Assembly: GCA_012837335.1 (NCBI GenBank)
Contig: DURM01000019.1
Location: forward strand, 11,247-75,246
DNA length: 64,000 nucleotides
Direction: 5' to 3'
From: Bacillota bacterium
GTDB taxonomy: Bacteria > Bacillota > Limnochordia > Darwinibacteriales > DTU012
This document shows positions 1 to 64,000 of the stretch, piece by piece. The translations under genes were made by a program, and so were the position numbers. The notes under the pieces were generated by a model, which worked only from the letters and a program-made list of their open reading frames with translations, did no database searches and had not been told where the DNA came from. Every line of letters begins with the position of its first letter. Within the stretch, counting starts at the first letter, position 1.

Positions 1-121
1 AGCAGTGGCAGAAGAGCCTGGGTATGGGAACAGTGGGATAAGGACCCTTATAAAATCCGCATTGGCAACCACAGTTTCTTTAGATAAATGCCACAGGTAT
101 GGGCTGTCCTCTTAGGGCAGC

Positions 122-778
122 CTATTTTCTCCGCGATTCTAACTCCTGCCAGATCTGATCTAATGCCACATTCTTTTCTACCAGCAAGACCAGCAGGTGA
201 TACAGTAAATCGCTCACCTCATAAATCAGCTCGCCGGGATCGGCATTTTTCGCTCCGATAATAACCTCAGCCGTTTCTTCCCCGACTTTTTTCAGGATCT
301 TATCAATACCCTTTTCAAATAAATAATTGGTATAAGAGCCGCCTTGAGGATTACGCTTGCGGTCTTCAATTAAAGCATACAGCTGATGCAGGATCTGTGA
401 GTTGTATACAGCTGCTGGGTCAAAAGTCCGTTCATGCTGCTCCCTGTTTGCCGCTGCCTGCACCGGATAATGAAAGCAGGAGCGATAGCCTTCATGGCAG
501 GCACCGGGACCAACTTGATCAACAGTAATCAAAAGACTGTCATAATCGCAGTCAGCTGTGACTTCCACTACCTGCTGCACATGCCCGGATGTTTCCCCTT
601 TCTGCCACAGTTGTTTGCGGCTGCGGCTGTAAAACCAGGTTAATCCGGTAGACAAGGTTTTATCAAGAGCTTCTTGATTCATATAAGCAAGCATTAAAAC
701 CTGACCGCTGCGATCCTGAATTATTGCCGGTATCAATCCGTTTTGATCAAACTTTAATTTTTGCTTCACTTTCGTCAC
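122..778 (-). CDS. hisI: Bifunctional phosphoribosyl-AMP cyclohydrolase / phosphoribosyl-ATP pyrophosphatase HisIE
   Basis: 218 aa. The N-terminal half matches the HisI cyclohydrolase (cysteine-rich, 'GETSGHVQQ') and the C-terminal half matches the HisE MazG-like fold. It is the last gene of the his cluster. Confidence 0.88.
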
Positions 779-780
779 CT

Positions 781-1503
781 CTAACTGCGGGCAGCCGCAA
801 CTGCTTCTGCCAAATCAATTTGATTTGTATACAAGGCCTTGCCGATAATTACTGCATAAACCCCATAGGATGAAAGGCTGCGCAGATTGCGAATGTCATC
901 AAGCGATGATACTCCTCCCGATGCAACGATTTTGATTCCTGCTTGTCCCACTTCTTTTAAAGCATCCAAATTAGGACCAGTCAGCATCCCATCCCGCGCA
1001 ATATCTGTATAAATAATCTCCTCAACTCCAAGAGTTTTCATCCGTTCAATAAGCTCCAGAGCCGGAACAGTAGTAGTTTCCAGCCAGCCTTTAACTGCCA
1101 CCATACCATTGCGGGCATCGATGCCCACCACAATCCGCTCTCCATATTTGGCAATCGCCTGTTTAAACCAATCCGGTTCATCTAATACAGCTGTTCCTAA
1201 TACCGCTCTGGCTGCTCCCGCAGCAAAAGCAGCTTCTACAGCCGATAGGTTCCTGAGTCCTCCTCCCAATTCAATCGGGATCGACACCGCACCGGCAATT
1301 CTTTCGATCACATCCAGATTCTGAGGAAAGCCATCGCGGGCTCCGTCCAGATCGACTATGTGCAGCATTTCAGCGCCGGCATCGGCAAAAGCCCGAGCTG
1401 TTTGGACAGGGTCCGAGCTGTAGACAGTTTTTTTCGCATAGTCGCCCTGCTCTAGGCGGACGCATTCTCCATTGATTAAGTCAATAGCGGGTATAATCAG
1501 CAT
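781..1503 (-). CDS. hisA: 1-(5-phosphoribosyl)-5-[(5-phosphoribosylamino)methylideneamino]imidazole-4-carboxamide isomerase HisA
   Basis: Begins '[22 protein letters not shown]' and contains 'HIVDLDGA' and 'GGGLR', all HisA hallmarks rather than HisF. The ORF-track N-terminal extension to 1566 overlaps hisB and is probably not translated. Confidence 0.85.
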
Positions 1504-1522
1504 CTGCATTTCGCTCCTATTT

Positions 1523-2131
1523 CTATAAATCCAATTTTCCTTTGGTCGAGAGGACTCTTTCCTCATCTGTAAGCATTACTGCTTGGCGCAGCGCGTGAGC
1601 CAGCGCTTTAAACAGCGCTTCAATAATGTGATGGCTGTTTGTTCCAGCCAGCTGCCGCGCATGCAGCGTCAACCCGGCATTTACAGCAAATGCGCGCAAA
1701 AACTCTTCGACGAGACAGGTATCAAACTGGCCTACCCGTTCCTGCGGCAGCTCAAGATTGTGAGCTAAAAACCCGCGCCCGCTGATATCCATCACTGCGT
1801 GAACGAGCGCTTCATCCATAGGAATACACGCATCTCCGTAGCGGGCAATACCTGCGCCATCACCGATACACTGCCGCAGCGCCTGCCCCAAGCAGATACC
1901 GACATCCTCCACTGTATGATGTCCGTCCACCTGCAGGTCTCCGGCGCAGGTCACCACCAAGTCAAATCCGCTGTGGCGGGCTAACGCTGTAAGCATATGA
2001 TCGAAAAAACCGATTCCAGTATTGATCTGATAAACACCGGTTCCGTCCAGATTCAGCTCAATCCTAATATCCGTTTCTTTTGTTGTCCGGGTAAATTTTG
2101 CCGCTCTTACCGCTTTATTCATGCTTGTCAC
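1523..2131 (-). CDS. hisB: Imidazoleglycerol-phosphate dehydratase HisB
   Basis: 202 aa with 'RTTKETDIRIELNLDG' and 'DGHHTVEDVGI' motifs typical of IGPD. Confidence 0.9.
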   Translation of the reverse strand: MTSMNKAVRAAKFTRTTKETDIRIELNLDGTGVYQINTGIGFFDHMLTALARHSGFDLVVTCAGDLQVDGHHTVEDVGICLGQALRQCIGDGAGIARYGDACIPMDEALVHAVMDISGRGFLAHNLELPQERVGQFDTCLVEEFLRAFAVNAGLTLHARQLAGTNSHHIIEALFKALAHALRQAVMLTDEERVLSTKGKLDL

Positions 2132-3488
2132 CCGCCTCCAAATCTTGCAGCCGGATTCTAATCGCGTTACCGTGGGCTGTTAAACCTTCCCGATCAGCAA
2201 TCTCCACTGCTTGCGGTCCAAATTTCTTCAAGCCCGCTTCTGAGTAATAAATAACGCTGGATTTTTTCACAAAATCATTGGTTGTCAATGGAGAGGCAAA
2301 ACGGGCTGTACCGTTTGTGGGCAGAATATGATTAGGACCAGCGATATAATCACCAACCGGTTCCGCCGCATATTTACCGAGGAAGATAGCCCCTGCGTGC
2401 TTGATTCTGCCTACTAACTCCCACGGGTTTTCGACCAGCAGTTCCAAATGCTCAGGCGCAAATACATTTGCAAGCTCAACTGCTTGATTCAGGTTCTCAG
2501 TAATAACAATTAGCCCCCAGTTTTCCAGGGCAACTGCTGCAATATCAGACGTATCGAGCGAACTCAGCTGCATTTCAATCTCATCTTGCACAGCAGCGGC
2601 ATATGCTTCACTGGTTGTAATTAGGGCCGCTGAGGCTTCCCAATCGTGTTCTGCCTGGGACAAAAGATCCGCAGCCGCATAAGCAGCCGGCACTGAACCG
2701 TCGGCAATTACTAAAATCTCACTGGGTCCGGCCAAGGCTTCGATCCCAACGCGGCCGTAAACCATCTTCTTGGCCAAGGTAACAAACAAATTACCCGGTC
2801 CCACTATTTTATCGACCCGCGGCACTGTTTCTGTGCCGTAGGCTAATGCTCCAATTGCCTGTGCACCGCCGGCTTTCAGCACCGCATTTACTCCGCAGCG
2901 TTTAGCAGCTACCAAAAGGTGCGGATCAATCTCTCCGTTCCGCAGCGGTGTAGCCATAATTATCTCGCTAACCCCTGCAACTCGGGCGGGAACCGCGCTC
3001 ATCACCACCGAAGAAATCAAGGGCGCATTGCCGCCGGGAACATAGATGCCAACTCGGTCTAGGGGAGTAACCTTCTGGCCGAGAATAATGCCATCGGCTT
3101 CGGGAGCAAACCAGCTGTTCTCCACTTGTTTCTGATGGTACTTTCTCACATTGATTATGGCTGTATCTAGAGCTTCGAGAAACTGGGGACTAACCATCGT
3201 TTCTGCCTGCTCAAACTCGTGCTTTCCGACAAAAAGCTGCTCTGAGGTTAATTTTTGCCCATCAATTTTATCTATGTAGCGCAGCAGTCCCGCATCGCCT
3301 TCCCGTTTAATATCACCCAGAATTACAGCTACCGATTCTTGAGGAGTCAGCGCTTTTCCAAAAATCTGCTTAGTGCGCTCCATCCCCGCCGGATTAACCG
3401 GCACCTCATCTAGATCCGGGCGAACCACCAGTTCCCGAACTGCTTCCAAAGATGGAAAATCTTTGACATTAACGATGCGCATTTTCAA
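2115..3488 (-). CDS. hisD: Histidinol dehydrogenase HisD
   Basis: 457 aa, conserved HisD core ('ALAYGTETVPRVDKIVGPGN', 'SQAEHD', 'HILPTNGTARF'). Confidence 0.92.
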   Translation of the reverse strand: MKMRIVNVKDFPSLEAVRELVVRPDLDEVPVNPAGMERTKQIFGKALTPQESVAVILGDIKREGDAGLLRYIDKIDGQKLTSEQLFVGKHEFEQAETMVSPQFLEALDTAIINVRKYHQKQVENSWFAPEADGIILGQKVTPLDRVGIYVPGGNAPLISSVVMSAVPARVAGVSEIIMATPLRNGEIDPHLLVAAKRCGVNAVLKAGGAQAIGALAYGTETVPRVDKIVGPGNLFVTLAKKMVYGRVGIEALAGPSEILVIADGSVPAAYAAADLLSQAEHDWEASAALITTSEAYAAAVQDEIEMQLSSLDTSDIAAVALENWGLIVITENLNQAVELANVFAPEHLELLVENPWELVGRIKHAGAIFLGKYAAEPVGDYIAGPNHILPTNGTARFASPLTTNDFVKKSSVIYYSEAGLKKFGPQAVEIADREGLTAHGNAIRIRLQDLEAGDKHE

Positions 3489-4113
3489 TCACTCCTTCAA
3501 GCGCGCCAACCAGCTCAACAATGGCTTCCCGCTTAGTTTTCAAACTGATCCGGTTAGCAATCAACCGCGCAGTACTCTCCATAATTGTATCCAGCACCAC
3601 CAAACCGTTTTCAACCAAGGTGCGCCCTGTTTCAGTAATATCCACTACTGCCTCGCTTAAACCAACAATCGGTCCTAACTCTATTGAACCGTTCAGGGGA
3701 ATGATCTCTACTTGAATCCCATGACTGTTGAAAAACTGATTGGCAGTATTGGGATATTTGCTGGCTACACGGCTGTTAAAATCTAGTTCCCGCACACTGG
3801 TAATATTGAGACTTTCGGGAACTGCTACAACCAGCTTGCAGTACCCGTATTTTAAATCCAACAGCTCGGCTACATCTTTATCGCTCTCGGTTAAGGTATC
3901 CTTGCCCACAACACCCAAATCGGCAGCTCCATATTCCACATAAGTGGGCACATCAGCCGGTTTGGCGAGAATAAACTGTAATCCGGCTGCGGGAACATCA
4001 ATCACAAGCTTACGGGTTTCCTGCAGCAGAGCATCGCAGTCGTACCCAGCTTTGCTTAGGAGTTCGAGAAAGGAATCTAATAACCTTCCTTTGGCTACCG
4101 CTATACTTAACAT
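3469..4113 (-). CDS. hisG: ATP phosphoribosyltransferase HisG, short form
   Basis: 214 aa short-form HisG ('LSIAVAKGRL', 'LILAKPADV...DLGVVGKD'). Short-form HisG requires HisZ, which is encoded immediately upstream. Confidence 0.9.
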   Translation of the reverse strand: MLSIAVAKGRLLDSFLELLSKAGYDCDALLQETRKLVIDVPAAGLQFILAKPADVPTYVEYGAADLGVVGKDTLTESDKDVAELLDLKYGYCKLVVAVPESLNITSVRELDFNSRVASKYPNTANQFFNSHGIQVEIIPLNGSIELGPIVGLSEAVVDITETGRTLVENGLVVLDTIMESTARLIANRISLKTKREAIVELVGALEGVIENAHR

Positions 4114-5315
4114 CCCCCAGCCCCCTCACAACCAGCTGGCATAATAGTATGAACAGCGCCAGCTTCGACAATAACTACCCTGCTGTATCCCTTTTGCTGG
4201 GCGTATTCGATGGCATCAGTCTCAGAAAGACACTGAACATCCACCTCAACTCGTGTTTTCCTGCTTCTTTCGGCTGCCGCAAATCTCAAAGCATCGGGCC
4301 AGGAGCGAGGCAGAACCAGGATTCCATTTGGTGCGGTATCACAACGCTGACCCTGATTCTCCAGCACCAGCATTAAACGCTCTAACCCGAGAGCAAAACC
4401 TACCGCCGGCAGACCGCTGCCGAAGCGATTTCCGAGCTGATCATAGCGTCCTCCGCTGCAGATAGTAAAGCCAAGACTTGGCACATATCCTTCTAAAACC
4501 ATGCCGGTATAATAATCAAGTGATTTGACGATGCTGAGGTCAATATAAATCTGATCCCTGAGACCATAGGCATCAAGATATGAGTATATTTCTTTTAAAT
4601 TGGCAACTGCGCTGCGGGCTCGGGGATTTTCCGTGCTGTAATAGGCCTGTTCTAAAAGGGACTCCCGACCCCGAAAATGCGGCAGTTTGAGAAGCAGTTT
4701 TTTAGTCTGCTCTGACAGATCGCTTTCAGCTGTTAAAGCTTTCAGCCCGACTAAATCTTTTTTAAGCAGAAGCTGCCAAAAGCGCTTTCGCAGCGACTCC
4801 AACTCACATTCTTCCAGAATGCCGTGGATATACCCGGTGTGTCCTAAATCCAAGTTAAAGTTGTTTACTCCCAGTTCATTGAAAACAGTAACTGCCAAAG
4901 CCGCAGCTTCTGCATCTGCTGCTGGTGAGCTGCTGCCGATTAATTCCACGCCGGCTTGATAAAATTCACGCTGAAAACCGACCTGGACATCATCATAACG
5001 AAACACATTGGCCAGATAGCTGAGGCGGAGCGGCTTTGGTTCATCTTTCAGCCGAGTTGCCACCATTCGGGCAATGGGAGTTGTTAAATCCGGACGCAGC
5101 ACCAGCAGCTCGCCATTGTGATCAAAAAACCGATACGTCTGCTGAGTTTCAGCCCCGTTTTGAACTAAAACATCGTGGAATTCAAAAGTAGGGGAAATCA
5201 CTTCCTGATATCCCCACTTATTAAACACGGTCCTAATTTTCTGTTCTAACTCTAATTTCCACTCTGCATCTGCCGGTAGAAAATCCTTTACACCCCGCGG
5301 TGTCCGCAGATCCAT
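4107..5315 (-). CDS. hisZ: ATP phosphoribosyltransferase regulatory subunit HisZ (HisRS paralog)
   Basis: 402 aa class-II aminoacyl-tRNA-synthetase-like protein ('MDLRTPRGVKDFLP...', 'YRFFDHNGELLVLRPDLT'). It has no anticodon-binding domain and sits directly upstream of short hisG. Confidence 0.85.
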   Translation of the reverse strand: MDLRTPRGVKDFLPADAEWKLELEQKIRTVFNKWGYQEVISPTFEFHDVLVQNGAETQQTYRFFDHNGELLVLRPDLTTPIARMVATRLKDEPKPLRLSYLANVFRYDDVQVGFQREFYQAGVELIGSSSPAADAEAAALAVTVFNELGVNNFNLDLGHTGYIHGILEECELESLRKRFWQLLLKKDLVGLKALTAESDLSEQTKKLLLKLPHFRGRESLLEQAYYSTENPRARSAVANLKEIYSYLDAYGLRDQIYIDLSIVKSLDYYTGMVLEGYVPSLGFTICSGGRYDQLGNRFGSGLPAVGFALGLERLMLVLENQGQRCDTAPNGILVLPRSWPDALRFAAAERSRKTRVEVDVQCLSETDAIEYAQQKGYSRVVIVEAGAVHTIMPAGCEGAGGC

Positions 5316-5327
5316 CCATCCCGCCTC

Positions 5328-6761
5328 CTATTCCCATTCAATGGTTGCCGGTGGCTTGGAGCTAATATCGTAAACCACACGATTCACGCCCTTAACTTCC
5401 CGCAGAATTCGGGAGCTGACCCGCTCAAGGAGATCATACGGCAGACGGACCCAGTCTGCAGCCATACCATCAACACTATTAACCGCCCGTAAAGCAACCA
5501 CATGGTCATAAGTGCGATCCTCTTGATCCATACCCACCGTTCTCGTATCGGTCAGCACAGCCAGCGCCTGCCAGACTCTGCCATACCATCCGGAATTCCG
5601 AAGTTCTTCAATAAAAATCGCATCTGCTTCGCGCAGTATCTCTAACTTAGCTTCAGTGATCTCACCGATGACTCGGACCGCTAAGCCTGGTCCTGGGAAA
5701 GGATGGCGCATCACAATCGAATCAGGCAGACCCAGCTGTCTGGCAACCATCCTCACTTCATCCTTAAAAAGCTGTCGCAGCGGTTCGATCAGCTCGAAAT
5801 TGAGATCGTCCGGAAGACCGCCTACATTGTGATGCGATTTAATCACTGCGCCTTCACCAATCCCGCTCTCAATTACATCTGGATAAAGCGTACCCTGCAC
5901 TAAAAAATCAACGCTGCCGAGTTTTTTTGCTTCTTCCTCAAAAACCCGGATGAATTCGGTACCAATAATCTTGCGTTTGGTTTCAGGATCGGCTACACCT
6001 TTCAGTTTCGCCAGGAACCGCTCACCTGCATCGACTGCAACAAGATTTAAATCAAATTCCCTGCTGAAAAGATCCACAACCTGCTGCACTTCGTTTTTCC
6101 GCATCAAACCGTTATCCACGAAGATGCAGGTCAGCTGAGAACCGATTGCTTTATGAACTAATACTGCAGCTGCTGAAGAATCGATACCACCACTTAAGCC
6201 GCAGACAACTTTTTTATCCCCAACCTGAGTGCGGATTGACTCAATCATCGAGTCAACAAAGCGATCCATGGTCCAGGTTTGCGTGCAGCCGCAGATGCGC
6301 AGCACAAAATTCTCAATAATTCTAGCTCCTAAATCTGTTTCCACAGCGGCGGGCTCCAGCTGCACCCCATACAGCTTGCGTTCCCGATCCTCCAGCGCGG
6401 CAAACGACTCATCTTCGTTTAACTCACTGCAATCCCAAAATAGTTCTGACTGCAGGTCTGCAGTTGTTGTAACACTGTCACCCAGCTGTACAGCCATCAA
6501 TTCCATACCTAGACCAAGGCCCAAAATCGGGATATTCAGCTCATACAGCTCGGGTTTAAGCTCCATTCTGTCCAGCGCATCCGGAGTTGATACTCCCGAT
6601 AGGATAATTCCCAGCGGTTTTTTATCAGCAATCTCCTTTACATCGGTATTCCAAGGCAGAATTTCACTGTAAACCTGGAAACTGCGAACTTTCCTGGCTA
6701 GATCCTGACTATAATGGGTTCCAAAATCCAGGACTAAAATCGTTTCCATATCAGTCACCAT
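5328..6761 (-). CDS. guaA: GMP synthase (GuaA) with degenerate class-I glutamine amidotransferase domain
   Basis: The C-terminal ATP-pyrophosphatase and dimerisation domains are canonical ('GLSGGIDSS' P-loop, '...KPPATIEWE' end). The N-terminal GATase domain aligns to GuaA, but the catalytic Cys is replaced ('ILGLGLGMELMAVQLG' versus 'GVCYGMQ') and the 'QFHPE' His/Glu motif reads 'QLEPA'. Confidence 0.85.
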   Translation of the reverse strand: MVTDMETILVLDFGTHYSQDLARKVRSFQVYSEILPWNTDVKEIADKKPLGIILSGVSTPDALDRMELKPELYELNIPILGLGLGMELMAVQLGDSVTTTADLQSELFWDCSELNEDESFAALEDRERKLYGVQLEPAAVETDLGARIIENFVLRICGCTQTWTMDRFVDSMIESIRTQVGDKKVVCGLSGGIDSSAAAVLVHKAIGSQLTCIFVDNGLMRKNEVQQVVDLFSREFDLNLVAVDAGERFLAKLKGVADPETKRKIIGTEFIRVFEEEAKKLGSVDFLVQGTLYPDVIESGIGEGAVIKSHHNVGGLPDDLNFELIEPLRQLFKDEVRMVARQLGLPDSIVMRHPFPGPGLAVRVIGEITEAKLEILREADAIFIEELRNSGWYGRVWQALAVLTDTRTVGMDQEDRTYDHVVALRAVNSVDGMAADWVRLPYDLLERVSSRILREVKGVNRVVYDISSKPPATIEWE

Positions 6762-6767
6762 CCTATT

Positions 6768-7313
6768 TTAACTATCCTGATACGCAGAAGGAGAGAGAAT
6801 CGCCACATAAGGCAGCGAGCGGTACTGCTCCGCGTAGTCAATACCATAACCCACTACAAACTCATCGGGAATGGTAAAGCCGAGATAATCCGCCCGCTCA
6901 TCTACCTGGCGCCGATCCGGCTTATCCAATAGAGCGCAGACCTTAAGGCTTGCCGGATTGCGGGATAAGAGATTATTTTTTAAGTAATTCAGCGTTAAGC
7001 CTGTATCCACAATGTCTTCCACAATCAAAACATGCCGTCCCTCGATTGGCAGATCCAAATCTTTAAGGATGCGAACTGCGCCGGAAGTTTGGTAAGAACT
7101 GCCGTAACTGGAAACTGCCATAAAGTCAACATTGATCGGAATCGAAACCTTTCTAATTAGGTCGGAAAAGAAGCAGATGGCCCCTTTTAAAATGCCGACT
7201 AAAACCAAATCTTTTCCTTGATAATCTTGAGATATCTGGGCACCCAGCTCCGCAACGCGGCTGCTTATCTGCTCTTCACTCAATAAAATTTCTTGAATCG
7301 GATTCATACGCAC
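6768..7313 (-). CDS. hpt: Hypoxanthine phosphoribosyltransferase
   Basis: 181 aa with the PRPP-binding motif 'VLIVEDIVDTGLTL' and overall Hpt similarity. Confidence 0.85.
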   Translation of the reverse strand: MRMNPIQEILLSEEQISSRVAELGAQISQDYQGKDLVLVGILKGAICFFSDLIRKVSIPINVDFMAVSSYGSSYQTSGAVRILKDLDLPIEGRHVLIVEDIVDTGLTLNYLKNNLLSRNPASLKVCALLDKPDRRQVDERADYLGFTIPDEFVVGYGIDYAEQYRSLPYVAILSPSAYQDS

Positions 7314-7392
7314 ACTCCTTGAATCATCTTATAACTAAGTATTGTTCGCTAACATCACAGATATTTCCTTTATAATTAGTGTTAACATAACG

Positions 7393-7430
7393 CAAAAAGG
7401 GAACCCTGCACAGTTACAGGATTCCCTTTT
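7393..7430 (-). terminator. Rho-independent terminator downstream of groEL
   Basis: Minus-strand hairpin AAAGGGAAUCCUG-loop-CAGGGUUCCCUUU followed by UUUUUG. It lies 20 nt after the groEL stop. Confidence 0.5.
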
Positions 7431-7450
7431 ACTTTACCTAATACTTGGTC

Positions 7451-9073
<1,623 letters not shown>

Positions 9074-9092
9074 TCACCTTCCTTTTACTAAA

Positions 9093-9380
9093 TTATCCAA
9101 GTACTGCTAACAGATCTGATTCTTTAACGATCAGATATTCTTCACCTTGGTACTTAACTTCAGTACCTGCGTATTTTGCAAAAATTACTGTGTCGCCAAC
9201 ATTTACATTAACGGGAATCAATTCACCTTTGTCATTATGTTTACCAGGACCTACTGCTAAAACTTTGCCCTGCTGAGGCTTTTCTTTCGCGTTATCTGGC
9301 AGGAAAATACCGCTTTGAGTCTTTTCTTCAGCCTCTAACACTTTAAGTATTACTCGGTCACCTAATGGTTTGAGATTCAT
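9093..9380 (-). CDS. groS: Co-chaperonin GroES
   Basis: 95 aa ('[14 protein letters not shown]...'), immediately upstream of groEL. Confidence 0.95.
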
Positions 9381-9422
9381 TTGTAGTACCTCCTTTTGAA
9401 TATCGTATATCGCTAGCAGTTA

Positions 9423-9449
9423 TTAGCACTCGATAATGGTGAGTGCTAA
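9423..9449 (-). promoter_or_regulatory. CIRCE operator (HrcA-binding inverted repeat)
   Basis: Exact CIRCE consensus TTAGCACTC-N9-GAGTGCTAA, 42 nt upstream of the groES start. Confidence 0.85.
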
Positions 9450-9458
9450 CCAACTCCT

Positions 9459-9487
9459 ATGATATAAAACCGGCTTTCCAAATGCAA
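9459..9487 (-). promoter_or_regulatory. Putative sigma-A promoter of groESL
   Basis: Minus-strand TTGCAT, 17 nt spacer, then TATCAT. It sits just upstream of CIRCE, as in the Bacillus groE arrangement. Confidence 0.45.
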
Positions 9488-9613
9488 ATATGATCTTTGA
9501 GCGAAAAAACCAATTTTCGTCATTTATTGGCATCCTTGTGTTTATATCTTCTATTTGCTCGATATTACTTTCTTTTCCTATTATAACCATAATCTGGATC
9601 GCCTATACAGTGC

Positions 9614-10633
9614 TTATTCTAACTGCAGATTGGGAAATGCGTTCAAATCCCAACCATGGGCATGGCCAGCTGCGTACTTAAAATGCCCGGCACTGGCTAT
9701 CATCGCTGCATTATCTGTGCACAGAACCGGAGGCGGAACCAAAACTCCTATGCCTAAAGGATCTGCCAGCGTTCTTACCTTTTCTCTTAAGCTGCTGTTA
9801 GCTGCTACTCCTCCAGAGAGAATGATCTGCTTTGCGCCTTTTTCTTTGGCCGCCCTAATCACTTTAGCAGAAAGGACGTCCACAATTGCCCATTGAAAAC
9901 TAGCAGCAAAATCCGGCAGATTAATCTCCTCACCCATCTGCCTGGCGCGGTTAATATAGTTTAAGGCAGCAGTTTTTAAGCCGCTGAAGCTGAAGTCAAA
10001 TGTATCTTCCCCACCCAGACCCCGGGGAAAATCAATGGCACCACGGTTTCCCGCTTTGGCTAATCTGTCAATCTGAGGACCTCCGGGATAAGGCAGACCC
10101 AGCACTCTTGCAATTTTATCAAAAGCCTCACCGGCGGCATCATCACGTGTTCGACCTAAAATTTCGTAATGACCGAACTCGGGAATGTGAAGCAGATCGG
10201 TATGCCCTCCGGATGCTGTTAAGCAGATAAAAGGCGGTTCCAGATCGGGTTCGGCCAGGATGTTGGCATAAATGTGGCCTTCAATATGATTGACACCAAC
10301 GAGTGGCTTGCCCAGCGCAAACGCTAAGGATTTTGCCGCCTGCAGGCCTACTAATAGACCGCCAACAAGACCGGGACCGTAAGTCACGGCAATCACATCG
10401 ATATCTTCCAGCTTTACACCGGCATCGAGCAGAGCTTGGTCGATAACCGGAAAAATGGCTTCAATATGTTTCCGCGCCGCAATCTCCGGAACTACACCGC
10501 CGAATCGCTGGTGCAGATCGATCTGGGATGCGATGACATTCGATAGAATATACTTTCCATCAGCGATGACCGCAGCCGCAGTTTCATCACAGCTTGTTTC
10601 AATTCCCAGTGTCAGTATTCTCTTCAAACTCAT
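9614..10633 (-). CDS. tsaD: tRNA N6-adenosine threonylcarbamoyltransferase TsaD
   Basis: 339 aa Kae1/Gcp family ('[16 protein letters not shown]', 'HIEGHIYA'). Confidence 0.9.
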
Positions 10634-11099
10634 CAGACTTCAATTCCTTCCACATAATCAGCGCATCTTCACCATCATCCAAGTAATACTTTGGACGGAT
10701 GCCGGCATCTTCAAAGCCCAGCTTCCGATATAGTGCCTGGGCACGGTAATTGGATACACGCACTTCCAGAGTCATTCTCCGCACTCCAAGACCATAAGCC
10801 AGCTGAGCCATCTCTTTAATGAGCCTGGTCCCGATCCCCTGCCGGCGCCATGCCGGATGCACCGCCACATTAGTAATATGTCCTTCGTCAAGAATAACCC
10901 ACATGCCGATATAACCCACTACCTGTTCTTGGCTGCGGATTACCAAATAGCGGGCACAGTCATTCTGGGTAATCTCTGCAATAAAAGCCTGCATCGACCA
11001 TGGCGTGGAAAAAGAATGGCGTTCAATTACCTGAACTCCGGGTATATCACTGATTTTCATTGTATCAATCGAAAGCTGAATATCATCTTCCGGTTTCAT
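10599..11099 (-). CDS. rimI: Ribosomal-protein-alanine N-acetyltransferase RimI (GNAT)
   Basis: GNAT acetyl-CoA motif '[10 protein letters not shown]'. It lies between tsaB and tsaD, as is conserved in Firmicutes. Start taken at 'MKPEDD'. Confidence 0.78.
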
Positions 11100-11784
11100 G
11101 TTCTTTCTCCGCTTTATCAAATTGATACTCGGCACTGCTTTTACGCATATAAAAAGGCAGGACTTCGTACCACTCTAGTGTTTTTCCCTGTTTAAACCGC
11201 TCTAAACCTAAACCGGCAGCGCTGCTCGGCCGCAGCTGCAGTTCCTGATCAGCAGGAATAACTGCCTGCTCGATCTCACTCAGCTCTTCCCGGTAAACCA
11301 AGGCACCGGGACCAGTTATTAAAACTGGTTCGGAAACCGAGTTAAGCTTATCCACTAAATCGCTGACTTTCCAGTTTACTGCTTCTGATTCTGGTTTGCC
11401 GCCTCGAAAAGCCTGAGTAAAGACCTCTCTGCGCCGGGCATCAATTAACGGATACATCAGGTGCGGATAAATGCGATACTGCCAGGCAAGGGCTTCCATG
11501 GCTGTTACCGCAACAATCGGTTTACTCATGGCATAGGCAAACCCTTTGATAGTAGCCAAACCAACCCGAAGCCCCGTAAAAGAACCGGGTCCGGTTACTA
11601 CCGCAAAAGCGCTGATATCCTCCAGAGCTGTCCCGGTATCACTTAAAATGCGTTCAATTGTAGGAATGATCAGTTCAGAATGGCCGTTGTGGATTGTAAG
11701 CAGATACTCAGCTATCAGACCTGCCTCACTTACCAAGGCTGCACCGCCAATACTGCCAGAAGTATCTATTCCCATAATCATCAT
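11083..11784 (-). CDS. tsaB: tRNA threonylcarbamoyladenosine biosynthesis protein TsaB (YeaZ)
   Basis: 233 aa inactive Kae1 paralog ('MIMGIDTSGSIGGAALV'). Confidence 0.85.
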   Translation of the reverse strand: MMIMGIDTSGSIGGAALVSEAGLIAEYLLTIHNGHSELIIPTIERILSDTGTALEDISAFAVVTGPGSFTGLRVGLATIKGFAYAMSKPIVAVTAMEALAWQYRIYPHLMYPLIDARRREVFTQAFRGGKPESEAVNWKVSDLVDKLNSVSEPVLITGPGALVYREELSEIEQAVIPADQELQLRPSSAAGLGLERFKQGKTLEWYEVLPFYMRKSSAEYQFDKAEKEHETGR

Positions 11785-12245
11785 GCTTGTACCACCACTT
11801 TTAGCTCCGAAACCAGCTGTTCATAACGCTGTCCGTGAGCTGTAAAGATAAATTCCCGCTGATCTTCAGCGGTTTTCCTGATTTCTATCTGCAGATACTC
11901 AAGGGGCAGATACTCCTGTACAGTATTTCCCCACTCGATCAAACAGACTCCGCTGCCATAAAAGTACTCATCATAACCAATATCCTCTAACTCATGGGGT
12001 TCAATGCGGTATACATCAAAATGATAGACTGGCAGCCTGCCGTCATATTGATTGATTAAAGTAAAAGTGGGACTGGTAATCAGGGTTTCATCAATGCCCA
12101 GTCCGATACCGACACCTTTAACAAACTGAGTTTTACCTGCGCCCAAGTCTCCTTCAAGACTGATTACATCGCCTGGCTGGAGCAAACGGGCTGTTGTTTC
12201 TCCTAAAGCTTGGGTTGCTTGAGGTGAACCTGCAGTATATCTCAC
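11781..12245 (-). CDS. tsaE: tRNA threonylcarbamoyladenosine biosynthesis ATPase TsaE (YjeE)
   Basis: 154 aa with P-loop 'GDLGAGKTQFVKG'. Confidence 0.85.
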   Translation of the reverse strand: MRYTAGSPQATQALGETTARLLQPGDVISLEGDLGAGKTQFVKGVGIGLGIDETLITSPTFTLINQYDGRLPVYHFDVYRIEPHELEDIGYDEYFYGSGVCLIEWGNTVQEYLPLEYLQIEIRKTAEDQREFIFTAHGQRYEQLVSELKVVVQA

Positions 12246-13264
12246 TTGTCGACAATCCTCTCAAATTTAGCTTCTGATAAATCCGCCACAATCTCCCCTA
12301 CCACTCGACCGCGATGATTGCGGACCAGCTGGGGACGATAAGCTTCTAAGATATTGCTGTCACCAATATAGCCTAGTTTATCCAAAATGGCAAGCAAAAC
12401 TGCGGCCACAGCCCTGCTGCTGCCATCTTCAATTTTAAGAGCCAAACCCCAGCCGCGATCCGGCAGTGCCAAGCAGTAGACCGCTTCCGCACCAGATTTA
12501 GCAACCAATTTATATTGTAAATAAGCACGCATTAAGTCCGCTGTCAATTCTCCCGTTCCTGCCGTTAAAATGGGATAGCTGCGCATCGCTTCGGTAATTC
12601 TTTGAACAGCCCCAGCTCGCTCTGGGCTTAATCCACTGGGATCAGCCAAACGTGCCCAAGCCAACGCCATATTATAGATAGAAAAACCAAAAACCGGTAC
12701 TCCGCAGCCGTCAATACCCAGAGCGATCTGTTCCCGCTCAACACCGCAGAAATCACTAATATAACTTAACACCAGCTGCTGCAGGGGATGATCTATTTCG
12801 ATATAATTGTTCAAATCCCAATGATGATACATGGATAAAGCCAGCATCCCGGCGTGTTTGCCTGAGCAGTTGTTGTAGAGCTGGTTTGGTTTTTCTCCTG
12901 CTTGGATCAGTGCTTGCAGTGACTTCTGGTCCCGCGGCGGATGAACTCCGCACTGGAGAGCATGATGATCTAAGCCGAGCTTGTTTAAAATGCTGGTTAC
13001 TGTCTGAATATGCTCCGGTTCACCACTGTGGGAGGCGCACATCACCGCTAGCTCTGCATCAGTAAAGCCAAAACGGTCTGCGGCTCCTGATTCCACAATC
13101 GGAAGGGCTTGAATCGGTTTGGCTGCAGAGCGAAAAAAAGTCTTTAAATATGGATCACCTTGGCTGGCAGCGATTCTGCCTTGAGCATCTACGATAACCC
13201 AACTGCCTCTGTGAACACTTTCCACAATTTGGCTGCGATATACTTTTGCCACAACACTTGCCAT
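12242..13264 (-). CDS. Asparaginase-II family protein (PF06089-like)
   Basis: About 340 aa. Family call made from memory of overall similarity ('CSGKHAGMLAL', 'HSGEPEHIQ'). Start set at 'MASVVAKV'. Overlaps tsaE by 4 nt. Confidence 0.45.
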   Translation of the reverse strand: MASVVAKVYRSQIVESVHRGSWVIVDAQGRIAASQGDPYLKTFFRSAAKPIQALPIVESGAADRFGFTDAELAVMCASHSGEPEHIQTVTSILNKLGLDHHALQCGVHPPRDQKSLQALIQAGEKPNQLYNNCSGKHAGMLALSMYHHWDLNNYIEIDHPLQQLVLSYISDFCGVEREQIALGIDGCGVPVFGFSIYNMALAWARLADPSGLSPERAGAVQRITEAMRSYPILTAGTGELTADLMRAYLQYKLVAKSGAEAVYCLALPDRGWGLALKIEDGSSRAVAAVLLAILDKLGYIGDSNILEAYRPQLVRNHRGRVVGEIVADLSEAKFERIVDK

Positions 13265-13288
13265 TATTTTCCACCTTTCCCGGATCAA

Positions 13289-14005
13289 TTAAGTCTTTGG
13301 TCTTCCCATAGCAGCTGCTGTAAAATGATCAAATAAAGACTGCATTTTTGCATCATGACTGGTCATCAGCTCCGGATGCCACTGCACACCGATAACAAAA
13401 CTGTGCTTGGTACTTTCGATTGCTTCAATTACTCCATCGCTAGCTCTGGCAGTAACTCTTAATCCGGGTGCTGCCTGCTCCACAGCCTGGTGATGAAATG
13501 AGTTGACACGGACAACCTCAGTCCCAAAAATCTGAGCTAAAAGGCTGCCTTGTTCGATCGAAACTGCATGAGTAGGATACCACTTTGGCGCCTGCTGCTG
13601 ATGTTTGATAGGCTGGGAAACAAATGATTCAATATCCTGAATCAAACTTCCCCCGCAGGCTACGTTCAAGACCTGGCAGCCGCGACAAATTGCCAAAATC
13701 GGAAGGTTTCTTGCCAGCGCACCGCGAATCATAGTAATATCGAGTTCATCCCACCAAGGATTAATTATACCACTTTTTGGATGCGATTCCTGATTATAAT
13801 GTTTGGCATCAACATCAATTCCTCCCGGAACTAACAGAGCATCAATTCGATCCAGGATCTGCTCCAGCTTAGCCCTATCCAGGTAGGGGACTAGAATCGG
13901 AATACCTCCAGCGGCGGTAATGCCGTGGATATAAGGTCCGTTTACATAAAATCTTTCCGGGTCACTCCATTGATGACCGCAGGTAATACCAATAAGTGGA
14001 TTCAT
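13289..14005 (-). CDS. Class-I glutamine amidotransferase-like / peptidase C26 family protein (gamma-glutamyl-GABA hydrolase-like)
   Basis: 238 aa. Nucleophile elbow 'AICRGCQVLNV' and a downstream 'FHHQAV'/'VQWHPE' His/Glu pair are typical of C26/PuuD-type amidotransferases. Confidence 0.6.
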   Translation of the reverse strand: MNPLIGITCGHQWSDPERFYVNGPYIHGITAAGGIPILVPYLDRAKLEQILDRIDALLVPGGIDVDAKHYNQESHPKSGIINPWWDELDITMIRGALARNLPILAICRGCQVLNVACGGSLIQDIESFVSQPIKHQQQAPKWYPTHAVSIEQGSLLAQIFGTEVVRVNSFHHQAVEQAAPGLRVTARASDGVIEAIESTKHSFVIGVQWHPELMTSHDAKMQSLFDHFTAAAMGRPKT

Positions 14006-14019
14006 GGTCAGCTTCCTCC

Positions 14020-14052
14020 AAAAAAAGCACTCAACTTTACAGTGAGTGCTTT
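14020..14052 (-). terminator. Rho-independent terminator after toxin gene
   Basis: On the minus strand, UAA is followed by AGCACUCA-loop-UGAGUGCUUUUUUU. The stem begins right at the stop codon. Confidence 0.55.
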
Positions 14053-14407
14053 AGATATCAACCAAACCAAGGCTGATCATAATGGCTCGATCAATTTCGC
14101 TCATTATTTCTTCATCTAAATGTGCAATTTTTTCCTTTAAACGGCGTTTATCAATGGTGCGGACTTGCTCCAGCAGAATTACTGAGTCTTTGTCGAGATT
14201 AAATTCCGCTGCCGAGAGTTCCACATGAGTTGGCAGCTTACCCTTCTTAATCTGAGATGTTATTGCTGCGATAATTGTAGTAGGACTATATTTATTTCCG
14301 ATATTATTCTGCAGGATCAGTACAGGGCGAACACCGCCTTGCTCAGAACCAATTACTGGATTCAAATTAGCATAAAATATATCACCGCGCCTTACCGTTT
14401 GGTGCAC
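14051..14407 (-). CDS. ndoA: MazF/PemK-family endoribonuclease toxin (EndoA/NdoA-like)
   Basis: Strong identity to B. subtilis EndoA ('[29 protein letters not shown]...[10 protein letters not shown]...PTHVEL'). The most parsimonious start is GTG at 14407, 1 nt after the antitoxin stop. An in-frame ATG at 14437 would overlap the antitoxin by 29 nt. Confidence 0.82.
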
Positions 14408-14408
14408 A

Positions 14409-14678
14409 TTATTCAGCCTCCGCCAACTGACGTTCATATTGGTCAAGCAGTTGATCATCGGATCCTTCTTCAGCTAAGAGTAGGTTAATGGCTGCCATGC
14501 TTTGATACCCGTCTTTGAGCTGTTCCCGCAGCACAGAGCGTTTCTTGTGCAGAATGTACATCTGGACGGCTTCGCAAATAAACTGGCTGCGATTACCGTT
14601 GCTTTCCTGCACAACCTGATCTACTTCTTCTAATAATTTATTCGGTACAGATATCATTATTCGTTTATTCTGAGCCAA
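14409..14678 (-). CDS. ndoAI: Ribbon-helix-helix antitoxin (EndoAI/MazE-like)
   Basis: 89 aa RHH fold ('[16 protein letters not shown]...RSQFICEAV') directly upstream of the toxin. TTG start at 14678 is preceded by AAGAGGTGA. An ATG 8 codons in is the alternative. Confidence 0.75.
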
Positions 14679-14724
14679 AACAGTTCACCTCTTAAATGAA
14701 TAGTAATCCGAATGAACCAATCTC

Positions 14725-14754
14725 ATTATAACCTGGTAAAAATTAGTTTGTCAA
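14725..14754 (-). promoter_or_regulatory. Near-consensus sigma-A promoter for ndoAI-ndoA
   Basis: Minus-strand TTGACA, 18 nt spacer, then TATAAT, about 45 nt upstream of the antitoxin start. Confidence 0.5.
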
Positions 14755-14776
14755 TCAACGCAACATTTGCTCTTAT

Positions 14777-14789
14777 CCATAATTTATGG
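14777..14789. promoter_or_regulatory. Perfect 13-bp palindrome CCATAATTTATGG in divergent promoter region
   Basis: Exact inverted repeat between the toxin-antitoxin operon and the XRE gene, lying between candidate -35 and -10 elements of the XRE gene. It is a candidate operator. Confidence 0.3.
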
Positions 14790-14863
14790 TAATCTATGGG
14801 TAGAACACCGGTTTGTTTCCATAATTGCCGGAAAAGCAATTCTTGAAAAGAAGGTGTTAGAAT

Positions 14864-15565
14864 ATGATTGGCAATAATATCCGTATGCGGAGAAAAAAAC
14901 TTAGACTCAGTCAGGAAGCTTTAGCCCAAGGAGACTGGACCCGCAGTTACATCAGTCAGATCGAGCGCGGCCGTATTCAACCATCCATCGACACACTAAC
15001 CAAAATCGCCATCAAACTCGACACTACTGTCGCCGAGCTTATTGGCGATCAAACACTAGTGCACCAAGCTAAAGCGGCAGTTTTATATCCTGACATCTGC
15101 AAGCAATACCTAGATCAACTGCCAGAAACACCTACTACTATATTTCTTGATCAGTTAACAAATTCCCTGCTCACTAACAATAACCTTGATTTCCAATTGC
15201 CGCCAAATCCTGAACTTTATTATCTAACTGCTAGGGTACTCATTTTCCAGAAAAAATATCCATCAGCTGTGAAGTTACTGCAAAAGGCACTCAAACTCTT
15301 CGATGTATTTTGGCGGATCTTGTTCATGCGCAAATTATACTTTGTGTACCAGCAGCTTAATGACCAAGAAGGAATGGAAAGTGTTAAAGCCGAGCTCGGC
15401 CAAGCCTTAGCATCACTTGACAGCACTGACGACCTGAAGTCTAAACTGGCCCAGGAGTTGAAATTCGAATCAGATCCGGTGCGTATCACTCATCTGTCTA
15501 ACTTTATCCTTGCTATCGAATTCGGAGAGGATTTCATAGAAGCCATAAAACTGGCGAACTCATAA
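14864..15565 (+). CDS. XRE-family helix-turn-helix transcriptional regulator with C-terminal helical domain
   Basis: N-terminal Cro/C1 helix-turn-helix ('LRLSQEALAQGDWTRSYISQIERG'). The remaining roughly 160 aa is predicted helical. RBS is AAGGTG. Confidence 0.7.
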   Translation: MIGNNIRMRRKKLRLSQEALAQGDWTRSYISQIERGRIQPSIDTLTKIAIKLDTTVAELIGDQTLVHQAKAAVLYPDICKQYLDQLPETPTTIFLDQLTNSLLTNNNLDFQLPPNPELYYLTARVLIFQKKYPSAVKLLQKALKLFDVFWRILFMRKLYFVYQQLNDQEGMESVKAELGQALASLDSTDDLKSKLAQELKFESDPVRITHLSNFILAIEFGEDFIEAIKLANS

Positions 15566-15591
15566 TTAAATTAGGCTGTATAAAAACTCAA

Positions 15592-15631
15592 AGAGGGACG
15601 AATAATTCGTCCCTCTGTTATTTTCATTTTT
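15592..15631. terminator. Bidirectional rho-independent terminator
   Basis: AGAGGGACGAA-TAA-TTCGTCCCTCT followed by a T-rich run. It lies between the convergent XRE gene and the ABC ATPase gene. Confidence 0.6.
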
Positions 15632-15643
15632 AATTGTGCCGGC

Positions 15644-16801
15644 TTATCTTAAGCGTACGTTTTCTTTACGCAGGGTTCTCTCAGTTTCTTTGTCAAACAG
15701 ATGGCACTTAGCCATGTTAATGGCAACCTTGTGCGGTTCACCGCTGACAGCCTCTGTCTGAGCGTCAACGCGAGCAATTAACTGTGGAATCTCTTCGTCT
15801 AATGACAGATAGAGGAATGTTTCAGCACCCATCGGCTCAATTACGTCTACGTTGGCAATAAAGCTGTTAACAGCTTCAGCGCCTTCGCCTGCCTGCGCCT
15901 TCCATACATTGAAGTCTTCGATATCTTCTGGACGGATACCGAAAATAATTTCTTTCTCAACGTACGCATCTAAGTTGTCAAAGTATGCAACACGCTCAGC
16001 TGGAATTTCCAGTTTAACGCGGCCTTCAATAGTTTCAACAAAGTAGCGGCCATCTTCGCGTGTTAAAATCATATTAATGAAGTTCATGGGTGGACTGCCG
16101 ATAAATCCGCCTACAAACACATTGTCTGGATGATTATAAATAACCAGCGGACTGGCAACTTGTTGGATGAATCCGTCACGCATAACTACAATCCGGTCAC
16201 CCATGGTCATGGCTTCGGTTTGGTCGTGAGTAACATATACGATAGTTGCCTGCAGACTCTGATGGAGTTTGCTCAACTCAGCTCTCATCTGTACGCGGAG
16301 CTTAGCGTCCAAGTTGGACAGCGGTTCGTCCATCAAGAATACTTTTGGCTCCCGTACAATCGCTCTACCTACAGCAACACGCTGGCGCTGACCACCAGAC
16401 AGCTGCTTCGGTTTGCGGTCAAGCAGGTTTTCGATACCTAACATGCGGGCAGCTTCTTTTACCCGACGATCAATTTCAGTCTTAGGGAATTTGCGAAGCT
16501 TCAAACCAAACGCCATATTATTGTAAACATCCATGTGTGGATACAAGGCGTAGTTTTGGAATACCATTGCGATGTCCCTATCTTTTGGAGGCACGTCATT
16601 AACAACTGTATCTCCAATACTGATAGTTCCTTCAGTGATTTCTTCAAGGCCTGCAATCATCCGCAGCGTAGTGGTTTTTCCACATCCGGATGGACCTACT
16701 AATACCATAAACTCTCTATCTTTAACTTCTAAATCAACATCGTTTACTGCTATTACGTTACCAAAGCGCTTGGTAACACCATTCAGCAATACTCTGGCCA
16801 T
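15644..16801 (-). CDS. Sugar ABC transporter ATP-binding protein (MalK/MsmX family)
   Basis: Walker A 'GPSGCGKTT', signature 'LSGGQRQR', Walker B 'FLMDEPLSNLD', and a C-terminal MalK-like TOBE domain. There is no adjacent permease or binding-protein gene. Confidence 0.85.
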   Translation of the reverse strand: MARVLLNGVTKRFGNVIAVNDVDLEVKDREFMVLVGPSGCGKTTTLRMIAGLEEITEGTISIGDTVVNDVPPKDRDIAMVFQNYALYPHMDVYNNMAFGLKLRKFPKTEIDRRVKEAARMLGIENLLDRKPKQLSGGQRQRVAVGRAIVREPKVFLMDEPLSNLDAKLRVQMRAELSKLHQSLQATIVYVTHDQTEAMTMGDRIVVMRDGFIQQVASPLVIYNHPDNVFVGGFIGSPPMNFINMILTREDGRYFVETIEGRVKLEIPAERVAYFDNLDAYVEKEIIFGIRPEDIEDFNVWKAQAGEGAEAVNSFIANVDVIEPMGAETFLYLSLDEEIPQLIARVDAQTEAVSGEPHKVAINMAKCHLFDKETERTLRKENVRLR

Positions 16802-17208
16802 TAATTGCCCTCCTCTATATCAAAATTTAGCACTTGGCTTGTAGTGAGATATAATGATTTTTAAGACCTAAAAGCCACCTCCTAGAATTATAACATCTTA
16901 TCGTTCATTTTTCATGGTTAATTTTAGAGAGATTACACTGAGAGATTAAACCAATTGGCACAAAGCCAAAAAAACCTCCGCTTATTTTCAGTTAATGCCG
17001 ACTATATATGCTGAAACAGACATACAAAGAGTATCTCTCCTATTTTGACTATTCCACAACCACAATAAATATCCTTCTTTTAATTAATATATTTTTAAAA
17101 ACTTTTTAAAGCCCCGTGCTAGCTATAGGCAGACCTATTTTTAATATTCACCAAAACCATCCTAATTCCTGCCTAAAATCCGCACAAGATTTTTGGATCC
17201 TCAATTTT

Positions 17209-17238
17209 AAAGCGGTCTGCCCTAAGACAGACCGCTTT
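17209..17238. terminator. Hairpin terminator downstream of porin gene
   Basis: Perfect 11-bp stem AAAGCGGTCTG / CAGACCGCTTT with an 8-nt loop, 24 nt after the stop of the 17262..18584 gene. Confidence 0.5.
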
Positions 17239-17261
17239 ATCACAGACATTTCGACTAAATG

Positions 17262-18584
17262 CTAGAATTTAACAGCAATACCTGCTTTAGCAGTAGTACC
17301 GGTTTTGATAGATTCATCAGCAAATTTACCACCAACGTGGGTGATGCTCAAGCCGATACCGTTAGGTGCATCGTATGCAGCGCCAACTTCATAACCAATT
17401 GTTTCAAGGTCAGAAATTGTAACTTCGCTGTTAAGTTCAAGTCCTTTAACTGCAGGAATTAAGCCCAGTTTAGTGTCAGCACCTACAGTGTGGATCAAGC
17501 CGTTACCAGGTGTCCATTCACCATTGTATTTAGCTGTAACATCTAAACCGTCAATTACTGCGAATGCTCGATCGACTGCTAGATTTGTGCTTTGAGTTTT
17601 AATACCTTCGTTAACTGCTAATACTGTTTCAACATTAACGTTGAATCCTTCTACATTGGTTGCTGCGGATAATACAGCTTCATCAAACATCTGATCATAG
17701 TCAGCTGCTAACTGAATACCAGAGTGCTCAGCAGCGATACCTGCGTAGAAACCGCTGTCTCTGCGGCTGTCTTCATGAATCCAGTTCTGGCCGCGATCTT
17801 TCTTAGCTTTATCAGCGATATATGCCGGTTTCCATTCTTCAGAAATAGCTTTGTAACCACCGTGAACGCTTACGTTATCCATTACTTGATACTGAGCGCC
17901 AACAGCTAACATATGGTGAATAGGTCTTTCTTCGCCCTCTTCAACGTCTTCCAGATCTAATTGTGCTGCAACTGAACCACCAAGTACAAGGTCTTTCATC
18001 GGACGAACTGCACCGTCAACTACCATGTGAAGTGAATCCCAGTCATAGATAACTGCAGTACCAGCCGCCAGATTGTCCATGCTCATGTCAGCGCGGATAC
18101 CCTGGATCGATTTGTGTTCTTCAGTAGGAATACCATAGAAACCATTAACTGCAACTGGACCAATGTTCATGCCGCTGACACTGATACCATATTGATTTTT
18201 AACTGTGCTGAATGGGCCATAGTCAATGTCAAGGCTGCCGAAGCGAGTAGTTGCTTCAGGTCCGCCGTGCCAGAATGAACCATCAGTTTCGATATAAGCT
18301 TTCTTCAGAACAAGATTGTTTGCATCTAATTTCAGGTCTAAACCTTGGCTGTTTTTATCGCCAATACCAAATTCAACAACTGCTCTGGTTTTGTCATCTG
18401 CTGTGTCTAAACCGAAGTTCAGATTCAGCTCAGAAGTCGGTTTAGTTGTGATTGTGCCATCTAAATCTCTGTGCCACTCCAGATTTGTTTTCAAGGAACC
18501 ATCAAAGTTGATACCGGCTGCGAAAACAGATCCGGATACTGCTAATACAAGAGCTAATGTTAAAGCAATAATAGATTTTCTCAT
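17262..18584 (-). CDS. Putative outer-membrane beta-barrel protein / porin
   Basis: Start at 'MRKSIIALTLALVLAVSGSVFA' (Sec signal, RBS GGGGGA). The sequence is rich in alternating hydrophobic residues and Gly, Asp and Asn, and it ends in '...GIAVKF'. A terminal Phe is the usual C-terminal beta-signal of proteins inserted by the BAM outer-membrane assembly machinery. No S-layer-homology domain. Confidence 0.55.
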   Translation of the reverse strand: MRKSIIALTLALVLAVSGSVFAAGINFDGSLKTNLEWHRDLDGTITTKPTSELNLNFGLDTADDKTRAVVEFGIGDKNSQGLDLKLDANNLVLKKAYIETDGSFWHGGPEATTRFGSLDIDYGPFSTVKNQYGISVSGMNIGPVAVNGFYGIPTEEHKSIQGIRADMSMDNLAAGTAVIYDWDSLHMVVDGAVRPMKDLVLGGSVAAQLDLEDVEEGEERPIHHMLAVGAQYQVMDNVSVHGGYKAISEEWKPAYIADKAKKDRGQNWIHEDSRRDSGFYAGIAAEHSGIQLAADYDQMFDEAVLSAATNVEGFNVNVETVLAVNEGIKTQSTNLAVDRAFAVIDGLDVTAKYNGEWTPGNGLIHTVGADTKLGLIPAVKGLELNSEVTISDLETIGYEVGAAYDAPNGIGLSITHVGGKFADESIKTGTTAKAGIAVKF

Positions 18585-19020
18585 TTGGAATATTATCCCC
18601 CTTAAATCTGTTAAATCATTTTCATTTAAGCTTTGTCTTTTAGAAAAAACACTTGAATTTACGATGTCTAAGTCCGAATGAAAGAAGCATTGCCTGTGAG
18701 TATCCATGTTTCCTCATTGTCAATGTTCCTTCTGCTGCTTTGACTGGAACAGTGAGTTCAGCGACTAGACATGTCTTGCTGCATCATTCTCACTCCGTTT
18801 CTCGGTCTGCTTACCGGGGGACTGTCACCTCCTTTCTTGGTCTGCCGAAAAAAAGAGTCGAATGCGCAACACTAACTAACATAAGTTAGCCAAGCTGCAA
18901 TGAAAACTTGTTCATTACAACTACGCTATAAATATTCTCTTTCTTGGACATAAGTCCTGCTAGAAAGCTTAATGAACTTTTTCCCATTTCTGGAAAGCTC
19001 TGCAGTAAATATGCAGTCCG

Positions 19021-19062
19021 AAAATAAAAATCGGAACCGGTAGCTCTCCTTGACCGATTCCG
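19021..19062 (-). terminator. Rho-independent terminator after HAD hydrolase gene
   Basis: On the minus strand, CGGAAUCGGU-loop-ACCGGUUCCG is followed by AUUUUUAUUUU. It lies 10 nt after the 19073 stop. Confidence 0.55.
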
Positions 19063-19072
19063 ACCAAATTGT

Positions 19073-19891
19073 TTACGATGTTACCTTATCTAAGATAAAT
19101 CGATTGAGGGCGTAAGCCACTCCCGCTTCATTGTTAGTCTTGGTTACAAAGTCGGCAGCCTCCCGCACATGCTGCGCTGCATTGGCCATGGCCACTCCAA
19201 TTCCAGCCCACTTTATCATCTGCAGATCATTACCTCCATCTCCAATGGCCATCACTTCATCAGATTTTAGTCCCAGAGATTCTGCTAGTTTGGCTAGAGC
19301 TTTGCCCTTAGTAGCATCTAAATGGGTCATCTCAACATAGCGCTTTTTAGAGCGCGTGACCTGAGCAGCGGCGCCAAACTCAGCCTGCATTATTGGGAGA
19401 TTCTCGCCGAAATTTTCGTCGTCCCCTACAATTAATAGCTTGGAAATAGGCTTATGCCCATCTGCAACAAATTCATAAAGATCTCCCACAGGCTGCGCCT
19501 TGATGCCGATCATGCTCTCGTAATACTTAACATTGGCGTTGATTTTCTCTACATAAAGCTCATCGTTGTAATAGGCGTTCAGCGTCCAGTCACGCTCCTG
19601 GCAGAATCTAATTATTGCTAGGGCGGTGGATTCTTCTAATGGGGTGTGCGAAACCAGTTCCCCGTTAATCCGGCGCACCATGGCACCGTTATAGCTGATC
19701 ATCATCTGCTCCGGACGCATTCCCATCGCTTCAGCAAACGGCTTGGCACTGCAGAACATTCTTCCGGTGGCAATAATAACTTCCGCGCCAAGCTCGCGGA
19801 CGCGCTCAATTGCTTCCATATTTTCCTGCGGTATCTCATGATTATCGTTGATCAGCGTATCATCCAAGTCCAATGCGACTAATTTAATCAT
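19073..19891 (-). CDS. Cof-type HAD-IIB family hydrolase (sugar-phosphate phosphatase-like)
   Basis: 'LVALDLDDTLIN' motif I, 'IATGR' motif II, and 'AIGDGGNDLQMIKWAGIGVAMANA' motifs III/IV. Confidence 0.8.
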   Translation of the reverse strand: MIKLVALDLDDTLINDNHEIPQENMEAIERVRELGAEVIIATGRMFCSAKPFAEAMGMRPEQMMISYNGAMVRRINGELVSHTPLEESTALAIIRFCQERDWTLNAYYNDELYVEKINANVKYYESMIGIKAQPVGDLYEFVADGHKPISKLLIVGDDENFGENLPIMQAEFGAAAQVTRSKKRYVEMTHLDATKGKALAKLAESLGLKSDEVMAIGDGGNDLQMIKWAGIGVAMANAAQHVREAADFVTKTNNEAGVAYALNRFILDKVTS

Positions 19892-19920
19892 ATCGATCTC
19901 CTTTGTGCTCCAATTCTGAT

Positions 19921-20283
19921 TTATTCTAGACTGATTTCGATCCTGCGATCGCTGTCTTTTTGTTCTACTTCGATTAATTGACCCACTGCTCCTGCTTCGA
20001 TCTGAGCGAGGATCAAGTCAATATCAATCTGAACCTGGAGATCTTTTGGGATGAAACGCCAAAACATACCGGCTAAATTAACTGGTATCTTTAAATTAGT
20101 AGTTTCTTTACCTTGTTCACTGATCTTCACCAATACTTTTTGGGCTTTCCTTACTCGACTCTGCTCCGCTGCCTCAATAGCTTCTAACAGCTTTACACTT
20201 TCCGCAACATTGATTTTCCCAGCACTCAGCATCTCCAAAACCTGAATTTGTTCTTTATTCAGAGCCATGTTTTTCCCTTTCAT
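19921..20283 (-). CDS. Small hypothetical protein sharing N-terminal helical motif with the DUF4097 and DUF2089 neighbours
   Basis: 120 aa. 'LNKEQIQVLEMLSAGKINVAESVKLLEAIE' resembles 'RITAQEAVELLEAME' (next gene) and 'GEITAEEAIRLLKK' (DUF2089 protein). Start is uncertain (ATG at 20283 or 20268). Confidence 0.35.
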   Translation of the reverse strand: MKGKNMALNKEQIQVLEMLSAGKINVAESVKLLEAIEAAEQSRVRKAQKVLVKISEQGKETTNLKIPVNLAGMFWRFIPKDLQVQIDIDLILAQIEAGAVGQLIEVEQKDSDRRIEISLE

Positions 20284-21427
20284 GCCCGATGTAAATCGAT
20301 CCGGTGCTGGTGCGAGTATTTACTGAAATCATTTTTCCAGTTCCAGAATCATCAGCTACCTGACCGATTACTGCGTGGCGTCCCCCACTTCTATATTCCT
20401 GCTCTGTTTGAAAATTAGCCAACCCGATATTGACTCGACCCATGGCGGCAGCCGCATCTACTTTTACAGCCATATTGGGCATCTGCGGCAGCAGGCAGCG
20501 AACTCCGCCATTAACAGTGCTGATCTGCACTTCGCTCTGAACATGGGCAAAAGTAAGCGGCACTACTTTTACTGAACCGTTCACGGTATCGCAATCGATC
20601 TTAGGACTGCTGCCTACAAAAGTAATTGATCCATTTGCGCAGCGCTGTCTGACATCCTCGCCTTCAACATAATCGAGGACATTTGCACCATTGCTGGTTG
20701 TAGTGTGAATCGCATCAGCCTTGGTCTGTTTTACAGTTATCGAACCATTAACTGTATTGACTTGAACTGTATTTGCCAGCAGATTAATTATTCTGCATCT
20801 GCCGTTGGTTGATTTTAGGTTTACGAGATAAGGATTTTTCCGCGGTACAGAGAGATGATAAGATACGCTGGTATCGCTCTGCTCATGTACATCGATCACC
20901 AGGCTGTCTACAGCTGTTCCTGTCTCAGGCAGATCGATGCGAATCAGCTTATCCAGAGCCTGGTCCCGTTCCTTAGCTTTTACCTTTTGGGTAACCACTA
21001 ATTTAACGGCATCCTGATCCCAGCCCTCAACAATAATTGAGCCGTTTACGTTTTTTAATGTAATGGGAATTTCCGGGAGATCCGGCACAAAGGTACCCTC
21101 GTATTCTTGGCTGAACTCATGGACTTCATTGGCAATATTGTTAAGGAAGGGAATTTTTGAAAGCAGACGCGGCAGATTGGACAGCTGCTCGCTCAATCCT
21201 GATTCTTCGAGCTTCATTTCAATGGAACTGCCTAGTCGCTCGACAGCCCGCTCGATTTTTTGACTGAACTCCTGCCCCTGCTTTTCGATTCGGCGCCATG
21301 TGTCATCAGTTTTATCCTGTTTAACCGGTTCTTCTACCTCCATTGCCTCCAGCAGTTCAACTGCTTCTTGAGCAGTAATCCTGCCGCTTTCAACCATTTT
21401 TAATATCAGCAAACGCTCATCGTGCAT
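20255..21427 (-). CDS. DUF4097-family (YvlB/LiaG-like putative adhesin) beta-strand repeat protein
   Basis: 390 aa. N-terminal helix 'LILKMVESGRITAQEAVELLEAM', then multiple 'VNGSI(T/I)V'-type beta-strand repeats characteristic of DUF4097. Confidence 0.6.
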   Translation of the reverse strand: MHDERLLILKMVESGRITAQEAVELLEAMEVEEPVKQDKTDDTWRRIEKQGQEFSQKIERAVERLGSSIEMKLEESGLSEQLSNLPRLLSKIPFLNNIANEVHEFSQEYEGTFVPDLPEIPITLKNVNGSIIVEGWDQDAVKLVVTQKVKAKERDQALDKLIRIDLPETGTAVDSLVIDVHEQSDTSVSYHLSVPRKNPYLVNLKSTNGRCRIINLLANTVQVNTVNGSITVKQTKADAIHTTTSNGANVLDYVEGEDVRQRCANGSITFVGSSPKIDCDTVNGSVKVVPLTFAHVQSEVQISTVNGGVRCLLPQMPNMAVKVDAAAAMGRVNIGLANFQTEQEYRSGGRHAVIGQVADDSGTGKMISVNTRTSTGSIYIGHEREKHGSE

Positions 21428-21442
21428 TATCCTGATACCCTC

Positions 21443-21808
21443 CTACTTTTTTAATAGCCGAATAGCCTCTTCAGCTGTAATTTCACCATCGTTAAGAGCC
21501 TTAAGAATGTCCTTTCGCTGTGATTCACTCTCAGCATATTCCACTCGATAACCTAAAGCTTCAATAATCTGATCCAAGCGGCTGCGGACCGTTGGGTAGG
21601 AAATGCCTAATAATCGCTCTACTTCCTTAATATTACCCCGTGATGCTAGAAAAACTTCAATAAACTCCCGCTGCTCGGTAGTCAGCTGACAGAATTTGCA
21701 GGGAGCAAACCGCCCCTCCAAACTTGTATCACAGCTTTGACAGTGCATTTTTACAATATCCATACCGCTTCCACAAATTGGACAACTGCTTACCACAGAC
21801 CTCTTCAA
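21443..21808 (-). CDS. DUF2089-family protein (zinc ribbon + HTH)
   Basis: 121 aa. 'CPICGSGMDIVKMHCQSCDTSLEG' zinc ribbon, then 'LTTEQREFIEVFLASRGNIKEVERLLGISYPTVRSRLD' HTH, matching the DUF2089 signature. Confidence 0.65.
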   Translation of the reverse strand: MKRSVVSSCPICGSGMDIVKMHCQSCDTSLEGRFAPCKFCQLTTEQREFIEVFLASRGNIKEVERLLGISYPTVRSRLDQIIEALGYRVEYAESESQRKDILKALNDGEITAEEAIRLLKK

Positions 21809-22000
21809 AATTAAAACACCACCTCAATTATTCTAATCAGCATCATCGTTTTATCCTTCTACCTTAATAATATAAACTTAAGACTTAAATATGTCAAGTT
21901 TTTCCTCGATATTATTAATCTGGAACAGAGGGAAAAAGCGGACAGGGATAGTAAATAATATGACGAATATATAATCGATGTGAACAACGGAGGAAACTTT

Positions 22001-23854
22001 ATGAAGAAACTACTGATCTTGCTGGTAATCCTGTTAACCGGCTGCCTCGGCAGCCAGCAGGCTCAGCATGTAACTCTCACGGGAGTGATTTATCATCATG
22101 ACACAGCTATTCCCATAGTTGGTGCCGACATAACCATCAGAACCGGAAATCGAATTCTCAGCACCAGAACCGAGCTAGACGGCACCTTTGCCATCCAAAT
22201 CCGGACAAAAAACAGTTCTATAAAGCTAATCGTGGAGCATCCTGAATATTATCCATTAGAGGGGAACATCCGCCTTAAACCGGGAATGCAGGAACACATA
22301 GTATTAGAGCTGGAACCAAAAAGAATAGAGCGCACTTTAATGGCCGGCATAATCGATTACGCCCTTCCGGAGCTGCACATCGCTGGGAGAGGATTAGCAG
22401 CAGCCTTAGATTCTAGCTCAGCTCTCTATCCTGTTGAAGCAGAGCTGACAGAAATCTTGGTTGAACCATATACATACAGTGAAGCCGAGGCAGCGGCCAT
22501 TGCCGAATCACTGGGAGCTGAATCATACCGGCTTTACCCTGCTCCCAGACTGATTGTCCTGACGAAACCGGCAGGTACAGCCATCGATGAGTTTCTTGCT
22601 GCAGCCAGAAACCATCCTTTGATCCTGCATGCCGACTTAAATCTATCAATTTCAACCGCAGCTCAAACAGCCCTGACTTTGATTCCTAACGACCCTTATT
22701 ACGACAAGCAGTGGAACCTAGCAGCAATCTATCTGCCCCATGCTTGGCAGCGGATCCATGAACAGCCGAACCAGCGTCCGATTCGAATCGCCGTGCTTGA
22801 TTCCTTAATCGATACGAATCATCCGGATTTAAAACAGAATCTCAATCTAACAGACGCATACAACGCTGTTAAGCAGAGTAAAACAGTCAGCGACTACGCA
22901 GGTCGGCTGAATAATCAAGAGCATACTCTGCTCAGCCACGGCACACACGTATGCGGTATTATTGCAGCTGTTACCGACAACCACGCAGGAGTAGCTGGTA
23001 CTGCTTGGGGAATTAATGTCGAGGTTATCCCCATCGTGGTTTTGAATGAAGACAGCGGCACTATCAGCGATTTAATCGCAGGGATCTATCAGGCTGTAGA
23101 ACTGGATGTGGACATAATTAACATGAGTTTTGCCATTACCGATCCCTTCTTTGAGCCTGATCATAAGCATCCACTCACGAAAGCGGTTAACGCGGCAGCC
23201 GAACGCGGTATTCTCATGGCGGCAGCAGCCGGAAATTACGCCAGACTGCTGTATCCGGCCAAGTATCCCCAGGTGGTTGCTGTCGGTGCTGTGGCTCATG
23301 ATTACTCAATTCCCGATTACTCGGCTTACCCGGCTGCTGATCAAGTGACGATCTTTGCTCCGGGTGGAACGAAATCAGAACAGATTTTCAGCACCGACTT
23401 AAGCACCGGTGGCAGCGGATACGCCTATGCCCACGGCACTTCCATGGCTGCCCCTCACGCTGCTGGAGCAGCGGCTTTAATTAAGGCCACCGACCCCAAC
23501 ATAACCAGCGGCGAAATAGAACAGCTATTATGGGAAACGGGAATAATTATTGACCATGAACAGCCGCAGAAGCGCTTGATCAACACATATGCCGCAGTAA
23601 CTCGCACACCGATTGCCAATGCTGTCATTACCTTCCGAGATCTGGATTCGGCTTCTAAATTCAGCGCGGTTCCCGACCCAAACCGCTATTTCTACCAGTT
23701 CCTGCCTTCCGGAACATATCTTTTGACTGCACATATTGATGCGGATCAAAATCAAAAATTGAACTCAGGAGATTGGTACTTTGAGCAGGAAATCACTGTC
23801 GAAGCAGGTCAGCACAGCAGTGATCTAGAAATACTTTTGCAGATTTATCCATAA
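22001..23854 (+). CDS. Subtilisin-like S8 serine peptidase lipoprotein with N-terminal carboxypeptidase-regulatory-like domain
   Basis: Start at 'MKKLLILLVILLTGC' (lipobox LTGC, RBS GGAGGA). Catalytic triad in D-H-S order: 'VLDSLID', 'HGTHVCG', 'GTSMAAPH'. A beta-sandwich-like segment follows the signal peptide. Confidence 0.8.
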   Translation: MKKLLILLVILLTGCLGSQQAQHVTLTGVIYHHDTAIPIVGADITIRTGNRILSTRTELDGTFAIQIRTKNSSIKLIVEHPEYYPLEGNIRLKPGMQEHIVLELEPKRIERTLMAGIIDYALPELHIAGRGLAAALDSSSALYPVEAELTEILVEPYTYSEAEAAAIAESLGAESYRLYPAPRLIVLTKPAGTAIDEFLAAARNHPLILHADLNLSISTAAQTALTLIPNDPYYDKQWNLAAIYLPHAWQRIHEQPNQRPIRIAVLDSLIDTNHPDLKQNLNLTDAYNAVKQSKTVSDYAGRLNNQEHTLLSHGTHVCGIIAAVTDNHAGVAGTAWGINVEVIPIVVLNEDSGTISDLIAGIYQAVELDVDIINMSFAITDPFFEPDHKHPLTKAVNAAAERGILMAAAAGNYARLLYPAKYPQVVAVGAVAHDYSIPDYSAYPAADQVTIFAPGGTKSEQIFSTDLSTGGSGYAYAHGTSMAAPHAAGAAALIKATDPNITSGEIEQLLWETGIIIDHEQPQKRLINTYAAVTRTPIANAVITFRDLDSASKFSAVPDPNRYFYQFLPSGTYLLTAHIDADQNQKLNSGDWYFEQEITVEAGQHSSDLEILLQIYP

Positions 23855-23877
23855 GATTATCGAGGAGGTATTTGTCT

Positions 23878-24639
23878 ATGAAAAAAACTATGTTCATTAT
23901 GCTGATCAGTTTACTGCTGATTTCAGCGACCGTATCAGCCCAAGTAAATCACCGGATTACATTTGGAGCCGATATCCAGATCAATGCGCTCACCTTTAAT
24001 CCTTTTTTTAAGCCATCGGAAGAAGGGAGCAAAAACTCCAAACAATTCAACACCTGGCAGCTGATGCTGTCCGGAAAAATTGAACCGGCAGCAGACTTAC
24101 TGCTTTTGTTTGATCACGGATTCGGCTGGGCTAACCAATTTAACAACACTTTTGAAAACGATGAGTCAATAACCAACAATGTTACTAAAGCTGCGCTGAT
24201 GTATCAGTTCTATAACGATACTAATCTGCAGATTTACGGCGGACTCGGGTATAATTTTGTTCGCTACAACTTCCATAACCTAATCTACCATGACGATGCG
24301 CTGAAAAAGAATGCTAAGCTGGATGGAAGTGGTTTTTTGGCCGCTTCCCAAGTTAATTTCATTGTTGCCGACAATCTGACTATCAAAGCTAACATTGAAG
24401 CTGCACCTTTTTATACCTGGGTGTATGAAGCAACTGAAAGCGGTGACGACATCAAACGAGGCTCTGCTTATTTCTACCGCCTGACCGCTGAGTACGATAT
24501 CAATCATGCATGGTCTGCCAAGATTGGCTACAGCGGCAGCCGGTCCAATACCAGCGAATTTACTTTGAATGACTACACTGTGCCTGAGATTACCTTCACC
24601 CAAGGCGGTCTCCAAGTGGGAGCAACTTATAAATTCTAA
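23878..24639 (+). CDS. Small outer-membrane beta-barrel protein (OmpW/OmpA-barrel-like)
   Basis: Signal peptide 'MKKTMFIMLISLLLISATVSA' (RBS GAGGAGG). Amphipathic beta-strand pattern rich in aromatic residues and Gly. C-terminal '...GATYKF' beta-signal. Confidence 0.5.
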   Translation: MKKTMFIMLISLLLISATVSAQVNHRITFGADIQINALTFNPFFKPSEEGSKNSKQFNTWQLMLSGKIEPAADLLLLFDHGFGWANQFNNTFENDESITNNVTKAALMYQFYNDTNLQIYGGLGYNFVRYNFHNLIYHDDALKKNAKLDGSGFLAASQVNFIVADNLTIKANIEAAPFYTWVYEATESGDDIKRGSAYFYRLTAEYDINHAWSAKIGYSGSRSNTSEFTLNDYTVPEITFTQGGLQVGATYKF

Positions 24640-24649
24640 CTGTGATCAA

Positions 24650-24681
24650 ATACACCCCTGCTCATGTGAACAGGGGTGTAT
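24650..24681. terminator. Bidirectional rho-independent terminator
   Basis: ATACACCCCTG-loop-CAGGGGTGTAT followed by a T-rich run, between the convergent outer-membrane-protein gene and uvrC. Confidence 0.6.
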
Positions 24682-24683
24682 CT

Positions 24684-26522
24684 TTATTTATCATGCATAA
24701 ACTGGTAGATTTCCTCGGCCAATTTTTGATTAATACCTTCCACTTCGCAGAGCTCCTCTACACTAGCTTCCCGAATTCGCTTGGCTGTGCCGAAGTGCTT
24801 CAGCAGAGCCTGCTTGCGTTTAGGACCAACTCCAGGAATGGAATCTAGGACAGATCTCCGGGTCGCTTTGCTCCGCAGGTGGCGATGATAGGCCAGAGCA
24901 AAGCGGTGAGCCTCATCCCTTATCCGCTGCAGCAGATATAATCCCTGCGATTCTCGGGGCAGGATGATTGGTTCAGACTGGCCTTCTACATAAACTTCCT
25001 CATTTTTCTCTGCTAAACTGATAAAAGGGATCGCCAGCCCTAGTTCATCCCGGACTTTAAGCGCAGAGCTGAGCTGACCTTTGCCGCCATCGATCAGAAC
25101 CAATTCGGGAAAATCGCTGAATTTATCACCTTCAACTTCACCTTTTTGTTCCCGCAATCCCCTGGTAAATCTGCGCCGGATTACTTCTTCCATCGCCTGA
25201 TAATCGTTAGGTGCCCCTTCTACTCCTTGAATTTTAAAGCGGCGGTATTGATCATTGGCAGCTCGGCCGTCAATAACCACAACCATCGAGGCTACTACCT
25301 GACTGCCTTGAAGATTGGAAATATCGAATGCTTCGATCCGCTGCGGCGGCTCAGCTAGATCCAGAAGATGAGCCAGCTCCCACAAACCACGGGATATCTC
25401 CTTTTCTTTCCGCTCAGCCTGCGAGCGGGCAACATCTAAGACCATCTGAGCATTTTCAGTAACCATATCAACCAGAGCTTTTTTGTCACCCCGCTTGGGA
25501 TGACGAAAGTAGACCCTGCTGCCGCGGCGGTCTGACAGCCACTCGCTCAGCAGATCAGCTTCTGTTAATTCCTCACCAGTGAGCACTTCTTTCGGAATCA
25601 CTGACTGTTCATAGTAATACTGCTTTACAAATGCGGTTAAGATCTCACCCGGCTCCTCATCGATCCTGCAGTCAAGCATAAAGTGCTCACGGCCGATCAG
25701 TTTGCCTCCACGGATAAAGAAAACTTGAACGCAGGCTAGATCACCGGCGCGGGCAAACCCAAAGACATCCTGATCAATCTCATCTGCGGAAACAATTTTC
25801 TGCTTTTCCACGATCAGCTCTAAAGCCTGGATCCGATCCCTGATCCGCGCAGCGAGTTCGAAGTTGAGTTCTTTACTTGCTGCAAGCATTTTTTCCCGCA
25901 GCGAAGGAATCAGCCTTTCATGCCGACCCTCCAGAAATAAGCACACTTCATCGACAATTTTCTGATAGTCCTGCTTGCTGATCAAGCCAGCACAGGGTCC
26001 GGCGCATCTGCCGATGTGGTAGTTTAGACAGGGGCGGTCCCGCTGGCCTTCCTTGATGGTCTTATTGCAGGTGCGGATCTGAAACAGCCTGCGCAGCACC
26101 TTGATCGTGCTGCGCACTGCCGAAACATTGGTATAAGGTCCATAATAGCGGGCACCATCAGGCAATCTCTTCCGCACGAGAAGTACCCGGGGAAAATCCT
26201 CATTAACGGTTACCTTAATATATGGATAAGTTTTATCATCTTTTAAACGCACATTAAACCAAGGAGAGTGCTGTTTTATCAAGTTGTTTTCTAAAATCAG
26301 CGCCTCAATCTCAGAATCAGTGATGATATAGTCCAAATCGGCTATATGCTCTACCAGGATTTTGGTCTTAGGAGACTGATGGCGGGACTGCTGAAAATAG
26401 GATCTGACGCGGTTGCGCAGATTAACTGCTTTACCTACGTAAATGATGTCGCCATCCTGAGACTTCATCAGGTAAACCCCTGGTTTAGTAGGCAGATGAT
26501 CAAGCTTGGCTTGTAAGTCCAT
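24684..26522 (-). CDS. uvrC: Excinuclease ABC subunit C
   Basis: 612 aa. N-terminal GIY-YIG ('[18 protein letters not shown]'), then UvrBC, RNaseH-like and HhH domains. Confidence 0.95.
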
Positions 26523-29355
26523 AAATCTCCCTTCTTCTATCTATATCTAAAACCGCTTTCAAAAAATGTCCGGTGTAAGAATCAGGAGTTTCAGCCACCT
26601 CTTCCGGAGTTCCTGCGGCAATAACCGTACCTCCGCGGTCGCCGCCTTCAGGTCCAAGATCGATGATATAATCTGCAGTTTTAATTACATCAAGATTATG
26701 CTCAATCACGATCACGGTGTCACCGGCATCCACTAAGCGCTGGAGCACTTCCAACAGCTTGCGAATATCTTCAAAATGGAGCCCAGTAGTGGGTTCATCA
26801 AGGATATACAAAGTTTTACCGTTGCTGCGGCGGCTCAGTTCGGTTGCCAGCTTCACCCGCTGCGCTTCCCCTCCGGACAGCTGAGTCGCCGGCTGTCCCA
26901 ATTTGATATATCCCAATCCAACGTCTTTAAGAGTCTGCAGTTTGCGGTGAATTTTTGGGATTGATTCGAACAGCTCCAAAGCTTCCTCAACTGTCAAATC
27001 TAATACGTCCGCAATTGACTTGCCTTTATAGCGCACTTCCAATGTTTCCCGGTTATAGCGGCTGCCTTTGCACACTTCGCAGGGAACATAAACATCAGGA
27101 AGGAAATGCATTTCAATCTTGATAATTCCATCACCCCGGCAGGCCTCGCACCGACCGCCCTTAACATTAAAGGAAAATCTTCCCGGCTTATAACCGCGAA
27201 TTTTTGCCTCAGGAGTCATTGAGAACAGCTCCCGAATATAATCAAAGGTTCCGGTGTAAGTCGCCGGATTTGAGCGCGGTGTGCGGCCAATCGGAGCCTG
27301 ATCGATATTAATAATCTTATCCAGATTCTCGATACCTTCAATCCGCTCGTGAGCACCTGCTTTCTGAGCACTGCGGTGAAGGTCATGAGCCAGCTGTTTA
27401 TGCAGAATCTCATTAATTAAAGTACTCTTACCCGAGCCAGAGACCCCGGTAACGCAGATAAACAAACCGAGCGGAAACTCTACATCTATATTCTTCAAGT
27501 TGTTTTCTCTCGCGCCGATTATCTTAACCGACTTGCCGTTTGGCTGACGTCTAGCTTTGGGAACCGGGATCTGCTTCCGCCCAGACAGATACTGCCCGGT
27601 TAACGAGCTCTCTGATTTGCAGATTGCCTCATAATCCCCAGCTGCAACGATTTTACCACCATGAGCACCCGCCCCGGGTCCAATATCGATAATCCAGTCG
27701 GCAGCCTGCATCGTTTCTTCATCGTGCTCCACCACAATCAAGGTGTTGCCTAAATCCCGCAGATGCTTCAGTGTTTCCAGCAGGCGCTGGTTATCGCGCT
27801 GGTGAAGTCCGATGCTCGGTTCATCCAAAATATACAGCACGCCGGTTAAGCTGGAGCCGATCTGCGTAGCCAGCCGAATCCGCTGCGCTTCTCCTCCTGA
27901 TAAAGTAGCAGCAGCCCGATCCAAGGTCAGGTAATCAAGGCCGACATTATCCAGAAAGCTCAACCGCTCCTTAATTTCCTTAATTACTCGGCGCCCGATC
28001 ATCAGGTCGTTTTCGGATAGATCAAGTGCTGCAAAAAACGCCAGGCTGTCTCTGACTGAGAGGGCACTCACTTCCATAATATTCTTGTCACCCACGGTTA
28101 CCCCTAACACTTCAGGACGCAGTCTCCGACCCCTGCAGGCAGTGCAGGTTCGCTCGCTCATAAACTGTTCTAATTCCTGCCGAGCCCAATCCGAACCACT
28201 TTCCCGATAGCGTCTGTTTAAGAAGGGGATCAAACCTTCATAGTCTGCGTGATAGGTCTTGGTCCGTTCATGGCGGTTTGTATACACGAACTTAACTTGC
28301 TCCGGTGCACCATTTAGTAAAACATCAAGCTGCTCCTCCGGCAGCTCTTTGAGGGGCTGATCCGGATCAATTCCGTATTCGCGGCACACGGCATCAAGCA
28401 TTGCGGCCAGCCACTGGCTGCGGCTGGTGCGCCATGGAATCAAGCCGCCTTCGTTTAAGGAAAGATCATAATCAACGATCAAATCAGGATCAATTTCTAA
28501 CCTGCTGCCCAGTCCATCGCATTCCGGACAGGCTCCATAGGGACTGTTAAACGAGAACATCCGCGGTGTAAGCTCTTCCATGGAAATACCACATTCGATG
28601 CAGGCAAAATGCTCGCTGAACAGCATTTCTTCCTGCCCAATCACATCAATAACCACAATTCCTTGCCCGTACTGCAGCGCAGTTTCGATCGAATCGGTAA
28701 GGCGGCTGCGGATATCGGAGCGGATTACAATTCGGTCAACCACGATCTCAATGGTATGCTTCTTATTTTTGTCCAGATTAAGCTCATCGGTAACCTCATG
28801 CAGCTCCCCATCAACTCTGATGCGCACAAAACCGTCCTTGCGGATATCTTCGATCACTCGCTTATGCTCGCCCTTGCGGCCTCTGATTACCGGGGCCAGC
28901 ACTTGAATGCGGGTTCGTTCTTCTAAAGCGAGCACCTGATCAACAATCTGCTCTATTGTCTGCCGGCTGATTGGTTGGCCGCAGTTGGGACAGTGGGGCT
29001 TGCCGATTCTGGCATACAGCAGCCGCAGATAATCATAAATCTCAGTAATAGTTCCCACCGTTGAGCGGGGATTGCGGCTGGTGGTTTTCTGATCGATCGA
29101 AATCGCGGGTGACAAACCCTCAATGTAATCTACATCCGGCTTGTCCATTTGACCTAAAAACTGGCGCGCATACGCCGATAAAGACTCAACATAGCGTCTC
29201 TGACCTTCAGCATAGATGGTGTCAAAAGCCAGCGAAGATTTACCTGAGCCGGATAATCCGGTTATAACAACTAATTTATTGCGCGGAATCTCTACGTCAA
29301 TATTGCGCAGATTATGCTGCCGCGCTCCCCTAACTATAATCTTATCGATACTCAA
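26500..29355 (-). CDS. uvrA: Excinuclease ABC subunit A
   Basis: 951 aa with two ABC ATPase modules and zinc fingers. Canonical UvrA throughout. Confidence 0.97.
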
Positions 29356-31343
29356 TCAAGTAACCCCGCTTCCTGCCGTAATTCTTTAATTTGATCTCGC
29401 AGTTGGGCTGCCAATTCAAATTCCAACTCGTTAGCTGCCTGGAACATCTGTTTCTCCAAATCTTTAATATATCCTACTATATCTTTAATGGTTTTTTGAT
29501 CAAGCTCAGCCTCAAGCTGATAGTCCGCTTCCTTTTCAGCAGCTCTAACTGCTTGAACAATATCAGTGATTTCTTTTTTAATCGTCTCCGGAGTAATACC
29601 GTGTTTACGGTTGTGCTCCATCTGCAGCTGCCGCCTGCGGTTTGTCTCGGAAATGGCTGCTTCCATAGAATTAGTAATTGTATCGGCATACATGATTACC
29701 CTGCCATTCACATTCCGGGCAGCCCTGCCGATCGTTTGTATCAGCGAGCGTTCCGAACGCAGGAATCCTTCTTTATCAGCATCCAAAATAGCAACCAAAG
29801 ATACCTCAGGCAGATCCAAACCTTCCCGCAGGAGATTGATGCCAATCAACACATCAAACTCACCGACCCGCAGATCTCTGAGAATCTCGATCCGGTCCAA
29901 TGTTTCAATATCGGAGTGGAGATAGCGAACTTTAATCCCCATCTCCGCGAAATAATCCGTCAGGTCTTCCGCCATTTTCTTGGTTAGGGTGGTAACCAGC
30001 ACCCGTTCACCACGGTCAATTGTCTTTTGAATTTCTTCCAGCAGATCATCAATTTGGCCTTTAACCGGGCGCACGTGAATTTCCGGATCCACCAGTCCTG
30101 TTGGCCGAATAATCTGCTCAACCCGCTGCTCCTCATGCTCCATTTCATAGGGACCGGGTGTTGCGGAAACGAAAACAATCTGATTAATATGGGATTCAAA
30201 TTCAGGAAATGTCAGCGGACGGTTGTCCAGTGCCGAAGGCAGGCGGAATCCATGTTTTACAAGCGTTTCTTTGCGCGAGCGGTCACCGTGGTACATTCCC
30301 CGAATTTGCGGTAAAGTAACATGTGATTCATCAACAAACATAAGATAATCTTTTGGAAAGTAGTCTAAAAGAGTGGAGGGCATCTGTCCGGGAGCCCTTC
30401 CTGAAAGATGCCGGGAATAGTTTTCGATACCCTGACAAAAACCCATCTGCTCCAGCATCTCCAGATCATAGCGGGTGCGCTGCTCCAATCGCTGCGCCTC
30501 CAGAAGCTTATTCTCTGACTTCAGTAAAGCCAGCTGTTCTTCCAGCTCCGCTTCAATCGATTTAATCGCCCGCTTCATCTTGTCCTCAGATGTAACGAAG
30601 TGCGATGCTGGATAGATTGTTACATCATCATTTTCCGCCAGTACTTCACCGGTGATGGGATCCAGCTCCAAAATGCGGTCAACCTCATCTCCAAACAGTT
30701 CAATTCTGATAACATTATCACTGGAAGCGGGAATTATTTCAATCACATCACCGCGGACGCGGAAAGTCCCCCGCTGGAATCCAATATCATTCCGCTCGTA
30801 CTGAATTCCTACCAGGCGTCTGAGAATATGATCCCGATCGCGGAACTCACCGCTTTTCAAGGATAGGGTTAATCCGGTGTAATCCTCCGGAGAACCCAAG
30901 CCATAGATGCAGGATACGCTGGCGACAATTATGACATCCCGCCGCTCAAACAAAGCACTGGTGGCTGCGTGGCGAAGGCGGTCTATCTCCTCATTAATAG
31001 ATGCATCCTTTTCAATATAGGTATCACTCTGGGGCACATACGCCTCTGGCTGATAATAATCGTAATAGCTGACAAAATAGTGCACAGCATTATGGGGAAA
31101 AAACTCCCGAAACTCATTGCACAGCTGCGCAGCTAAAGTTTTATTATGAGCAATGATTAGAGTCGGTTTCTGTACCTTCTCAATTACTTTTGCCATTGTA
31201 AAGGTTTTCCCCGAACCGGTAACTCCTAACAGAGTCTGAGCCCTGAGACCGCGGTCAATTCCATCACTCAGCTGCGCTATGGCTTTAGGCTGATCCCCTG
31301 CTGGATCAAACGGAGAAACTACCTTGAACGGTTTTGCTTTCAT
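29352..31343 (-). CDS. uvrB: Excinuclease ABC subunit B
   Basis: 663 aa with helicase motifs ('[10 protein letters not shown]', 'DESH'), a beta-hairpin region, and a C-terminal UvrC-interaction coiled coil. Confidence 0.97.
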
Positions 31344-31484
31344 TGTCTGCGTTCACCTCATTATGCGGTTTGCATACCGCAGTGAAAATCGTTTATAATA
31401 ACTTCATCCAGATACTCCATCGCATTACGCCTATTTTAAGCTCGTAATGATTATTATTATACCAAATATGAGAGGACGATTCCA

Positions 31485-31979
31485 TTGCGTGAAATCTTAG
31501 TTATGGTAGAAATACCGAAAGGAAGCCGAAATAAGTATGAATATAATCCGGATGACGGCCTATTCTACCTAGATCGGATGTTATTCTCAGCTGTACATTA
31601 TCCTGCCGACTATGGTTTTATTCCCAACACCCTGGCAGAAGATGGCGATCCCTTAGATGCTCTAGTTTTAGTAGGAGAAGCAACTTTTCCAGGGTGCATG
31701 ATCCGCTCCAAGCCGGTTGGCGTGTTTGATATGTGGGACGAAAAAGGTCCGGATAAAAAAATTCTTTGTGTACCTGTTCAGGATCCACAGTGGAATTGGG
31801 TCGAGGATCTTAATGATGTTCCCGAGCACCTGCTCCATGAAGTAACCCATTTTTTCCAGGTATACAAAGAATTAGAGAAAAAGAAAACCAAGATCGGCAA
31901 CTGGCACTGCCGCGAAACCGCCATTAGAATCATTGAAGAATCGATTGCTAGGTACCGGGATAATCAGCCGGTTGAGTGA
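31485..31979 (+). CDS. ppa: Inorganic pyrophosphatase (family I)
   Basis: 'VEIPKGSRNKYEY', 'DGDPLDALVL'. Probable TTG start at 31485 with GAGAGGA 8 nt upstream; ATG at 31503 is the alternative. Confidence 0.88.
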   Translation: MREILVMVEIPKGSRNKYEYNPDDGLFYLDRMLFSAVHYPADYGFIPNTLAEDGDPLDALVLVGEATFPGCMIRSKPVGVFDMWDEKGPDKKILCVPVQDPQWNWVEDLNDVPEHLLHEVTHFFQVYKELEKKKTKIGNWHCRETAIRIIEESIARYRDNQPVE

Positions 31980-33198
31980 CTGCCTCACCGGCAGTCATCT
32001 CAGTTTCAGCGGCTTGCCCCTTCTCTGGATTAATCAACAGCTGAGATACGGGCACCAAATCAATGCCTGCAGCAGCAAACTCCGGAATCATTTCCCAAAC
32101 TGCTACAGCAGTAGCGGAGCGAACGTGTCCAATCGCAATTGCCGAACCATCCCGAACAGCCCTCTTCATTATCTGCCGAAGCTGCTGTTTAACTGCTTCA
32201 ACTTCGTTGACATTATCGATAAACAGATTATTCACCGCATAAGGAAGACCCACCGCGACAGCTGCCTGATCAGCCACCGATAAGGGAGTCGTAGAGCTGT
32301 CCAGAAAATAAAGTCCATGGTCTTTGATAACCTCCAAAACAATCCCCATTGTTTCGGCGTCAGCCGTAACTTTTGAACCCATATGATTATTCACGCCGGC
32401 AATCATCGGCAGATGAGCAATATTATCCCGCATGCGCTGCTGGATTTCTTCAGCTGCCATTGAAGTTAAGATGCCGCCTTCACCTAAATCCAGGTGGCTG
32501 TTTAGCGCTTCCATCGGCTGATGCAGAATTACCTCATGACCATGGGCAGCTGCCCGTTCCGCCAGCCGCACAGACTGAGGCAGATAAGGAATAATTGCTG
32601 TAGTAAGAGGAAAAGGATACTGTAAAAAAGCCTCTGCATAAACCGAGGAATAACCCCAATCATCAATCACTATGGCCAGTTTTGGCTTGTTATCTGCTAG
32701 TTGGATGCGGGGATTCATCTGGTTGATCTTCAGTTCAAACCCATGTCCTCCATCTGACAAGTACACCTTGGCTGTCATTTCTTCTTCATCATATTCCGTC
32801 TGAAAGGCCCAACCATGCTCTGCCCACAGCTTTGTTTCCAAACTGATGATCAAGTCATAGAGAGCATTTTCGCTCGCAGTTGGAACAATAAGATACTCAG
32901 CCCGCCTTGCATCCGAATCCAAGCTGGAATCCAGCACTAAATAACCGTGCAGTTCAAACACAGCCGCGGCACTGGCCAGCTTGTCCTCCATTTCTAGAAA
33001 TGGATCGAGAGTTTCCGGCTCCTCGAGAACAATGCTGTTCGCATCTCCGGACCCAACCGGCGTTTCCGCAGCCGATTTACTCATGGCCACCCACACAGCC
33101 GCAGTGCTGATCAGACAAATACTGACAACTATCAAGATCGAAGTGCTGAAGGAACGCCCAATCTGTTTGCCCTGTATATTCTGCTCCATCTTTCTCAC
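31948..33198 (-). CDS. Divergent polysaccharide deacetylase family protein (YibQ-like)
   Basis: N-terminal transmembrane segment plus a YibQ/PF04748-like domain ('LAIVIDDWGYS', 'NNHMGSKVT', 'HVRSATA'). Its 3' end overlaps ppa convergently by 32 nt. Confidence 0.65.
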   Translation of the reverse strand: MRKMEQNIQGKQIGRSFSTSILIVVSICLISTAAVWVAMSKSAAETPVGSGDANSIVLEEPETLDPFLEMEDKLASAAAVFELHGYLVLDSSLDSDARRAEYLIVPTASENALYDLIISLETKLWAEHGWAFQTEYDEEEMTAKVYLSDGGHGFELKINQMNPRIQLADNKPKLAIVIDDWGYSSVYAEAFLQYPFPLTTAIIPYLPQSVRLAERAAAHGHEVILHQPMEALNSHLDLGEGGILTSMAAEEIQQRMRDNIAHLPMIAGVNNHMGSKVTADAETMGIVLEVIKDHGLYFLDSSTTPLSVADQAAVAVGLPYAVNNLFIDNVNEVEAVKQQLRQIMKRAVRDGSAIAIGHVRSATAVAVWEMIPEFAAAGIDLVPVSQLLINPEKGQAAETEMTAGEAVTQPADYPGT

Positions 33199-34463
33199 CC
33201 CTTAAACTTCTGCCGCAGATGTTTCAGCATCCGGTTAAACCACGGTTCACGCATTACCATGTAAACAGGTTGATTTGGCTGCGGGGCAGGAATAAACCCA
33301 AGCGGTGGAATCTTTCCTTTAAAGTTGATTACCCGCGGTGGACTCTTGTCAATCACATTCTGCACTGTCAGCTTCGGGTCAATAACCCAGGGACCGATTT
33401 CTGCGATTAAATGCTGCGGACTTTCTATTCGAACATCATTAACCTGAAGAATTACATCACCCGTTGCTAACCCCATTTTAGCAGCCGGAGAATTTGGATA
33501 CACATCCAAAACCATTACGCCGTTCGTATAGGTAAAGACAGAGCTGCGGCGTTTCTCCCGCTCCTGCCCAAACCTGATCACCCATTCATGGCCTAAAGGG
33601 GCAAACAGCACTGGAATAAACTCTAAATACCTGTATTTATCTGCCACCAGCGTCAGCCCCAACAGCACAATACTGTATAAAAATAGATTTCTGGCCGAAT
33701 AAGCGGTTTTTTCTTCCGGCAGACTCGAAATTGCGATATCGCTGTAGCCAAGCCCGGCAAAGATCGGCGACAGTCTAAATACCAGAGTAAATCCTGCCGG
33801 AACCAAAAGTTCTGGTTTTAAAAGCGGCCACCAATCCGGCATCATAATGCCTGTTTCTAAAGCACTGCTTAATTCTACCGCCGCCAACACCGTAATAAAT
33901 GGCAGCGGCCAAAAACGCTGCAGACTGAATCCGCCAACAACTTTACCCTCGCTGTTTTGAACGTACAGGGGCATGGGGTTGCGGGGTCCGTTCAGGAATA
34001 TCAGCAGCGCTTCCACCAAGTGCAGTACTGCCACTAATCCCATGATCGAAGTTACACTAACCTTTGGAAATCCGAAGATCAGGTAGAAAAGGCTGACCAA
34101 TCCGCCTGCATAGGCAAAGCAGAGAAAACGCGGATTAAAAATCATCAGCGCCAGCGCTGTCAGCCACACAAACGCTATTCCTGTCGTAGACAAACTGATA
34201 CCCAGCGATACAAAGATGATGCTGGCAACGATTCCGCCCAGCAGACCATAGCCTAAACTGATCAGCGACTCTTTCAAAGGGCTGCCCCTATTCAATCCAA
34301 ACATCCGCCGCTGCAGAATGTACACTCGGCGGTATTGGCTGTAGATAATAACGCCCAGAACTGCTAAGATCATCAGATAAATCGGATCAAACAGGATATA
34401 AGGCAGTACCCGGAAAATCAATGCAATTATTTCAGGTAAATTGCCCACTAGTCTAACCTCCAT
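33195..34463 (-). CDS. Polytopic membrane protein with C-terminal PDZ domain
   Basis: At least 8 hydrophobic segments, then a PDZ fold ('GVMVLDVYPNSPAAKMGLATGDVILQVNDVRIESPQHL'). No HExxH motif, so not obviously a site-2 protease. Confidence 0.5.
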   Translation of the reverse strand: MEVRLVGNLPEIIALIFRVLPYILFDPIYLMILAVLGVIIYSQYRRVYILQRRMFGLNRGSPLKESLISLGYGLLGGIVASIIFVSLGISLSTTGIAFVWLTALALMIFNPRFLCFAYAGGLVSLFYLIFGFPKVSVTSIMGLVAVLHLVEALLIFLNGPRNPMPLYVQNSEGKVVGGFSLQRFWPLPFITVLAAVELSSALETGIMMPDWWPLLKPELLVPAGFTLVFRLSPIFAGLGYSDIAISSLPEEKTAYSARNLFLYSIVLLGLTLVADKYRYLEFIPVLFAPLGHEWVIRFGQEREKRRSSVFTYTNGVMVLDVYPNSPAAKMGLATGDVILQVNDVRIESPQHLIAEIGPWVIDPKLTVQNVIDKSPPRVINFKGKIPPLGFIPAPQPNQPVYMVMREPWFNRMLKHLRQKFKG

Positions 34464-34496
34464 CTATAAAAAGCCCCGGAGAAATCCGGGGACTAA

Positions 34497-35750
34497 TTAT
34501 TCTCCATTGATTTGACTGCGAATGATTTCCAGCGCTTTGTCAAGCTGCACATCTACTTCTGCTTCATCAAAGTAAATTGCAACCTCCTCTTCCTCGCTGA
34601 TTTCAATCACATAATCAGGTTCAATGCCTACTTCATTGATGTCATGTCCTCCAGCGGTCAGATACACCTGTTCAGTTAAACTGATCGCACCACCACCGCG
34701 AAGCGGTACAATTGACTGCACTAAACCTTTGCCAAAGGTGGTGGTTCCCACCAGCACCGCCAAATCATGATCCCTAAGCGCTCCGGCAACAATCTCTGAT
34801 GCGCTGGCACTGGAACCATTGATCAGCACTACCATCGGAATCGGATTCCTGGTATTCTCGGCAGAGGCTGTAAAACTGTGACGGTTTCCGTCCCGATCTT
34901 CCAAATGCACAATGGGACCGGTATGAATAAACTCATCAGCTACCTGCAGTGCTGCGCTCAGAGTTCCTCCAGGATTAAACCGCAGATCTAAAATCAGTCC
35001 GGCCATACCTTCCGCTTCCAGCTGGTCCAGCGCTGTTCTCAACTCGGAATAAGTTCGGTCTGAAAAATTGGTTAACTGAATATATCCAATCCCCGGTTCA
35101 AGCATCTCCGTCCGCTCGATCGAGTTAACAGAAATAAGGTCCCGGACAATAGAAACATCGAGAATTTCTTCATCCCTTTGAATAGTAATAGTCACTTCTG
35201 TGCCCGGCTCTCCCCGCATTAAGCTTGCCGCTTCATCAGTAGTCATATAGTTAGTGTCGCGATCTTCAATCTTTATGATCCGATCATTGCCGCGCAAGCC
35301 TGCCTGTTCACCGGGAGTGCCTTTGATGGGAGAAATGATTGTTAACTGCTCATCGCGAATTCCGATCACAATTCCAATACCGCCAAACACACCGGATGTA
35401 TCACTCATCAAACTCTCATAGGCGTGCTGATCCATATAACGCGTATACGGGTCTTCGAGCGCTTTAGCCAGCATTCCTCTGATACTGCCCGTTTCCGCAT
35501 AAGCGCTGAGCAGGTCGGATACCTCTACCGGTTTATAAAACCGTGACCTGACCAGTGTTACGATTTCCAGCAAACTGCCGGCATCATCGGTTACTACTGC
35601 GGACTCGGTCCCCACACCAATACTTGGGAAGACTGAACCATACAAAAATGCTGCTAATAACAAGAGTACGGCTGTTGATAAGACTAATACTCTGCGCTTC
35701 ACCGGATCACCGCCTTTTTCTACTATTTCTATTCTGGTCCTCTGTCTCAA
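34497..35750 (-). CDS. ctpA: S41 family C-terminal processing peptidase (CtpA/Prc-like)
   Basis: PDZ ('GIGIVIGIRDEQLTI') plus S41 catalytic core ('LILDLRFNPGG', 'GSSASASE', 'TTFGKG'). Confidence 0.85.
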   Translation of the reverse strand: MRQRTRIEIVEKGGDPVKRRVLVLSTAVLLLLAAFLYGSVFPSIGVGTESAVVTDDAGSLLEIVTLVRSRFYKPVEVSDLLSAYAETGSIRGMLAKALEDPYTRYMDQHAYESLMSDTSGVFGGIGIVIGIRDEQLTIISPIKGTPGEQAGLRGNDRIIKIEDRDTNYMTTDEAASLMRGEPGTEVTITIQRDEEILDVSIVRDLISVNSIERTEMLEPGIGYIQLTNFSDRTYSELRTALDQLEAEGMAGLILDLRFNPGGTLSAALQVADEFIHTGPIVHLEDRDGNRHSFTASAENTRNPIPMVVLINGSSASASEIVAGALRDHDLAVLVGTTTFGKGLVQSIVPLRGGGAISLTEQVYLTAGGHDINEVGIEPDYVIEISEEEEVAIYFDEAEVDVQLDKALEIIRSQINGE

Positions 35751-35815
35751 TATTACAGTTCACATCTTCATATGATTTCTCAATGAAACCGTCGAATTCC
35801 TGCAAAGTCAAAAAG

Positions 35816-36928
35816 TTAACTCAACCAAATCCATGGATCAACATGTTCTTGATGCTGGCGGACCTCAAAATGTAGATGAGGACCGGTGCTGAATCCGGTA
35901 GAACCGACTAAAGCAACAGCATCTCCGGCGCGGACTATATCTCCCGGTTTAACCAGCAGCTTAGAGGCATGGGCATAAAGTGTAGACAAGCCCTCCCCAT
36001 GATCAATAACCACTGTCAATCCATAGCCATTGGCATCTTCGCTGAGAACTACCGTGCCATCAGCTGCAGCCCGAATCGGGACTCCAGCATTGACCGCCAA
36101 GTCGATCCCGGTATGGAAACGCTCTTCCTCATAGATGGGATGAAAGCGCATGCCATAATCAGAGGACACAACTCCCTTTTCATCCAGCGGCCACACAAAC
36201 TCCGAAAAGCCAACGCTGTCCCGCACCTGTTTCTCCAACTGCCAGGCGCGACTTTCTTCTCGATATATCTTTCGCGTTAATTCCGAGATTTGCTGCCGGA
36301 TAGCGGCATTATCCTTCTTTTTATCCGATAGCTCGCTGCCGGCACTTTTCAGTTCAGCTTCTAACCTACTCAATCTGGCCTGCAGCTCTGCTTGCTCCGC
36401 CATCAGAGCGGTCAGCTGCTTCTGACCCTGCTGGTTCTTTCGCTGCTCCGTTTTGTGGGTATCTGCAGCTGCTCGGTACTCTTCAGCGCTTTTATAAAGC
36501 AGGTAATCCAAGAACAATCCAGCATTTGGATTAACCGGCTGGCCTTTTCTTAAAGCTGAATCAGCACTTCTGCTCAACTTGGCAAGTTGTTCTTGAGACC
36601 GCCGGCTGTGAATCTCTGCGGATTTACCTCTGGCAGCAAGCTTTTCTTCAAGATCGGCACGCTCCGCAGCCGCTTGATTAATCGCTTCCAGAATCTCCGC
36701 CTGCTCTGTCTTGAAAGCATCATACTGTTTTTGCTGCTGATCAAGTTCGCGAGCTGTTTGCTCCACCTTGGTCTCCAGCTCAGCCAGCTCTGCCTGCATC
36801 TTCTCAATCTGAGCCTTTGATTCAACGTAAGACTCCCGAATAACCGTAGGATTATCCCCATCTGCAGCCGCAGCCATCCCGGTAAATGCAGTAAATACTA
36901 CTAATAATAAAACAATTAGGCGGCGCAT
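35816..36928 (-). CDS. Coiled-coil M23 family metallopeptidase (EnvC-like architecture, catalytic residues intact)
   Basis: Signal peptide, then about 230 aa of heptad-rich coiled coil. The C-terminal M23 domain has HxxxD ('HTGIDLA') and HxH ('GPHLHFEV') zinc ligands. Confidence 0.8.
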   Translation of the reverse strand: MRRLIVLLLVVFTAFTGMAAAADGDNPTVIRESYVESKAQIEKMQAELAELETKVEQTARELDQQQKQYDAFKTEQAEILEAINQAAAERADLEEKLAARGKSAEIHSRRSQEQLAKLSRSADSALRKGQPVNPNAGLFLDYLLYKSAEEYRAAADTHKTEQRKNQQGQKQLTALMAEQAELQARLSRLEAELKSAGSELSDKKKDNAAIRQQISELTRKIYREESRAWQLEKQVRDSVGFSEFVWPLDEKGVVSSDYGMRFHPIYEEERFHTGIDLAVNAGVPIRAAADGTVVLSEDANGYGLTVVIDHGEGLSTLYAHASKLLVKPGDIVRAGDAVALVGSTGFSTGPHLHFEVRQHQEHVDPWIWLS

Positions 36929-37437
36929 TGATTCCCACGCCTCCTAAACAATCTAACACCATGAATACCTGCTATGGCAGCAGCAACACTGAAAACCAGC
37001 ACCATTAAGCCATAAATTCGCTGTAATGCTGCGCTAAAACCAGCAAGCTGAGCAGCGGTTTCGCCATGGTACGCAACATATTCCACACCGGCAAGTTCCT
37101 GAACCGCTTCAGCAGCTGACGCTCCGGATTGTGGCTCAATGCTGACATCAAGATAATGCGGCATTGGTTCCGCTTCCGGCCAGGGATGACCTAGGGCCGC
37201 TTCAAACTCAGCCGCTGCCTGCTCGGCATCGAAAACTGTCACCGCAGCAACACCATCTACTGCTCTAACTGCAGATGCGATTCTGTCAAGATCTGCACCG
37301 TGTTCAGGAAATACCCGCATAATGCTGCTTTCAATCACCGCAGCATGGAGTTCGCGCACAGAAAAAATTAAGCCGGCAGTTAGGACACACAGCAATACAA
37401 ACACTGCCAGCAGTGGAATGCCCTTATTATAAGTCAT
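36916..37437 (-). CDS. Truncated FtsX-like protein (TM1 + extracellular domain + TM2 only)
   Basis: 173 aa. It aligns to FtsX from TM1 through TM2 ('...LMVLVFSVAAAIAGIHGVRLFRRR'). It stops exactly where FtsX continues with the 'EIEIMKLVGAT' cytoplasmic loop. No alternative frame continues, and the next gene starts 12 nt before this stop. It has its own RBS (GGAGGGAG) and a TATAAT box. Confidence 0.6.
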   Translation of the reverse strand: MTYNKGIPLLAVFVLLCVLTAGLIFSVRELHAAVIESSIMRVFPEHGADLDRIASAVRAVDGVAAVTVFDAEQAAAEFEAALGHPWPEAEPMPHYLDVSIEPQSGASAAEAVQELAGVEYVAYHGETAAQLAGFSAALQRIYGLMVLVFSVAAAIAGIHGVRLFRRRGNQCAA

Positions 37438-37546
37438 AATTAAACTCCCTCCACTAACTTATGTTAGTTATGGTATCGGACATTCCCATTATAGACCAAT
37501 CTAGGGCAATAAACAAGGTTTCAGGGCTGGCAATAACTCGTATTCC

Positions 37547-38389
37547 TTACATTCTTTTGAAGCCTTCCCCAAGTACCTCATGAACATCGCTGATAACTAC
37601 AAACGCATTGGGATCAATTTCCTTGACAAGCTCCCGCAGACTCTGGATCTCGGAGCGAGAAACAATCACATACAAAACTTCGCGTTCAGCTCCAGTATAC
37701 ATTCCTTTGCCAAACAGCGCAGTTGCTCCCCGTTCGAGCTTAGTGAGAATCATCTGGCCAACTTCTTCTGTATGATCGGTGATGATCAATGCTGCCTTAG
37801 CATAACTCTGTCCTTCCTGAACTACATCGATTGCTTTCGTGGTGACAAATACGGCTAACAGCGCGTATAAAGCCAGTTCCGGTCCAAAGACAAAAGCGGC
37901 CAGGGCAATCACAAATCCGTCCACAAATAAAAGTGCTCGCCCAACTGATGTAGGGAAAAATCTAGCAATCAACTGGGCTGCCATATCAGTTCCACCGGTG
38001 CTGCCTCCAAAGCGGAAAGTGATCCCCAGTCCCACACCGGTAATCACACCTCCATACACCGCCGATAAAAGAGGATCCGAGGTCAGGGGCACCGCCCACC
38101 GCTGAAACAAGTCAACTAAGAGCGAGAGTGTGACTGTGCCGACAAAGGTCTTAGCACCATAAACCGTTCCCAGAATCCTGATTCCGGCAATGAATAAAGG
38201 GATGTTTAAAGCCAGCATGGTCAGACCTACCGGGAAATTAAACAAATGATACGCTACAGTGGACAACCCGCTGACGCCGCCTGCAGCAATCCGGCTCGGG
38301 ATTAAAAACCAGCTCAGCCCAAACGCGGTAATGACCACACCAAAGAGTACGCCAAAATATTCCCGCAGTTTTTGAACGAATTTACCCAT
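37547..38389 (-). CDS. YitT-family membrane protein (DUF161 + DUF2179)
   Basis: Multi-TM N-terminus ('GGVSGLSTVAYHL') and a C-terminal DUF2179-like domain ('VLYVIVSRSEIQSLRELVKEIDPNAFVVISDV'). Start set at 'MGKFVQKL'. Confidence 0.7.
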   Translation of the reverse strand: MGKFVQKLREYFGVLFGVVITAFGLSWFLIPSRIAAGGVSGLSTVAYHLFNFPVGLTMLALNIPLFIAGIRILGTVYGAKTFVGTVTLSLLVDLFQRWAVPLTSDPLLSAVYGGVITGVGLGITFRFGGSTGGTDMAAQLIARFFPTSVGRALLFVDGFVIALAAFVFGPELALYALLAVFVTTKAIDVVQEGQSYAKAALIITDHTEEVGQMILTKLERGATALFGKGMYTGAEREVLYVIVSRSEIQSLRELVKEIDPNAFVVISDVHEVLGEGFKRM

Positions 38390-39128
38390 TCGCAGGCTTA
38401 CCTCCTGAAAATAACCTTTCAAACAGCACCCATAAAGCAAACTGAGGTAACGCTGCCGCCCGTCCTACACGCGATGGCTGCTGGAGGATGCGATACAGCC
38501 ATTCCAAACCAAACCTCCGCATCCACCGCGGCGCGCGGCGAACGGTTCCGGCTAGAATATCAAAGCTGCCCCCCACTCCCATTGCTACCGGTACCCCTAG
38601 TGAGGCAAGGTGAGCTGCCGCAAACTTTTCCTGTTTAGGCACTCCCAGCGCTACGAAGAGTATGTCCGGCCGGGAAGCTTTTATCTTTTCTAGCACTCCG
38701 TTCAGATCCTCCTGCTTAAAATACCCATGATGAGTGCCGACAATGTTGATACCATTATATTCCTCAGCTATTCTATTGGCAGCCTGCTCTGCTACCCCCG
38801 GTGCTGCTCCCAGCAGAAAGACCCGCCATCCGCGGGTGGAGCTTTCTGCCAGCATGGCCTGCATTAATTCAACGCCGGGTACCCGTTCCGGTAGCGGCTG
38901 TTTGAGAATTCTGCCTGCCCAGATCACGCCGATTCCGTCAGGAACAACCAGATCTGCCCTCTCGATAATCTCGTAAAGCAGTGGATCCCTGTTAGCAGCT
39001 ACGATCATCTCTGAGTTAGCAGTGACTACTAAATGCGGTTTAGGCTGCTTAATCATTGCGGCAATCTCGGCAACCGCCTCATCCATGGTAACTTGATCAA
39101 TTTTTACTCCCAAGATGCTGCTTTTCAT
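38382..39128 (-). CDS. tagA: WecB/TagA/CpsF-family glycosyltransferase (N-acetylmannosaminyltransferase-like)
   Basis: 248 aa ('VVTANSEMIV', 'VPDGIGVIWAGR', 'FLLGAAPGVAEQAA', 'LGVPKQEKF'), typical of TagA/WecG. Confidence 0.75.
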   Translation of the reverse strand: MKSSILGVKIDQVTMDEAVAEIAAMIKQPKPHLVVTANSEMIVAANRDPLLYEIIERADLVVPDGIGVIWAGRILKQPLPERVPGVELMQAMLAESSTRGWRVFLLGAAPGVAEQAANRIAEEYNGINIVGTHHGYFKQEDLNGVLEKIKASRPDILFVALGVPKQEKFAAAHLASLGVPVAMGVGGSFDILAGTVRRAPRWMRRFGLEWLYRILQQPSRVGRAAALPQFALWVLFERLFSGGKPANG

Positions 39129-39140
39129 ACTCGTCCCCCA

Positions 39141-40175
39141 TTATTTATTCCTTACAGCTGCAGCGAGTACATCGCGGTTTTTTTTGCTTAAAGTCCGCAT
39201 CAGCTCCACACGTTCAGCTAACCGCCGGAGATAATCATCACGGTCAGCGCGCACCTGAACTAGTTCGGCTGTCAGATCTTGATCCGGCTGTGGTGAAGAT
39301 ACTTTAATGCCTAATTGAGAGCTCACAGCTGCAACTTTCGGATCATAACAGAGTCCCAGAGGAGCGCTGCCCCCCAGTGCCGCAAAAATCAAGCCATGAA
39401 GCCGCATCGAAACACAGATCTCAGCAGCAGACATTAAACGAAATGCGCTGTTCCAGTCCTCAGCAATTATAAATTCAAGTTCAGGTATCTCCTGCTGCAG
39501 TTTCCGACCAATTTCCGCATCACCCGGACCTAAGGCAGCAAATCGGACATCGAGGTTGAGCCCGCTTTTCCAGCTGTTAATTAAATCCACCCACCGGTAA
39601 AAATCTGCCTGCAAAGTAGGATAAGGCCGCAGGTTAATAGTTAATCCTGGTGCAGTTGCGCGGTGGTCCAGCTGCAGGTTAAAAACCGGATCGGCTGCGG
39701 TAATAATTAGGCTCTCATCCAACCCCCAGTCCTGCAGAAGCTGCGCACTTCCCGCATCCCGAACAGAAATCCCGTGCACACGGCTGAACACTGATTTGAT
39801 CCAGCGCTGATACACTCGGCTGCTGACCGGGCCTATTCCCTGGCCATAGATGACAACTTTGCATCCAAAGCTTAGTGCGAGTTGAATAATGAGCAGATAA
39901 TAGGGAACTGTGCGCCAGCTGGTGCTGTCCTGCAGCAGCGAACCCCCACCGCTGATCAGCAGCCTGCTGCGGCGTACAGCTCTGACAATTGCGGGAAAAT
40001 TAGAGCGGGGCACCGCGCTGACCTTGTGCAGAGCCGCCGTTTCTTCCGGATTGCCGGAAAGCACTGTAATTTCGCTGGGATCAACACCCAATGAGACTAA
40101 ATCAGAGCACAAAGCCGCTAAAACAGCTTCATCACCGCTGTTGCCGCAGCCGTAATACCCGGAAATAAGAATCAT
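39141..40175 (-). CDS. csaB: Polysaccharide pyruvyl transferase CsaB
   Basis: Starts 'MILISGYYGCGNSGDEAVLAAL...'. Polysaccharide-pyruvyl-transferase fold of the CsaB type, which pyruvylates secondary cell-wall polymer so that SLH domains can bind it. Confidence 0.75.
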   Translation of the reverse strand: MILISGYYGCGNSGDEAVLAALCSDLVSLGVDPSEITVLSGNPEETAALHKVSAVPRSNFPAIVRAVRRSRLLISGGGSLLQDSTSWRTVPYYLLIIQLALSFGCKVVIYGQGIGPVSSRVYQRWIKSVFSRVHGISVRDAGSAQLLQDWGLDESLIITAADPVFNLQLDHRATAPGLTINLRPYPTLQADFYRWVDLINSWKSGLNLDVRFAALGPGDAEIGRKLQQEIPELEFIIAEDWNSAFRLMSAAEICVSMRLHGLIFAALGGSAPLGLCYDPKVAAVSSQLGIKVSSPQPDQDLTAELVQVRADRDDYLRRLAERVELMRTLSKKNRDVLAAAVRNK

Positions 40176-41824
40176 CCGCTGCTCACCTTTGTTCCTTTCT
40201 GATAGACCAGCCACAGCACCCATCCTACTGCATATCCGATAACAAGACCGTTAACTGTGCGGATAGCGCTGATAATAATCGGTGTGTGGATGTGGGTAAA
40301 TGTATTGACCAGGGATAACTGCCCAATTACTGCTAAACCCATTAAAATTGGATTGCGGTTCTTAGATGCCAGCAGCAGAACCAGCGCTGGGTGCCCGATA
40401 AATATCTCCTTAAAGCGGGGTCTAACGGTAAAAAACTGCTCCAAGGCTTCCCGCAGACCGATTTCAAACTGAGGTATTGGCAGTTTAAAGTTGGCAGTCC
40501 GCAGAATATATACTGCTCCAACCGCACCAACAACCGCCAGCATCAGCAGATATTTTACCGGCACCGATGTCTGATACAACTCCGATACCACCTGTCTAAA
40601 TTCCCGCCAAGATCGAAACGGCAGTCTATCCCTTAAATATCCGGTGACAAAAACTAAAAACACAGGGGCCAAATGCATCAGCTTCACTCCACGAAACTCG
40701 GTCAGCTTAACCAAGAAGGATGTGCCGCTGAGAATACCGATGATCAAAATCAAGCCAATAAAAGACCACGCTGTTGTTCGTAGATAAAGCTGGATTGTTG
40801 AGCCATCATCATGATTCCGCACCACTGCTAAGGTTGGAAAAACCACTGCTGCTGTCAGCGCCAGCAGCTGCTGACCTAGCACGGGAGCTCTGCTCAGAAT
40901 GAACCAGGAACCGATACCGCTGATCAAAAGCAGGACAACTATCCACTCTGGCTCTAATGTCATCCAGTGCTGTAGAAGCAGCAATGCCCCGGCTATAATG
41001 CCTAACCCGACGATCCACAAGTGCAGATGGGGTGTCTGCCAGGAACTGAATGGAACAGCTTTACCAATCTTGTATCCCTTAGCATGCAGATCCGCAGTCA
41101 AGCTTCTGATCAAGGTAACTGTTTGCTCCCAGCCATCTACTCCGGTTAACGGACGCAGATACAGAACACGGACATTGCGTTCCCGCACCGCTCGGACAAA
41201 TCGGGTCAGAATCCGATCAAACTCCAGATTTTCAAGCTCCTTAGCGCTGATACCATGAACGCGAATCAGCCGATCTGCATCTACAGCCTGTTCAATCCCC
41301 GACACACTGGTAAACTCCACCAAACCTACATTTCCATCATAGTCAGGTGGTAGGTTAGGTGCCGAACCGACATTAAAGATCACTATATGGGGCGTTAAGT
41401 CCGCTAATTTATCTGCTGTGGAAATATCCAAAACCTGGTTCTTCTCAAGCCGCGGGATTATCCTCATGCCTGCGGCAGAAACTGCAGCGATTTCATCAGG
41501 ATTAAATCCCATCGGCTCAGCCAATAGCTGAACCAGATCGCCACCTGATGCGCTTGCAGATGCAGCATGATCATATCCCAAGGCGATCTTTTCACCCAAA
41601 GTCCATTCTGTTAAAGCAATGCTTTCTATTCCCAGACTTCTTAATTCTGACAGCAGGGCAGCCGCCGGAAACTCAGGTGAAATAAACTGACTGAAGTCGC
41701 TGAAACCAGCGACTAATTCTACCGTATTATTCTCCCGTTCCAGATGAAGCCTTTGATAACCGACTGCGACAGCACCGGCCAAAGCTACTGCGATCAGCAA
41801 AATCAATGTACGCTTCATAATCAA
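40172..41824 (-). CDS. Large membrane protein, DUF5693-like (csaB-associated)
   Basis: 550 aa. N-terminal signal anchor, an extracytoplasmic domain of about 250 aa, then at least 8 TM helices. Family name is from memory of csaB-neighbour annotations and was not verified. Confidence 0.4.
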   Translation of the reverse strand: MIMKRTLILLIAVALAGAVAVGYQRLHLERENNTVELVAGFSDFSQFISPEFPAAALLSELRSLGIESIALTEWTLGEKIALGYDHAASASASGGDLVQLLAEPMGFNPDEIAAVSAAGMRIIPRLEKNQVLDISTADKLADLTPHIVIFNVGSAPNLPPDYDGNVGLVEFTSVSGIEQAVDADRLIRVHGISAKELENLEFDRILTRFVRAVRERNVRVLYLRPLTGVDGWEQTVTLIRSLTADLHAKGYKIGKAVPFSSWQTPHLHLWIVGLGIIAGALLLLQHWMTLEPEWIVVLLLISGIGSWFILSRAPVLGQQLLALTAAVVFPTLAVVRNHDDGSTIQLYLRTTAWSFIGLILIIGILSGTSFLVKLTEFRGVKLMHLAPVFLVFVTGYLRDRLPFRSWREFRQVVSELYQTSVPVKYLLMLAVVGAVGAVYILRTANFKLPIPQFEIGLREALEQFFTVRPRFKEIFIGHPALVLLLASKNRNPILMGLAVIGQLSLVNTFTHIHTPIIISAIRTVNGLVIGYAVGWVLWLVYQKGTKVSSG

Positions 41825-42510
41825 GCCCCGCTTCCATAAAGTTCAATCCGATCTTCTTTGATCCTGATTTCATCCAGCTGGATCGGAATCGGCAGATCAC
41901 CGAGATCGATCTGCAGCGTATACGCCTCACTAACTAGTTCTAGCAGCAGCGAGGGAACCCTTGTATCTTCAATCAGAAAATCAACCGGCATAATCACTAT
42001 CTGGGCTGGATCAATAATCTGCAGTTCGGTCAGCAGACTCACACTCCAGCTGATCTGCCATAACTCCACCGTACCATTTAGGGCAGCCTGGTTTTCCCGC
42101 AGATCGATTGTAAACAGCTGGTTGCGATCCAGTCGCTCCCAAAAATACTGGTTCAAACCGGCTTCAGATAAAATCAGCTCCGCGTGGAGCTCTTCTGCTC
42201 CCAAATAAGCAAAATCTCCATTCTGCAGCAACCGCTGGACATCAATGGCCGCATCTCTGCTCGAAAGCTCAAAGGCTGCTATCGGCAGGCCATTTAGATT
42301 CCAGTTTCTACCGTAGATGCTGATAGACGCAAATCTGCCAAAGAGAAGTTCCCATCCGAATCTAGTTTGAATCTTTATTTGAGACTCGCCGCCCAACTCT
42401 GCTTCCAAATACTCAACAACAGTCTTTTCAAACAAACCGGGCAGCACAATCCGCGGCAGCAAAAGTACTGCAGTCAGAATCAGCACCCAAATAATCACCC
42501 TTGGTCGCAC
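41821..42510 (-). CDS. Hypothetical membrane-anchored protein (DUF2993/LmeA-like?)
   Basis: 229 aa with an N-terminal TM ('VIIWVLILTAVLLLP') then a soluble domain. Family assignment is tentative. Confidence 0.3.
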   Translation of the reverse strand: MRPRVIIWVLILTAVLLLPRIVLPGLFEKTVVEYLEAELGGESQIKIQTRFGWELLFGRFASISIYGRNWNLNGLPIAAFELSSRDAAIDVQRLLQNGDFAYLGAEELHAELILSEAGLNQYFWERLDRNQLFTIDLRENQAALNGTVELWQISWSVSLLTELQIIDPAQIVIMPVDFLIEDTRVPSLLLELVSEAYTLQIDLGDLPIPIQLDEIRIKEDRIELYGSGA

Positions 42511-42534
42511 AATTCTATCCCCTTGGCAGCATAA

Positions 42535-43636
42535 TTATTTTGCTTTCAGATAAGCCTCGATAAAGCGGTCAATCTCTCCATCCATTACCGCGTCTACATC
42601 GCCCATTTCTGCGTTGGTGCGGTGATCCTTAACCATCGTATATGGGCAGAATACATAGGAGCGAATTTGATTGCCCCAAGCGATCTCCTGCTGCTCGCCT
42701 TTGAGTTCAGCCAGCTTCTGCTGCTGTTCTGCCAGTTGGCGCTCCATCAGCCGCGCTCTTAGGATTTTCATAGCTGACTCCCTGTTTTGGTGCTGTGAGC
42801 GTTCGGTCTGGCACTGTACCACGATACCGGTGGGAATATGGGTAATTCTGATCGCTGAGTCGGTTTTATTAACATGCTGTCCTCCGGCCCCGCTGGCCCG
42901 GTAAGTATCGACCCGCAGATCCGCTGGATCAATTTCCAGCTCAATATCATCATCAATTTCCGGCATCACTTCTACCGATGCAAATGAGGTGTGGCGCCTG
43001 CCGGAAGCATCAAAAGGCGAGATCCGCACCAGTCGGTGCACACCTTTTTCAGCCTGCAGATATCCATAGGCATAAGGTCCGGAAATCAAGAGTGTAGCGC
43101 TCTTAATGCCGGCTTCATCTCCAGCAAGCAGATCTAATATCTCAACCGCATATCCGCGGGATTCCGCCCAGCGGGTGTACATCCTGAGCAGCATTTCTGC
43201 CCAATCCTGGCTTTCGGTACCACCTGCGCCAGGATGGATGGTAAGAATCGCATTGTGTCCATCATACTCTCCATCCAGCATAGCATGCAGCTCCAGCTGA
43301 CTTACCGCTTCATCCAGTGCGCTGACCCCATTCATCAGTTCCTGTTCCAATCCGGAGTCCGGCTCGTCTTCAGTCAGTTCCAAGATAACCTGCAGGTCTT
43401 GAAGCTGTTGATCGACCTGCTCCCAAGCCTCCACTGCCTGTTTCAACTGCTTCAGCGTCTGCACCTGTTTTTGAGCAGCATCAGCCTGATCCCAAAATCC
43501 AGGCTGCGCCATAATCTGATTTAATTCCTCAATCTGATCGCGCTTCTGATCTACGTCAAAGATACTCCCTCAGCTCATTGATTTTTGTTTCTAACTGTTC
43601 TAACCGAACTTCATATTCCCTGCGATCTAACAGCAT
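42535..43636 (-). CDS. prfB: Peptide chain release factor 2 (programmed +1 frameshift)
   Basis: Frame 0 encodes '[26 protein letters not shown]' then UGA. The +1 frame continues '[24 protein letters not shown]...' through the GGQ motif '[19 protein letters not shown]' and the RF2 'SPF'-type region. Confidence 0.9.
43555..43561 (-). other. RF2 autoregulatory +1 frameshift site CUU UGA C with upstream internal Shine-Dalgarno AGGGAG
   Basis: On the minus strand, AGGGAG-UAU-CUU-UGA-C is essentially identical to the E. coli prfB recoding site (AGGGGG UAU CUU UGA C). Confidence 0.85.
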
Positions 43637-43651
43637 TTATATTCACTCCTT

Positions 43652-46174
43652 CTACTTTCCACAGCATTTTTTATATTTTTTACCACTGCCGCACGGACAT
43701 GGATCATTTCGGCCAATTTTCTGAACAGTCCGGGGTGTGCGCGGACGACTATCCTCACTGTCGCGGTTGGTCCGCATCTGCCGCATCTGCCGCATCCGCT
43801 GTTCAGCTTCTTCCTCTGCATCCTGCCGATCTACCAGACGAACTCTAAACAGCATTCGCACGCAGTCTTCTTGGATGCTCTGCACCATTCTGTTGAACAT
43901 CTCATATGCTTCAAATCTATACTCCATCAGTGGATCGCGCTGTCCATAAGCCCTTAAGCCAATACCTTCCTTGAGACTCTCCATGTCGCTTAAGTGCTCC
44001 ATCCACTTGCGATCGATAATCTGCAGCAATACTAAATATTCAATTCTGCGCATAGTCTCAGCGCCGAATTCTTGCTCCCGCTCTTGATAAGCCGCCAGTG
44101 CTAATCTCCCAAGCTCAGCAGCTATTTCCTCAGCCTTCATCCCCGCCAGATCCTCTTTGGTCAGCGGCAGTGGCTTGGTCGTAATATCCTGATAGCGGGC
44201 GATTAATCCATCCAAGTTCCATTCTTCTACTGCAAGTTTTTCGTCTGCATATTCCTCAGTTATGTGCTTAAACGCATTAGTAAATACGGTTTCAATATAC
44301 TCTTGAATATTAGTACCCAGCAGAACTGTGCGGCGCTGCTCATAGATAAGTTCGCGCTGCTGGTTGAGAACATTGTCGTATTCCAGAACCTGCTTGCGGG
44401 CTTCAAAATTGCGGTTTTCCACTTTTTTCTGGGCATTTTCAATGGCTCTGCTGATCTGGGAATGCTCAATTGGCTGATCATCTTCCCAACCGAGGCGCTC
44501 CATTAAGCCGCTGATCATTTCACTGCCAAAAAGCCGCATCAGATCATCTTCCATAGACACATAGAAGCGGGAAGAACCCGGGTCACCCTGACGTCCCGAG
44601 CGGCCGCGGAGCTGATTGTCAATCCGCCGCGACTCATGGCGTTCGGTACCGATCACATGCAGTCCGCCCAGTTTTGCCACACCTTCACCTAAAACAATAT
44701 CTGTACCGCGTCCAGCCATGTTAGTAGCAATTGTTACTGCTCCTGGCTGACCGGCGTTTTTAATAATCTCCGCCTCCAGCTCATGATACTTAGCGTTTAA
44801 GACTTGATGAGGGATGCCGATTTTTTTCAGCATTCTGCTCAGTTCTTCCGACCGCTCGATGGAAATTGTTCCCACCAGCACCGGCTGGCCTTTCTTATGC
44901 TTCTCTTCAATCTCCCTAACCACGGCAGCAAACTTAGCTGCGGTCGTTTTATAGACCAGATCAGGATGATCGATCCTAATCATTGGTTTATTGGTGGGAA
45001 TAACCACTACATCCATGCCGTAAATCCGCCGGAACTCTTCTTCCTCAGTTTCCGCTGTACCGGTCATGCCCGCCAGCTTATCATACATCCGAAAATAGTT
45101 CTGAAATGTAATCGAAGCCAGGGTTTTGCTCTCCTGGGCAACCCGAACATTCTCCTTTGCCTCAATCGCTTGGTGCAGGCCGTCTGAATAGCGGCGCCCC
45201 GGCATTAAGCGGCCGGTGAATTCGTCAACAATTATTACCTCTCCGTCCTTAACAACATAATCCCGATCCCGCTTAAACAGTGTATAGGCTTTGAGGGCTT
45301 GAATTAAATAGTGATTTAAGGCAAAGTGGCGATCATCGAATAGGTTATCGATGCCAAGCATTTTTTCTACTTTGGCAACGCCTGCTTCTGTCATAGCCGC
45401 TGTGCGCAGTTTTTCATCCACTGTGTAGTCAACTTCATTCTGCAGCCGCGGCACAATTTGCGCAAACTGCACATAGTGTCCTGCCGATTCTTCACCTATG
45501 CCGGAAATAATCAGAGGGGTACGCGCTTCATCGATTAAAATCGAGTCTACCTCGTCAACAATAGCATAATTCAGCCCGCGCTGAACCAATTGCTCCGGAG
45601 CTTGAGCCATATTATCCCGAAGGTAGTCAAAACCAAACTCATTGTTGGTTCCGTAGGTAATATCGCATCGGTATGCTTCTGACCGCTCGTCAAACTCCTT
45701 CTCATGCACAATTACGCCAACTGACATGCCGAGAAAGCGGTAAATCTGCCCCATCCACTCCGCATCGCGCTTGGCTAAGTAATCGTTTACTGTAACGACA
45801 TGCACTCCTTTTCCAGTCAGGGCATTTAAATACACTGGCAGTGTAGCCGCGAGAGTTTTACCTTCGCCGGTTTTCATTTCCGCAATCCGTCCCTGATGGA
45901 GCACAATTCCGCCCATCAGCTGCACATCATAATGGCGCTGACCAATAGTGCGTTTACCTGCCTCCCGCACCACAGCAAAAGCTTCGGGAAGAAGCTCATC
46001 TAAGCTTTCGCCAGCATTCAATCGCTGCTTGAACTCATCTGTCTTTGCTCTCAGTTCAGCATCAGAAAGGGTTTCCATTTCAGGTTCTAAACTGTTAATC
46101 CGCTCAACTACTGTCATTAACCGTGTTATCTCTCTTTTACTGCTGTCAAAAATCTTCTTAAACAATCCGAGCAT
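43652..46174 (-). CDS. secA: Preprotein translocase ATPase SecA
   Basis: Starts '[10 protein letters not shown]'. DEAD-like motor and preprotein cross-linking domains, and a C-terminal zinc-binding tail '[15 protein letters not shown]'. The ORF-track start at 46240 is an upstream extension. Confidence 0.95.
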
Positions 46175-46196
46175 CCGATAGTCATCCTTTCTTAAT

Positions 46197-47324
46197 TTAT
46201 ACCGATGCTGCATTGTGCCCGGCGATGTAACTAGCATCAAGCAGCGCCCATAGTCCTCCTGTCACTAAAGAGTGGCCGCCAAGCATTATCGGTATCGGCG
46301 CACTGCAGGCCGCCGCCGTGAACTCCCTCAGTCCGGGGTGGGATATCTGGTCAACCATGCCTAAATCAGAATAAAACCGATCACTCTGCGATAAGTCCCA
46401 GTTCCAATGGGCAAACATGATTCTGGAATCAAGCACAGCTCCATGGCTGATTTGGCCGAGGAATCTAAAAAACTGCTCATAACCATAGGAAACCATCATT
46501 TCTCCAAATAGAGACTGTGCCTCTCCTCGCACATCCCTTCCCAGCGCTTTCATACCTCGTTCCTCCGAGTAGAGCCGGATGCGGCAGCGGGTCAGCTCAT
46601 CGAGAAGTTTAAACAAGGAGGAATTAACCCGGCCGTAAACCAGCAGTTCACCGTGAAAATCTCCCATCACTTGTTTTATTTTATCACATCGAGTCAGATC
46701 GATATCCATTTCCGCCACAGCCCGCTTGGTGTGTTCACCCACATGGGGGTGGCATGCTAAAATCATCAGATCACTTGGTGTATCAATATCAAACTGCAGA
46801 CCGAGAGAACGCTGCAGGGGAATAAATCTGAGATCCGCCTGCTGCACCAGAAGCTGCGGCAGCGTATTATCAATTGCAGGCAGATCAACTTCTGCGAGCG
46901 CTGACCCAGGAGATAATCCGACCAGGTCAGCTGAGTAATAGTTGTTAGCAGTTACGACTCGATCGTGCTGTTCCAGCAGTCTGCGGATATTCCTGAGTTC
47001 ATAAGCAGAAATAAGGGGAGCTGCCGCTCCCCCCATGTATAAAACCTTGTTCAACTTTCTCTGTTTTACAACTCTGAGCAGTTCTTTCCCAAAGTGAAAC
47101 TCCTCTGTCACCTGTGGGTGAAACTCAATTTCTACTGGATATCCTGACGCTGCTTCTGCTAAATCTTGATAGGAGGTCATGATTACTATCCGCTCAAAGC
47201 CAGCCGCTTGAGCCTTGCAAATCTGATCAATTACTATTGCTTTTCGCACCCGGCGCATCATTTCTTCTGGTTCGCTGGATACGGATCCACCCTCGAAAAT
47301 AACTAAGGTTACAGAAGAGTCCAT
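46197..47324 (-). CDS. Hypothetical protein; N-terminal half resembles MobA/CofC-like nucleotidyltransferase fold
   Basis: 375 aa with no confident family assignment. '[19 protein letters not shown]' and 'DIDTPSDL' resemble guanylyltransferase (CofC/MobA-like) motifs. The C-terminal 170 aa are unassigned. Confidence 0.3.
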
Positions 47325-47339
47325 GTACTAACCTACTTT

Positions 47340-47903
47340 CTACTCAGGTTCTATCAGTCCGTAGTTGCCATCGCGGCGTTTATAAACTACATTGATTTCA
47401 TCATCGTCAGCATTGGTGAAAACAAAGAAGTCATGTCCCAGAAGCTCCATCTGCATGATCGCTTCCTCCACACTCATCGGCTTATAGTCAAAACGCTTAA
47501 TCTTTACCACCCTAAACTCCCGCTCAAGGTTTTCGGGAGAGCGCAATCCATCATCAACAGGAGGAGCGATTTCACTGATCTTTGGCCCTTGAAGTTTTCT
47601 GTGAATTCTGGTTTTAAACTTGTTCCACTGACGTTCGATTTTATCAACGGCTTCATCAATCGAATTGTACATATCGTCGGTGCGGCCTTCACCCCGAAGG
47701 ACCAAACCTCTAAACTCTATTGTTAACTCAGCAATATGAACTTCTCTTTCCGTCCGCATCATCATCTCAGCAAGCGATTCATAGTCACCATTGGCAGCGG
47801 TAATAAACTTTTCGAACTTGGTGATCTTCTTTTCGGCATAAGCACGTAAAGCGGGAGTAATTTCGAGATTCTTACTTTTGACGACGATTTTCATTGCAGC
47901 CAT
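47340..47903 (-). CDS. hpf: Ribosome hibernation-promoting factor (long HPF)
   Basis: N-terminal YfiA/HPF fold ('KNLEITPALRAYAEKKITKFEKF') and a C-terminal dimerisation domain ('FRVVKIKRFDYKPMSVEEAI'). Start at 47903, with AGAGGAG 8 nt upstream. Confidence 0.85.
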   Translation of the reverse strand: MAAMKIVVKSKNLEITPALRAYAEKKITKFEKFITAANGDYESLAEMMMRTEREVHIAELTIEFRGLVLRGEGRTDDMYNSIDEAVDKIERQWNKFKTRIHRKLQGPKISEIAPPVDDGLRSPENLEREFRVVKIKRFDYKPMSVEEAIMQMELLGHDFFVFTNADDDEINVVYKRRDGNYGLIEPE

Positions 47904-47988
47904 CTTGTTCACTCCTCTTTATTGATCTTACTTGCTATTATTATAATTCCAGCTGCTCCAAAAAAATCCTTCCTGAGAAGATTTCACC

Positions 47989-48020
47989 GGAAAATAAAAG
48001 AACCAAGTTGCCTTGGTTCC
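47989..48020 (-). terminator. Rho-independent terminator after csp
   Basis: On the minus strand, GGAACCAAG-gcaa-CUUGGUUC is followed by UUUUAUUUUCC. Confidence 0.55.
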
Positions 48021-48036
48021 TATCAGCTGTTTCAGT

Positions 48037-48234
48037 TTACAATTTCACAACGTTAGAAGCTTGCGGTCCTCTTTCTCCTTCAACAATGTCAAATTCAACG
48101 ACTTGTCCTTCTTCTAATGTTTTGAATCCGTCTTCCTGGATTGCTGAGAAGTGTACAAAAACGTCTCCACCATCTTCTCTCTCGATGAATCCATAGCCCT
48201 TCTCAGCGTTAAACCATTTTACTCTGCCTTGCAT
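48037..48234 (-). CDS. Cold-shock protein (CspA family)
   Basis: 65 aa '[33 protein letters not shown]...' with both RNP motifs. RBS is AGGAGG. Confidence 0.9.
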
Positions 48235-48361
48235 TAAACACATTCCTCCTAAAAAATGATACCGGTATACCTTACCGATTATCTCTACACTAACACACTT
48301 TGCTAACATTTGTCAAGGAATTTGAAATATCTTTAGTAATTTTAAGATATTTGCATAAGGA

Positions 48362-48865
48362 TTAACGCTTAATATCAATATCGCTATCCTCGTCCTTAAT
48401 CTTGATCATTTTTTCATAGGCTTTTTTCCCAGCGCTATTTTTGCGCTCACCCTGGATCTTGTTTACCTGATCGGCGTAACTTCTCAGCATCGATTCGTGG
48501 ATCCTCTCCTGCTGTTCAAGAATCTCCAGCTGCTTGATCAGCTGTTTGATCTCATGTTTTAATCTGACCACCAGATCGCGGCTGTCTCTTTCGATAAGAT
48601 CCATCAGCTGGCTCAGAGAAAATGATTCAAGCTGATAAAAACGAATAATAAAATCCTGGCTTTTACCGATCGCTTCCTGACACCGTGTGACGTCAACCAT
48701 TATTTCTTCTTTTTCTCTCAGAATATCAAGGAGCGATTCCATATCGCCCTGGTCGATCAGGAGCGCTTCTTCATCGCCAAATTGGGCAATGCTGCGGTAA
48801 TGCTCCGTCAATTGCTGGTAGTTGGCGATCAGCTCGGTAAATTTTTCCTTGATCTCCGGACTCAA
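48362..48865 (-). CDS. fliT: Putative flagellar protein FliT-like
   Basis: 167 aa helical protein located immediately downstream of fliS, as in B. subtilis. Sequence similarity is weak, so the call rests mainly on position. Confidence 0.4.
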   Translation of the reverse strand: MSPEIKEKFTELIANYQQLTEHYRSIAQFGDEEALLIDQGDMESLLDILREKEEIMVDVTRCQEAIGKSQDFIIRFYQLESFSLSQLMDLIERDSRDLVVRLKHEIKQLIKQLEILEQQERIHESMLRSYADQVNKIQGERKNSAGKKAYEKMIKIKDEDSDIDIKR

Positions 48866-49230
48866 GCTTGCTCCACCACCTCATGCCACATGTCCCGCAG
48901 TTCAGTTAAGAGCTTGATGGCCTGCTGGATCAAAACCGGATCCTTGTTGACATTTGCTTGAATCAAAAGTTGATTGATAAATGTGTAGAGCTGGTATAAA
49001 TTCTGCGCTATCTCGCCAACATCCATGTTTAAAGCGGATATTAACTCTGTCATAATATCCTGAGCCCTTACTAATTTATTGTGGGCACCGGCAATATCAG
49101 ATTCGTCAATGCAGTTGATTGCCTGATTGGCAAAACGAATTGCTCCATCAAAAAGCATCACGATCAAATCACCGTTTGATGCGGTATTAACTTTCACATT
49201 TTTATAAGCCTGTAAAGCATATGAATTCAT
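48862..49230 (-). CDS. fliS: Flagellar export chaperone FliS
   Basis: 122 aa ('AYKNVKVNTASNGDLIVMLFDGAIRF', 'LYQLY'). Confidence 0.85.
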   Translation of the reverse strand: MNSYALQAYKNVKVNTASNGDLIVMLFDGAIRFANQAINCIDESDIAGAHNKLVRAQDIMTELISALNMDVGEIAQNLYQLYTFINQLLIQANVNKDPVLIQQAIKLLTELRDMWHEVVEQA

Positions 49231-49245
49231 TCCTGCGGCTCCCCC

Positions 49246-49629
49246 CTAAGCGCGATGGTCAACCAGCAGCCCAATCATGTCCATAATTGCAGCGATCATA
49301 TCCAAGACTCTTTCGGGCGGAATCTCCCTGATCACCTCTTCCTTAGCATGGTCGGAGCGGTCAATCACTTTTACCATAATTCGATTGGTATCCTCATGGA
49401 TTGAAAACTCTAACCCCCGGTCAAAGATTCTCATGGTCTTGTTGAGATTCTCTACTGCATCGTACAGCTGCTCCTGATCAATTTGGGTTTTATCACCCTG
49501 AACCCCGTGTTGGTTTACCCCACTCTGCTGCTCAACACGATGTCTTTCAACCACATCCTGATTCTGATTGTTAGGTTTCACCATCTGCATTTGCTGATTA
49601 CTTTTGATGGCGAAATCAGTTCGAATCAT
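49246..49629 (-). CDS. flaG: Flagellar protein FlaG
   Basis: 127 aa. C-terminal 'FSIHEDTNRIMVKVIDRSDHAKEEVIREIPPERVLDM' is typical of FlaG. Confidence 0.7.
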   Translation of the reverse strand: MIRTDFAIKSNQQMQMVKPNNQNQDVVERHRVEQQSGVNQHGVQGDKTQIDQEQLYDAVENLNKTMRIFDRGLEFSIHEDTNRIMVKVIDRSDHAKEEVIREIPPERVLDMIAAIMDMIGLLVDHRA

Positions 49630-49645
49630 TTACGCCTCACCGTCC

Positions 49646-49909
49646 TTAATCAGATTTCGAGTTTTTGACAGAATTCCCCGGCGAATTGTGCAGCAGTTGG
49701 CTTAATTGATCTACATTGAAATGTTTCGATAGTACAGCCCGCTTGTTTTCCTGCTGAATATCTGCATAAATCTCTTCGCGATGAACACTAACATCTTTAG
49801 GTGCTTCGATGCCCAGCTTAACCTGATCACCGCGCACATCTACTACAATGATTTTTATATCATCGCCAATAATGATGCTCTCGTTGATTTTCCTAGTCAG
49901 TACAAGCAT
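49646..49909 (-). CDS. csrA: Carbon storage regulator CsrA
   Basis: '[48 protein letters not shown]'. Confidence 0.92.
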
Positions 49910-49964
49910 CTGGTGTCCCTCCCTGGACTATAGCTTTCCCGGAAATGCTCTATTTAGACTTGTC

Positions 49965-50429
49965 CTACTCAGCTGCCTGTTTAGCTGCTAAAAATGAAGA
50001 GCGCTGCAGTTCTGCCAGGACATTATGTCTAATGCTATACAAACCATCCATTAAAACAACCTGTTTAGCCAGCTTTGTCTTCCGATTAATCACTAACGGC
50101 GCTTGCAGATTAGCTGTCATTTCCGAGACGTCTTCAGGGACTGTAACAATTACAAAAACCTGCCCATCCTTAGAATCCTCAAAACCCAGCTGCTTGACAT
50201 GCTGGGGCTCAAGTTTCACTTGATAGTCATGGCGCAGAAGCTCCGGCATCATAATCACAAAACAAAGCCAAGGTTCTTCAACAGATTGCAGGAAACAGAA
50301 CATGCTCTCCGGCTGCTCAACAATCACAAATTGATGATAATCTTCAAAACCCAAAATTCCCTCGGGAAAATCGATTATCTGCTCAGGGTCAACTTCCAAT
50401 GTACCAAAGCGTGTGGTTTCAATTTTCAC
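49965..50429 (-). CDS. fliW: Flagellar assembly factor FliW
   Basis: 154 aa ('FPEGILGFEDYHQFVI', 'NLQAPLVIN'). Confidence 0.85.
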   Translation of the reverse strand: MKIETTRFGTLEVDPEQIIDFPEGILGFEDYHQFVIVEQPESMFCFLQSVEEPWLCFVIMMPELLRHDYQVKLEPQHVKQLGFEDSKDGQVFVIVTVPEDVSEMTANLQAPLVINRKTKLAKQVVLMDGLYSIRHNVLAELQRSSFLAAKQAAE

Positions 50430-50435
50430 CCTCGG

Positions 50436-50951
50436 TCACCCTTTAACATCGAATTTACTGCCTCTTTCAAAACGGACTTTAACTCCGCCATCGATCCAAT
50501 CGACCTTTGGCGGATAAACTGCAATATCAATCATCGTCCCACCCTGCTGCCACTCCATGTTAAGCTCATAGGAGCTCTTGATCCTTGGTCTGGACTTTGG
50601 CGCATAATCCACGTTGATTTCAGGAATTTCTCTAAACAGCTGCTCTTTCGCCAGCTGTGCTGCGGTATTCTGCAGTGTCATTTCGCGCGCAAAGCGATCT
50701 CCCTCCTGGGCTCTCCGGGCTGTACCGCTTAGAACAGCTTCATTGCCCGCAGATGCTGCAGTGCGCACCAGATGATTTAAATCACCCATGCCCAACTCAT
50801 TCAGGGCATCCTGCTGATCAATCTCGATAACCGGTCCATCATATTTAAATTCGAAATTGCCAACCTGCTGTCTAATTTGAGTCTGAGGCCAGTAGTAACT
50901 GATCAGAACCTGGGGATATTTCGTACTGATCGATAGGTGCATTGGCTTCAT
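50436..50951 (-). CDS. DUF6470-family protein (YviE-like)
   Basis: 171 aa. Position between flgL and fliW and overall composition match B. subtilis YviE. Confidence 0.45.
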   Translation of the reverse strand: MKPMHLSISTKYPQVLISYYWPQTQIRQQVGNFEFKYDGPVIEIDQQDALNELGMGDLNHLVRTAASAGNEAVLSGTARRAQEGDRFAREMTLQNTAAQLAKEQLFREIPEINVDYAPKSRPRIKSSYELNMEWQQGGTMIDIAVYPPKVDWIDGGVKVRFERGSKFDVKG

Positions 50952-50954
50952 CCC

Positions 50955-51902
50955 CTATCTGAGAAAATCTACCAATGTCGGTTGAATAATCCTGGCTCCT
51001 ACAGACAAGGCGATCCGATAAGCGTTCTCCTCGCTCTTCAGCATCATAATCGTCTCTGCAACATCTATATCCTGTGTACCACTTAAGAGCTTGTTAAAGT
51101 TTACTTCTAAATCCTTAAGCCTTTCTTCTGCCAATTCGATGCGGTTCAGCTTAGCACCGACTTCAGCCCGAGTGGCTAAAACACCATCCAGCGCAGCCTC
51201 CAATGCCTCTAAATGCTCGGCGCCCAGTTTGTCTGTCATTCCCTGGTCTAAATCATTAATTAGCTCTGACAGCGCGCCGAAGATCGGCATAAACAGCTGG
51301 TCCTCTGCCTCGCCGTCAGTATTGATGCTGGTCCTGATTATATTGATATCAATAACTGAGTTGGCTCCGATTTCTACCTTCAGCTCACTGGAATTCTGGA
51401 TTGAGCTGCCGCCGTGATAAGCAATTCGGTAATAACCAGGGTCTGCCGGATCAGTGCTGGCCCGCTGATAGGGAACAGTAGTACTTTTTTGACCGGCAAA
51501 CACATATTTGCCGCTGTGCGTTGAGTTGGATAACTGGAGCAGGTTATCGAAAAGTTGCTCCAATTCTCGCTGGATCGCTGCCCGATCATCTCCACTGAGT
51601 GTATCATTGGCAGCATATACAGACAGTTCTTTTGCCCTGTGCAGCACACTGGTTGTTGATGCCAGCACAGTATCTATCGACTGCAGCCATGAAGATGCAG
51701 TATCAACATTCTTCAACAGTTGATTGTTTTCGGTCAGTGAAGTTCGCAGTTCCAAAACATTAATCACCGCAGCCGGATCATCAGATGGTTTTAGAACGCG
51801 CTTGCCGCTGGCCAACTGCTGCTGATAGCGGTCAAGCCTGCCTAAACCGGCATTTAAATGCCGAAGCATGTTGTTTGTCAATGTATTATTAGTAACCCGC
51901 AC
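50955..51902 (-). CDS. flgL: Flagellar hook-associated protein 3 FlgL
   Basis: Flagellin-like N-terminus ('MRVTNNTLTNNMLRHLNAGLGRLDRYQQQLASGKRV') and C-terminus ('RAEVGAKLNRIELAEERL'). Confidence 0.8.
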   Translation of the reverse strand: MRVTNNTLTNNMLRHLNAGLGRLDRYQQQLASGKRVLKPSDDPAAVINVLELRTSLTENNQLLKNVDTASSWLQSIDTVLASTTSVLHRAKELSVYAANDTLSGDDRAAIQRELEQLFDNLLQLSNSTHSGKYVFAGQKSTTVPYQRASTDPADPGYYRIAYHGGSSIQNSSELKVEIGANSVIDINIIRTSINTDGEAEDQLFMPIFGALSELINDLDQGMTDKLGAEHLEALEAALDGVLATRAEVGAKLNRIELAEERLKDLEVNFNKLLSGTQDIDVAETIMMLKSEENAYRIALSVGARIIQPTLVDFLR

Positions 51903-51916
51903 CGCTTACCCTCCTT

Positions 51917-53371
51917 CTACCTGCCGAACAAGCCAAGGCGGTTGACAATTATCTCTAAGATCTGATCCATGGTTGTCATAAACCTGGCGGCGGATGCATA
52001 GGCATGCTGAAAGCGAATCATATCCGCCATTTCTTCATCCAGATTTACACCGGACACTGATTCCCGCATATTCTCCAAGTGATTCACCAGTGCTTCGCCA
52101 TTTTTTACCATCGAAGTGCCTTCTAAAGCGTCGACGCCGATTTTTGCAATCAAGGCGTTAAATGACTGAGCAATGGTGATTTCCCTGCCGACCATCGGAT
52201 TGTTCCGGAGCTGGGCAAGGGCTAAAGCGATTTCACCGTTACCGACTACGGTCTCCCCATTTTCCTGCCGGGAGCTGGCAGCAATTTCTCTTGCATCTTG
52301 CAGGGCAACTCTTATGCTAAGACTGGGATCATCTTCAGCAGTAACATTCCAAGAACCATCGACCGTTACAAAAAACGGCCTGCCGGTCCCGCCTTCCAGA
52401 TCATAGCCCTGCATGTGGATTGAATTCACATTATGCATAAAGTCTGCTGTCCACTGATTAAGCTCTGTAATATAATCCTGGATATAATCATCGCGGAAAT
52501 TCAAGATTCCTGCCAACTCGCCTTTATTAAACTCAGCCTTGGAGTTGGCTCCTTCCCACACTACTTCAACTCGATCATATTGAGGTATTATTGGGTCGTT
52601 AGATGAAACTACTTTCAGTTCAAAAACTTCCGTTCTCTGAACTAAAGTGGCCCCGCTGATGCTGACTGTAACTGAACCATACGTATCGGTTACAACTTCG
52701 ATATTAGTAAGCTCCGACAGTTCCTGCAGCAGTTGGTCGCGCTGATCCAGCAGATCGTTGGGCTGGTAGCCAGCGGCGTTCACCTTTACAATCTGGCGGT
52801 TTAAATCTGCGATCCGCTGCGCATAAGAATTAATCTCGCTGACCTTAACCTGCACGAGATTATTCATATTATCTCGCAGTTTTCCAAGCTGGAACCGGAC
52901 GTGCTGTACAGCTTCCGCCAAAACTTCGGCTCGCTGCAGCACCACGGAACGCACCGCTTCGTTTTCCGGACTTAAGCTTAAGTCCTGAAGTGAATCCCAG
53001 TACAGCTCTAAAGCATGATGAATACCATTGTCGGATGGTTCGTTAAAAATCAGTTCTACCTGCTCCAAACCATCGCTGATCGTCTGCCAATAGTTAACAT
53101 TGTGCTGCTCCTGCCGCAGCCGCATCTCCACAAAGTCATCACGCATACGAGTAATCTGAGCCACTTCCACCCCAGTTCCCAGCATACCATTAGCAGGATT
53201 ATGGGTAAATTGAGGTATGGGATACGGCATGCTGGGATTGTGAACCGCTACCTGACGGGAATATCCCTTCGTATTTGCATTGGCGATATTCTGGCCGACA
53301 GTGTCTAATGACATCTGCTGTGCCTGTAGGGCGCGGCGTGCAATTTCTATCCCACTGAATGTTGTTCGCAT
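51917..53371 (-). CDS. flgK: Flagellar hook-associated protein 1 FlgK
   Basis: Begins 'MRTTFSGIEIARRALQAQQMSLDTVGQNIANANTKGYSRQ' and ends with a FlgK C-terminal helical region. Confidence 0.85.
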   Translation of the reverse strand: MRTTFSGIEIARRALQAQQMSLDTVGQNIANANTKGYSRQVAVHNPSMPYPIPQFTHNPANGMLGTGVEVAQITRMRDDFVEMRLRQEQHNVNYWQTISDGLEQVELIFNEPSDNGIHHALELYWDSLQDLSLSPENEAVRSVVLQRAEVLAEAVQHVRFQLGKLRDNMNNLVQVKVSEINSYAQRIADLNRQIVKVNAAGYQPNDLLDQRDQLLQELSELTNIEVVTDTYGSVTVSISGATLVQRTEVFELKVVSSNDPIIPQYDRVEVVWEGANSKAEFNKGELAGILNFRDDYIQDYITELNQWTADFMHNVNSIHMQGYDLEGGTGRPFFVTVDGSWNVTAEDDPSLSIRVALQDAREIAASSRQENGETVVGNGEIALALAQLRNNPMVGREITIAQSFNALIAKIGVDALEGTSMVKNGEALVNHLENMRESVSGVNLDEEMADMIRFQHAYASAARFMTTMDQILEIIVNRLGLFGR

Positions 53372-53375
53372 AATG

Positions 53376-53822
53376 CTACACCTTTCGATCAATAATGGAT
53401 TTTTTCACAGTACGCGTGCCTGGTTTCGCATAGGTTAAGGGGGTTTCATCCACCAACAAGTTGAGGCTGTATTGAATAAAGGCCAGGGATTCCGCGATCA
53501 GCAGCTGATTAAGCTCATTAATTTCCTGAAGCTGGTGATATTTGCTTTTCAGCTGGTTTATTCTGTCTGCCAAATCCTGCTCATCGGTTGTTTCCAGCCA
53601 CTGAGCTAGACTTTGACCAGACGCAATCACATCAAATAACTGACAGCGTTCCTCCTCAGCCTGCTCCAGACTTGTCAGCAGTTCACGTTCTTGCTCAACA
53701 ACAGCAGTCAGCTGTTCGGTGTCGGAGATTATGGACTGTTTTTTAAGTCCACTCTCAATCAACCGATCTATTAGCACAGTTTCCCGCTCAATAACCTCTC
53801 TAAAAGCATCGATAACCTGCAT
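53376..53822 (-). CDS. flgN: FlgN-family flagellar chaperone
   Basis: 148 aa helical protein between flgM and flgK. Confidence 0.55.
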   Translation of the reverse strand: MQVIDAFREVIERETVLIDRLIESGLKKQSIISDTEQLTAVVEQERELLTSLEQAEEERCQLFDVIASGQSLAQWLETTDEQDLADRINQLKSKYHQLQEINELNQLLIAESLAFIQYSLNLLVDETPLTYAKPGTRTVKKSIIDRKV

Positions 53823-53823
53823 T

Positions 53824-54099
53824 TTATAACCTCTGTCTGTAATATTTAATAATGCTTGCGGCTATGTCTTCGCCTTTAACATGGTATGTTCCCGATGAAA
53901 CAGCGCTTTTCAGTTCCTCAGCTCTGGTGCTTACTTCTGCTGTTGTGGCTTGCTGTAAAATAGCCTGCAGCTGTTTACCCTCGCTGGAAAGGGTCACTTT
54001 ATCACCGTACTCCGCTTTCTTATCGCGGGTTCTCTCAATTTTGGTCTGTTCATTATAGATTCTGCTGATGCGCTGCACCGATTTATTTGAGATATACAT
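53824..54099 (-). CDS. flgM: Anti-sigma-28 factor FlgM
   Basis: 91 aa. C-terminal 'VSSGTYHVKGEDIAASII' matches the FlgM sigma-28-binding helix. Confidence 0.7.
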   Translation of the reverse strand: MYISNKSVQRISRIYNEQTKIERTRDKKAEYGDKVTLSSEGKQLQAILQQATTAEVSTRAEELKSAVSSGTYHVKGEDIAASIIKYYRQRL

Positions 54100-54160
54100 C
54101 CTGTACTCCCCCCTTATCCCAATTATCGGTCAAATTGTCTCGGTTCTTTAGTCTAATCGA

Positions 54161-54553
54161 CTATTTATTGCGTTTCTGTTTTTCCATGTACTCCAAAAGA
54201 TGCATCTTCGCCCTCTTATCGAAACTGTCAAGTGGTGGCGCTGTTTTATCGGATAGATCCTGCTCGCACTTGCCGCAGATGCGTCCTGAAGAAATCTCAA
54301 CGCCGCAGATCTGGCAGTGGACAACCGCATCGACAGGTATAATTCTAAGGCGCCCTTCATCAATAAATTCCCTTACTCGCTCCCACGCTACTTCGGTTTC
54401 GTTTACAACCTCTTGGATCGTAGCTTTTGGATTCTGGCGCAGATACTGTTTTACTTTATCGAACTGCTCACTGCGATTTTTTGTGCAGCTCGGACACAGT
54501 TTATTAACCGCATGAACAAACACTTGGTTGCATTCTATACAATTGCGAAGCAC
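54161..54553 (-). CDS. Flagellar-operon zinc-ribbon protein (YvyF/TIGR03826-like)
   Basis: 130 aa. Two CxxC pairs at each end ('CIECNQ...CPSC', 'CQICGVEISSGRICGKC') and a position upstream of flgM. Confidence 0.55.
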   Translation of the reverse strand: MLRNCIECNQVFVHAVNKLCPSCTKNRSEQFDKVKQYLRQNPKATIQEVVNETEVAWERVREFIDEGRLRIIPVDAVVHCQICGVEISSGRICGKCEQDLSDKTAPPLDSFDKRAKMHLLEYMEKQKRNK

Positions 54554-54573
54554 AGCAACTCCTCCTTTACCTT

Positions 54574-55224
54574 TCAGCCGCTTTTGGCTAAAAAAAGTCC
54601 GATAGGGATACCACGGCAGCGGGCTATTAAGTCAGCTAGCGAAAAAAATGTTGCTCCGGTAGTAAAGATATCGTCAATAATGAGAAAATGTTTACCTTTG
54701 ACTAGAGTGGGATCACTAAGTGAAAACGCATTCTGCAAGTTTTTAAAGCGCTGCGGTGGCGAGAGTAAACTTTGGGGTTCGGTTGGTTTATGGCGAAAGG
54801 CTTCATAAGTAGGGCGCCGCCAAACGCGGTTGATTCCTTCAGCCAAGGCTTCGGCCTGATTAAAGCCTCTCTTGTGAAGACGATCAATATGCAGTGGAAC
54901 GGGCAGAAAATAATCAATTACTGCCAGTCCAGCTTCTTCTTTGGCGGCCAATCCTAAAACCTCTCCTAAGGCCACCGCTATTTGATACTGGTTTTGATAT
55001 TTGACCTGATATAGAAGCTGCTGCAGATAATCATGATAATAGCAGAGGACATAACCCTCATAGCGACTTAAGTTTAATTTTTGAAAATCAGGATTTATTC
55101 TCTGTACACAGTCACGGCAGATCGGCAGTCCATCTGGCAGAACCCTTGTCCGGCAGAGCGGACAAAGCGGTGGTGTTGGGTAGAGCAATTCAGATAATTC
55201 CCGAAGCCATACTCTCAGACTCAT
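54574..55224 (-). CDS. comFC: ComF-family protein (ComFC-like phosphoribosyltransferase)
   Basis: N-terminal Cys-rich segment and a PRTase motif 'FLIIDDIFTTGAT'. Confidence 0.75.
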   Translation of the reverse strand: MSLRVWLRELSELLYPTPPLCPLCRTRVLPDGLPICRDCVQRINPDFQKLNLSRYEGYVLCYYHDYLQQLLYQVKYQNQYQIAVALGEVLGLAAKEEAGLAVIDYFLPVPLHIDRLHKRGFNQAEALAEGINRVWRRPTYEAFRHKPTEPQSLLSPPQRFKNLQNAFSLSDPTLVKGKHFLIIDDIFTTGATFFSLADLIARCRGIPIGLFLAKSG

Positions 55225-56969
55225 CGGGACTCCACCCCTTTTAATAAACCCTGCTCTGCCGCCTGCCTGTTTAAGTAGGTAATTCGTTTTTGAGCGGTTT
55301 TCATTGCATCAGTAATTCTGCCGCCGATAAACCAGACTTCTCCATCAGGATGCTCTGCCTTCCTGCCGGCTCTGCCTGCCATCTGGATTAAAGAATTGGA
55401 GTCGAAAAGAACATGATCGCTGTAAAGCACCATGACCTGGACATCTGCCAAAGTGATCCCCCGCTCCATAATTGAAGTGGCTGCCATCACCTGGTATTCC
55501 CCAGATGCAAAGTCTGCTATTTTTTGATCCCGCTGGGGATCAGCCGCCCAACTGCCGCAGACCCTGCGGTTCAGGACAGCTGCTAGTACTTTGGTCAGCT
55601 GCTTAACTGCCTGAACCGTCGGAGCAAAAATCAGCCATGGCGACTGATTGCTCTCAATAATGGAGACAACCTGCTCTGGCAGACCCTTATCAGCTAATTG
55701 GTTTAATTCAGGTAATTTTATTTTTAAGAATCGAGGTTCCGGCAGCGGCCATCCATGATAGCGAGCCGGAATTGTAATCACCGCGCTTGTGCGTAAGCTT
55801 CGGGGAGTTGCTGTCATTTCCACCAATTTACCATCAGCAGTCAGTGAACGTTTAATGGCAAAACGCAGCATCTCGCTCCCGTGATAGGGAAAGGCATCCA
55901 CTTCATCTAAAACGACCAGATCAAAACAGCGGTAAAACCGCAGCGCTTGATGGGTTGTAGCAATTGTCAGCTGACCCTGCTGCTGCCAGGGCTGTCCGCC
56001 ATAATGAACTGCGATTTCAGTATCTGGGAACGCTTTCCTTAATCGCTCTGCAAGCTCCCGCACTACATCACGGCGGGGGATTGCAAACATGACCTTACTG
56101 CCGCGGCTGAGCGCGGTTTGAATGGCTGCAAAAGTAACCTCTGTTTTTCCTGCACCGCAGGCTGCCCACACCAAGACTTTTTTCTTGTCGCTGTGGATAA
56201 AGTCCACAAGTTCACTGCTGGCCCGCCGCTGAGCAGGAGTAAGCTCAAAGTCTAAATGCAGTTTAGGTAATTGCTGAAAATCATCTGCGGGCACTAAAGG
56301 ACCAGCACGCTCCGGTTTATCCAGAACCCATAATCTTGTGCAGCCGCGAACTGGTCCCAAAGAATCACAGGTGGTGCAGATCGGACAATCCGGCCGCCCG
56401 CAGAAGGGACAGGGCCGTACTTCTGTAACTGAGGAATTGCAGCGCATACAGCGGGCTTCTCCCCAGGAGGTTTTAGTCACGCCCGGAAAGCACTCAATTA
56501 CTCCCATGCGCAAACCCCAATCTAAAACCCTCCGGATGTCTGCAGGCCACCAACCGCTGGCTCTAAGAGCCTGTTCCAAAAGATTATCCGGAAGCAGGCG
56601 ACCGTCGAGAAGCAGCTTGAGTTCGCTGAGCAGCTCCAATCTCTGCTCCTCATCCAACCGCCACTGCTCGTAGATCGATTCAGGAACTTCAACCGGATAA
56701 CCCGGATAAGCCAAACCTAATCTGCGCCGCACCAACCAAACTACTGCACTCGGCCAGGCAAACTTCTTCCAAACCCAGTTTAAACGCCCGCGCATCACTT
56801 CAATCTGACTGCGCATGAAAAAGACCTCATCAGCCGCAAGAGGTGGGGTAAGAGCATAAACTCTTCCGCGCCCATCATGATCTGGTTTGAACCAGCGCGG
56901 TTCCTCACAAATATGAAATTTTAACTCGGTTTCAGGAGTCAGTCGCACTAATAGTTGCAATTTTGCCAT
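55221..56969 (-). CDS. comFA: ComFA-like DEAD/DEAH-box helicase
   Basis: Zinc-finger cluster ('CMRCNSS...CPFCGRPDCPIC'), Walker A 'AACGAGKTEV', 'LDEVDAF', helicase C motifs. Confidence 0.75.
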   Translation of the reverse strand: MAKLQLLVRLTPETELKFHICEEPRWFKPDHDGRGRVYALTPPLAADEVFFMRSQIEVMRGRLNWVWKKFAWPSAVVWLVRRRLGLAYPGYPVEVPESIYEQWRLDEEQRLELLSELKLLLDGRLLPDNLLEQALRASGWWPADIRRVLDWGLRMGVIECFPGVTKTSWGEARCMRCNSSVTEVRPCPFCGRPDCPICTTCDSLGPVRGCTRLWVLDKPERAGPLVPADDFQQLPKLHLDFELTPAQRRASSELVDFIHSDKKKVLVWAACGAGKTEVTFAAIQTALSRGSKVMFAIPRRDVVRELAERLRKAFPDTEIAVHYGGQPWQQQGQLTIATTHQALRFYRCFDLVVLDEVDAFPYHGSEMLRFAIKRSLTADGKLVEMTATPRSLRTSAVITIPARYHGWPLPEPRFLKIKLPELNQLADKGLPEQVVSIIESNQSPWLIFAPTVQAVKQLTKVLAAVLNRRVCGSWAADPQRDQKIADFASGEYQVMAATSIMERGITLADVQVMVLYSDHVLFDSNSLIQMAGRAGRKAEHPDGEVWFIGGRITDAMKTAQKRITYLNRQAAEQGLLKGVESR

Positions 56970-57037
56970 AAATCTTCCTCCGAAACCTCTTCTCTTGGGT
57001 GCATACTATTCATTCGCCATTCTGCCATTTTTACCCT

Positions 57038-57076
57038 GCAAAAAACAGAAAACGACTCTTACGAGCCGTTTTTCTG
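57038..57076 (-). terminator. Probable terminator after LuxR-type gene
   Basis: Imperfect hairpin CAGAAAACG...CGUUUU(U)CUG followed by UUUUUUGCAGGG on the minus strand. Confidence 0.35.
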
Positions 57077-57077
57077 A

Positions 57078-57374
57078 TTAGTCAAGCTTAACTAACCCAT
57101 GCCGGACAGCCAACAAAGCAATCTGCGTGCGGTCATCCATCTCCAGCTTGTGGTAGATGTTGCTGACATGGTTTTTAACAGTGTGCTTGCTGATGTGCAG
57201 ACACGCAGCAATCTCATTGTTATTGTAACCCCGCGCTACCAGTGACAGAACTTCTTTTTCTCTTGGCGTCAATAAGTCCAGCAATTTTGCTTTGTCATTG
57301 GCTTCCTCCCCGGGAGGCGGACAATTCTGTTTACGATTATTAGCAGACACAACATGACCCCCCGTCTGTTTCAT
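57078..57374 (-). CDS. LuxR/GerE-family HTH transcriptional regulator (stand-alone HTH)
   Basis: 98 aa ('LTPREKEVLSLVARGYNNNEIAACLHISKHTVKNHVSNIYHKL'). Confidence 0.7.
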   Translation of the reverse strand: MKQTGGHVVSANNRKQNCPPPGEEANDKAKLLDLLTPREKEVLSLVARGYNNNEIAACLHISKHTVKNHVSNIYHKLEMDDRTQIALLAVRHGLVKLD

Positions 57375-57409
57375 CTGTTGGTCAGTACATCGTATTCACA
57401 GCTAGAGCG

Positions 57410-57772
57410 TTATGTTCTAGTACTCAGGAGGAGGTCCCCTAATTCTGTGCAAGAATGGGAAACGGTTCCTATCGGCAGTTCTAAGACCCAGCGAGCACCA
57501 GCCACATAGGGACCACACCTGCCGGGGACAAGCTCATGGATCTTCATGACGCGGTTGGATTGATCCAAATACAGAACTTCCACTGCTATCCGCATCCCAA
57601 ACCCATGCACCATACTGCAGGGAATCAGCAGCAGACCTTCTCCCCTGCAAAGCTCAGCAGCACCCAGCAGTCCCTTCAGGCGGAGCAGAAAAGTATCAGC
57701 TATTCGGATCTCTGTTCCTAAACATGTGCCTTTAGTGGCATTGAGAATCTGAATCTTTTTCATTATAATCAC
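57410..57772 (-). CDS. DUF192-family protein (COG1430)
   Basis: 120 aa ('LLLIPCSMVHGFGMRIAVEVLYLD'). Confidence 0.5.
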   Translation of the reverse strand: MIIMKKIQILNATKGTCLGTEIRIADTFLLRLKGLLGAAELCRGEGLLLIPCSMVHGFGMRIAVEVLYLDQSNRVMKIHELVPGRCGPYVAGARWVLELPIGTVSHSCTELGDLLLSTRT

Positions 57773-57781
57773 CCGAAAAAA

Positions 57782-58693
57782 TTAGAAAACTGCAAGAAAC
57801 TGCAGAACAGCCGGTCCCAACAGCACAATAAATAGCGAGGGAAATACCAGTGTTACTAAAGGCAGCAGCATCTTGATCGGTGCTTTCATCGCCTCTTCTT
57901 CAGCTTTCTGCCGCCGCTGTCTTCGGATTTCCTGCGCTTGAATTCTCAGCACTTTACTGATACTCACGCCCAGCTGATCTGCCTGGACAACCGCAGCGGC
58001 AAAATTTTGGAGATACAGGACACCGGTGCGTTCACCTAAATCTCGGAGAGCGTCCCGGCGTGCTTTTCCAATCCGCATTTCAGACAGCATCCGCCGCAGC
58101 TCATCAGCTAACGGACCTTCCTTTTTTTCGACCACCTTGGCAACGGCTGCATCAAATCCCAGACCAGCCTCAACGCTTACTGTAAGAAGATCCAGCAGAT
58201 CTGGCACAGCCAGAGAAACAGCTATCTGTCTTGCCTTAATCTTCTGGCGGAGATACAAGTCTGGAATAACCCAAGCCGAAGCGGTAAACACAAACACGTG
58301 CATAAAAGTAGGAGAGAGCATAACTACAGCCGCCGCTGTTAGGCCGGTAATGGTCAGCTTAAGTACCATGAACTCTTGAGCCTTCAATCCGCCCGGATTA
58401 CCCGCTAAAACCAGCTGCCGGTTGAGCTTTTCCCATCTCCGATCCTGTTTTTTTACTGAAAACAAACTAGCAAGCCTAGTTAAAGTTCTTCTTATCAGCC
58501 CTACTTCGCCCACGGTTTGGTCGACTGCTTTCTGCTCTTCACCTACTATCCCGTACAGCTTTATACGCTCGGCTTCCGCCTCGGCTAGCTGCCGCTGCCG
58601 ATAAGCGGAATAAACAGCTAAACTGATCGAGAGAAAAACTAACCCTGAAATCCATAAAGCCACGTGAATCCTCCTACACCCGAATATTGACAA
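57782..58693 (-). CDS. tadC: Tad/Flp pilus assembly inner-membrane protein TadC (T2SS-F family)
   Basis: 303 aa. N-terminal TM, GspF-like domain, C-terminal TM pair. Confidence 0.7.
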   Translation of the reverse strand: MSIFGCRRIHVALWISGLVFLSISLAVYSAYRQRQLAEAEAERIKLYGIVGEEQKAVDQTVGEVGLIRRTLTRLASLFSVKKQDRRWEKLNRQLVLAGNPGGLKAQEFMVLKLTITGLTAAAVVMLSPTFMHVFVFTASAWVIPDLYLRQKIKARQIAVSLAVPDLLDLLTVSVEAGLGFDAAVAKVVEKKEGPLADELRRMLSEMRIGKARRDALRDLGERTGVLYLQNFAAAVVQADQLGVSISKVLRIQAQEIRRQRRQKAEEEAMKAPIKMLLPLVTLVFPSLFIVLLGPAVLQFLAVF

Positions 58694-59666
58694 TCCTGCG
58701 GATTAAAAAAGCAGCGGCTGCCTGTCCTCCTAAACCAACAATCAGCATTGCCCTGCCCAGCGGTTCCGAGAATAAAGGGCGGATATAATCAGGATTGAGC
58801 AGGTAAATAAAAATGGTAAGTGCAAAGGGCAGAGCGGAAATCACCAGACCGGATATGCGTCCTTGAGCCGTTAGTGTGCTGATTTCTCCTTTGATGCGGA
58901 TCCTTTCCCTAATGGTACCAGCGATCGAATCTAAGATCTCCGAAAGATTACCCCCTACCTGCCTCTGAATCAAGACTGCGGTCACTACCAATTCTAAGTC
59001 ATCACTTACTACACGCTTAACCAAATTTTCCAGCGCAAATTCTGTGTCTGCTCCCAAACTCATTTCCTTGTTGACCAGAGCAAACTCCTCCGCCAGAGGC
59101 GGTTCAGACTCCCGGGCGATCAGCTCAACAGCTTGAAAAAAACTGCAGCCCGCTTTCAAAGAATTGGCAATTGCAGCTAATACCTCTGGCAGCTGCTGCT
59201 CTACCTGTTTGCTCCGCTGACTCTGTCTCCATCTTACATAAACCGAAGGCGCTAATGCCGCCAATACTGCCAGGAGCAGACACTGCTCCAAACTCACGCT
59301 AAATCCCAGCAAAACTAAGGGCGAGAAACCAAGCAGGGCATTCAAAATCAGGAATTCTCCGGCTGACAGCGAAATTCCAGCCCTGACCAGTTCTAAGGCC
59401 AGCTGCCGTGACGGCTTGATATTCAGCTTTTGATTAATCTGTCCCAACAGCCGCTGAACTCTAGTTAACAGCTCGTCTTCATCTGATTCATCTTCTGCGT
59501 ATCCATTTAAGCCGTGCTGAGGCATCAACTCATAAATGCGGCGGTCGAGCAGATGTTTTTGCTGCAATCTTCCAGCAGCAGCAAAGCAGATAAGAACTAC
59601 AGCACAGAACACTAAAGCTGCGCAAAATAAAGGCATCAATATGCTCACCCCGATCATGCTGCTCAT
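58674..59666 (-). CDS. tadB: Tad/Flp pilus assembly inner-membrane protein TadB (T2SS-F family)
   Basis: 330 aa with the same T2SS-F topology, adjacent to cpaF. Confidence 0.7.
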   Translation of the reverse strand: MSSMIGVSILMPLFCAALVFCAVVLICFAAAGRLQQKHLLDRRIYELMPQHGLNGYAEDESDEDELLTRVQRLLGQINQKLNIKPSRQLALELVRAGISLSAGEFLILNALLGFSPLVLLGFSVSLEQCLLLAVLAALAPSVYVRWRQSQRSKQVEQQLPEVLAAIANSLKAGCSFFQAVELIARESEPPLAEEFALVNKEMSLGADTEFALENLVKRVVSDDLELVVTAVLIQRQVGGNLSEILDSIAGTIRERIRIKGEISTLTAQGRISGLVISALPFALTIFIYLLNPDYIRPLFSEPLGRAMLIVGLGGQAAAAFLIRRIVNIRV

Positions 59667-60985
59667 TAAATGAATAAGTTAATCGGCAGCTGAATTCCAT
59701 TATCCGCAATTTTCTCGGCACACCGCGGTCTGATTCCAGTCGGCCGCAGCACTCCCCGCTCAAAAACAAAGATATCCTGCATAGTGATTACCTCACCTTC
59801 AATTCCCTGGACCTCAGTAATCTGAGTAATCTTCCGAGACCCATCTTTTAACCGAGCCTGCTGGATAATCAGATCAATTGCCGATGCAATCTGCTCCCGG
59901 ATTGCCCGCACCGGCAGATCCACACCAGCCATCAGAACCATGGTTTCCAGCCGCGCGAGCATATCCCGAGGACTGTTGGCATGGCCGGTGGTCATGGAAC
60001 CATCATGCCCGGTATTCATTGCCTGAAGCATATCCAGAGCTTCACCGCCCCGAACTTCACCAATGACAATCCGATCCGGGCGCATTCGCAGGGAGTTGCG
60101 CACCAAATCTCGGATTGCCACTGCCCCCCTCCCCTCAATATTAGGAGGACGGCTCTCCAGCGAAACAACATGAGTCTGCCTGAGCTGCAGCTCAGCTGCG
60201 TCTTCGATGGTAATAATCCGTTCTTCCGCCGGAATGAACGAAGACAGCACATTTAGCAGTGTTGTCTTTCCACTTCCGGTTCCCCCGGAAACCACGATAT
60301 TTAATCTAGCCTTGACGCAGGCCTCGATGAACTCAGCCATCTCTAGCGTGAGGGTGCCGAAGTTAATTAGGTCTTCTATTGTTAGGGGATCGGCTGCAAA
60401 CTTCCGGATTGTAATCGTTGGACCGTTGAGCGCTAACGGCGGAATAATCGCGTTGACACGGGAACCATCAGGCAGCCGTGCATCCACCATGGGACTGCTT
60501 TCATCAATTCGTCTTCCCAGCGGTGCAACGATTTTATCGATAATATGCAGCACATGCTCATGGTCACGAAAAGTAATGTCTGTCAGCTCTAATCGTCCGC
60601 TCCGCTCAACAAAAACTTGCTTAGGTCCATTTACCATGACCTCCGAAATATCCGGATTGAGAATCAAGGAATTAATCGGCCCAAAGCCGGTAACCTCGTC
60701 AATAATATCCTGGAGCAGCTGTAGGTTCTCAGCGCGGGACAAGTTCGCCTGCTCTTCATGGATAACCCGCTGAACAACCTGCTCAACCTTGGTTTTTAAT
60801 TCTTGGTTTTTATCATTCTGGTCGGCGCTTTTCAGCAGTTTACTGTCAATTTCACTTACCAGCTGCTCATGAATGCGGCCTTTGAGGACAATTAAAGGAT
60901 CGCGTGGGTTGGTACTCCCGGAACTTGCCGGCTGATTCTGGCCAGCTTGATCTTTATGCCGTTCTAGTCGTGCCAATAATGACAT
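59666..60985 (-). CDS. cpaF: Tad/Flp pilus assembly ATPase CpaF/TadA
   Basis: Walker A '[11 protein letters not shown]', '[11 protein letters not shown]', '[38 protein letters not shown]', diagnostic of CpaF. Confidence 0.9.
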
Positions 60986-60989
60986 ATGA

Positions 60990-62180
60990 TCATCCTTTTC
61001 TTGTGAACAGCGTGCCGGCAAACGGCAGCATTTTTTTTGGTTCATAAATACCTAATATATCCTTACTCATCTGTTCTAAAGCGCGTCCCAGTTTTGACCG
61101 GGGATTTAAGTCCACAATCGGAATGCCCTGCACACAGGCTTGATAAGCAAGTCTCGGATCATAAGGCAGCGCCCGCCAAACCGGATAATTGAGATGGCTG
61201 CTGAACTGTTCCAGCCGAATTCCCTCAGCACCAACCTTGTTAGCAGTTACTTTAACTTTCGCTGCCAAATTCAGTTTCGCTAAAACATCTAAACAGCGGC
61301 GGATGTTTTTTAGATTAGCTAAGTCAGGTGTTCCCGCAAGCAGGATATGGTCTGCTGTTTCAAGAGCTTGCAGAGTCGTTTCTTGGAAAAACTGGGGTGT
61401 GTCGATCACAATAAAATCAGCAAGGGATTTTAACTCTTTTAAAATCTGAGCGATATGTTCAGCGGTAATTAACTCTCCTTCTTCAGGAACCTCCGGGGCT
61501 GCGAGAATTCTAAGACCTGGTCCAGCTTCAAGCAGATAATCTACAGCCGCAGGGCAGCCATCAGCGAACCAGTCAGAAATAGAGTGTTGGACGGCAAGAT
61601 CCAGCATCAGCGGCACATCGCCAAACTGCAGATCAAAATCGACAAGGATCACTTCGTGATTCTGCTTGGCTAAGGCAGCCGCAAGATTGACGGCAATCGT
61701 AGTCTTCCCTACTCCCCCTTTGGCGCTGAAAACTGCGATTGTCTCCGCACTGCGCGTTGGTTTTTCCACTATCTCATGGCGACTGCGCCGGGCGCATTCC
61801 AGCTGCCAAACGCGGTTGATAGTATTAATCAGCTCATCGCCGCTGAAGGGCTTAGTTAGATAATCTCTAGCGCCTGCTGCCATCGCTCGGCGCAGATACT
61901 CCTGCTCTTCCTGCACACTGATTACAATGGTCAAGCATTCAGGAGCTGCTTGATAAATCTGCTCGGCTGCGCTGATACCATCCAATCCGGGCATGTTGAT
62001 GTCCATTAAGATGCAGTCTGGCTTGAGATCTCGCGCCACTTCCACCGCTTCGCTGCCATCAGCTGCTTCACCGATAACCGCGATATTATCTGCAAAAGCC
62101 AGCAGCTTTCTAATATTGCTCCTAGTTTCAGCTGTATCATCAACAATCACTACTCTGATCTTATCTGGTTCCATCACCAC
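60990..62180 (-). CDS. cpaE: CpaE-like pilus-assembly ATPase with N-terminal response-regulator receiver domain
   Basis: REC domain with acidic pocket and phospho-acceptor Asp ('VVIVDDT...ILMDINMPGLDG'), then a ParA/MinD deviant Walker A 'SAKGGVGKTT'. Confidence 0.8.
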   Translation of the reverse strand: MVMEPDKIRVVIVDDTAETRSNIRKLLAFADNIAVIGEAADGSEAVEVARDLKPDCILMDINMPGLDGISAAEQIYQAAPECLTIVISVQEEQEYLRRAMAAGARDYLTKPFSGDELINTINRVWQLECARRSRHEIVEKPTRSAETIAVFSAKGGVGKTTIAVNLAAALAKQNHEVILVDFDLQFGDVPLMLDLAVQHSISDWFADGCPAAVDYLLEAGPGLRILAAPEVPEEGELITAEHIAQILKELKSLADFIVIDTPQFFQETTLQALETADHILLAGTPDLANLKNIRRCLDVLAKLNLAAKVKVTANKVGAEGIRLEQFSSHLNYPVWRALPYDPRLAYQACVQGIPIVDLNPRSKLGRALEQMSKDILGIYEPKKMLPFAGTLFTRKG

Positions 62181-64000
62181 TCACTCCCTCGCTTACAATC
62201 CATGGGGTGACGAACACCGTCAGTTCAGTCTGCCTCTCCTGAAACTCTGAGCTGCGAAACAAAGCTCCGATTATCGGCAGATCACCCAGAATCGGAATCT
62301 TTTTGATCTGGTTGTTCTCTTCATGCTGAATCAAACCGCCAATCACTGCAGTGGAACCGTGCTTTAAATTCACCACCGTTTCTGTCCGCCGTGTTCGTAA
62401 AGGAGGCATTGATGTTTGAAGCCGCGCGCTGGTCTGCCAATCAAGACTGCTGACTTCGGGCTTAATCTGAATCCGAATCTGTTCATCAGCAATAAATGGC
62501 AGAATCTCAAGTTTTACCCCATAGACAATCCATTCAATCGTCTGCTGGTCACCCACTTGTACTAGAACCGGAATCTCGCCTCCTGCTAAAAACTCAGCCG
62601 GCTCTCCTGACAGGGTAAGCAGACTGGGCGCAGCCAACAGTTTAGCCTTCCCCTCCTCTTCTAGGGCTGATAGTCTAGCTCCTAATAAATGTGAACGGTT
62701 CATCTGCCAGCTGCCGATATGCGCAACTTCTTCGAAGGAAATTACATTGGCAAACAGCTGTCCTTCAACTAAACTGCCCCATTCCACACCAAACTGTTCT
62801 CCTGCGCTGCGATCAAGCTCAACAACATGTACCTGCAGCAGCACCTGCTCCGGCTCAAGAATAGTCAGGAGATCAATAACATCACCATAAAGTTCAGCCA
62901 CCTGAAGAACCCGGCTGTGTTCCCGCGAGTTTTGAACCGTTCCTTCCAGGACAAGTTTTTCACCAACAGCCGTTACCTTTACATCCGGAAGATCCAAATG
63001 CCGGACTAATTCCTCAGCCGAACTGATCTGACCCGGCTGGGGATACTGCAGAAAACTAATTACCGGCTGATAGAATACTTCTGCCAGGCGCTCCGCCCGC
63101 TCTTTAGCCTTTTGATCAGGAACAAGTCCTTCCAGCACAATGGTGCCATGATAATACCGCACACTAATACCCGGCTCCCGAAGGGCGGAAGCAATGTCAG
63201 CAACCAAATCTGCTTCAAACACATGCTCATTCCCACTGTCCAGAATAATCGGCGGGTGCTGCACCCGCACCAAATCGATCACCTGATCACTGAATGCCTG
63301 CCCGATCGCCAGAGCTCTGGTTTTTGCAAACTCATCTTCAGCTGTACCTTCTAAGAAAAGAGTGCTCCCAATCCAATGGGGGTGAATATCAGTGCCGGCA
63401 AGTAGAGTGTTCAGCAGCTCCCGATCCGGCTCATCCACCTCTCCAGCGGGAGTGGGAGTAGGATTCTCTTCGGCCATTTCCACAGTAATCAAGTCAATCA
63501 CCGGCAGATCGGATACTGCTGCCAGCTTCACTGCCCGCTCTTTTTCCCACAAGTTTACAGCTCTGCCTTCGAGAACTAGATGTCCATAGACGATCTCCAA
63601 AGTAATTTCGGGGCTGCCGATCAACCTATTCATTTGGCTTAAGAGCGTCTCTTCGTCTGATTCCAGATCATCGACATCCAGTGGTTCAACCTCTGGAGAC
63701 CGCTCCTGCACCCTGATTAAGTCTACCACCGGCAGACCATAAGCTTCTGCGATAGCACAGGCTCGCCGCCGGTGGTACTCATCAGCAGCACTTCCTTCCA
63801 AGAAAATTGTCTCTCCCACAGCATAAACATGAACGTTATCATCGAGTAATGCTTGAATTTGCTCTGCAAAATCCGCAGGTCCCGGCTCAGTCACCTCCGC
63901 TGCCGTGGATTCCGGTACAGGGTCGGCGTTTCCTACCTTAAGCAGATCAAGAACCTGCAGACCAAAAGCGTCAGCTGTGCGGTAAGCCAGTGCCCGTACG
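62161..64000 (-). CDS. cpaC: Secretin (CpaC/RcpA-like) with at least 5 tandem N-terminal pilus-formation repeats; 5' end beyond window
   Basis: C-terminal secretin domain ('KIPILGDLPIIGALFRSSEF...TVFVTPWIV'). Five repeats of roughly 75-90 aa of the form '...LEG(T/S)...A...VIDL(I/L)xV(Q/E)'. The reading frame stays open upstream of the ORF-track GTG at 63894 to the window edge (translated 'VRALAYRTADAFGLQVLDLLKV...'), so the gene is 5'-truncated. Confidence 0.8.
   Translation of the reverse strand, partial: VRALAYRTADAFGLQVLDLLKVGNADPVPESTAAEVTEPGPADFAEQIQALLDDNVHVYAVGETIFLEGSAADEYHRRRACAIAEAYGLPVVDLIRVQERSPEVEPLDVDDLESDEETLLSQMNRLIGSPEITLEIVYGHLVLEGRAVNLWEKERAVKLAAVSDLPVIDLITVEMAEENPTPTPAGEVDEPDRELLNTLLAGTDIHPHWIGSTLFLEGTAEDEFAKTRALAIGQAFSDQVIDLVRVQHPPIILDSGNEHVFEADLVADIASALREPGISVRYYHGTIVLEGLVPDQKAKERAERLAEVFYQPVISFLQYPQPGQISSAEELVRHLDLPDVKVTAVGEKLVLEGTVQNSREHSRVLQVAELYGDVIDLLTILEPEQVLLQVHVVELDRSAGEQFGVEWGSLVEGQLFANVISFEEVAHIGSWQMNRSHLLGARLSALEEEGKAKLLAAPSLLTLSGEPAEFLAGGEIPVLVQVGDQQTIEWIVYGVKLEILPFIADEQIRIQIKPEVSSLDWQTSARLQTSMPPLRTRRTETVVNLKHGSTAVIGGLIQHEENNQIKKIPILGDLPIIGALFRSSEFQERQTELTVFVTPWIVSEGVSGDGTR

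Follow-up and report, generated by a model that had tools for sequence, protein, structure and literature searches.

A GMP synthetase with a triad-less, eroded glutaminase domain in Candidatus Darwinibacteriales, probably supplied with free ammonia

The stretch of DNA analysed here (the window, 64 kb of a genome of ~2.4 Mb) carries a guaA ortholog preceded by hpt and, ~6.5 kb from guaA, a second class-I glutaminase (GATase) gene adjoined by an amidohydrolase gene, with the tsaEBD/rimI and groESL genes lying between this second GATase and guaA. The four genes that matter to the argument are the following:

5328..6761, minus strand: guaA ortholog, 477 aa, with an N-terminal triad-less pseudo-GATase, an ATP-pyrophosphatase domain and a dimerisation domain
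6768..7313, minus strand: hpt (hypoxanthine phosphoribosyltransferase), TIGR01203 229.8 bits, 6-18 nt upstream of guaA
12242..13288, minus strand: Asparaginase_II, an ammonia-releasing amidohydrolase, PF06089 404.5 bits, adjoining the C26 gene
13289..14005, minus strand: peptidase-C26/PuuD-like class-I GATase with an intact Cys-His-Glu triad (AICRGCQ, VQWHPE), the sole other class-I GATase in the window

By profile, the guaA product is a GMP synthase (NF000848, 656.5 bits, cutoff 400) with a well-matched C-terminal part (TIGR00884, guaA_Cterm, 496.3 bits, cutoff 338.75); the N-terminal model TIGR00888 (guaA_Nterm) stays under its cutoff (110.1 bits vs 172.15), its match split in two pieces, and Pfam GATase covers residues 9-99 only, that is, profile positions 1-95 of 190, the first half. 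The gene probably starts at M5 (position 6749), giving 473 aa, as homologs open with METI and independent gene calls arrive at the same 473 aa. Positionally, the assignment is that of an ortholog, with the locus groES-groEL-hpt-guaA-hisZGD... holding a canonical guaA in the relatives L088, L092 and L093. An Rfam scan of the whole window returned zero matches, so neither a purine riboswitch nor a T-box, and promoter and terminator scans gave counts at chance level. An identical protein is annotated in ‘Candidatus Wallacebacter cryptica’, a specialist of anaerobic digesters that belongs to the order Ca. Darwinibacteriales (formerly MBA03). Public records label these eroded proteins ‘glutamine-hydrolyzing GMP synthase’, which on the present sequence evidence is wrong, and our literature search found no published description of this dead-glutaminase GuaA.

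The state of the N-terminal domain was established by alignment to three GMP synthetases (E. coli 1GPM, A. baumannii 7SBC and C. burnetii 3TQI) plus 108 canonical homologs, and can be summarized by five features:

6468..6749, minus strand: retained first half of the GATase fold, residues 5-98 (beta1-alpha1-beta2-alpha2-beta3...beta4-helix), kept by every member of the erosion series described below
6588..6599, minus strand: degenerate oxyanion-hole loop S55-G56-V57-S58, canonically SGGP, from the motif table and the alignment
6501..6521, minus strand: former nucleophile elbow G81-L82-G83-L84-G85-M86-E87, canonically G-[IV]-C-Y-G-M-Q
6399..6467, minus strand: eroded GATase middle, residues 99-121, with in-frame deletions of ~35 aa
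6348..6371, minus strand: His/Glu motif remnant Y131-G-V-Q-L-E136-P-A138, canonically YGVQFHPE

At the elbow, the position of the nucleophile Cys is occupied by Gly83 (codon GGT at 6513-6515) and the conserved Gln has become Glu87; the original prediction had read the nucleophile as Leu, an off-by-one of its hand alignment. Its reading of the second motif as YGVQLEPA holds in the alignment, where Glu136 takes the place of His and Ala138 that of Glu. The domain is indeed shortened, by ~33-37 aa and not the ~40 aa first proposed, since up to the conserved Trp163 it counts 158-162 residues vs 194-196 in canonical proteins. Two further losses went beyond that prediction: the SGGP loop is degenerate, and the WMSH(G/T)D strand is gone, removed by the in-frame deletions in the GATase middle. 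All 108 of the 108 canonical homologs from the same search keep the Cys/His/Glu triad, and its loss here, taken from the alignment, is far outside chance variation. A triad at shifted positions, which alignment with more homologs could have revealed, did not appear: the one candidate nucleophile, C111 (LFWDCSEL), is the sole Cys of the eroded part, lies opposite a canonical Leu and is unconserved in the clade, and therefore there is no shifted triad. Judged by these residues, the class-I glutaminase domain of the guaA product is catalytically dead.

Could a sequencing, assembly or gene-calling error mimic such a domain? Grounds for thinking so would be that the sequence comes from a metagenome-assembled genome and that the two annotated starts differ (477 vs 473 aa). 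Against this, GLGLGME together with VQLEPA is found also in P0001, P0121, P0123, P0124 and P0127, with P0126 one flanking residue off (FLGLGLGME), and the assemblies bearing these motifs come from four sources (NCBI, JGI, ENA and Logan), with P0123 alone present on 66 contigs, so that independent assemblies agree at the Cys codon. The guaA codons are clean, with neither frameshift nor stop, the changes comprise many substitutions and in-frame deletions and not one error, and related species sit at different stable stages of erosion. We regard an artefact as effectively refuted already.

Evolutionarily, these stages form a series. In relatives of 514 and 498 aa the Cys alone is missing, forms of 501, 477, 454, 446 and 424 aa are step by step more eroded, and in forms of 419-420 aa the whole second half of the GATase domain is absent and the stub is kept; P0147 and P0017 are 420-aa forms of the Darwinibacteriaceae. 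The series spans both families of Ca. Darwinibacteriales on hundreds of contigs, the most abundant family retains a stub of ~80 residues as its remnant, and every assembly, like every family member as short as 419 aa, has an unbroken reading frame. Elsewhere in the tree, 13 of the 14 full-length Cys-less representatives have replaced the Cys by Gly, and we interpret Cys-to-Gly as a recurrent, fold-preserving replacement. That the dead forms arose only once was considered and rejected, as neighbour-joining bootstrapping recovered their monophyly in 2/300 replicates and canonical sequences interleave, in a tree whose deep nodes are poorly supported. Scanning a genome collection with the eroded-clade alignment, using patterns drawn from the conserved synthetase part, returned among the matches listed only canonical GuaAs from unrelated phyla.

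The rest of the protein presents the opposite picture, with the following features intact:

5610..6266, minus strand: ATP-pyrophosphatase (synthetase) domain, residues 166-384, its motifs invariant in a 47-sequence alignment
6174-6194, minus strand: P-loop S190-GGIDS-S196, invariant in the 47 sequences
5865-5879, minus strand: alpha11 motif D295-VIES, invariant in the 47 sequences
5811-5840, minus strand: lid K308-SHHNVGGLP, invariant in the 47 sequences
5751-5765, minus strand: alpha12 motif K333-DEVR, invariant in the 47 sequences
5331..5609, minus strand: C-terminal dimerisation domain, residues 385-477, PF00958 137.4 bits over 1-92/92

The dimerisation domain ends in the XMP-binding signature K469-PPATIEWE, and the pattern KPPxTIEWE is likewise invariant in the 47-sequence alignment. 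Against a 76%-identical relative, the synthetase domain has a dN of 0.10 with dN/dS of ~0.056 and the dimerisation domain a dN of 0.084; more broadly, dN is 0.08-0.10 in the synthetase and dimerisation parts (dN/dS ~0.05) vs 0.34-0.41 in the N-domain, with synonymous sites saturated across the clade. An unsaturated estimate attempted on near-identical strains yielded 2 nucleotide differences only. The synthetase half is thus under strong purifying selection, and the enzyme is therefore still in use. The core of the original prediction, a GuaA with a dead glutaminase and an intact synthetase half, held on every test, every catalytic motif of that half being kept. We also looked for synthetase substitutions confined to the dead forms, which might reflect adaptation to free NH3; every candidate proved common to the nearest canonical relatives, a point against ammonia dependence.

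From a metabolic perspective, guaA could instead be a decaying relic that contributes nothing to GMP synthesis, with GMP made via guanine salvage by the adjacent Hpt. The gene immediately upstream fits this, hpt being plausibly a parallel salvage route to IMP and GMP; biosynthetic erosion is seen nearby, as the his operon of the lineage is without hisH and hisF (a HisF homolog search for a relocated hisF in the clade gave no named match from these organisms, most matches being unnamed), and several auxotrophies have been reported for these organisms. A relic, however, would not be expected to keep a dN/dS of ~0.05 and all of its catalytic residues invariant though synonymous sites are saturated, or an intact frame in every assembly and family member down to 419 aa, and erosion halts exactly at the boundary between stub and synthetase. 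The hpt-guaA adjacency is, moreover, ancestral and found with canonical guaA too: hpt lies directly upstream of guaA in three (P0006, P0009 and L093) of the four canonical relatives with a readable upstream region, the fourth, P0005, being without hpt at guaA. Adjacency to hpt as a correlate of glutaminase loss was rejected on the same three genomes, and the original suggestion that salvage through hpt dominates does not survive as the reason for the loss, given canonical relatives with the same arrangement and a strongly selected synthetase. We consider a relic very improbable.

What, then, is the stub for? Eleven of its positions are invariant in the alignment of clade and canonical sequences (D12, Q19, A22, R23, R26, Y31, E33, P36, G51, I52 and P78), and these include residues of one further feature:

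6681..6695, minus strand: helix alpha1 interface motif R23-K24-V25-R26-S27, matching (K/R)(K/R)XRE

R23 and R26 are invariant across the 47 sequences. In GMP synthetases the (K/R)(K/R)XRE motif on alpha1 contacts the ATPPase helix alpha12 (PMC10526850), and the alpha1, alpha11 and alpha12 interface motifs as defined in that work are all present in the guaA product. Structurally, the AF2 model of the 477-aa protein has a pLDDT of 85.4 and a TMq of 0.84-0.87 to 7sbc/1gpm, with pLDDT of ~75-95 for residues 1-98 and 121-160 and the GATase middle (residues 99-121) as the least confident region of the N-domain; whole-chain TMq of the 477-aa and 420-aa forms is 0.84-0.88 to two-domain GMP synthetases (GMPS) vs 0.57-0.66 to synthetase-only subunits. 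The stub is thus predicted to be folded and docked as in canonical GMPS, a docking that is an AlphaFold prediction swayed by the canonical homologs in its alignment. Selection on the remnant is relaxed yet real: pN in the N-domain is 0.27-0.32, far under saturation, while dS is saturated; at 85-90% synthetase identity, remnants are 56% identical vs 74% for canonical GATase domains; and amino-acid polymorphism per site is 2.7x higher in the N-domain. With its catalytic residues gone, its predicted fold kept and purifying selection persisting, the remnant has the properties of a pseudoenzyme domain. A homolog search with the N-terminal remnant alone recovered short GuaA fragments only, neither a stand-alone remnant nor a partner.

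Pseudoenzyme domains often turn into regulators, and persisting purifying selection, together with the repeated replacement of the Cys by Gly and not by random residues, would suit neofunctionalisation, whether through a changed substrate or nucleophile or through a pseudo-GATase that is now regulatory or ligand-sensing (for example in ammonia gating or metabolite binding). Chemistry on XMP is nevertheless almost certainly retained, as the XMP-, ATP- and lid-motif residues are all unchanged; a remnant that has dwindled, in the most abundant family, to a stub of ~80 residues makes it less likely that the old glutamine pocket hosts a new, conserved ligand site, and the alpha1 interface is the only conserved surface feature. 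A new function of this kind appears improbable.

The remaining alternative is a two-component enzyme, in which a separate glutaminase, either GuaAA-like or the C26-type protein encoded at 13289-14005, would dock and feed channelled ammonia as in archaea. Two-subunit GMPS does exist, with subunits that associate only transiently, and the window offers a class-I GATase with an intact triad 6.5 kb off that is syntenic in related genomes. We nonetheless found no GuaAA-type gene in the 64-kb window, where the best score of any other ORF against the GuaAA model (NF001975) was 33.7 bits, for the C26-type GATase, vs a cutoff of 198, nor in the ~20-kb contexts of eight related genomes; the search covered 64 kb of ~2.4 Mb, which leaves room for such a gene. 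As a trans glutaminase the C26 GATase is a weak candidate, and as a specific GuaA partner it is weakened because it occupies the same place, upstream of tsaE, in L092, a genome with a canonical GuaA. It also lies apart from guaA, and inspection of its N-terminal region found no (K/R)(K/R)XRE-type alpha1 docking motif. Among the contexts compared, the main eroded subclade is alone in having the adjoining Asparaginase_II gene here. Further, a stub fused in cis whose alpha1 is predicted to sit on the docking surface would block a trans GATase, and a survey of 730 genomes never found GuaA with a remote glutaminase (PMC3376133). On balance, a two-component enzyme is unlikely.

We posit instead that the guaA product is probably a GMP synthetase that depends on ammonia and keeps its dead domain as a structural scaffold. 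Mechanistically, the ATP-pyrophosphatase domain would adenylate XMP, and free cytoplasmic NH3, which we infer to be the physiological donor, would attack the adenyl-XMP intermediate; glutamine hydrolysis would be absent because the nucleophile, the His/Glu pair, the oxyanion loop and the substrate-site strand are all lost, and this enzyme is predicted from its sequence to form no GMP from glutamine. The stub helix alpha1 would stay docked on the synthetase helices alpha11/alpha12 and the lid, where the stub probably lends stability to the lid region of the active site. The loss would be tolerated because the lineage is almost confined to ammonia-rich anaerobic digesters. Of the three consequences first offered for the dead domain (direct use of ammonia, a separate glutaminase subunit or salvage through hpt), direct ammonia use is the best supported, by biochemical precedent, an ammonia-rich niche, order-wide erosion and a stub predicted to occupy the docking site.

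Biochemically, exogenous NH4+ is used by all GMPSs studied, and the C89A mutant of PfGMPS loses glutamine-dependent activity and keeps NH4Cl-dependent GMP formation (PMC9312489). The engineered PfGMPS C89A and C89A/C113A proteins resemble the present enzyme in the removed nucleophile, and their retained NH4Cl activity is, by analogy, the behaviour predicted here; they are laboratory point changes in a complete domain, whereas here the changes are natural, multi-site, accompanied by deletions and fixed across an order. On its own, the MjATPPase subunit forms GMP from NH4Cl at a Km of 4.1 mM, its kcat matching that of the glutamine-dependent reaction. Archaeal GuaAA + GuaAB systems (M. jannaschii, P. 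horikoshii) share the synthetase fold (TMt 0.90-0.93) and a synthetase that works alone on ammonia, but have no N-terminal GATase remnant and a dedicated GuaAA partner, where we see a dead stub in fusion and no GuaAA nearby; nor is the protein a stand-alone synthetase of ~300 aa, having a GATase-homologous remnant of ~160 aa fused in cis. From canonical two-domain GuaA (EC 6.3.5.2; 1GPM, 7SBC), with which it shares the three-domain order, all synthetase motifs, the predicted fold, the genomic position and ~60-70% identity over the synthetase and dimerisation domains, it differs in lacking the Cys-His-Glu triad, the GGP loop and the WMSH strand and in a GATase ~35 aa shorter. In the regions examined, the protein is a synthetase without a functional glutaminase component, as expected of ammonia-dependent ATP-PPase amidotransferases (EC 6.3.4.1-type activity): its cis domain is dead, and no partner was found. 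Within the superfamily, the accepted precedent is single-domain NadE ‘type N’, an ATP-pyrophosphatase amidotransferase that works on free NH3 without a glutaminase (PMC3376133), although it belongs to another family, its lost partner is nitrilase-type and not a class-I GATase, and the domain is wholly absent with no pseudo-domain left. The same 730-genome survey found GuaA fused to its glutaminase in 100% of cases, with no GuaA in the ‘No Glnse’ class, and 44% of NAD synthetases without one (PMC3376133).

Ecologically, the Km(NH4+) of canonical bacterial GMPS is high (26-103 mM), so that physiological adequacy hinges on intracellular ammonia or on a lower Km here. Where Darwinibacteriales exceed 0.1% of a sample, >99% of such samples are anaerobic digesters, and wide ammonia tolerance has been reported for MBA03; the link between glutaminase loss and an ammonia-rich habitat is a correlation, which we take as suggestive of cause. 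Speaking against ammonia as the donor, the paper that described these organisms infers that they draw nitrogen from organic compounds, glutamine among them, although GuaA lay outside its scope.

Taken more broadly, and more tentatively, it is possible that GMP synthesis throughout the order needs free ammonia, with a pseudo-glutaminase as its sole GMP synthetase, and that this need helps explain both the confinement of these organisms to digesters and their resistance to cultivation; in the same reading, triad-less GuaAs recurrent in uncultured lineages would form an unrecognised natural NH3-dependent class, whose typical path might run from Cys-to-Gly at the nucleophile elbow to progressive shrinkage that leaves a stub with alpha1. 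Textbooks treat GMP synthetase as a glutamine amidotransferase, and an order-wide discard of its glutaminase would break that rule and, if true, overturn the view of GuaA as always glutaminase-coupled. For enzymology, the series would be a natural experiment on the structural role of the GATase domain, at the interface of alpha1 with alpha11-alpha12 and the lid, and on how far the domain can shrink. For the organisms themselves, MBA03/Darwinibacteriales being abundant uncultured indicators of biogas systems, an obligate need for high ammonia (or guanine) would be a testable cultivation hint, and an obligate ammonia need in nucleotide synthesis a possible reason for their niche restriction.

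In Candidatus Wallacebacter cryptica, which NCBI taxonomy places in the order Ca. Darwinibacteriales and GTDB in class Limnochordia, order DTU010, family DTU012, the GMP synthase gene (exact protein HHT36083.1/MFB5067638.1) reads as follows.

5328–6761, minus strand, guaA, an uninterrupted ORF of 477 aa

Homologs and independent gene calls suggest that the true start is probably at 6749 (Met5, METIL..., 473 aa). By profile search, the 477-aa protein is a GMP synthase (NF000848, 656.5 bits versus a cutoff of 400), with matches to the synthetase-half model TIGR00884 (496 bits versus 339) and, at 137 bits, to PF00958 for dimerisation. TIGR00888, which models the glutaminase half, reached 110 bits, below its cutoff of 172, and the N-domain matched the first half alone of the Pfam GATase profile. 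All synthetase features of a "glutamine-hydrolysing GMP synthase" are present, and its defining glutaminase features are absent.

Residue-level alignments to the E. coli (1GPM), A. baumannii (7SBC) and C. burnetii (3TQI) structures, together with multiple alignments with canonical homologs, place G81-L82-G83-L84-G85-M86-E87 where the nucleophile motif G-[IV]-C-Y-G-M-Q would be. The original prediction had put Leu at the nucleophile position, an off-by-one in a hand alignment, the residue there being Gly83 (GGT); its reading of YGVQFHPE as YGVQLEPA holds, with His replaced by Glu136 and Glu by Ala138, and the domain is indeed shortened, but by about 33–37 residues relative to canonical enzymes and not the roughly 40 proposed. 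Beyond these changes, the oxyanion loop is SGVS in place of SGGP, the Gln of GMQ is Glu, and an in-frame deletion has removed the WMSH(G/T)D strand. The Cys-His-Glu triad is kept in 108/108 canonical homologs from the same search. The sole Cys of the eroded part, C111, aligns to a canonical Leu and is unconserved, so there is no shifted triad, and the dead domain stands when more homologs are aligned. Sequencing error as the cause of the dead motifs is likewise excluded, because the motifs recur across independently assembled NCBI, JGI, ENA and Logan data (on 66 contigs for one cluster member) and the codons are free of frameshift.

The nearest homologs of this protein are also short or triad-less, and within the clade they form a series.

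GuaA erosion series in the clade (P-numbers are homologs)
P0012, 514 aa, full length; Cys alone lost (His/Asn there), HPE kept
P0018, 498 aa, like P0012, domain slightly shortened
P0002, 501 aa, Gly in place of Cys; neither His nor Glu kept
Window GuaA, 477 aa, Gly83, Glu136, Ala138; about 35 aa deleted
P0003, P0028 and P0013, 454, 446 and 424 aa, erosion progressive
P0008, P0017 and P0020, 419–420 aa, second half of the domain missing entirely

Apart from HPE, which the two longest forms keep, the four glutamine-site motifs are degraded throughout the series, and the first-half residues D12, Q19, A22, R23, R26, Y31, E33, P36, G51, I52 and P78 are invariant in the clade and in canonical enzymes. 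The 419–420 aa forms are annotated Limnochordia (one cluster member on 368 contigs).

Evolutionarily, Cys-less GuaA homologs recur in many unrelated lineages (P0182–P0331). Among the best 150 matches of an exhaustive profile search over 1.84 billion cluster representatives, 14 were full-length without the Cys, with Gly there in 13 (in one of these, P0282, a Cys lies one residue later, which may be an alignment shift); many others were 390–460 aa forms whose N-termini no longer match the GATase profile, mostly unnamed metagenomic proteins dispersed over the tree among canonical ones. Near the clade, the 514-aa P0021, identical in three independent assemblies (P0021/P0557/P0558), has Gly for Cys and Arg for His but all other motifs intact, and looks like a very recent inactivation. 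Since Gly, of all residues, best suits the strained backbone of the nucleophile elbow and lies one transversion from TGY, its recurrence is consistent with selection that preserves the fold as the chemistry disappears. Neighbor-joining bootstraps recovered monophyly of all triad-less forms in 2/300 replicates, of the window protein with P0002 in 300/300 and of the 420-aa forms in 292/300, and do not settle the number of independent losses.

The synthetase half is intact, as originally predicted: the P-loop SGGIDS, alpha11 DVIES, lid KSHHNVGGLP, alpha12 KDEVR and C-terminal KPPATIEWE do not vary across 47 aligned sequences, and motif alignments of both halves thereby support the core claim of a GuaA with a dead glutaminase domain. 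Neofunctionalisation of the enzyme is unlikely because the XMP, ATP and lid residues are all unchanged. Against the 76%-identical relative (P0002, locus L082), Nei-Gojobori dN was 0.10 for the ATPPase domain, 0.08 for the dimerisation domain, 0.34 for the retained N-terminal half and 0.41 for the eroded part of the N-domain; dS was saturated, so that dN/dS of the synthetase and dimerisation domains is only approximately 0.05. As a control, at 85–90% synthetase identity the N-domains were 74% identical in canonical pairs versus 56% in triad-less pairs, and in the P0002 cluster the N-domain showed 2.7-fold higher per-site amino-acid polymorphism. By these measures, the glutaminase domain evolves under relaxed constraint yet not neutrally, and the strong constraint on the synthetase rules out a decaying pseudogene. 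The selection data thus contradict the reading that GMP comes from salvage only, with guaA a relic beside hpt, and the hpt-guaA adjacency is itself ancestral.

Structurally, AlphaFold2 (47-sequence alignment) modelled the 477-aa form at pLDDT 85.4 and pTM 0.84, with an N-domain of beta1(7–12)-alpha1(17–27)-beta2-alpha2-beta3...beta4(79–83)-helix(84–96), Gly83 at the former nucleophile elbow and confidence lowest at residues 100–120. The whole chain superposed on two-domain GMP synthetase (GMPS) crystal structures with TMq 0.84–0.87, versus just 0.57 when the target was a synthetase-only subunit and 0.64 when it was PfGMPS in its rotated state; the 420-aa form (pLDDT 86.7), a confident four-strand stub (residues 3–79) running straight into the linker helix, gave the same pattern (0.84–0.88 versus 0.64–0.66), although canonical homologs in the alignment bias such docked models toward the canonical arrangement. 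The inter-domain interface motifs of GMPS, alpha1 (K/R)(K/R)XRE, alpha11 DXXES and alpha12 KD(D/E)V(K/R) (PMC10526850), have the counterparts RKVRS, DVIES and KDEVR here, and a CATH-based analysis found that GATase-domain contact stabilises the N-terminal part of the lid. The sub-domain that survives erosion is predicted to be exactly the bearer of the interface helix.

In every clade genome examined, the locus reads (C26-type GATase)-(Asparaginase_II)-tsaE-tsaB-rimI-tsaD-groES-groEL-hpt-guaA*-hisZ-hisG-hisD-hisB-hisA-hisIE-...-pcrA-ligA. Because related genomes encode a canonical 509–514-aa GuaA at the same position, the window gene is the positional ortholog of guaA and not a paralog. The 6–18 nt between hpt and guaA and the 12 nt between guaA and hisZ suggest that the three genes are co-transcribed; promoter and terminator scans gave counts at chance level, and an Rfam scan of the whole 64 kb gave 0 matches, whether to riboswitches, T-boxes or any other known RNA family.

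Neighbors of guaA in the window
122–5315, minus strand, his operon hisZ-G-D-B-A-IE, without hisH and hisF
13289–14005, minus strand, C26/PuuD-like class-I GATase, intact Cys-His-Glu triad
Within 12242–14005, adjoining the C26 GATase, minus strand, Asparaginase_II (PF06089, 404 bits)

A separate glutaminase acting in trans could supply ammonia, which we consider improbable: no GuaAA-type gene was found in the 64-kb window (genome about 2.4 Mb) or in the gene neighbourhoods examined in eight related genomes, the one further class-I GATase of the window (13289–14005) occupies the same place in a genome with canonical GuaA (L092), and the docking surface is predicted to be occupied by the cis stub.

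Several other features of the region were observed. The missing hisH and hisF are exactly both subunits of the glutamine-dependent imidazole-glycerol-phosphate synthase; they are absent from the operon across the whole triad-less clade and also beside the canonical P0005 (loci L081–L087, L090 and L091 versus L088, L092, L093 and L094). The order hisB-hisH-hisA-hisF-hisIE occurs in the ancestral-type relative L093, and their absence from the operon would take two separate excisions because hisA lies between; other sister genomes have different partial operons (L094 without hisA; L092 with a hisF::hisE fusion and without hisA and hisI). The C26 GATase and Asparaginase_II are two adjacent amide-hydrolysing genes upstream of tsaE (12242–14005, minus strand), the asparaginase lying there in the main eroded subclade only (window, L082, L090, L091) and missing there in L085–87 and L092. 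A 255-aa ORF (23872–24639, plus strand) weakly matches an outer-membrane beta-barrel (PF13505, E 8e-7, just above cutoff) and, if real, would point to a diderm envelope, a rarity among Bacillota that has been discussed for Limnochordia. Long ORFs at 17262–18707 (481 aa, minus strand) and 46197–47324 (375 aa, minus strand) had no Pfam match at E≤1e-5, the former also no NCBIfam match. Plus-strand GC skew is negative throughout (about −0.06 to −0.19 across all 2-kb bins of 1–64000) and about 90% of long ORFs are on the minus strand, placing the window within one replichore with strong gene-strand bias.

Mechanistically, we regard ammonia-dependent GMP synthesis on a pseudo-GATase scaffold as the most likely explanation, and a reasonably probable one. 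The synthetase domain would adenylate XMP, free NH3 would attack the activated XMP as nucleophile, and the dead domain would be kept as a scaffold for the alpha11/alpha12/lid region. Total ammonia in digesters is commonly tens to hundreds of mM at pH 7.5–8, and NH3 permeates membranes, making an ammonia-fed GMPS physiologically plausible there; under such conditions there would be less selection to retain a glutaminase. Exogenous ammonia is accepted by every GMPS studied. In M. jannaschii the synthetase subunit by itself forms GMP from NH4Cl (Km 4.1 mM), its kcat matching that of the glutamine-dependent reaction; Km is 10.8 mM for the P. falciparum enzyme, 26 mM for M. tuberculosis, 103 mM for E. 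coli and 174 mM for the human one. PfGMPS C89A keeps NH4Cl-dependent activity while losing glutamine-dependent activity. By homology the protein is closest to canonical GuaA and to the archaeal GuaAB subunit; its closest functional analogue is ammonia-dependent NadE. A survey of 730 genomes found GuaA fused to glutaminase in 100%, with no "No Glnse" class, and 44% of NadE enzymes without glutaminase (PMC3376133); full-text searches of literature outside most subscription journals, and the GMPS reviews, yielded no account of a triad-less GuaA occurring in nature.

Ca. Darwinibacteriales, the former 16S clade MBA03, is uncultured; more than 99% of samples with the order above 0.1% are anaerobic digesters, and wide ammonia tolerance is reported, in a study that does not discuss GuaA (PMC12663870). 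The triad-less records HHT36083.1, MFB5067638.1, NLM69158.1, HHX01666.1 and MGB4266321.1 all bear the public name "glutamine-hydrolyzing GMP synthase", propagated from the full-length model because the synthetase half alone lets them pass. The triad-less GuaA is thus at odds with current annotation, and it is lineage-wide and tied to the ecology of these organisms.

What the first reader, a model, noticed from the sequence alone, without database searches (positions are those of the whole stretch)
36916..37437. 'Mini-FtsX': FtsX truncated after TM2, no FtsE, directly upstream of a coiled-coil M23 peptidase
The protein aligns to FtsX from TM1 through the extracellular domain to TM2, then terminates ('...GVRLFRRRGNQCAA*') exactly where FtsX continues with the FtsE-contacting loop (EIEIMKLVGAT). 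No other frame continues, because the EnvC-like gene starts 12 nt before the stop. No ftsE is adjacent. It retains its own RBS and a TATAAT box. The FtsX extracellular domain is what binds the EnvC/PcsB coiled coil. So this could be an ATPase-independent membrane tether or activator for the neighbouring, catalytically intact M23 peptidase. Alternatively it is a decaying pseudogene, with a full ftsEX elsewhere.
Basis: partly seen in the sequence, partly recalled or inferred. Interest (0 to 1): 0.6.

Follow-up and report, generated by a model that had tools for sequence, protein, structure and literature searches.

The report
Conserved half-FtsX partnered with M23 hydrolase
An uncultured order of biogas-reactor bacteria (MBA03/DTU010) has kept only the outward-facing front half of the cell-division protein FtsX, with no ATPase gene nearby, and always makes it together with, or fused to, a cell-wall-cutting enzyme, so the docking half of this molecular switch seems to have a use of its own.

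Summary
ORF 36916..37437(-) encodes 173 aa matching FtsX from TM1 through the extracellular domain to TM2. It stops where full-length FtsX begins its FtsE-coupling segment. The pseudogene alternative is refuted. The same 171-183 aa protein occurs in at least 12 clusters (22-46% identity) of the uncultured order MBA03/DTU010 ('Ca. Darwinibacteriales'). Eight of these clusters had DNA fetched here. In all eight it sits in the same slot, with a 13-nt start/stop overlap onto a coiled-coil M23 gene and a conserved promoter. In at least two lineages it is fused in frame to that M23 protein. In Fervidicola the collinear module is ftsE-ftsX-M23-ctpA-PDZ, so ftsE and the 3' half of ftsX were lost in place. 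AlphaFold models match solved FtsX (TM1-ECD-TM2) and EnvC. The invariant residues cluster in the X-lobe equivalent, including the counterpart of E. coli F152, which is needed for EnvC binding. The M23 catalytic residues are intact. Best reading: an engine-less FtsX remnant serving as membrane receptor or regulator of an EnvC-like endopeptidase. Not shown: that the genome has no ftsE anywhere, physical binding, and whether it activates or inhibits. It is a new variant of the FtsEX-EnvC kind.

The parts
36916..37437 (-). mini-ftsX CDS, 173 aa: TM1, extracellular domain, TM2, and a roughly 10-aa basic cytoplasmic tail
37354..37416 (-). TM1 (about aa 8-28), continuing as a stalk helix to aa 37
   Evidence: Hydropathy scan; AF2 helix 3-37
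37069..37326 (-). Extracellular Porter-type domain (aa 38-123; beta-alpha-beta, helix plus loop, beta-alpha-beta)
   Evidence: AF2 pLDDT about 90. Foldseek hits to FtsX ECDs 6hfx, 6he6, 6tpi_B and 4n8n
37156..37227 (-). X-lobe equivalent (aa 71-94, 'EQAAAEFEAALGHPWPEAEPMPHY'). It holds the invariant F78, G83, W86 and P93 and is 4-5 residues shorter than in full-length FtsX
   Evidence: highest conservation of any segment. F78 aligns with E. coli F152 (PMC7668044)
36952..37020 (-). TM2 (about aa 140-162), preceded by a stalk helix from aa 125
36916..36944 (-). Translational-coupling junction: GGAGG (36940-36944) inside the mini-ftsX 3' end, M23 ATG (36926-36928), mini-ftsX TAA (36916-36918). 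The overlap forces the invariant Cys171 codon
   Evidence: The same 13-nt overlap occurs in all 8 complete unfused loci and in partial locus L023; partial locus L020 overlaps by 28 nt
35816..36928 (-). EnvC/PcsB-type coiled-coil M23 (LytM) endopeptidase, 370 aa. It has a signal peptide, two helices of about 100 aa, and a LytM domain with HxxxD, YxH and HxH intact
34497..35750 (-). CtpA/CtpB-type S41 tail-specific protease with a PDZ domain; the last gene of the predicted operon
34474..34491 (-). Intrinsic-terminator-like hairpin (7 bp, 6 GC) followed by a T-run, directly after ctpA
37445..37452 (-). Shine-Dalgarno GGAGGGAG, 7 nt before the mini-ftsX ATG
37453..37468 (-). Conserved palindrome ACTAAC-ATAA-GTTAGT between the -10 box and the SD; a candidate operator
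   Evidence: Changes in the arms are not compensatory
37488..37516 (-). Promoter: TTGTTT (37511-37516), 17-nt spacer, TATAAT (37488-37493). The -10 box is invariant in 12 species
   Evidence: alignment A7
37526..37536 (-). Conserved upstream element TTATTGCCAGC, of unknown role
33195..34463 (-). Polytopic membrane protein with a PDZ domain. It is a collinear member of the ancestral ftsEX-M23-ctpA-PDZ module and lies downstream of the terminator

Best explanation
mini-ftsX is a functional, long-conserved remnant of ftsX. In the ancestor of the MBA03/DTU010 order, ftsE and the 3' half of ftsX (coupling segment, TM3, TM4) were deleted in place. What remains is a two-helix membrane hairpin carrying the FtsX extracellular Porter/X-lobe domain. 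It is transcribed from its own conserved promoter as mini-ftsX, M23, ctpA. It is translationally coupled to the downstream EnvC-like but catalytically intact M23 endopeptidase, and in some lineages fused to it. I propose that the extracellular domain docks the tip of the M23 protein's coiled coil through its X-lobe equivalent (F78, G83, W86, P93), as FtsX docks EnvC, PcsB and RipC. This would hold the secreted hydrolase at the cytoplasmic-membrane surface and set its autoinhibition state without an ATP-driven switch. Control would then come from transcription (conserved palindrome) and perhaps from the co-operonic CtpA protease. Shown here: homology and fold, truncation point, conservation, coupling, fusions, and in-place loss of ftsE. 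Inferred: physical binding, ATP independence, tether or activator role, and CtpA involvement.
For: (1) Family: phmmer against 1.84 billion representatives gave 12 clusters of 173-183 aa at 22-46% identity (some called N-terminal extensions look spurious, giving a true length of 171-173 aa). It also gave one 539-aa fusion and only 2 full-length FtsX at weak E-values. (2) The context is the same in all 8 other species with complete unfused loci: (secA-prfB-LmeA-)DUF5693-CsaB-TagA-YitT, then mini-ftsX, M23, CtpA, PDZ, YibQ(-uvrBA), with the same 13-nt overlap. (3) In-frame fusions occur in L012, L013/P0046, P0004 and P0047 (one clade), and in the divergent P0112 with the same synteny. The fusion topology puts both the ECD and the M23 part outside the membrane. 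(4) pN (0.32-0.49) is below pS (0.58-0.77) in all 7 species pairs compared. The promoter, operator and SD are conserved far more than the protein. (5) Fold: the mini model has pLDDT 87 and its best PDB matches are all FtsX, led by 8i6o_A (TMq 0.69 over 178 columns). The partner's best matches are EnvC in FtsEX-EnvC complexes, 8tzl_E and 6tpi_A, over about 381 columns. (6) Conservation peaks in the X-lobe equivalent. F78 aligns with E. coli F152, whose F152E change impairs EnvC binding. (7) Ancestral state: Fervidicola has ftsE-ftsX-M23(CC_PcsB)-CtpA-PDZ in the same order, and L021 has ftsE-ftsX-M23. (8) No ftsE or FtsX C-terminal half is in the window or in seven other loci tested (L011-L014, L016, L018, L021). 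(9) The M23 Zn and catalytic residues are invariant.
Against: A genome-wide absence of ftsE, or of a separate gene for the FtsX C-terminal half, was not tested; the tools reach only about 10 kb around a gene. No contact-level evidence for ECD to coiled-coil docking exists, because coordinates and PAE were not available and pTM was 0.58 for the two-part model. The Pfam CC_PcsB hit that marks the FtsX-binding tip in outgroup M23 proteins is absent in this clade, so the interface has diverged or changed. The canonical complex is FtsX2:EnvC1, whereas the fusions imply 1:1. dS is saturated, so dN/dS values are rough. There are no expression data.
Confidence: 0.68

Rival explanations
1. Inhibitory anchor. 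Without an ATPase, the half-FtsX holds the active M23 endopeptidase in the autoinhibited 'resting' conformation, as ADP-state FtsEX does for EnvC. Release would need another event, for example CtpA cleavage of the anchor or of a restraining helix. The anchor is made first and the two are translationally coupled, which would be a safety device for a dangerous enzyme.
For: The M23 domain is catalytically intact. The anchor gene lies upstream and is coupled or fused. ctpA is in the same predicted operon, which ends at a terminator. A conserved helix segment 'RQ....QR..Y.QE' precedes the LytM domain, where EnvC has its restraining arm (PMC7668044).
Against: No data on the sign of regulation exist. 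This reading uses the same binding assumption as the best explanation, so it is a sub-variant of it, not an exclusive alternative.
Confidence: 0.25
2. Paralogous adaptor. The genome still has a canonical ftsEX elsewhere that serves division. mini-FtsX would then be a specialised extra receptor for this one hydrolase.
For: The rest of the genome could not be searched. Some bacteria carry more than one FtsX-like system (background knowledge, not tested here).
Against: mini-ftsX sits exactly in the ancestral ftsX slot of the collinear ftsE-ftsX-M23-ctpA-PDZ module. It therefore looks like the ortholog, not a duplicate. No FtsX-like hit from this clade other than the mini and fused forms appeared in the exhaustive phmmer search, although that search has low power for divergent paralogs.
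Confidence: 0.2
3. Split FtsX. The C-terminal half (coupling helix, TM3, TM4) and FtsE are encoded elsewhere and reassemble with mini-FtsX into an ATP-driven complex.
For: Only the fact that the whole genome was not searched.
Against: Nothing of this kind lies in 64 kb here or in seven other loci. In the fused species TM2 runs after about 10 residues straight into the M23 signal-anchor helix, which leaves no room for a coupling helix in cis. The cytoplasmic N-terminus is only about 7 residues long.
Confidence: 0.07
4. A decaying pseudogene or an assembly artefact.
For: None remains. At first the only support was that it is half a gene.
Against: The length is conserved at 22-46% identity across at least 12 clusters. 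It was seen on dozens of independent contigs from different assemblies. The promoter, SD and coupling overlap are conserved. pN is below pS. In-frame fusions have been retained.
Confidence: 0.02

Closest known systems
FtsEX-EnvC (E. coli, V. cholerae, P. aeruginosa; PDB 6tpi, 8tzl, 8i6o)
   Same: The FtsX TM1-Porter/X-lobe-TM2 fold is shared. The partner has two long antiparallel helices plus a C-terminal LytM domain. The X-lobe Phe (E. coli F152, here F78) is conserved. The gene order ftsX then envC-like is the same.
   Different: There is no FtsE nearby, no coupling helix, no TM3 or TM4, and almost no cytoplasmic N-terminus. The X-lobe is reduced to one helix plus a conserved loop. The LytM domain is catalytically intact here, whereas E. 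coli EnvC is a degenerate activator of amidases. The genes overlap or are fused.
Clostridial/Firmicute ftsE-ftsX-M23(CC_PcsB)-ctpA-PDZ module (e.g. Fervidicola ferrireducens LOED01000012, locus L027)
   Same: It is collinear gene for gene with window 33195-37437, and its M23 protein is about 31% identical over its full length.
   Different: Fervidicola has ftsE (231 aa) and a full 304-aa FtsX with PF02687. Its M23 protein carries a recognisable CC_PcsB tip, which the DTU010 proteins lack.
FtsEX-PcsB (S. pneumoniae), FtsEX-CwlO (B. subtilis), FtsEX-RipC (M. tuberculosis)
   Same: The logic is the same: an FtsX ECD docks a coiled-coil, autoinhibited peptidoglycan hydrolase that is itself catalytic.
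   Different: The catalytic domains differ (CHAP or NlpC/P60 there, M23 here). All of those systems need FtsE ATPase activity, and none is known as a half-FtsX.
Other type VII ABC transporter permeases (MacB, LolC/E)
   Same: A Porter domain sits between TM1 and TM2 on long stalk helices.
   Different: Those are always 4-TM proteins with an NBD partner. Sequence and fold searches here hit FtsX specifically.

Membership tests
FtsX (permease-like cell division protein, type VII ABC) | N-terminal half: TM1, extracellular Porter domain with X-lobe, TM2 | tested here: met
   Pfam FtsX_ECD scores 26.4 bits against a cutoff of 23.5. The family profile hits PDB FtsX at E 6.5e-10. hhalign gives 98% probability. 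The AF2 model's top 13 Foldseek PDB hits are all FtsX. The X-lobe is shortened.
FtsX (permease-like cell division protein, type VII ABC) | C-terminal FtsX/MacB permease domain (PF02687): coupling helix after TM2, then TM3 and TM4 | tested here: not met
   The protein ends about 10 aa after TM2. There is no PF02687 hit. No ORF like the FtsX C-terminal half occurs in the window or in seven other loci. The NCBIfam scores of 27-28 bits are far below the cutoffs of 225 and 255.
FtsX (permease-like cell division protein, type VII ABC) | A partner FtsE ABC ATPase encoded adjacent (ftsE-ftsX operon) | tested here: not met
   No FtsE-like ORF is in the 64-kb window or in the related loci tested by phmmer; the called genes of the remaining loci show no ABC ATPase next to mini-ftsX. 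A YitT-family gene and a promoter lie directly upstream. The genome-wide test was not possible.
FtsX (permease-like cell division protein, type VII ABC) | FtsE anywhere in the genome | not testable with these tools
   A closed genome exists (a contig of 2,391,850 bp) but cannot be read beyond +/-10 kb. The word-index protein search scores only the 8000 nearest candidates.
FtsX (permease-like cell division protein, type VII ABC) | Positional orthology: lies between the prfB/YitT side and the coiled-coil hydrolase and ctpA | tested here: met
   Collinear with Fervidicola ftsE-ftsX-M23-ctpA-PDZ and with L021 ftsE-ftsX-M23.
EnvC/PcsB-type FtsX-regulated coiled-coil hydrolase (the neighbour) | Signal peptide, long antiparallel two-helix coiled coil, C-terminal hydrolase or LytM domain | tested here: met
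   AF2 helices 196-296 and 303-408 plus the LytM domain, mean pLDDT 89.7. The top Foldseek hits are EnvC chains 8tzl_E and 6tpi_A over about 381 columns.
EnvC/PcsB-type FtsX-regulated coiled-coil hydrolase (the neighbour) | Recognisable CC_PcsB (PF24568) tip, the FtsX-binding region | tested here: not met
   There is no PF24568 hit for the window protein or for P0047 and P0112, whereas outgroup homologs have it. The clade instead has its own conserved tip motif FLDYLxY.
EnvC/PcsB-type FtsX-regulated coiled-coil hydrolase (the neighbour) | Physical binding of the coiled coil by the FtsX ECD | not testable with these tools
The only support is coupling, fusions and X-lobe conservation.
Active M23/LytM metallopeptidase | Zn and catalytic residues: HxxxD, a downstream catalytic His, HxH | tested here: met
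   FHTGID, YAH and HLH are present and invariant in 14 aligned sequences (H441, D445, H489, H520, H522 in P0047 numbering). Pfam Peptidase_M23 scores E 1.4e-35.
Pseudogene | Loss of constraint: variable length, frame disruptions, presence limited to one lineage or strain | tested here: not met

The most novel reading that the evidence does not exclude
The whole MBA03/DTU010 order has no FtsE at all. It has replaced the ATP-driven FtsEX mechanotransmission switch with a static half-FtsX receptor, made 1:1 with (or as one polypeptide with) an active EnvC-like endopeptidase. Regulation would be taken over by a dedicated operator and the co-operonic CtpA protease. This would be a natural experiment separating the docking function of the FtsX extracellular domain from its ATPase-driven signalling.
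Probability: 0.4. Interest if true: 0.75.

Novelty: new variant of a known kind. Interest (0 to 1): 0.65.

Why it matters
FtsEX is the standard example of an ABC 'transporter' that transmits force instead of moving a substrate. All studied systems (EnvC, PcsB, CwlO, RipC) need the FtsE ATPase. Here a lineage-wide half-FtsX lacks the coupling segment and has no ftsE nearby, yet it is co-translated with or fused to its hydrolase. This suggests the extracellular docking module is useful by itself. That makes two open questions directly testable: what ECD binding alone does to an autoinhibited coiled-coil hydrolase, and what the ATPase adds. The 173-aa protein and its natural 539-aa fusions are small, tractable constructs for structural and biochemical work. 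MBA03 is uncultured but can make up as much as 38% of the bacterial community in some biogas digester samples (PMC12663870), so expression data should be obtainable. Public annotation currently calls the protein either 'cell division protein FtsX' or 'hypothetical'; both labels mislead.

Tried and rejected
(1) The word-index homolog searches with the protein and with the family profile found only same-species hits or 4 hits. The exhaustive phmmer search was needed.
(2) The first genome-contig query, with the 12-sequence alignment, was rejected as too divergent. The 5-sequence alignment worked.
(3) I considered using the 'longest_contig = 2,391,850' value as a fingerprint to find an FtsE on the same closed genome. 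I dropped this because only the 8000 nearest candidates are scored.
A first mixed MSA misaligned the mini rows. A6 was checked before use.
(5) afdb50 was unavailable, so I could not ask whether other half-FtsX folds exist in AFDB.
(6) Within-species dN/dS is uninformative: there are 2 substitutions, 1 synonymous and 1 giving R58K.
(7) I rejected an RNA hairpin for the palindrome, because the arm changes in L016, L018, L020, L022 and L024 break pairs without compensation.
(8) I rejected a LexA/Cheo-type SOS box. The TAAC-N4-GTTA sites are not upstream of uvrB, uvrA or uvrC.
(9) I rejected programmed -1 frameshifting at the overlap, because there is no slippery heptamer and no conserved one.
(10) The phmmer hits P0007 and P0017 are low-complexity repeat proteins and were discarded.
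(11) Literature searches found no description of a truncated or FtsE-less FtsX. The MBA03 paper does not mention FtsX or FtsE, and no supplements are held.
Full report
**1. The observation**

The ORF 36916..37437(-) is real: it starts with ATG and encodes 173 aa. It passes the Pfam gathering score for FtsX_ECD (26.4 bits against 23.5; residues 48-121). Both NCBIfam FtsX models align residues 12-155 to profile positions 28-183 of about 296. Their scores of 27-28 bits are far below the full-length cutoffs of 225 and 255, as expected for half a protein.

Hydropathy gives two transmembrane segments, at about aa 8-28 and 140-162. The ends are short and basic (K5; RLFRRRGNQ). This topology places residues 38-123 outside the membrane.

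Aligned with the two full-length FtsX proteins recovered (P0016, 286 aa; P0018, 294 aa), the protein ends at 'FRRRG-NQCAA'. At that point the full-length proteins continue 'FVRRHEIDVFRLVGADD...' and 'YINREAIGTLKLLGAPD...' into the coupling segment, TM3 and TM4.

The downstream M23 gene (35816..36928, minus strand) starts inside the mini-ftsX 3' end, with a 13-nt overlap. No FtsE-like ATPase is in the 64-kb window. The only ABC folds are a MalK-type protein and UvrA.

**2. Organism**

The exact protein is in NCBI as HHT36112.1 and MFB5067609.1. It is labelled 'permease-like cell division protein FtsX [Candidatus Wallacebacter cryptica]' or 'hypothetical protein'. It occurs on 83 contigs, the longest of 2,391,850 bp.

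The lineage is MBA03, which is GTDB order DTU010 and 'Ca. Darwinibacteriales'. It is uncultured and abundant in anaerobic digesters (PMC12663870). That paper does not mention FtsX or FtsE.

**3. Not a pseudogene: a conserved family**

An exhaustive phmmer search of 1.84 billion representatives gave 17 hits.
- Twelve are proteins of 173-183 aa at 22-46% identity.
- One is a 539-aa protein.
- One is a contig-end fragment of the query's own protein (P0002).
- Two are low-complexity false positives.
- Only two are full-length FtsX, at weak E-values of 9e-6 and 4e-4.

In the family alignment the invariant residues are F78, G83, W86, P93 and C171.

I fetched DNA for eight further species with complete unfused loci (L011, L014, L016, L018, L022, L024, L025 and the same-species loci L001-L010) and for two partial loci (L020, L023). 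The context is always (secA-prfB-LmeA-)DUF5693-CsaB-TagA-YitT, then mini-ftsX, M23, CtpA, PDZ protein, YibQ(-ppa-uvrB-uvrA).

In every complete unfused locus, and in partial locus L023, the stop of mini-ftsX and the start of the M23 gene overlap by the same 13 nt (xxA TGY ... stop). A GGAGG-like Shine-Dalgarno lies inside the mini-ftsX 3' end. In partial locus L020 the overlap is 28 nt. The invariant Cys171 is thus the TGY codon forced by the downstream ATG. This is a footprint of conserved translational coupling, not of a functional cysteine.

Nonsynonymous differences are fewer than synonymous ones in all 7 species pairs compared (pN 0.32-0.49 against pS 0.58-0.77). The rough dN/dS of 0.15-0.38 is similar to that of the M23 gene, but dS is saturated.

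The 109-nt region upstream is much better conserved than the protein. It contains TTATTGCCAGC, then TTGTTT, 17 nt, TATAAT, then the palindrome ACTAAC-ATAA-GTTAGT and the SD. A terminator-like hairpin follows ctpA, so the predicted operon is mini-ftsX, M23, ctpA.

**4. Natural fusions**

In L012 (JAAYNP01), L013/P0046 (FIZJ01), P0004 and P0047 the two genes form a single 538-539-aa ORF. These four are 56-63% identical to one another and form one clade. P0047 carries both the FtsX_ECD and Peptidase_M23 Pfam hits.

P0112 (563 aa, locus L026) is a much more divergent fusion with the same TagA-YitT synteny and a degenerate ECD. It probably arose by a second, independent fusion.

In the fusions TM2 is followed, after about 10 residues, by the former M23 signal peptide. 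This gives a 3-TM topology that places both the ECD and the coiled coil with its LytM domain outside the membrane. A signal-peptidase-like motif (V/A-x-A before Q/T-x-TELRQ) is kept in fused and unfused forms alike. The fusions may therefore still be cleaved into the same two products; this is an inference.

**5. Ancestral state**

The nearest full-length relative, P0016, lies in ftsE-ftsX-M23. In the cultured Fervidicola ferrireducens the closest outgroup M23 protein (P0060) lies in ftsE (231 aa), ftsX (304 aa; FtsX_ECD plus FtsX), M23 (with CC_PcsB), CtpA and a PDZ membrane protein. This order is collinear, gene for gene, with window 33195-37437.

The family profile aligns to that FtsX at residues 34-181 of 304 (hhalign 98%, E 1.5e-13). 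So ftsE and the 3' half of ftsX were lost in place in the ancestor of the order.

From memory, not tested here: B. subtilis has hpf-secA-prfB-yvjA(YitT family)-cccB-ftsE-ftsX...ctpB...uvrBA, which would be the same wider synteny.

**6. Structure**

AF2 of the mini protein, using the 12-sequence MSA, gives pLDDT 87.1. The model shows:
- helix 3-37 (TM1 and stalk);
- beta 39-44, alpha 50-58, beta 63-69;
- alpha 71-82 and loop 83-94;
- beta 95-100, alpha 102-113, beta 118-122;
- helix 125-172 (stalk and TM2).

Foldseek against the PDB returns FtsX for the top 13 hits. These include 8i6o_A (TMq 0.69 over 178 columns, so including both membrane helices), 8ymc_C, 6hfx/6he6, 6tpi_B and 4n8n.

AF2 of the window pair joined as in the natural fusions gives pLDDT 89.7 and pTM 0.58. 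It shows two helices of about 100 residues followed by the LytM domain. Its best PDB matches are EnvC chains from FtsEX-EnvC complexes (8tzl_E at 1.3e-14; 6tpi_A), aligned over about 381 columns. Coordinates and PAE are not returned, so I cannot say whether the ECD contacts the coiled coil in the model.

**7. Where the constraint lies**

Conservation is highest in the X-lobe equivalent, aa 71-94. Its mean majority-residue frequency is 0.61, against 0.32-0.47 in all other segments.

F78 aligns with E. coli FtsX F152. In E. coli the X-lobe is the EnvC-binding site, and the F152E change is the most disruptive point mutation (PMC7668044). The X-lobe here is 4-5 residues shorter. Its second helix is replaced by the conserved loop GYPWPGxNPLP.

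On the partner side, three patches outside the LytM domain are conserved:
- the mature N-terminus (T-ELRQ-Y);
- a hairpin-tip motif, FLDYLxY;
- a segment, RQ....QR..Y.QE, just before the LytM domain.

These positions parallel the N-terminal heptads, the FtsX-binding tip and the restraining arm of EnvC. The outgroup proteins have a Pfam CC_PcsB hit at the tip, but the clade's proteins do not. The two sides of the presumed interface thus appear to have diverged together. The M23 Zn and catalytic residues are invariant, so the partner should be an active endopeptidase, unlike E. coli EnvC.

**8. Mechanism**

My best explanation, at confidence about 0.68, is that mini-FtsX is an engine-less FtsX remnant that acts as the membrane receptor or regulator of the co-translated EnvC-like endopeptidase.
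- Shown: homology, fold, truncation point, order-wide conservation, coupling, fusions, and in-place loss of ftsE.
- Inferred: binding through the X-lobe equivalent, ATP independence, and control by transcription and by CtpA.

Because the protein has no coupling segment and only about 7 cytoplasmic N-terminal residues, it cannot receive a canonical FtsE signal even if an FtsE exists. Whether docking activates, merely tethers, or locks the enzyme off is open. The inhibitory-anchor variant is a serious sub-alternative.

Remaining rivals are a paralogous adaptor alongside a canonical ftsEX elsewhere (0.2), a split FtsX (0.07) and a pseudogene (0.02).

**9. Novelty**

No paper in the held library describes a truncated or FtsE-less FtsX. 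Public records call the protein FtsX or hypothetical. I rate it a new variant of a known kind, the FtsEX-coiled-coil-hydrolase systems.

The main limitation is that the rest of the genome could not be searched for ftsE.

Noticed in passing
window 37453-37468 and 18875-18890 (also 47300-47311): The palindrome ACTAAC-ATAA-GTTAGT lies between the -10 box and the SD of mini-ftsX and is conserved in 12 species. A second near-identical copy (GCTAACTTATGTTAGT) lies about 170 nt upstream of ORF 17262-18707(-). TAAC-N4-GTTA occurs 3 times against 0.39 expected. The arm changes are not compensatory, so it looks like a DNA operator of a small envelope regulon. No binding factor was identified.
   Followed up: partly
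window 17262-18707 (-) and 23872-24639 (+): The first is a 481-aa ORF with no Pfam hit. It has an internal signal peptide (MRKSIIALTLALVLAVSGSVFA) and ends in ...GIAVKF, which looks like an outer-membrane beta-barrel or porin. The second is a 255-aa protein hitting OMP_b-brl (PF13505). Together they suggest a diderm-type envelope in this Bacillota lineage.
   Followed up: partly
window 38382-42510 (-): A block of LmeA-like, DUF5693, CsaB pyruvyl transferase and TagA/WecG genes is inserted between prfB and the YitT gene. It looks like secondary cell-wall polymer synthesis and pyruvylation (SLH-domain anchoring). It is conserved next to the mini-ftsX operon in the related loci, although the LmeA gene is missing in L016 and L018.
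   Followed up: no
window 37526-37536 (-): The element TTATTGCCAGC, about 10 nt upstream of the -35 box of the mini-ftsX promoter, is conserved across species. Its role is unknown; it could be an UP element or a second factor site.
   Followed up: no
whole window: The window has 47.4% G+C. The species description of 'Ca. Wallacebacter cryptica' states 59.09% G+C (PMC12663870), yet NCBI assigns this exact protein to that species. Either the published figure or the taxonomic label is off.
   Followed up: no
window 46197-47324 (-): A 375-aa ORF between hpf and secA has no Pfam hit. It is conserved at the same position in the same-species loci L001-L005, and the third TAAC-N4-GTTA match lies at its 5' end.
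   Followed up: no
L012 6001-7620; L013 6001-7617; L026 1978-3669: In the fused forms the former M23 signal peptide, with its AxA-like site before 'T-ELRQ', is retained as an internal third transmembrane helix. The fusion might therefore be cleaved by signal peptidase into the same two products as in unfused species.
   Followed up: partly

Follow-up and report, generated by a model that had tools for sequence, protein, structure and literature searches.

The final 6.9 kb of the window, by which we mean the whole 64,000-nucleotide stretch of DNA analysed, forms the 3' two-thirds of a complete chromosomal 12-gene Tad/Flp (type IVc) operon (57078-64000, minus strand), with the gene order flp-tadV-tadE-tadG-like-cpaB-cpaC-(REC)cpaE-cpaF-tadB-tadC-DUF192-luxR. 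We consider it highly probable that this is the Tad/Flp operon of a diderm Firmicute, 'Candidatus Wallacebacter cryptica', with a variant secretin that would serve as a spacer or conduit. The analysis establishes which genes the operon contains, their motifs, the organism, the synteny, the repeat architecture and the modelled fold of the monomer; exact matches to window proteins in NCBI carry the name 'Candidatus Wallacebacter cryptica' (MBA03), and the exact TadB protein is present on 22 public contigs. What is unusual about the locus is the seven-module periplasmic part of its secretin, not the presence of a pore protein, and sequence comparison indicates that the secretin is a variant whose periplasmic N-domain (scored as BON by Pfam) was amplified to seven tandem copies.

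The first-pass annotation had recognized seven co-oriented Tad genes at 57078-64000, and all seven are indeed on the minus strand and exceed the Pfam gathering score, which we used as the cut-off. The most upstream is a CpaC/RcpA-type Tad secretin (62161..64000; residues 190-801 of 801) that matches Pfam Secretin and BON and whose 5' end lies past the window edge. It is followed by a CpaE/TadZ-type ParA/MinD ATPase with an N-terminal receiver domain (60990..62174; Response_reg 100.9, ParA 63.5 and CbiA 57.6 bits, with AAA_31 also above its cut-off), which has the deviant Walker A motif KGGVGKT and keeps all five of the canonical receiver residues (D14, D15, D60, S88 and K110). The CpaF/TadA motor ATPase (59666..61045; Pfam T2SSE, 228 bits) has the Walker A motif GGTGSGKT at residue 254 and a His box; its best NCBIfam model is TIGR03819 (TadA family), with 348.8 bits, slightly below the cut-off of 373.15. 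The TadB-type (58674..59666) and TadC-type (57782..58663) inner-membrane platform proteins match Pfam T2SSF at 61.9 and 69.2 bits respectively, the latter with three hydrophobic segments. The last two genes encode a DUF192 protein of 117 aa (57410..57763; Pfam DUF192, 51.8 bits), for which neither a signal peptide nor a transmembrane helix is predicted, and a LuxR/GerE-type HTH protein without a receiver domain (57078..57350; Pfam GerE, 73 bits), which is 90 aa long by the public gene call, although the longest ORF extends to 57374. Intergenic distances from tadV to DUF192 range from -56 to +18 nt. The 108 bp gap between luxR and comFA holds a terminator-like hairpin directly 3' of luxR (57049..57072, minus strand; L002 12595-12618), consisting of a 10-bp stem and a subsequent T-run. 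The hairpin, which matches by consensus only, likely marks the 3' end of the Tad operon and divides it from comFA. The ComFA helicase (55221..56969, minus strand; Pfam DEAD/ResIII/Helicase_C) is flanking, outside the machine, and starts a conserved downstream Firmicutes block.

The remaining genes lie beyond the window edge and are found in same-species contigs that are 99.7-99.97% identical to the window. A flp pilin gene, a prepilin peptidase gene and cpaB/rcpC had been expected just upstream, and all are found there; the same contigs additionally supply tadE and a tadG-like gene. The Flp pilin (L002 2091-2273) matches Pfam Flp_Fap at 35.7 bits, against a cut-off of 32.2, and has the processing motif G/QGMVEY at residue 21. 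TadV (173 aa) has a Peptidase_A24 domain only (63.1 bits), without a methyltransferase domain, and carries the catalytic Asp pair D18 (DGRYRRIP) and D76 (GGGDVK). CpaB/RcpC scores 202.2 bits with the equivalog TIGR03177, against a cut-off of 71, and contains SAF and RcpC domains, an N-terminal transmembrane helix and a hairpin-like C-terminal tail. The pilin, TadV, CpaF, TadB/TadC, CpaE, CpaB and the secretin all match by profile or motif, as expected for members of the Tad/Flp core. The 12 genes account for all ORFs from flp to luxR, and they encode no TPR protein or lipoprotein, with no pilotin or secretin-associated lipoprotein (TadD, RcpB, CpaD) and no CpaI in the locus. Not all Tad loci encode a pilotin or secretin lipoprotein, and the genome may carry a pilotin, CpaD or CpaI gene at another site.

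The core is shared with the systems of Pseudomonas aeruginosa (RcpA-RcpC-TadZABCD) and Caulobacter crescentus (CpaA-L), and comprises an Flp with a G/XXXXEY site, a short A24 peptidase, a TadE-type minor pilin, CpaB/RcpC, a pil_N-type secretin, CpaE/TadZ, CpaF, and TadB plus TadC. The locus differs from these systems in having no TadD pilotin, RcpB, CpaD or CpaI genes, in a CpaE receiver domain with all of the canonical residues, and in having DUF192 and LuxR-type HTH genes as conserved operon members; in addition, the secretin has about 545 residues (seven modules) between pil_N and pore, compared with about 105 in the solved RcpA. The DUF192 gene is an accessory gene of the Tad locus, conserved in L007-L010, and Tad operons of monoderm Firmicutes such as Bulleidia extructa and Helcococcus likewise carry DUF192 at their 3' end (PMC12786226). 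The first-pass annotation had noted that Tad loci of monoderm Firmicutes lack secretins, which agrees with a survey of monoderm TFF systems, Tad included (PMC6668835), and unlike those operons the one described here has a secretin and CpaB/RcpC in its middle. The same survey (Denise, Abby and Rocha 2019) had already catalogued secretin-bearing Tad systems in diderm Firmicutes (Halanaerobiales, Negativicutes), which likewise combine Tad machinery and a secretin in an outer membrane-bearing Firmicute; those secretins are reported there without a distinctive domain architecture, whereas that of the present locus has a seven-module array.

The secretin had been described as full, but its frame in the window lacks a stop and a plausible start and is open to base 63999. 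The gene has 801 codons in the same-species contigs, and its signal peptide, pil_N domain, repeat 1 and most of repeat 2 are located up to 566 bp past the edge. Its identity as a secretin bears up against the Secretin HMM (Pfam Secretin, 152.6 bits for the window part and 151.8 bits for the pore domain), and the pore domain (residues 634-791; 62194..62667, minus strand) aligns to residues 207-371 of RcpA 8odn. In the whole protein there is an N-terminal hydrophobic signal, a T2SS-T3SS_pil_N domain at 48.3 bits, and a Pfam BON score of 95.7 bits (80.3 bits for the window part). Using a repeat HMM, seven tandem BON-like modules are resolved between the N-terminal docking domain (pil_N) and the pore, and the part of this array within the window (residues 190-573; 62848..63999, minus strand) consists of the end of repeat 2 and repeats 3-7. 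The closest solved relatives are the Tad secretins RcpA (8odn, 3.3e-37) and 8jvb, aligned only at pil_N and pore. Ordinary Tad secretins of about 500 aa have one or two N-domains, to which the repeats are homologous, and the repeat type is almost confined to pil_N-type secretins (87 of 114 matches, among 1.84 billion representatives). Relatives carry 6-11 modules, arrays of at least six being rare, and all named examples are from Bacillota. Repeats 2/3, 3/4, 4/5 and 5/6 are joined by linkers of 13-16 residues that are acidic and Pro-rich. An AF2 prediction, of the monomer only (pTM 0.33), gives each module an alpha-beta-beta-alpha-beta fold with pLDDT of 75-85, and linkers below 50 that are predicted to be disordered. 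With Foldseek, the monomer model is secretin-like (9wfd, 1.9e-14), and the modules match OsmY, DolP, BonA and T3SS ring-building proteins.

These matches bear on a different role for the array, as a membrane or cell-wall anchor, or as a built-in chaperone that replaces a pilotin in monomer solubility and outer membrane targeting, with no conduit. We regard this as possible, although the weaker proposition. OsmY, DolP and BonA are periplasmic BON proteins, and the title of the DolP entry reports phospholipid binding; in its favour too are the absence of a TadD or CpaD gene from the locus, an 11-repeat relative that also bears an OmpA-type domain, and the long disordered linkers, which would suit a tether. 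OsmY, DolP and BonA share the fold of the modules, which score above the Pfam cut-off for BON, but these proteins are small, two-domain and poreless, whereas the modules described here number seven and form one chain with a secretin. Against this role, the repeats are homologous to native Tad secretin N-domains, and N-domains form rings in the solved secretins with which the repeats align structurally. The pil_N docking domain, moreover, occupies the end of the array most distant from the pore, where a bridge to CpaB would call for it. The spacer idea draws by analogy on PilQ, the T4aP secretin of Thermus/Deinococcus, which has a long stack of periplasmic N-domain rings and is likewise a diderm Terrabacteria secretin with many periplasmic modules. 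The analogy comes from general background and weak structural matches, 8co1 being among those of the secretin, and PilQ belongs to another secretin subfamily (T4aP, not Tad) with other N-domain types. The predicted linkers are no less consistent with a flexible tether than with a stack of rigid rings.

The working that we propose for the spacer or conduit machine rests on homology with the Caulobacter and Pseudomonas machines, from which we infer pilus production, ring stacking and regulation. TadV would cut the Flp prepilin at G/QGMVEY, and Flp would be polymerised by CpaF, with TadB/TadC as its docking site and CpaE positioning or gating it. The canonical receiver domain of CpaE suggests phosphorylation control, perhaps by an adjacent DegS-type kinase. 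The fibre would pass through an inner-membrane-anchored CpaB ring and exit through the secretin, and the seven-module chain would keep the N-terminal docking domain, with which the CpaB hairpin presumably pairs, at a long distance from the pore. An RcpC beta-hairpin binds the RcpA N-domain (PMC12307814), and in Caulobacter CpaI acts as a bridge, with many Tad systems lacking it (PMC13170226). In a locus without a CpaI bridge, CpaD lipoprotein or TadD pilotin, the module chain may provide a built-in periplasm-spanning spacer or conduit. It is conceivable, and we suggest it tentatively, that the 6-11-module secretins of these Bacillota form a self-sufficient periplasm-spanning channel, either as stacked rings or as a calibrated tether from the pore to the CpaB ring, which replaces CpaI/CpaD/TadD, the number of modules being matched to how wide the envelope of diderm Firmicutes is.

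In five species the Tad operon is flanked by degS-degU and comFA-flgM, and the four species other than this one (GC 46-56%) show an identical gene order. Firmicutes synteny had been noted previously and is borne out by the observed order degS-degU ... comFA-comFC-yvyF-flgM-flgN-flgK-flgL-fliW-csrA ... fliS-hpf-secA-prfB. Identities across species are 55-86% for the Tad genes and 51-86% for the neighbouring genes, and six independent assemblies, 99.7-99.97% identical, share both operon junctions. The common site in five species, with divergence about equal to that of the neighbours, argues that the locus is neither contamination nor a recent island, and the operon appears to have been inherited anciently and vertically, a history also supported by the purely synonymous variation of the secretin within the species. 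The proposition that it represents contamination, a chimeric assembly or an island recently acquired from a Gram-negative donor is scarcely credible: Tad loci are often horizontally transferred (PMC6668835) and the GC content of the locus (49.5%) is about 2 points above, though close to, the window mean (47.4%), but the identical junctions, the conserved position and order, the neighbour-like divergence, the uniform GC skew and the DUF192 accessory gene, common to Tad operons of monoderm Firmicutes, all count against it. Contamination, which the first-pass annotation had named as grounds for abandoning its interpretation, is excluded by the junctions in six assemblies and the synteny in four other species, and recent transfer is refuted by the same data. 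An ancient transfer of the operon into the ancestor of the order may have occurred.

The same synteny bears on whether the Tad machine serves mainly DNA uptake (competence) and not adhesion, being directly upstream of comFA-comFC. Firmicutes ancestrally have the order comFA-comFC-yvyF-flgM, which B. subtilis shows, and the adjacency of the operon to comFA/comFC in all five species may therefore reflect only where the operon is located. The title of PMC8513845 links Tad pili to DNA uptake in Liberibacter, but the hairpin-containing gap between luxR and comFA and the lack of ComEA or ComEC in the Tad locus also count against a primary competence role, which we consider unlikely.

That the organism has an outer membrane, as the first-pass annotation had argued, is supported indirectly by three outer membrane-class proteins together with the lineage. 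Besides the secretin, two signal-peptide beta-barrel proteins ending in Phe had been reported, and both stand up, each ending in an aromatic-x-Phe type motif. The smaller (23872..24639, plus strand; ending in QVGATYKF) matches Pfam OMP_b-brl at 29.8 bits, against a cut-off of 28.7. The larger (17262..18584, minus strand; ending in KAGIAVKF) has no Pfam match, although its relatives carry Porin_4; it is predicted to be a barrel of about 24 strands (AF2 pLDDT 77, pTM 0.63), and the best 50 Foldseek PDB matches of the model are all outer membrane barrels. GTDB-Tk places the MBA03 clade in Limnochordia/DTU010/DTU012, and SILVA also in Limnochordia (PMC12663870), whose members have outer membrane markers and outer membranes visible by electron microscopy, according to PMC11456536, citing Taib 2020. 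The lineage is the third diderm Firmicutes group, Limnochordia sensu GTDB, for which we found no published description of a Tad system. Since Limnochordia are known diderms and secretin-bearing Tad systems were already reported in diderm Firmicutes, a secretin is expected and an outer membrane is supported but unsurprising. No BamA, Lpt, Lpx, OmpM or flgH/I gene is present within the approximately 70 kb read, and the outer membrane of this species is accordingly one that we infer. Could the organism instead be a monoderm, Clostridium-like Firmicute, its secretin a relic or in another role? The lack of an outer membrane biogenesis gene in the window is in keeping with this, as is the assignment of the clade to Clostridia by NCBI taxonomy and the describing paper (PMC12663870). 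Yet an intact secretin occurs in all five species, with within-species variation confined to synonymous changes (5 synonymous and 0 nonsynonymous variable codons), and these facts, the two further barrels and the Limnochordia placement all count against this reading, which we find very improbable.

MBA03 is uncultured (PMC12663870), and was described in 2025 as a Clostridia order, with no mention of its envelope; it is among the most abundant biogas-reactor taxa. A corollary of the tentative reading of the 6-11-module secretins as self-sufficient channels is that MBA03 would have two membranes and bear retractile adhesion pili, which may mediate its proposed physical association with methanogens.

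Seven co-oriented genes had been proposed at 57078-64000, and all seven were found there as minus-strand ORFs of the families named, each above the Pfam curated cut-off: a LuxR/GerE HTH protein, a DUF192 protein, two T2SSF proteins (TadB and TadC), a T2SSE ATPase (CpaF), a Response_reg::ParA/CbiA fusion (CpaE), and a protein with BON and Secretin domains. The secretin is not full within the window, as the first-pass annotation had it, since its frame lacks an upstream stop and is open to base 63999; the window therefore holds an incomplete gene. An exact-sequence look-up of TadB found the identical protein in 22 public contigs, and in the six same-species contigs that we fetched (99.68-99.97% identity to the window, 12-15 kb, gap-free) the missing part is present beyond the window edge, giving a secretin of 801 codons. 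Locus positions on these contigs convert as window position = 69667 - locus position. The flp, tadV, and cpaB genes, which had been predicted to lie just upstream, are all found directly upstream of the secretin in these contigs. CpaB/RcpC is adjacent to it (TIGR03177 equivalog, 202 bits versus a cut-off of 71), and also beyond the window edge are a TadG-like protein (Pfam Tad), TadE (motif G/QALVE), a 173-aa A24 peptidase (TadV) that keeps both catalytic Asp motifs, and a Flp pilin whose G/XXXXEY site reads G/QGMVEY. Past the flp gene, an HD-domain gene in divergent orientation is followed by the two-component pair DegS/DegU. One contig (L001) seemingly lacks tadV, but only because a scaffold gap there is filled by a run of Ns. 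The operon contains 12 genes, with spacings of -56 to +18 nt from tadV to the DUF192 gene. The gap behind flp measures 98 nt, and luxR is directly followed by a terminator-like hairpin (57049-57072). Promoter-like matches within the locus are not in excess (8 versus 11 expected by shuffling). By homology, the locus would encode a Tad pilus machine.

CpaF has both a Walker A motif and a His box, and CpaE, whose public gene call begins 2 codons downstream of the 396-aa ORF start, has the deviant Walker A motif KGGVGKT together with a receiver domain retaining D14, D15, D60, S88, and K110. The receiver-like domain of TadZ is described as atypical and without the phospho-acceptor Asp. The canonical receiver residues on CpaE suggest phosphorylation control, and the HisKA_3 kinase adjoining the operon (Pfam DegS, 124.6 bits, measured in a relative) is a candidate partner, although we infer this pairing. 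CpaB has an N-terminal TM helix and a hairpin-like C-terminal end (...DIKIEIFRGTEREVILVDK). A PDB sequence search with the DUF192 protein gave no useful match; Tad operons of monoderm Firmicutes also carry DUF192 at their 3' ends (PMC12786226). The idea of a conductive 'e-pilin', which comes from DIET proposals for the MBA03 clade, is unsupported, with only 2 aromatic residues among the 44 of mature Flp.

The gene order is the same in the Tad loci of four other species, whose locus GC is 46-56%, and runs degS-degU / HD / flp-tadV-tadE-tadG-cpaB-secretin-cpaE-cpaF-tadB-tadC-DUF192-luxR / comFA-comFC-yvyF-flgM-flgN-flgK, with the reservation that flp passed the tblastn threshold in just one of the four (L010), the short pilin gene being undetected in the other three. 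Identity across species is 55-86% for the Tad proteins and 51-86% for the neighbouring genes, GC and GC skew of the locus are unremarkable, and the variable codons of the secretin within the species comprise 5 synonymous and 0 nonsynonymous changes. Contamination, a chimera, or recent transfer is excluded on these comparisons; the order's ancestor may nevertheless have gained the locus by an ancient transfer. The Firmicutes synteny noted previously also holds, with flanks running degSU ... comF-flgM ... fliS-hpf-secA-prfB, the same order as in B. subtilis.

The LuxR/GerE HTH protein (57078-57350) is small and has no receiver domain, and its gene separates the pilus operon from the comF-flgM block. 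It is the most conserved product of the locus (cross-species identity 87-93%, versus 55-86% for the machinery), which hints that its regulatory role is possibly under tighter constraint than the pilus parts. In one strain or assembly (L006, ERR6188801), 36 substitutions, mostly synonymous, fall within 217 bp of luxR (12322-12538, equivalent to window 57129-57345; about 17%), against 8 differing sites in the 12 kb around them. Either a related lineage seems to have contributed a short tract by recombination, or the assembler seems to have switched between relatives that occur together, in a gene that is very conserved.

Among solved structures, the secretin is closest in sequence to two Tad secretins, RcpA (8odn, 3.3e-37) and 8jvb, and the alignment is confined to the N-terminal docking domain (pil_N, residues 26-86) and the pore (632-792). 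Between these two domains the window's secretin has about 545 residues, compared with about 105 in RcpA, and within this stretch are seven repeats of about 60 residues (97-156, 157-215, 232-290, 307-366, 382-439, 453-512, and 515-573); family members have 6-11 repeats per secretin. An AF2 model (16-sequence alignment, mean pLDDT 68, pTM 0.33) has an N-terminal beta-sandwich followed by seven alpha-beta-beta-alpha-beta modules at pLDDT 75-85, with acidic, Pro-rich, low-confidence linkers between repeats 2/3, 3/4, 4/5, and 5/6. A lipoprotein secretin was considered and rejected: the Cys at residue 23 is preceded by G-A-G, a non-canonical lipobox, and the family consensus does not keep it.

With residues 190-573 as the query, an exhaustive phmmer scan over 1.84 billion representatives matched just 114 proteins at E <= 1e-3, and a profile search via a word index added almost no secretins beyond those known. 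Local HMMs, which were built from this secretin family and are biased towards it, identified a pore domain in 87 of the 114 and pil_N in 85. By the same HMMs, four repeats are the commonest among the 87 pore-bearing proteins (36), followed by two (21), with three and seven in 7 each, six in 6, five in 5, eleven in 2, and one, eight, and nine in a single protein each. The modules thus seem to have arisen by amplification of the periplasmic N-domain that Tad secretins themselves have, because the repeat HMM matches Tad secretins of ordinary length (~450-560 aa) twice. All named secretins with at least six repeats are from Firmicutes/Bacillota or Limnochordia MAGs, and one with four repeats is from a betaproteobacterial MAG. 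In the 1049-aa relative P0018 ('[Limnochordia bacterium]'), 11 BON-like repeats are accompanied by a peptidoglycan-binding domain of OmpA type (PF00691), and because of this domain some proteins of the family may attach to the wall directly.

The C-terminal hairpin of RcpC docks on the RcpA N-domain and makes up the periplasmic conduit (PMC12307814). In the Caulobacter machine the link from secretin to CpaB is made by CpaI, and CpaD is a secretin partner; CpaI is missing from many Tad systems (PMC13170226). No CpaI, CpaD, or TadD gene is present within this Tad locus. Since the docking domain is separated from the pore by seven modules and these genes are not in the locus, the most economical reading is that the array could be a built-in spacer or conduit, a proposal we make tentatively. 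The main rival, which we rate only a little less likely, is that the array is an anchor or chaperone, as in BON proteins. Foldseek with the secretin model returned secretins first, and next OsmY, DolP, and BonA as well as YscD, CdsD, and PrgH/K, which build the rings of T3SS. The long linkers, predicted to be disordered, do not settle between a spacer and an anchor or chaperone.

Two signal-peptide beta-barrel proteins ending in Phe had been reported elsewhere in the window, and both were borne out. The 255-aa protein (23872-24639, plus strand) has an OMP_b-brl match, barely above cut-off. The 440-aa protein (17262-18584, minus strand) gave no useful match in a PDB sequence search; Porin_4 is present in its relatives, which are named '[Limnochordia bacterium]', and its AF2 model (pLDDT 77, pTM 0.63) has a signal helix and then about 24 strands. 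Searched against the PDB, this model has 283 matches at E <= 1e-3, of which the best 50 are all Gram-negative outer membrane barrels. The C-termini of both proteins have a polar-x-G-x-x-aromatic/hydrophobic-x-Phe pattern, which resembles the BAM beta-signal. The gene 18 bp upstream of the OMP_b-brl gene (21980-23854, plus strand) encodes a secreted subtilase that carries a CarboxypepD_reg domain, and the two proteins may work as a pair on the cell surface.

The proposal that the organism has an outer membrane draws on the secretin, the two barrels, and the lineage: Limnochordia carry outer-membrane markers, and cultured members have an outer membrane visible by TEM (PMC11456536, citing Taib et al.). 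Against it, no BamA, Lpt, Lpx, or OmpM gene is present in about 70 kb of readable sequence, and because of this we regard an outer membrane in 'Candidatus Wallacebacter cryptica' as strongly suggested at most. Upstream of degS in another species (L008) there are no envelope genes, the products there being SAM synthetase, two unknown proteins, and a SnoaL-like protein. Beside prfB/secA (38382-42510, minus strand) are genes for a CsaB pyruvyl transferase, a WecG-type glycosyltransferase, DUF5693, and an LmeA-like protein. Such a set would fit with a polymer of the wall that is pyruvylated and holds SLH-domain proteins (e.g. OmpM) or an S-layer; CsaB itself (39141-40223, minus strand) is compatible with SLH-type anchoring and is not diderm-specific.

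Elsewhere in the window, a PemK-type toxin (14051-14458, minus strand) and an RHH-type partner in a small upstream ORF form a toxin-antitoxin pair, flanked by an HTH_3 regulator and a class-I glutamine amidotransferase. Between hpf and secA, an ORF of 375 aa (46197-47324, minus strand) matches no Pfam family at E <= 1e-3.

The nearest GTDB representatives are only 56-65% identical and go by 'Bacillota bacterium' or 'uncultured Clostridia', and NCBI exact matches of the window proteins carry the name 'Candidatus Wallacebacter cryptica', which NCBI taxonomy places in Clostridia; Ca. Darwinibacteriales. Its clade, MBA03, is assigned to Limnochordia by SILVA and to Limnochordia/DTU010/DTU012 by GTDB-Tk, although the authors who described it favour Clostridia (PMC12663870). 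That paper is concerned with metabolism and flagella, and the terms 'outer membrane', 'diderm', 'pilus', and 'pili' are absent from its text. The secretin, CpaB, and the outer membrane-type barrels fit better with a placement in the diderm Limnochordia than in Clostridia. The type MAG of Ca. Wallacebacter cryptica is given as 59.09% G+C, nearly equal to Darwinibacter at 59.19% (PMC12663870), whereas the 64-kb window, with proteins assigned by NCBI to this name, is 47.4% GC and four same-species contigs (L002, L004, L012, L013) are 45.9-48.3%; either the published value is erroneous or the name spans more than one genome type.

Two secretin-bearing Tad systems were recorded in Halanaerobiales and Negativicutes by Denise et al. 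2019 (PMC6668835), who stated that the secretins of diderm Firmicutes are without distinctive domain architecture, and Antunes et al. 2016 made the same point for type IV pili. We found no literature linking Limnochordia or MBA03 to Tad pili, or treating an outer membrane in MBA03. Given the earlier record, the locus is another case of such a system, now in a third diderm Firmicutes lineage, and it is a variant because its N-domain array is long, neither pilotin nor bridge genes are present in the locus, and the receiver of CpaE is canonical. The initial observation was essentially right and its interpretation is supported, with modest surprise since the lineage was already held to be diderm; current views of diderm Limnochordia and of secretin-bearing Tad systems in diderm Firmicutes, both already established, are left standing.

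The locus provides a molecular argument for an outer membrane in MBA03/'Darwinibacteriales', which in certain industrial digesters make up as much as 38% of the bacterial community, and it touches the Clostridia-versus-Limnochordia dispute. Tad secretins with 2-11 copies of one periplasmic module constitute a natural series, which offers a handle on two questions: how a trans-envelope machine adapts to periplasms of differing width and walls of differing type, and how it works without a pilotin gene in the locus. The degSU / tad / comFA-flgM arrangement is a stable chromosomal landmark, and its comparison across diderm and monoderm Firmicutes could reveal the fate of such operons after outer-membrane loss.

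Follow-up and report, generated by a model that had tools for sequence, protein, structure and literature searches.

A Tad/Flp pilus secretin carrying seven BON domains in an uncultured Limnochordia-like diderm

A lineage-conserved variant of the Tad pore

The secretin gene that runs out of the window (by which we mean the whole stretch of DNA analysed, 64,000 nucleotides in length) belongs to a chromosomal operon for a Tad/Flp (type IVc) pilus and encodes its outer-membrane pore; the host is an uncultured Limnochordia-like diderm (two-membrane) member of the Bacillota. With seven BON domains, as against none or one in its characterised relatives, its product is an unusual, lineage-conserved variant, and by analogy the channel that it forms in the periplasm is probably much longer. 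The reading that we prefer, at odds of roughly three in five, is that an N-domain and the seven BON domains would form stacked rings that lengthen the pilus conduit. In pili, secretion systems and filamentous phages, secretins serve as the gates in the outer membrane and, to our knowledge, their way of bridging the periplasm has been worked out just for a few Proteobacteria, Thermus and Deinococcus. The Limnochordia, for their part, are central to the debate on the evolution of two-membrane envelopes in the Firmicutes.

The gene and its full-length product

On the minus strand the frame 62164-63999 is free of stop codons as far as the window edge; it follows that the real start codon is not the GTG listed at 63894 and that the coding sequence continues past the window. 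What lies inside encodes residues 184-795 of a 795-aa protein, with its stop codon, while the 5' 549 nt (183 codons) lie outside and were supplied by a metagenome contig, L001. This contig, independent and from a different assembly, is 99.9% identical to window positions 60220-64000 and encodes the full-length secretin, P0001, which consists, in order, of a signal peptide, one VirB9-like N-domain (PF13629), seven BON domains (PF04972) and the secretin domain (PF00263). A conserved lipobox was considered and rejected: the cysteine found at residue 17 of P0001 is missing from its orthologues P0003 and P0007. The parts of the gene found in the window are as follows, bit scores being those of the independent repeat HMM described below.

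62161..63999, minus strand: Tad secretin gene (cpaC/rcpA type), 3' 77%, from the open frame, the Pfam Secretin and BON matches, P0001 and L001
62164..62859, minus strand: secretin core, with the PF00263 match at 62194-62667
62860-63009, minus strand: BON repeat B7, secretin-proximal, 55.6 bits
63046-63195, minus strand: BON repeat B6, 62.4 bits, the best Pfam BON stretch
63262-63414, minus strand: BON repeat B5, 51.4 bits, closest paralogue B3 (46% identity)
63481-63633, minus strand: BON repeat B4, 48.2 bits, with fold prediction
63709-63858, minus strand: BON repeat B3, 64.0 bits, predicted alpha-beta-beta-alpha-beta
63934-63999, minus strand: BON repeat B2, C-terminal half, cut by the window edge, 11 bits

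The secretin domain itself is not in doubt: PF00263 matches residues 445-602 of the window fragment at 152.5 bits (E 1e-44) and P0001 at 151.8 bits, for a cut-off of 27.5 bits, and a Foldseek search with the core retrieves GspD, InvG and PilQ (E 1e-14 to 1e-9). Its best solved sequence relative in the PDB is RcpA (8odn, E 3.2e-37), and among the NCBIfam models no curated family came above its cut-off, those for GspD, PilQ, MshL and SctC all falling far below theirs. The N-domain, which lies on L001 (residues 19-85 of P0001, 48.3 bits against a cut-off of 23 bits), matches the N-terminal domain of VirB9/TrwF with an rmsd of 1.7 A when its AF2 model is submitted to Foldseek. Judged by sequence, the secretin is of the Tad type, closer to RcpA/CpaC than to GspD, PilQ or SctC; the RcpA match and the full tad operon bear out the CpaC/RcpA assignment of the original prediction. 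RcpA of Pseudomonas aeruginosa (PDB 8ODN) and CpaC of Caulobacter crescentus belong to the same secretin clade as P0001, share with it the VirB9-like PF13629 N-domain (PMC10499894), and have the same operon partners, namely Flp, an A24 peptidase, RcpC/CpaB, CpaE, CpaF, TadB and TadC.

The tad operon and its surroundings

Read from the gene table of L001 together with the open reading frames of the window, the operon has the order Flp, A24 prepilin peptidase, Tad-family PF13400 protein, RcpC, secretin, CpaE, CpaF, TadB and TadC, an order repeated in two orthologous loci, L082 and L083, plus one added TadE gene. The window holds its downstream part:

60990..62180, minus strand: CpaE/TadZ-like ATPase with an N-terminal receiver domain (Response_reg and ParA/AAA_31)
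59666..61045, minus strand: CpaF/TadA secretion ATPase (T2SSE, 228 bits)
58674..59666, minus strand: TadB-like platform protein (T2SSF)
57782..58693, minus strand: TadC-like platform protein (T2SSF)
57410..57772, minus strand: DUF192 gene at the operon end, its position kept in L082 and L083

The start of CpaE and the stop of the secretin gene overlap by 20 nt. On L001 the gene caller placed the CpaE start two codons further downstream (394 aa, against 396 aa in the window), and an exact-sequence look-up of the window CpaE frame returned no match. Tad secretins form a 13-14-mer outer-membrane pore that is assembled with a pilotin (TadD) or a lipoprotein (CpaD); unlike the loci of RcpA and CpaC, those of the P0001 type showed no TadD or CpaD helper gene, neither a TadD/CpaD-like pilotin nor a TPR lipoprotein gene being seen in L001, L082 or L083. 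The window also contains a cell-wall-polymer cluster, CsaB/TagA/DUF5693, in which CsaB is a CsaB-type pyruvyl transferase. No SLH domain or OmpM was found among the about 40 window open reading frames scanned against Pfam; one candidate beta-barrel frame, devoid of a Pfam match, was noticed there.

Seven BON repeats

The window fragment, 612 aa long, comprises five complete repeats and the C-terminal half of a sixth, followed by the secretin domain, and our own repeat HMM counts seven in P0001 (B1-B7). The expanded array of at least five or six units that had been proposed from the window alone is confirmed, and the further unit glimpsed in the open frame 63895..64000 is the C-terminal half of B2; the module, taken to be about 80 aa, proves shorter, with a period of 59-75 aa and a core of ~50-55 aa. 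An independent HMM, built solely from the repeats of the distant relatives P0019, P0024, P0033 and P0038, gives each of the five complete repeats of the fragment 48-64 bits and the partial sixth 11 bits, whereas 200 shuffled versions of the array region scored 4.0 bits at best. The Pfam BON model (PF04972, cut-off 27 bits) gives 79.8 bits over the fragment (E 2e-22, in 4 stretches) and 97.2 bits over P0001; it separates just some of the repeats into stretches, whereas our own HMMs separate all seven. Of the description of the unit as a pilus-formation (BON-like) N-domain, the BON part stands; PF13629, considered as the repeated unit, was discarded, since it occurs once in P0001, outside the window.

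Compared pairwise, the repeats of P0001 are 27-46% identical, and Tandem Repeats Finder returned 0 rows at the DNA level, so that a recent duplication is rejected and the array must be regarded as ancient rather than as low-complexity sequence. A glycine, G28, is invariant across 32 aligned repeats; a conserved glycine is what reportedly defines the BON family, as Yeats and Bateman are said to have recognised in 2003. In the AF2 monomer model, DSSP assigns the succession H-E-E-H-E (alpha-beta-beta-alpha-beta) to 7/7 repeats, whose pLDDT is about 75-84, against less than 50 in the linkers. It is hardly credible, in such a context, that the repeats are an artefact of low-complexity or biased sequence, of mis-assembly or of mis-framing: the acidic linkers are indeed compositionally biased, but the scores exceed those of the shuffles, Pfam BON lies above its cut-off, the predicted folds are confident, the same sequence recurs on L001, and there are dozens of orthologues. 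We consider this explanation refuted.

The kinship of the repeats is worth specifying. Their profile, run against the PDB, matches OsmY (E 2e-6), DolP and BonA, and no secretin N-domain; likewise, none of the 8 proteins that were scanned matched Secretin_N (PF03958) at E <= 0.01. The array resembles the stacked-ring N-domains of secretins (GspD N1-N3, the N-rings of PilQ) in fold and position only. OsmY, DolP and BonA share with it the Pfam BON domain and the conserved glycine, but have one to three BON domains. Foldseek neighbours of the array are YscD, CdsD, PrgH, DolP and OsmY, the type III secretion structures matched being 4alz, 4qo6 and 5tcp, and Pfam yields weak matches to the Yop-YscD_ppl families. 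Local match identities were used in this comparison and whole-model TM-scores (0.1-0.16) set aside, for they are meaningless when linkers are flexible; similarly, with a pTM of 0.36, the relative arrangement of domains in the monomer model is uninformative.

Distribution: routine in the lineage, rare overall

Dozens of orthologues of P0001 were found. Every one of its 15 close relatives has seven repeats; more distant ones (Bacillota/Limnochordia genomes) have 4-13, and a wider set 2-13, with the values 2, 4, 7, 8, 11 and 13. The original prediction had named two outcomes that would count against it: the first, low-complexity sequence, is not what was found, while the second, homologues that routinely carry such an array, is the case in the lineage itself. 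Overall, the array is rare. Multi-BON secretin arrays make up 117 clusters among 1.84 billion representatives and, in a census of 81 secretin loci (80 genome representatives and L001), among the matches listed, 64 carry one such domain, 9 none and 5 two, seven or more being reached in 3 of the 81, L001, the window's own gene, included. A profile scan of genome contigs returned at least 600 stretches in which canonical CpaC is dominant, and serves as a baseline rather than as a full taxonomic census; among its listed matches only L002, L003 and L005 are multi-BON, the rest being largely canonical CpaC. When the 11-repeat protein P0019 was used as a database query for cultured hosts (Limnochorda, Geochorda), it retrieved metagenome/MAG proteins only.

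Canonical CpaC proteins align to residues ~507-785 of P0001 only, which leaves B7 as the sole repeat with a canonical counterpart, at the 'N3' position. In RcpA a 20-aa linker joins the N-domain to the secretin with no domain between (PMC10499894), where P0001 has seven BON domains, about 470 residues more; other RcpA homologues have a single N3 domain inserted (PMC10499894). In their census, Bryant et al. (2020) name 'BON + secretin' as an architecture and count 537 proteins in that cluster, about 10 of them from Firmicutes; their table does not set arrays of 7-13 units apart (PMC7806268). Our search of the literature found no description of this multi-BON Tad secretin array.

Conservation of positions and linkers

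Repeat by repeat, P0001 finds its best match at the same position in each of the five 7-repeat orthologues tested (P0002, P0003, P0009, P0013 and P0016), with identities from 65% down to 43-45%, so that every position has an identity of its own. Alignment scores are 75-216 between a repeat and its orthologue, against 34-138 for non-orthologous repeats; conservation is highest in B6 and B7, and no truncated, degenerate or frame-shifted repeat was seen. Two linkers have a fixed length, B1|B2 (9-15 aa) and B6|B7 (11-12 aa), whereas the four others vary from 15 to 67 aa across orthologues and are acidic, proline-rich and disordered. D/E make up 26% of the linkers and P 13%, and the net charge, -4 to 0 for the BON domains, amounts to about -64 for the mature protein.

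These observations bear on the idea of the repeats as a flexible spacer in which position matters little. Duplications and losses would let their number drift, and the protein would function as any other CpaC does, needing just the N-domain and B7. The range of 2-13 repeats among relatives, the loss of one-to-one repeat orthology beyond the 7-repeat clade, the length of the variable linkers and the existence of orthologous operons with 7 or 11 repeats and an otherwise identical gene content would all suit it. Yet we find it quite unlikely, because all seven repeats keep their positions in the five orthologues compared, down to the lowest identity, the count is the same in every close relative, scores set orthologues apart from other repeats, and degenerate copies were not seen.

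A probable stack of rings, or possibly a set of anchors

In the reading that we favour, stacked rings, oligomerisation of the secretin would create one ring for each BON position, as the fold suggests, and with seven BON rings and the N-domain ring the conduit would project a long way through the periplasm in the direction of RcpC. The BON fold is common to the ring-building motifs of YscD/PrgH in type III secretion. YscD, PrgH and CdsD resemble P0001 in their tandem alpha-beta-beta-alpha-beta BON-like domains, which build periplasmic rings; they are, however, anchored in the inner membrane and have three such domains, where P0001 has seven, fused to an outer-membrane secretin. The model for an extension of the conduit would be PilQ of Thermus, whose six N-rings form a ~35-nm channel that spans an 'extraordinarily wide' periplasm (PMC5745081; PMC4463427). 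Thermus thermophilus PilQ (rings N0-N5) and P0001 have in common a diderm Terrabacteria-type envelope and a long series of small alpha/beta N-terminal domains, six in PilQ against eight in P0001 (the N-domain and 7 BON) and up to 13 BON in its relatives. They differ in that PilQ is a T4aP/DNA-uptake secretin and P0001 a Tad one; in that the N-domains of PilQ, beta-alpha-beta-beta-alpha, are not Pfam BON and have no sequence match to the P0001 repeats; and in the long acidic disordered linkers, found in P0001 and not in PilQ. By this analogy the longer periplasmic channel envisaged in the original prediction is plausible (PMC5745081). The B1-B2 and B6-B7 pairs, with their short fixed linkers, would probably be rigid units, and the four acidic, proline-rich disordered linkers would divide the stack into segments and let it extend, in place of a rigid column.

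Several points speak against rings. The repeat sequences resemble BON domains of the OsmY/DolP type and not the Secretin_N domains of GspD/PilQ; phospholipid binding is the demonstrated function of that type, shown just for BON2 of DolP (PMC7806268); and tightly stacked N1-N3 rings typically do without long disordered linkers. The BON domains may then be binding modules that anchor or position the pore. Their targets would be anionic phospholipid in the outer membrane's inner leaflet (the case of DolP), peptidoglycan or a pyruvylated secondary cell-wall polymer, and the pore would be held in the envelope without the usual pilotin and lipoprotein helpers. This view would agree with OsmY, DolP and BonA being the sole solved sequence relatives of the repeat profile, with the lack of helper genes in the three loci, with the CsaB/TagA cluster within the window and with the acidic linkers, flexible enough for tethering. 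It would also suit the LysM domain added to a related secretin, P0066 (Fervidibacter), and the weak OmpA-like match in P0019, which covers the first BON repeat at 27.5 bits for a 27.2-bit cut-off and forms no separate stretch. We nevertheless hold it unlikely: one or two BON domains are enough in DolP and OsmY, seven positions kept as distinct orthologues fit fixed structural positions better, and the net acidic charge of the domains makes binding to anionic lipid or pyruvylated polymer unfavourable. Moreover, the B7 position is common to canonical CpaC, and RcpA homologues have N3 beside the secretin base (PMC10499894).

One further observation counts against the ring reading. RcpC measures 275-291 aa in both 7-repeat and 11-repeat loci (L001, L082 and L083), so that a simple model in which the conduit fills the gap would require envelopes of differing width. 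As for a tie between the array and an SLH-anchored envelope, which the original prediction had suggested, it is weak and partly contradicted: of the secretins in the other diderm Firmicutes tethered by SLH/OmpM (Negativicutes, Halanaerobiales), a published study says that they 'lacked distinctive domain architecture' (PMC6668835). That Limnochordia themselves have two membranes has been seen by electron microscopy (PMC11456536).

What the array may mean for the diderm envelope

The array reveals no new kind of machine. A Tad secretin with 7-13 BON modules would nonetheless extend further into the periplasm than any other secretin. As a tentative extension of the ring reading, Limnochordia-like diderms may possess the longest secretin conduits known, of 7-13 BON rings, with rigid pairs jointed by acidic disordered linkers into an extensible, spring-like tube, perhaps free of a pilotin; if true, such a tube would adapt to a wide or variable periplasm. 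We know of no structural description of a segmented secretin of that kind. The presence of the array in Limnochordia, when a published survey reported no distinctive secretin architecture in the other diderm Firmicutes (PMC6668835), would make it a molecular ruler with which to gauge the geometry of a type of envelope that has hardly been studied, and the natural series of 2, 4, 7, 8, 11 and 13 repeats would allow ring number to be set against channel length.

The secretin gene and its full-length protein

On the minus strand, the secretin frame runs without a stop from 63999 to its stop codon at 62161-62163; a mechanical list of open reading frames has it begin with the GTG of position 63894, but the frame stays open to the window edge, and the original prediction was therefore right to place a further repeat unit in 63895-64000. 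In the resulting 612-aa fragment, Pfam finds a Secretin domain at residues 445-602 (152.5 bits) and BON (PF04972) in four stretches (79.8 bits). The full-length protein, designated P0001 (795 aa), was found in a large protein collection and matches the fragment save for one His/Pro difference. It is encoded on an ENA metagenome contig of 7,499 bp (L001), which is 99.9% identical to window 60220-64000 and reaches 3.7 kb beyond the window. The window itself holds repeats 3-7 whole and only the C-terminal half of repeat 2. As a whole, P0001 has as its best solved sequence relative the Tad secretin RcpA (8odn, E 3e-37).

Features of the full-length secretin P0001 (residues)
N-terminus: signal peptide
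19-85: PF13629
97-146: BON-like repeat B1
156-205: BON-like repeat B2
231-280: BON-like repeat B3
306-356: BON-like repeat B4
379-429: BON-like repeat B5
452-501: BON-like repeat B6
514-563: BON-like repeat B7
628-785: Secretin

Identity and age of the repeats

The repeated unit had been taken for PF13629, the 'pilus formation N-terminal region', an assignment that we reject, as both profile and predicted fold point to BON. A profile of 32 repeats, compared with the sequences of the PDB, matched OsmY (E 1.8e-6), DolP and BonA and no secretin N-domain, and one glycine is invariant across the aligned repeats. In the AlphaFold2 model of P0001 (15-sequence alignment, mean pLDDT 69.7), every repeat is predicted as helix-strand-strand-helix-strand at pLDDT ~75-84, with values below 50 at residues 207-224, 282-296, 359-373 and 432-441. 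Foldseek against the PDB returned secretins for the C-terminus, YscD, CdsD, PrgH, DolP, OsmY and BonA for the array, and VirB9/TrwF for the N-domain; BON shares its fold with the motifs that build the inner ring of the T3SS. Because profile, glycine, predicted fold and structural matches agree, the repeated unit is a BON domain.

The fear that the repeats might be of low complexity proved unfounded: an independent HMM, derived solely from repeat sequences found in four distant relatives (P0019, P0024, P0033 and P0038), gave 48-64 bits for each of the five complete repeats of the window and 11 bits for the partial one, whereas shuffling the array region 200 times yielded at most 4.0 bits. Since no tandem repeat was found in the array at the DNA level, and since the repeats are just 27-46% identical to one another (B3 and B5 being the nearest pair), the array is ancient, and neither of low complexity nor recently amplified.

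How rare is the repeat number?

A scan of a genome collection gave, among the matches listed, 81 CpaC-like secretin loci (80 genome representatives and L001). One BON-like domain was present in 64 of these, none in 9 and two in 5, the only listed loci with seven or more being L001, the window's own gene (7), L002 (7) and L003 (11), so that the array is indeed expanded, as had been predicted. Because canonical CpaC, among the matches listed, aligns only to P0001 ~507-785, that is B7 and the secretin domain, B7 is the ancestral unit and B1-B6 are extra. Pseudomonas aeruginosa RcpA has a single N-domain with a 20-aa linker, and other RcpA homologues one additional N3 domain (PMC10499894), whereas the window secretin carries its N-domain and seven BON domains. 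The caveat that homologues might routinely have the same number is valid within the protein's own clade, where seven repeats occur in each of 15 close homologues (43-65% identity), but not for canonical CpaC, with mostly one. More distant homologues have 6, 8, 9, 11 or 12 repeats, and a large group has four.

When 1.84 billion 50%-identity representatives were scanned exhaustively by HMMER with B3-B7, a census bounded by the sensitivity of phmmer with one query, only 117 proteins reached E <= 1e-3; the number falls to 59 at E <= 1e-10 and to 15 at E <= 1e-30.

Repeat number in the proteins of this census that have a secretin domain
2 repeats: 17 clusters
3 repeats: 9 clusters
4 repeats: 36 clusters
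5 repeats: 8 clusters
6 repeats: 3 clusters
7 repeats: 7 clusters
8 repeats: 4 clusters
9 repeats: 2 clusters
11 repeats: 2 clusters
13 repeats: 1 cluster

The longest array, 13 BON repeats and a secretin in 1,437 aa (P0154), comes from a Logan assembly without taxonomic label; P0121 (1,274 aa) has 11 repeats and P0123 (1,294 aa) nine, both again fused to a secretin. Every relative that bears a name is a MAG protein with the label Limnochordia, Firmicutes or Bacillota (the taxonomy being that of the MAG labels); among the matches listed in the genome collection, the nearest species representative, 65% identical, belongs to a Bacillota MAG, and no cultured host was found among the database relatives. 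Within this small and diverse family of multi-BON secretins, the window protein stands in the middle of the range; the family is rare overall, yet the rule among the recovered relatives, all Bacillota/Limnochordia MAG or metagenome proteins.

Several relatives deserve separate mention. The neighbouring NCBI accession numbers of P0121 (MBI2914855.1, 11 repeats) and P0229 (MBI2914366.1, 7 repeats) suggest that one Bacillota MAG has two multi-BON Tad secretins. P0226 (1,072 aa), P0210 and P0227 show 5-9 similar BON-type repeats, with secretin domain and N-domain undetected, and could be either fragments or a periplasmic multi-BON family of their own. Some 30 of the 36 four-repeat secretins span 800-1,180 aa (P0170, 1,171 aa; P0205, 1,179 aa; P0175, 1,090 aa), and large further regions must therefore exist in them. 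P0066, P0067 and P0071, from Fervidibacter and bacterium HR17 (Armatimonadota), combine LysM, PF13629, four BON and Secretin and are called PilQ by one source; theirs is another solution, to which LysM adds an overt peptidoglycan-binding domain. A rival reading of the array itself would make its BON domains lipid- or cell-wall-binding anchors, perhaps in place of a missing pilotin.

Internal order of the array

Each repeat of P0001 best matches the repeat of the same rank in all five seven-repeat orthologues tested (P0002, P0003, P0009, P0013 and P0016), down to 43-45% identity, with scores of 75-216 on the diagonal and 34-138 off it. This one-to-one correspondence is lost in relatives with 8, 11 or 12 repeats, which implies independent expansions there. 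B6 and B7 are the most conserved; the linkers B1|B2 (9-15 aa) and B6|B7 (11-12 aa) are of fixed length, those of the other four junctions varying from 15 to 67 aa. Of the linker residues, 26% are Asp/Glu, 13% Pro and 5% Lys/Arg; the net charge of the mature protein is about -64. The seven BON modules are structurally autonomous, each under position-specific constraint; four of them form two tight pairs and the other three stand singly, with disordered acidic spacers between. The array could also be read as a largely neutral spacer.

The tad operon and its surroundings

Between them, L001 and the window cover a tad operon in full.

Genes of the tad operon (L001 and window) and its downstream neighbours
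Flp pilin, 60 aa
A24 prepilin peptidase
PF13400 Tad-family protein
RcpC/CpaB, 291 aa
Secretin, between RcpC/CpaB and the CpaE/TadZ homologue
60990-62180, minus: CpaE/TadZ homologue with N-terminal response-regulator receiver (full domain, 100.9 bits)
CpaF, after the CpaE/TadZ homologue
TadB and TadC, after CpaF
57410-57772, minus: DUF192 (COG1430), last gene of the operon
54574-56969, minus: ComFA-like helicase and ComFC-like phosphoribosyltransferase, directly downstream

The same order, with a TadE gene in addition, is found at the orthologous loci that encode P0007 (7 repeats) and P0019 (11 repeats). DUF192 also closes the operon in these two loci, L082 (14886-15278) and L083 (15691-16146), one with a 7-repeat and one with an 11-repeat secretin; in this Tad system it is an accessory gene, conserved but unexplained. 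Both loci again have ComFA- and ComFC-like genes downstream, an adjacency that hints at a link between the pilus locus and DNA uptake, and a DegS-type kinase with a LuxR-type regulator upstream of flp. Outside the tad locus, the window has ordinary chromosomal content (SecA, UvrABC, GroEL, GuaA, his genes, FlgN/FlgK/FlgL; GC 47.4%).

Envelope and possible function

Electron microscopy shows Limnochordia to be diderm, and an S-layer is present in some of them (PMC11456536). No SLH domain was found in the window ORFs scanned. At 38382-41824 (minus), genes for a TagA/WecG glycosyltransferase, a CsaB-type polysaccharide pyruvyl transferase (39141-40223) and a DUF5693 protein stand in a row, a secondary cell-wall-polymer pyruvylation cluster. 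The product of CsaB is a pyruvylated polymer, the usual ligand of SLH domains, and the cluster is circumstantially compatible with a Thermus/Deinococcus-like SLH tether. A simple link between array and SLH envelope is counted against by Negativicutes and Halanaerobiales, also OmpM/SLH-tethered, the secretins of which are reported to lack distinctive domain architecture (Denise et al., PMC6668835), and by the ordinary one-BON CpaC of the Firmicutes MAG UBA3943 (L004). A 481-aa ORF at 17262-18707 (minus), with a signal peptide, beta-rich and ending in ...AGIAVKF (C-terminal Phe), had no Pfam match and a single chance-level NCBIfam match (E 0.003, well under the cut-off); it resembles a beta-barrel or porin of the outer membrane, as yet uncharacterised, which would suit a diderm host.

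Domain family and machine are already known, and so, from Thermus PilQ, is the principle of the design: Table 1 of PMC7806268 lists 'BON + secretin' as an architecture with 537 proteins, and NCBI automatically names the present ones 'BON domain-containing protein'. Full-text literature searches found no description of multi-BON Tad secretins, nor of this combination, copy number and segmented linker pattern. Thermus thermophilus PilQ, whose six N-rings build a ~35 x 15 nm channel through an 'extraordinarily wide' periplasm (PMC5745081; PMC4463427), is a precedent for a ring-stack conduit, whereas here we infer the stack. In a secretin of 13-15 subunits, each module position would form one ring, and the stacked rings would make a long segmented conduit reaching RcpC.
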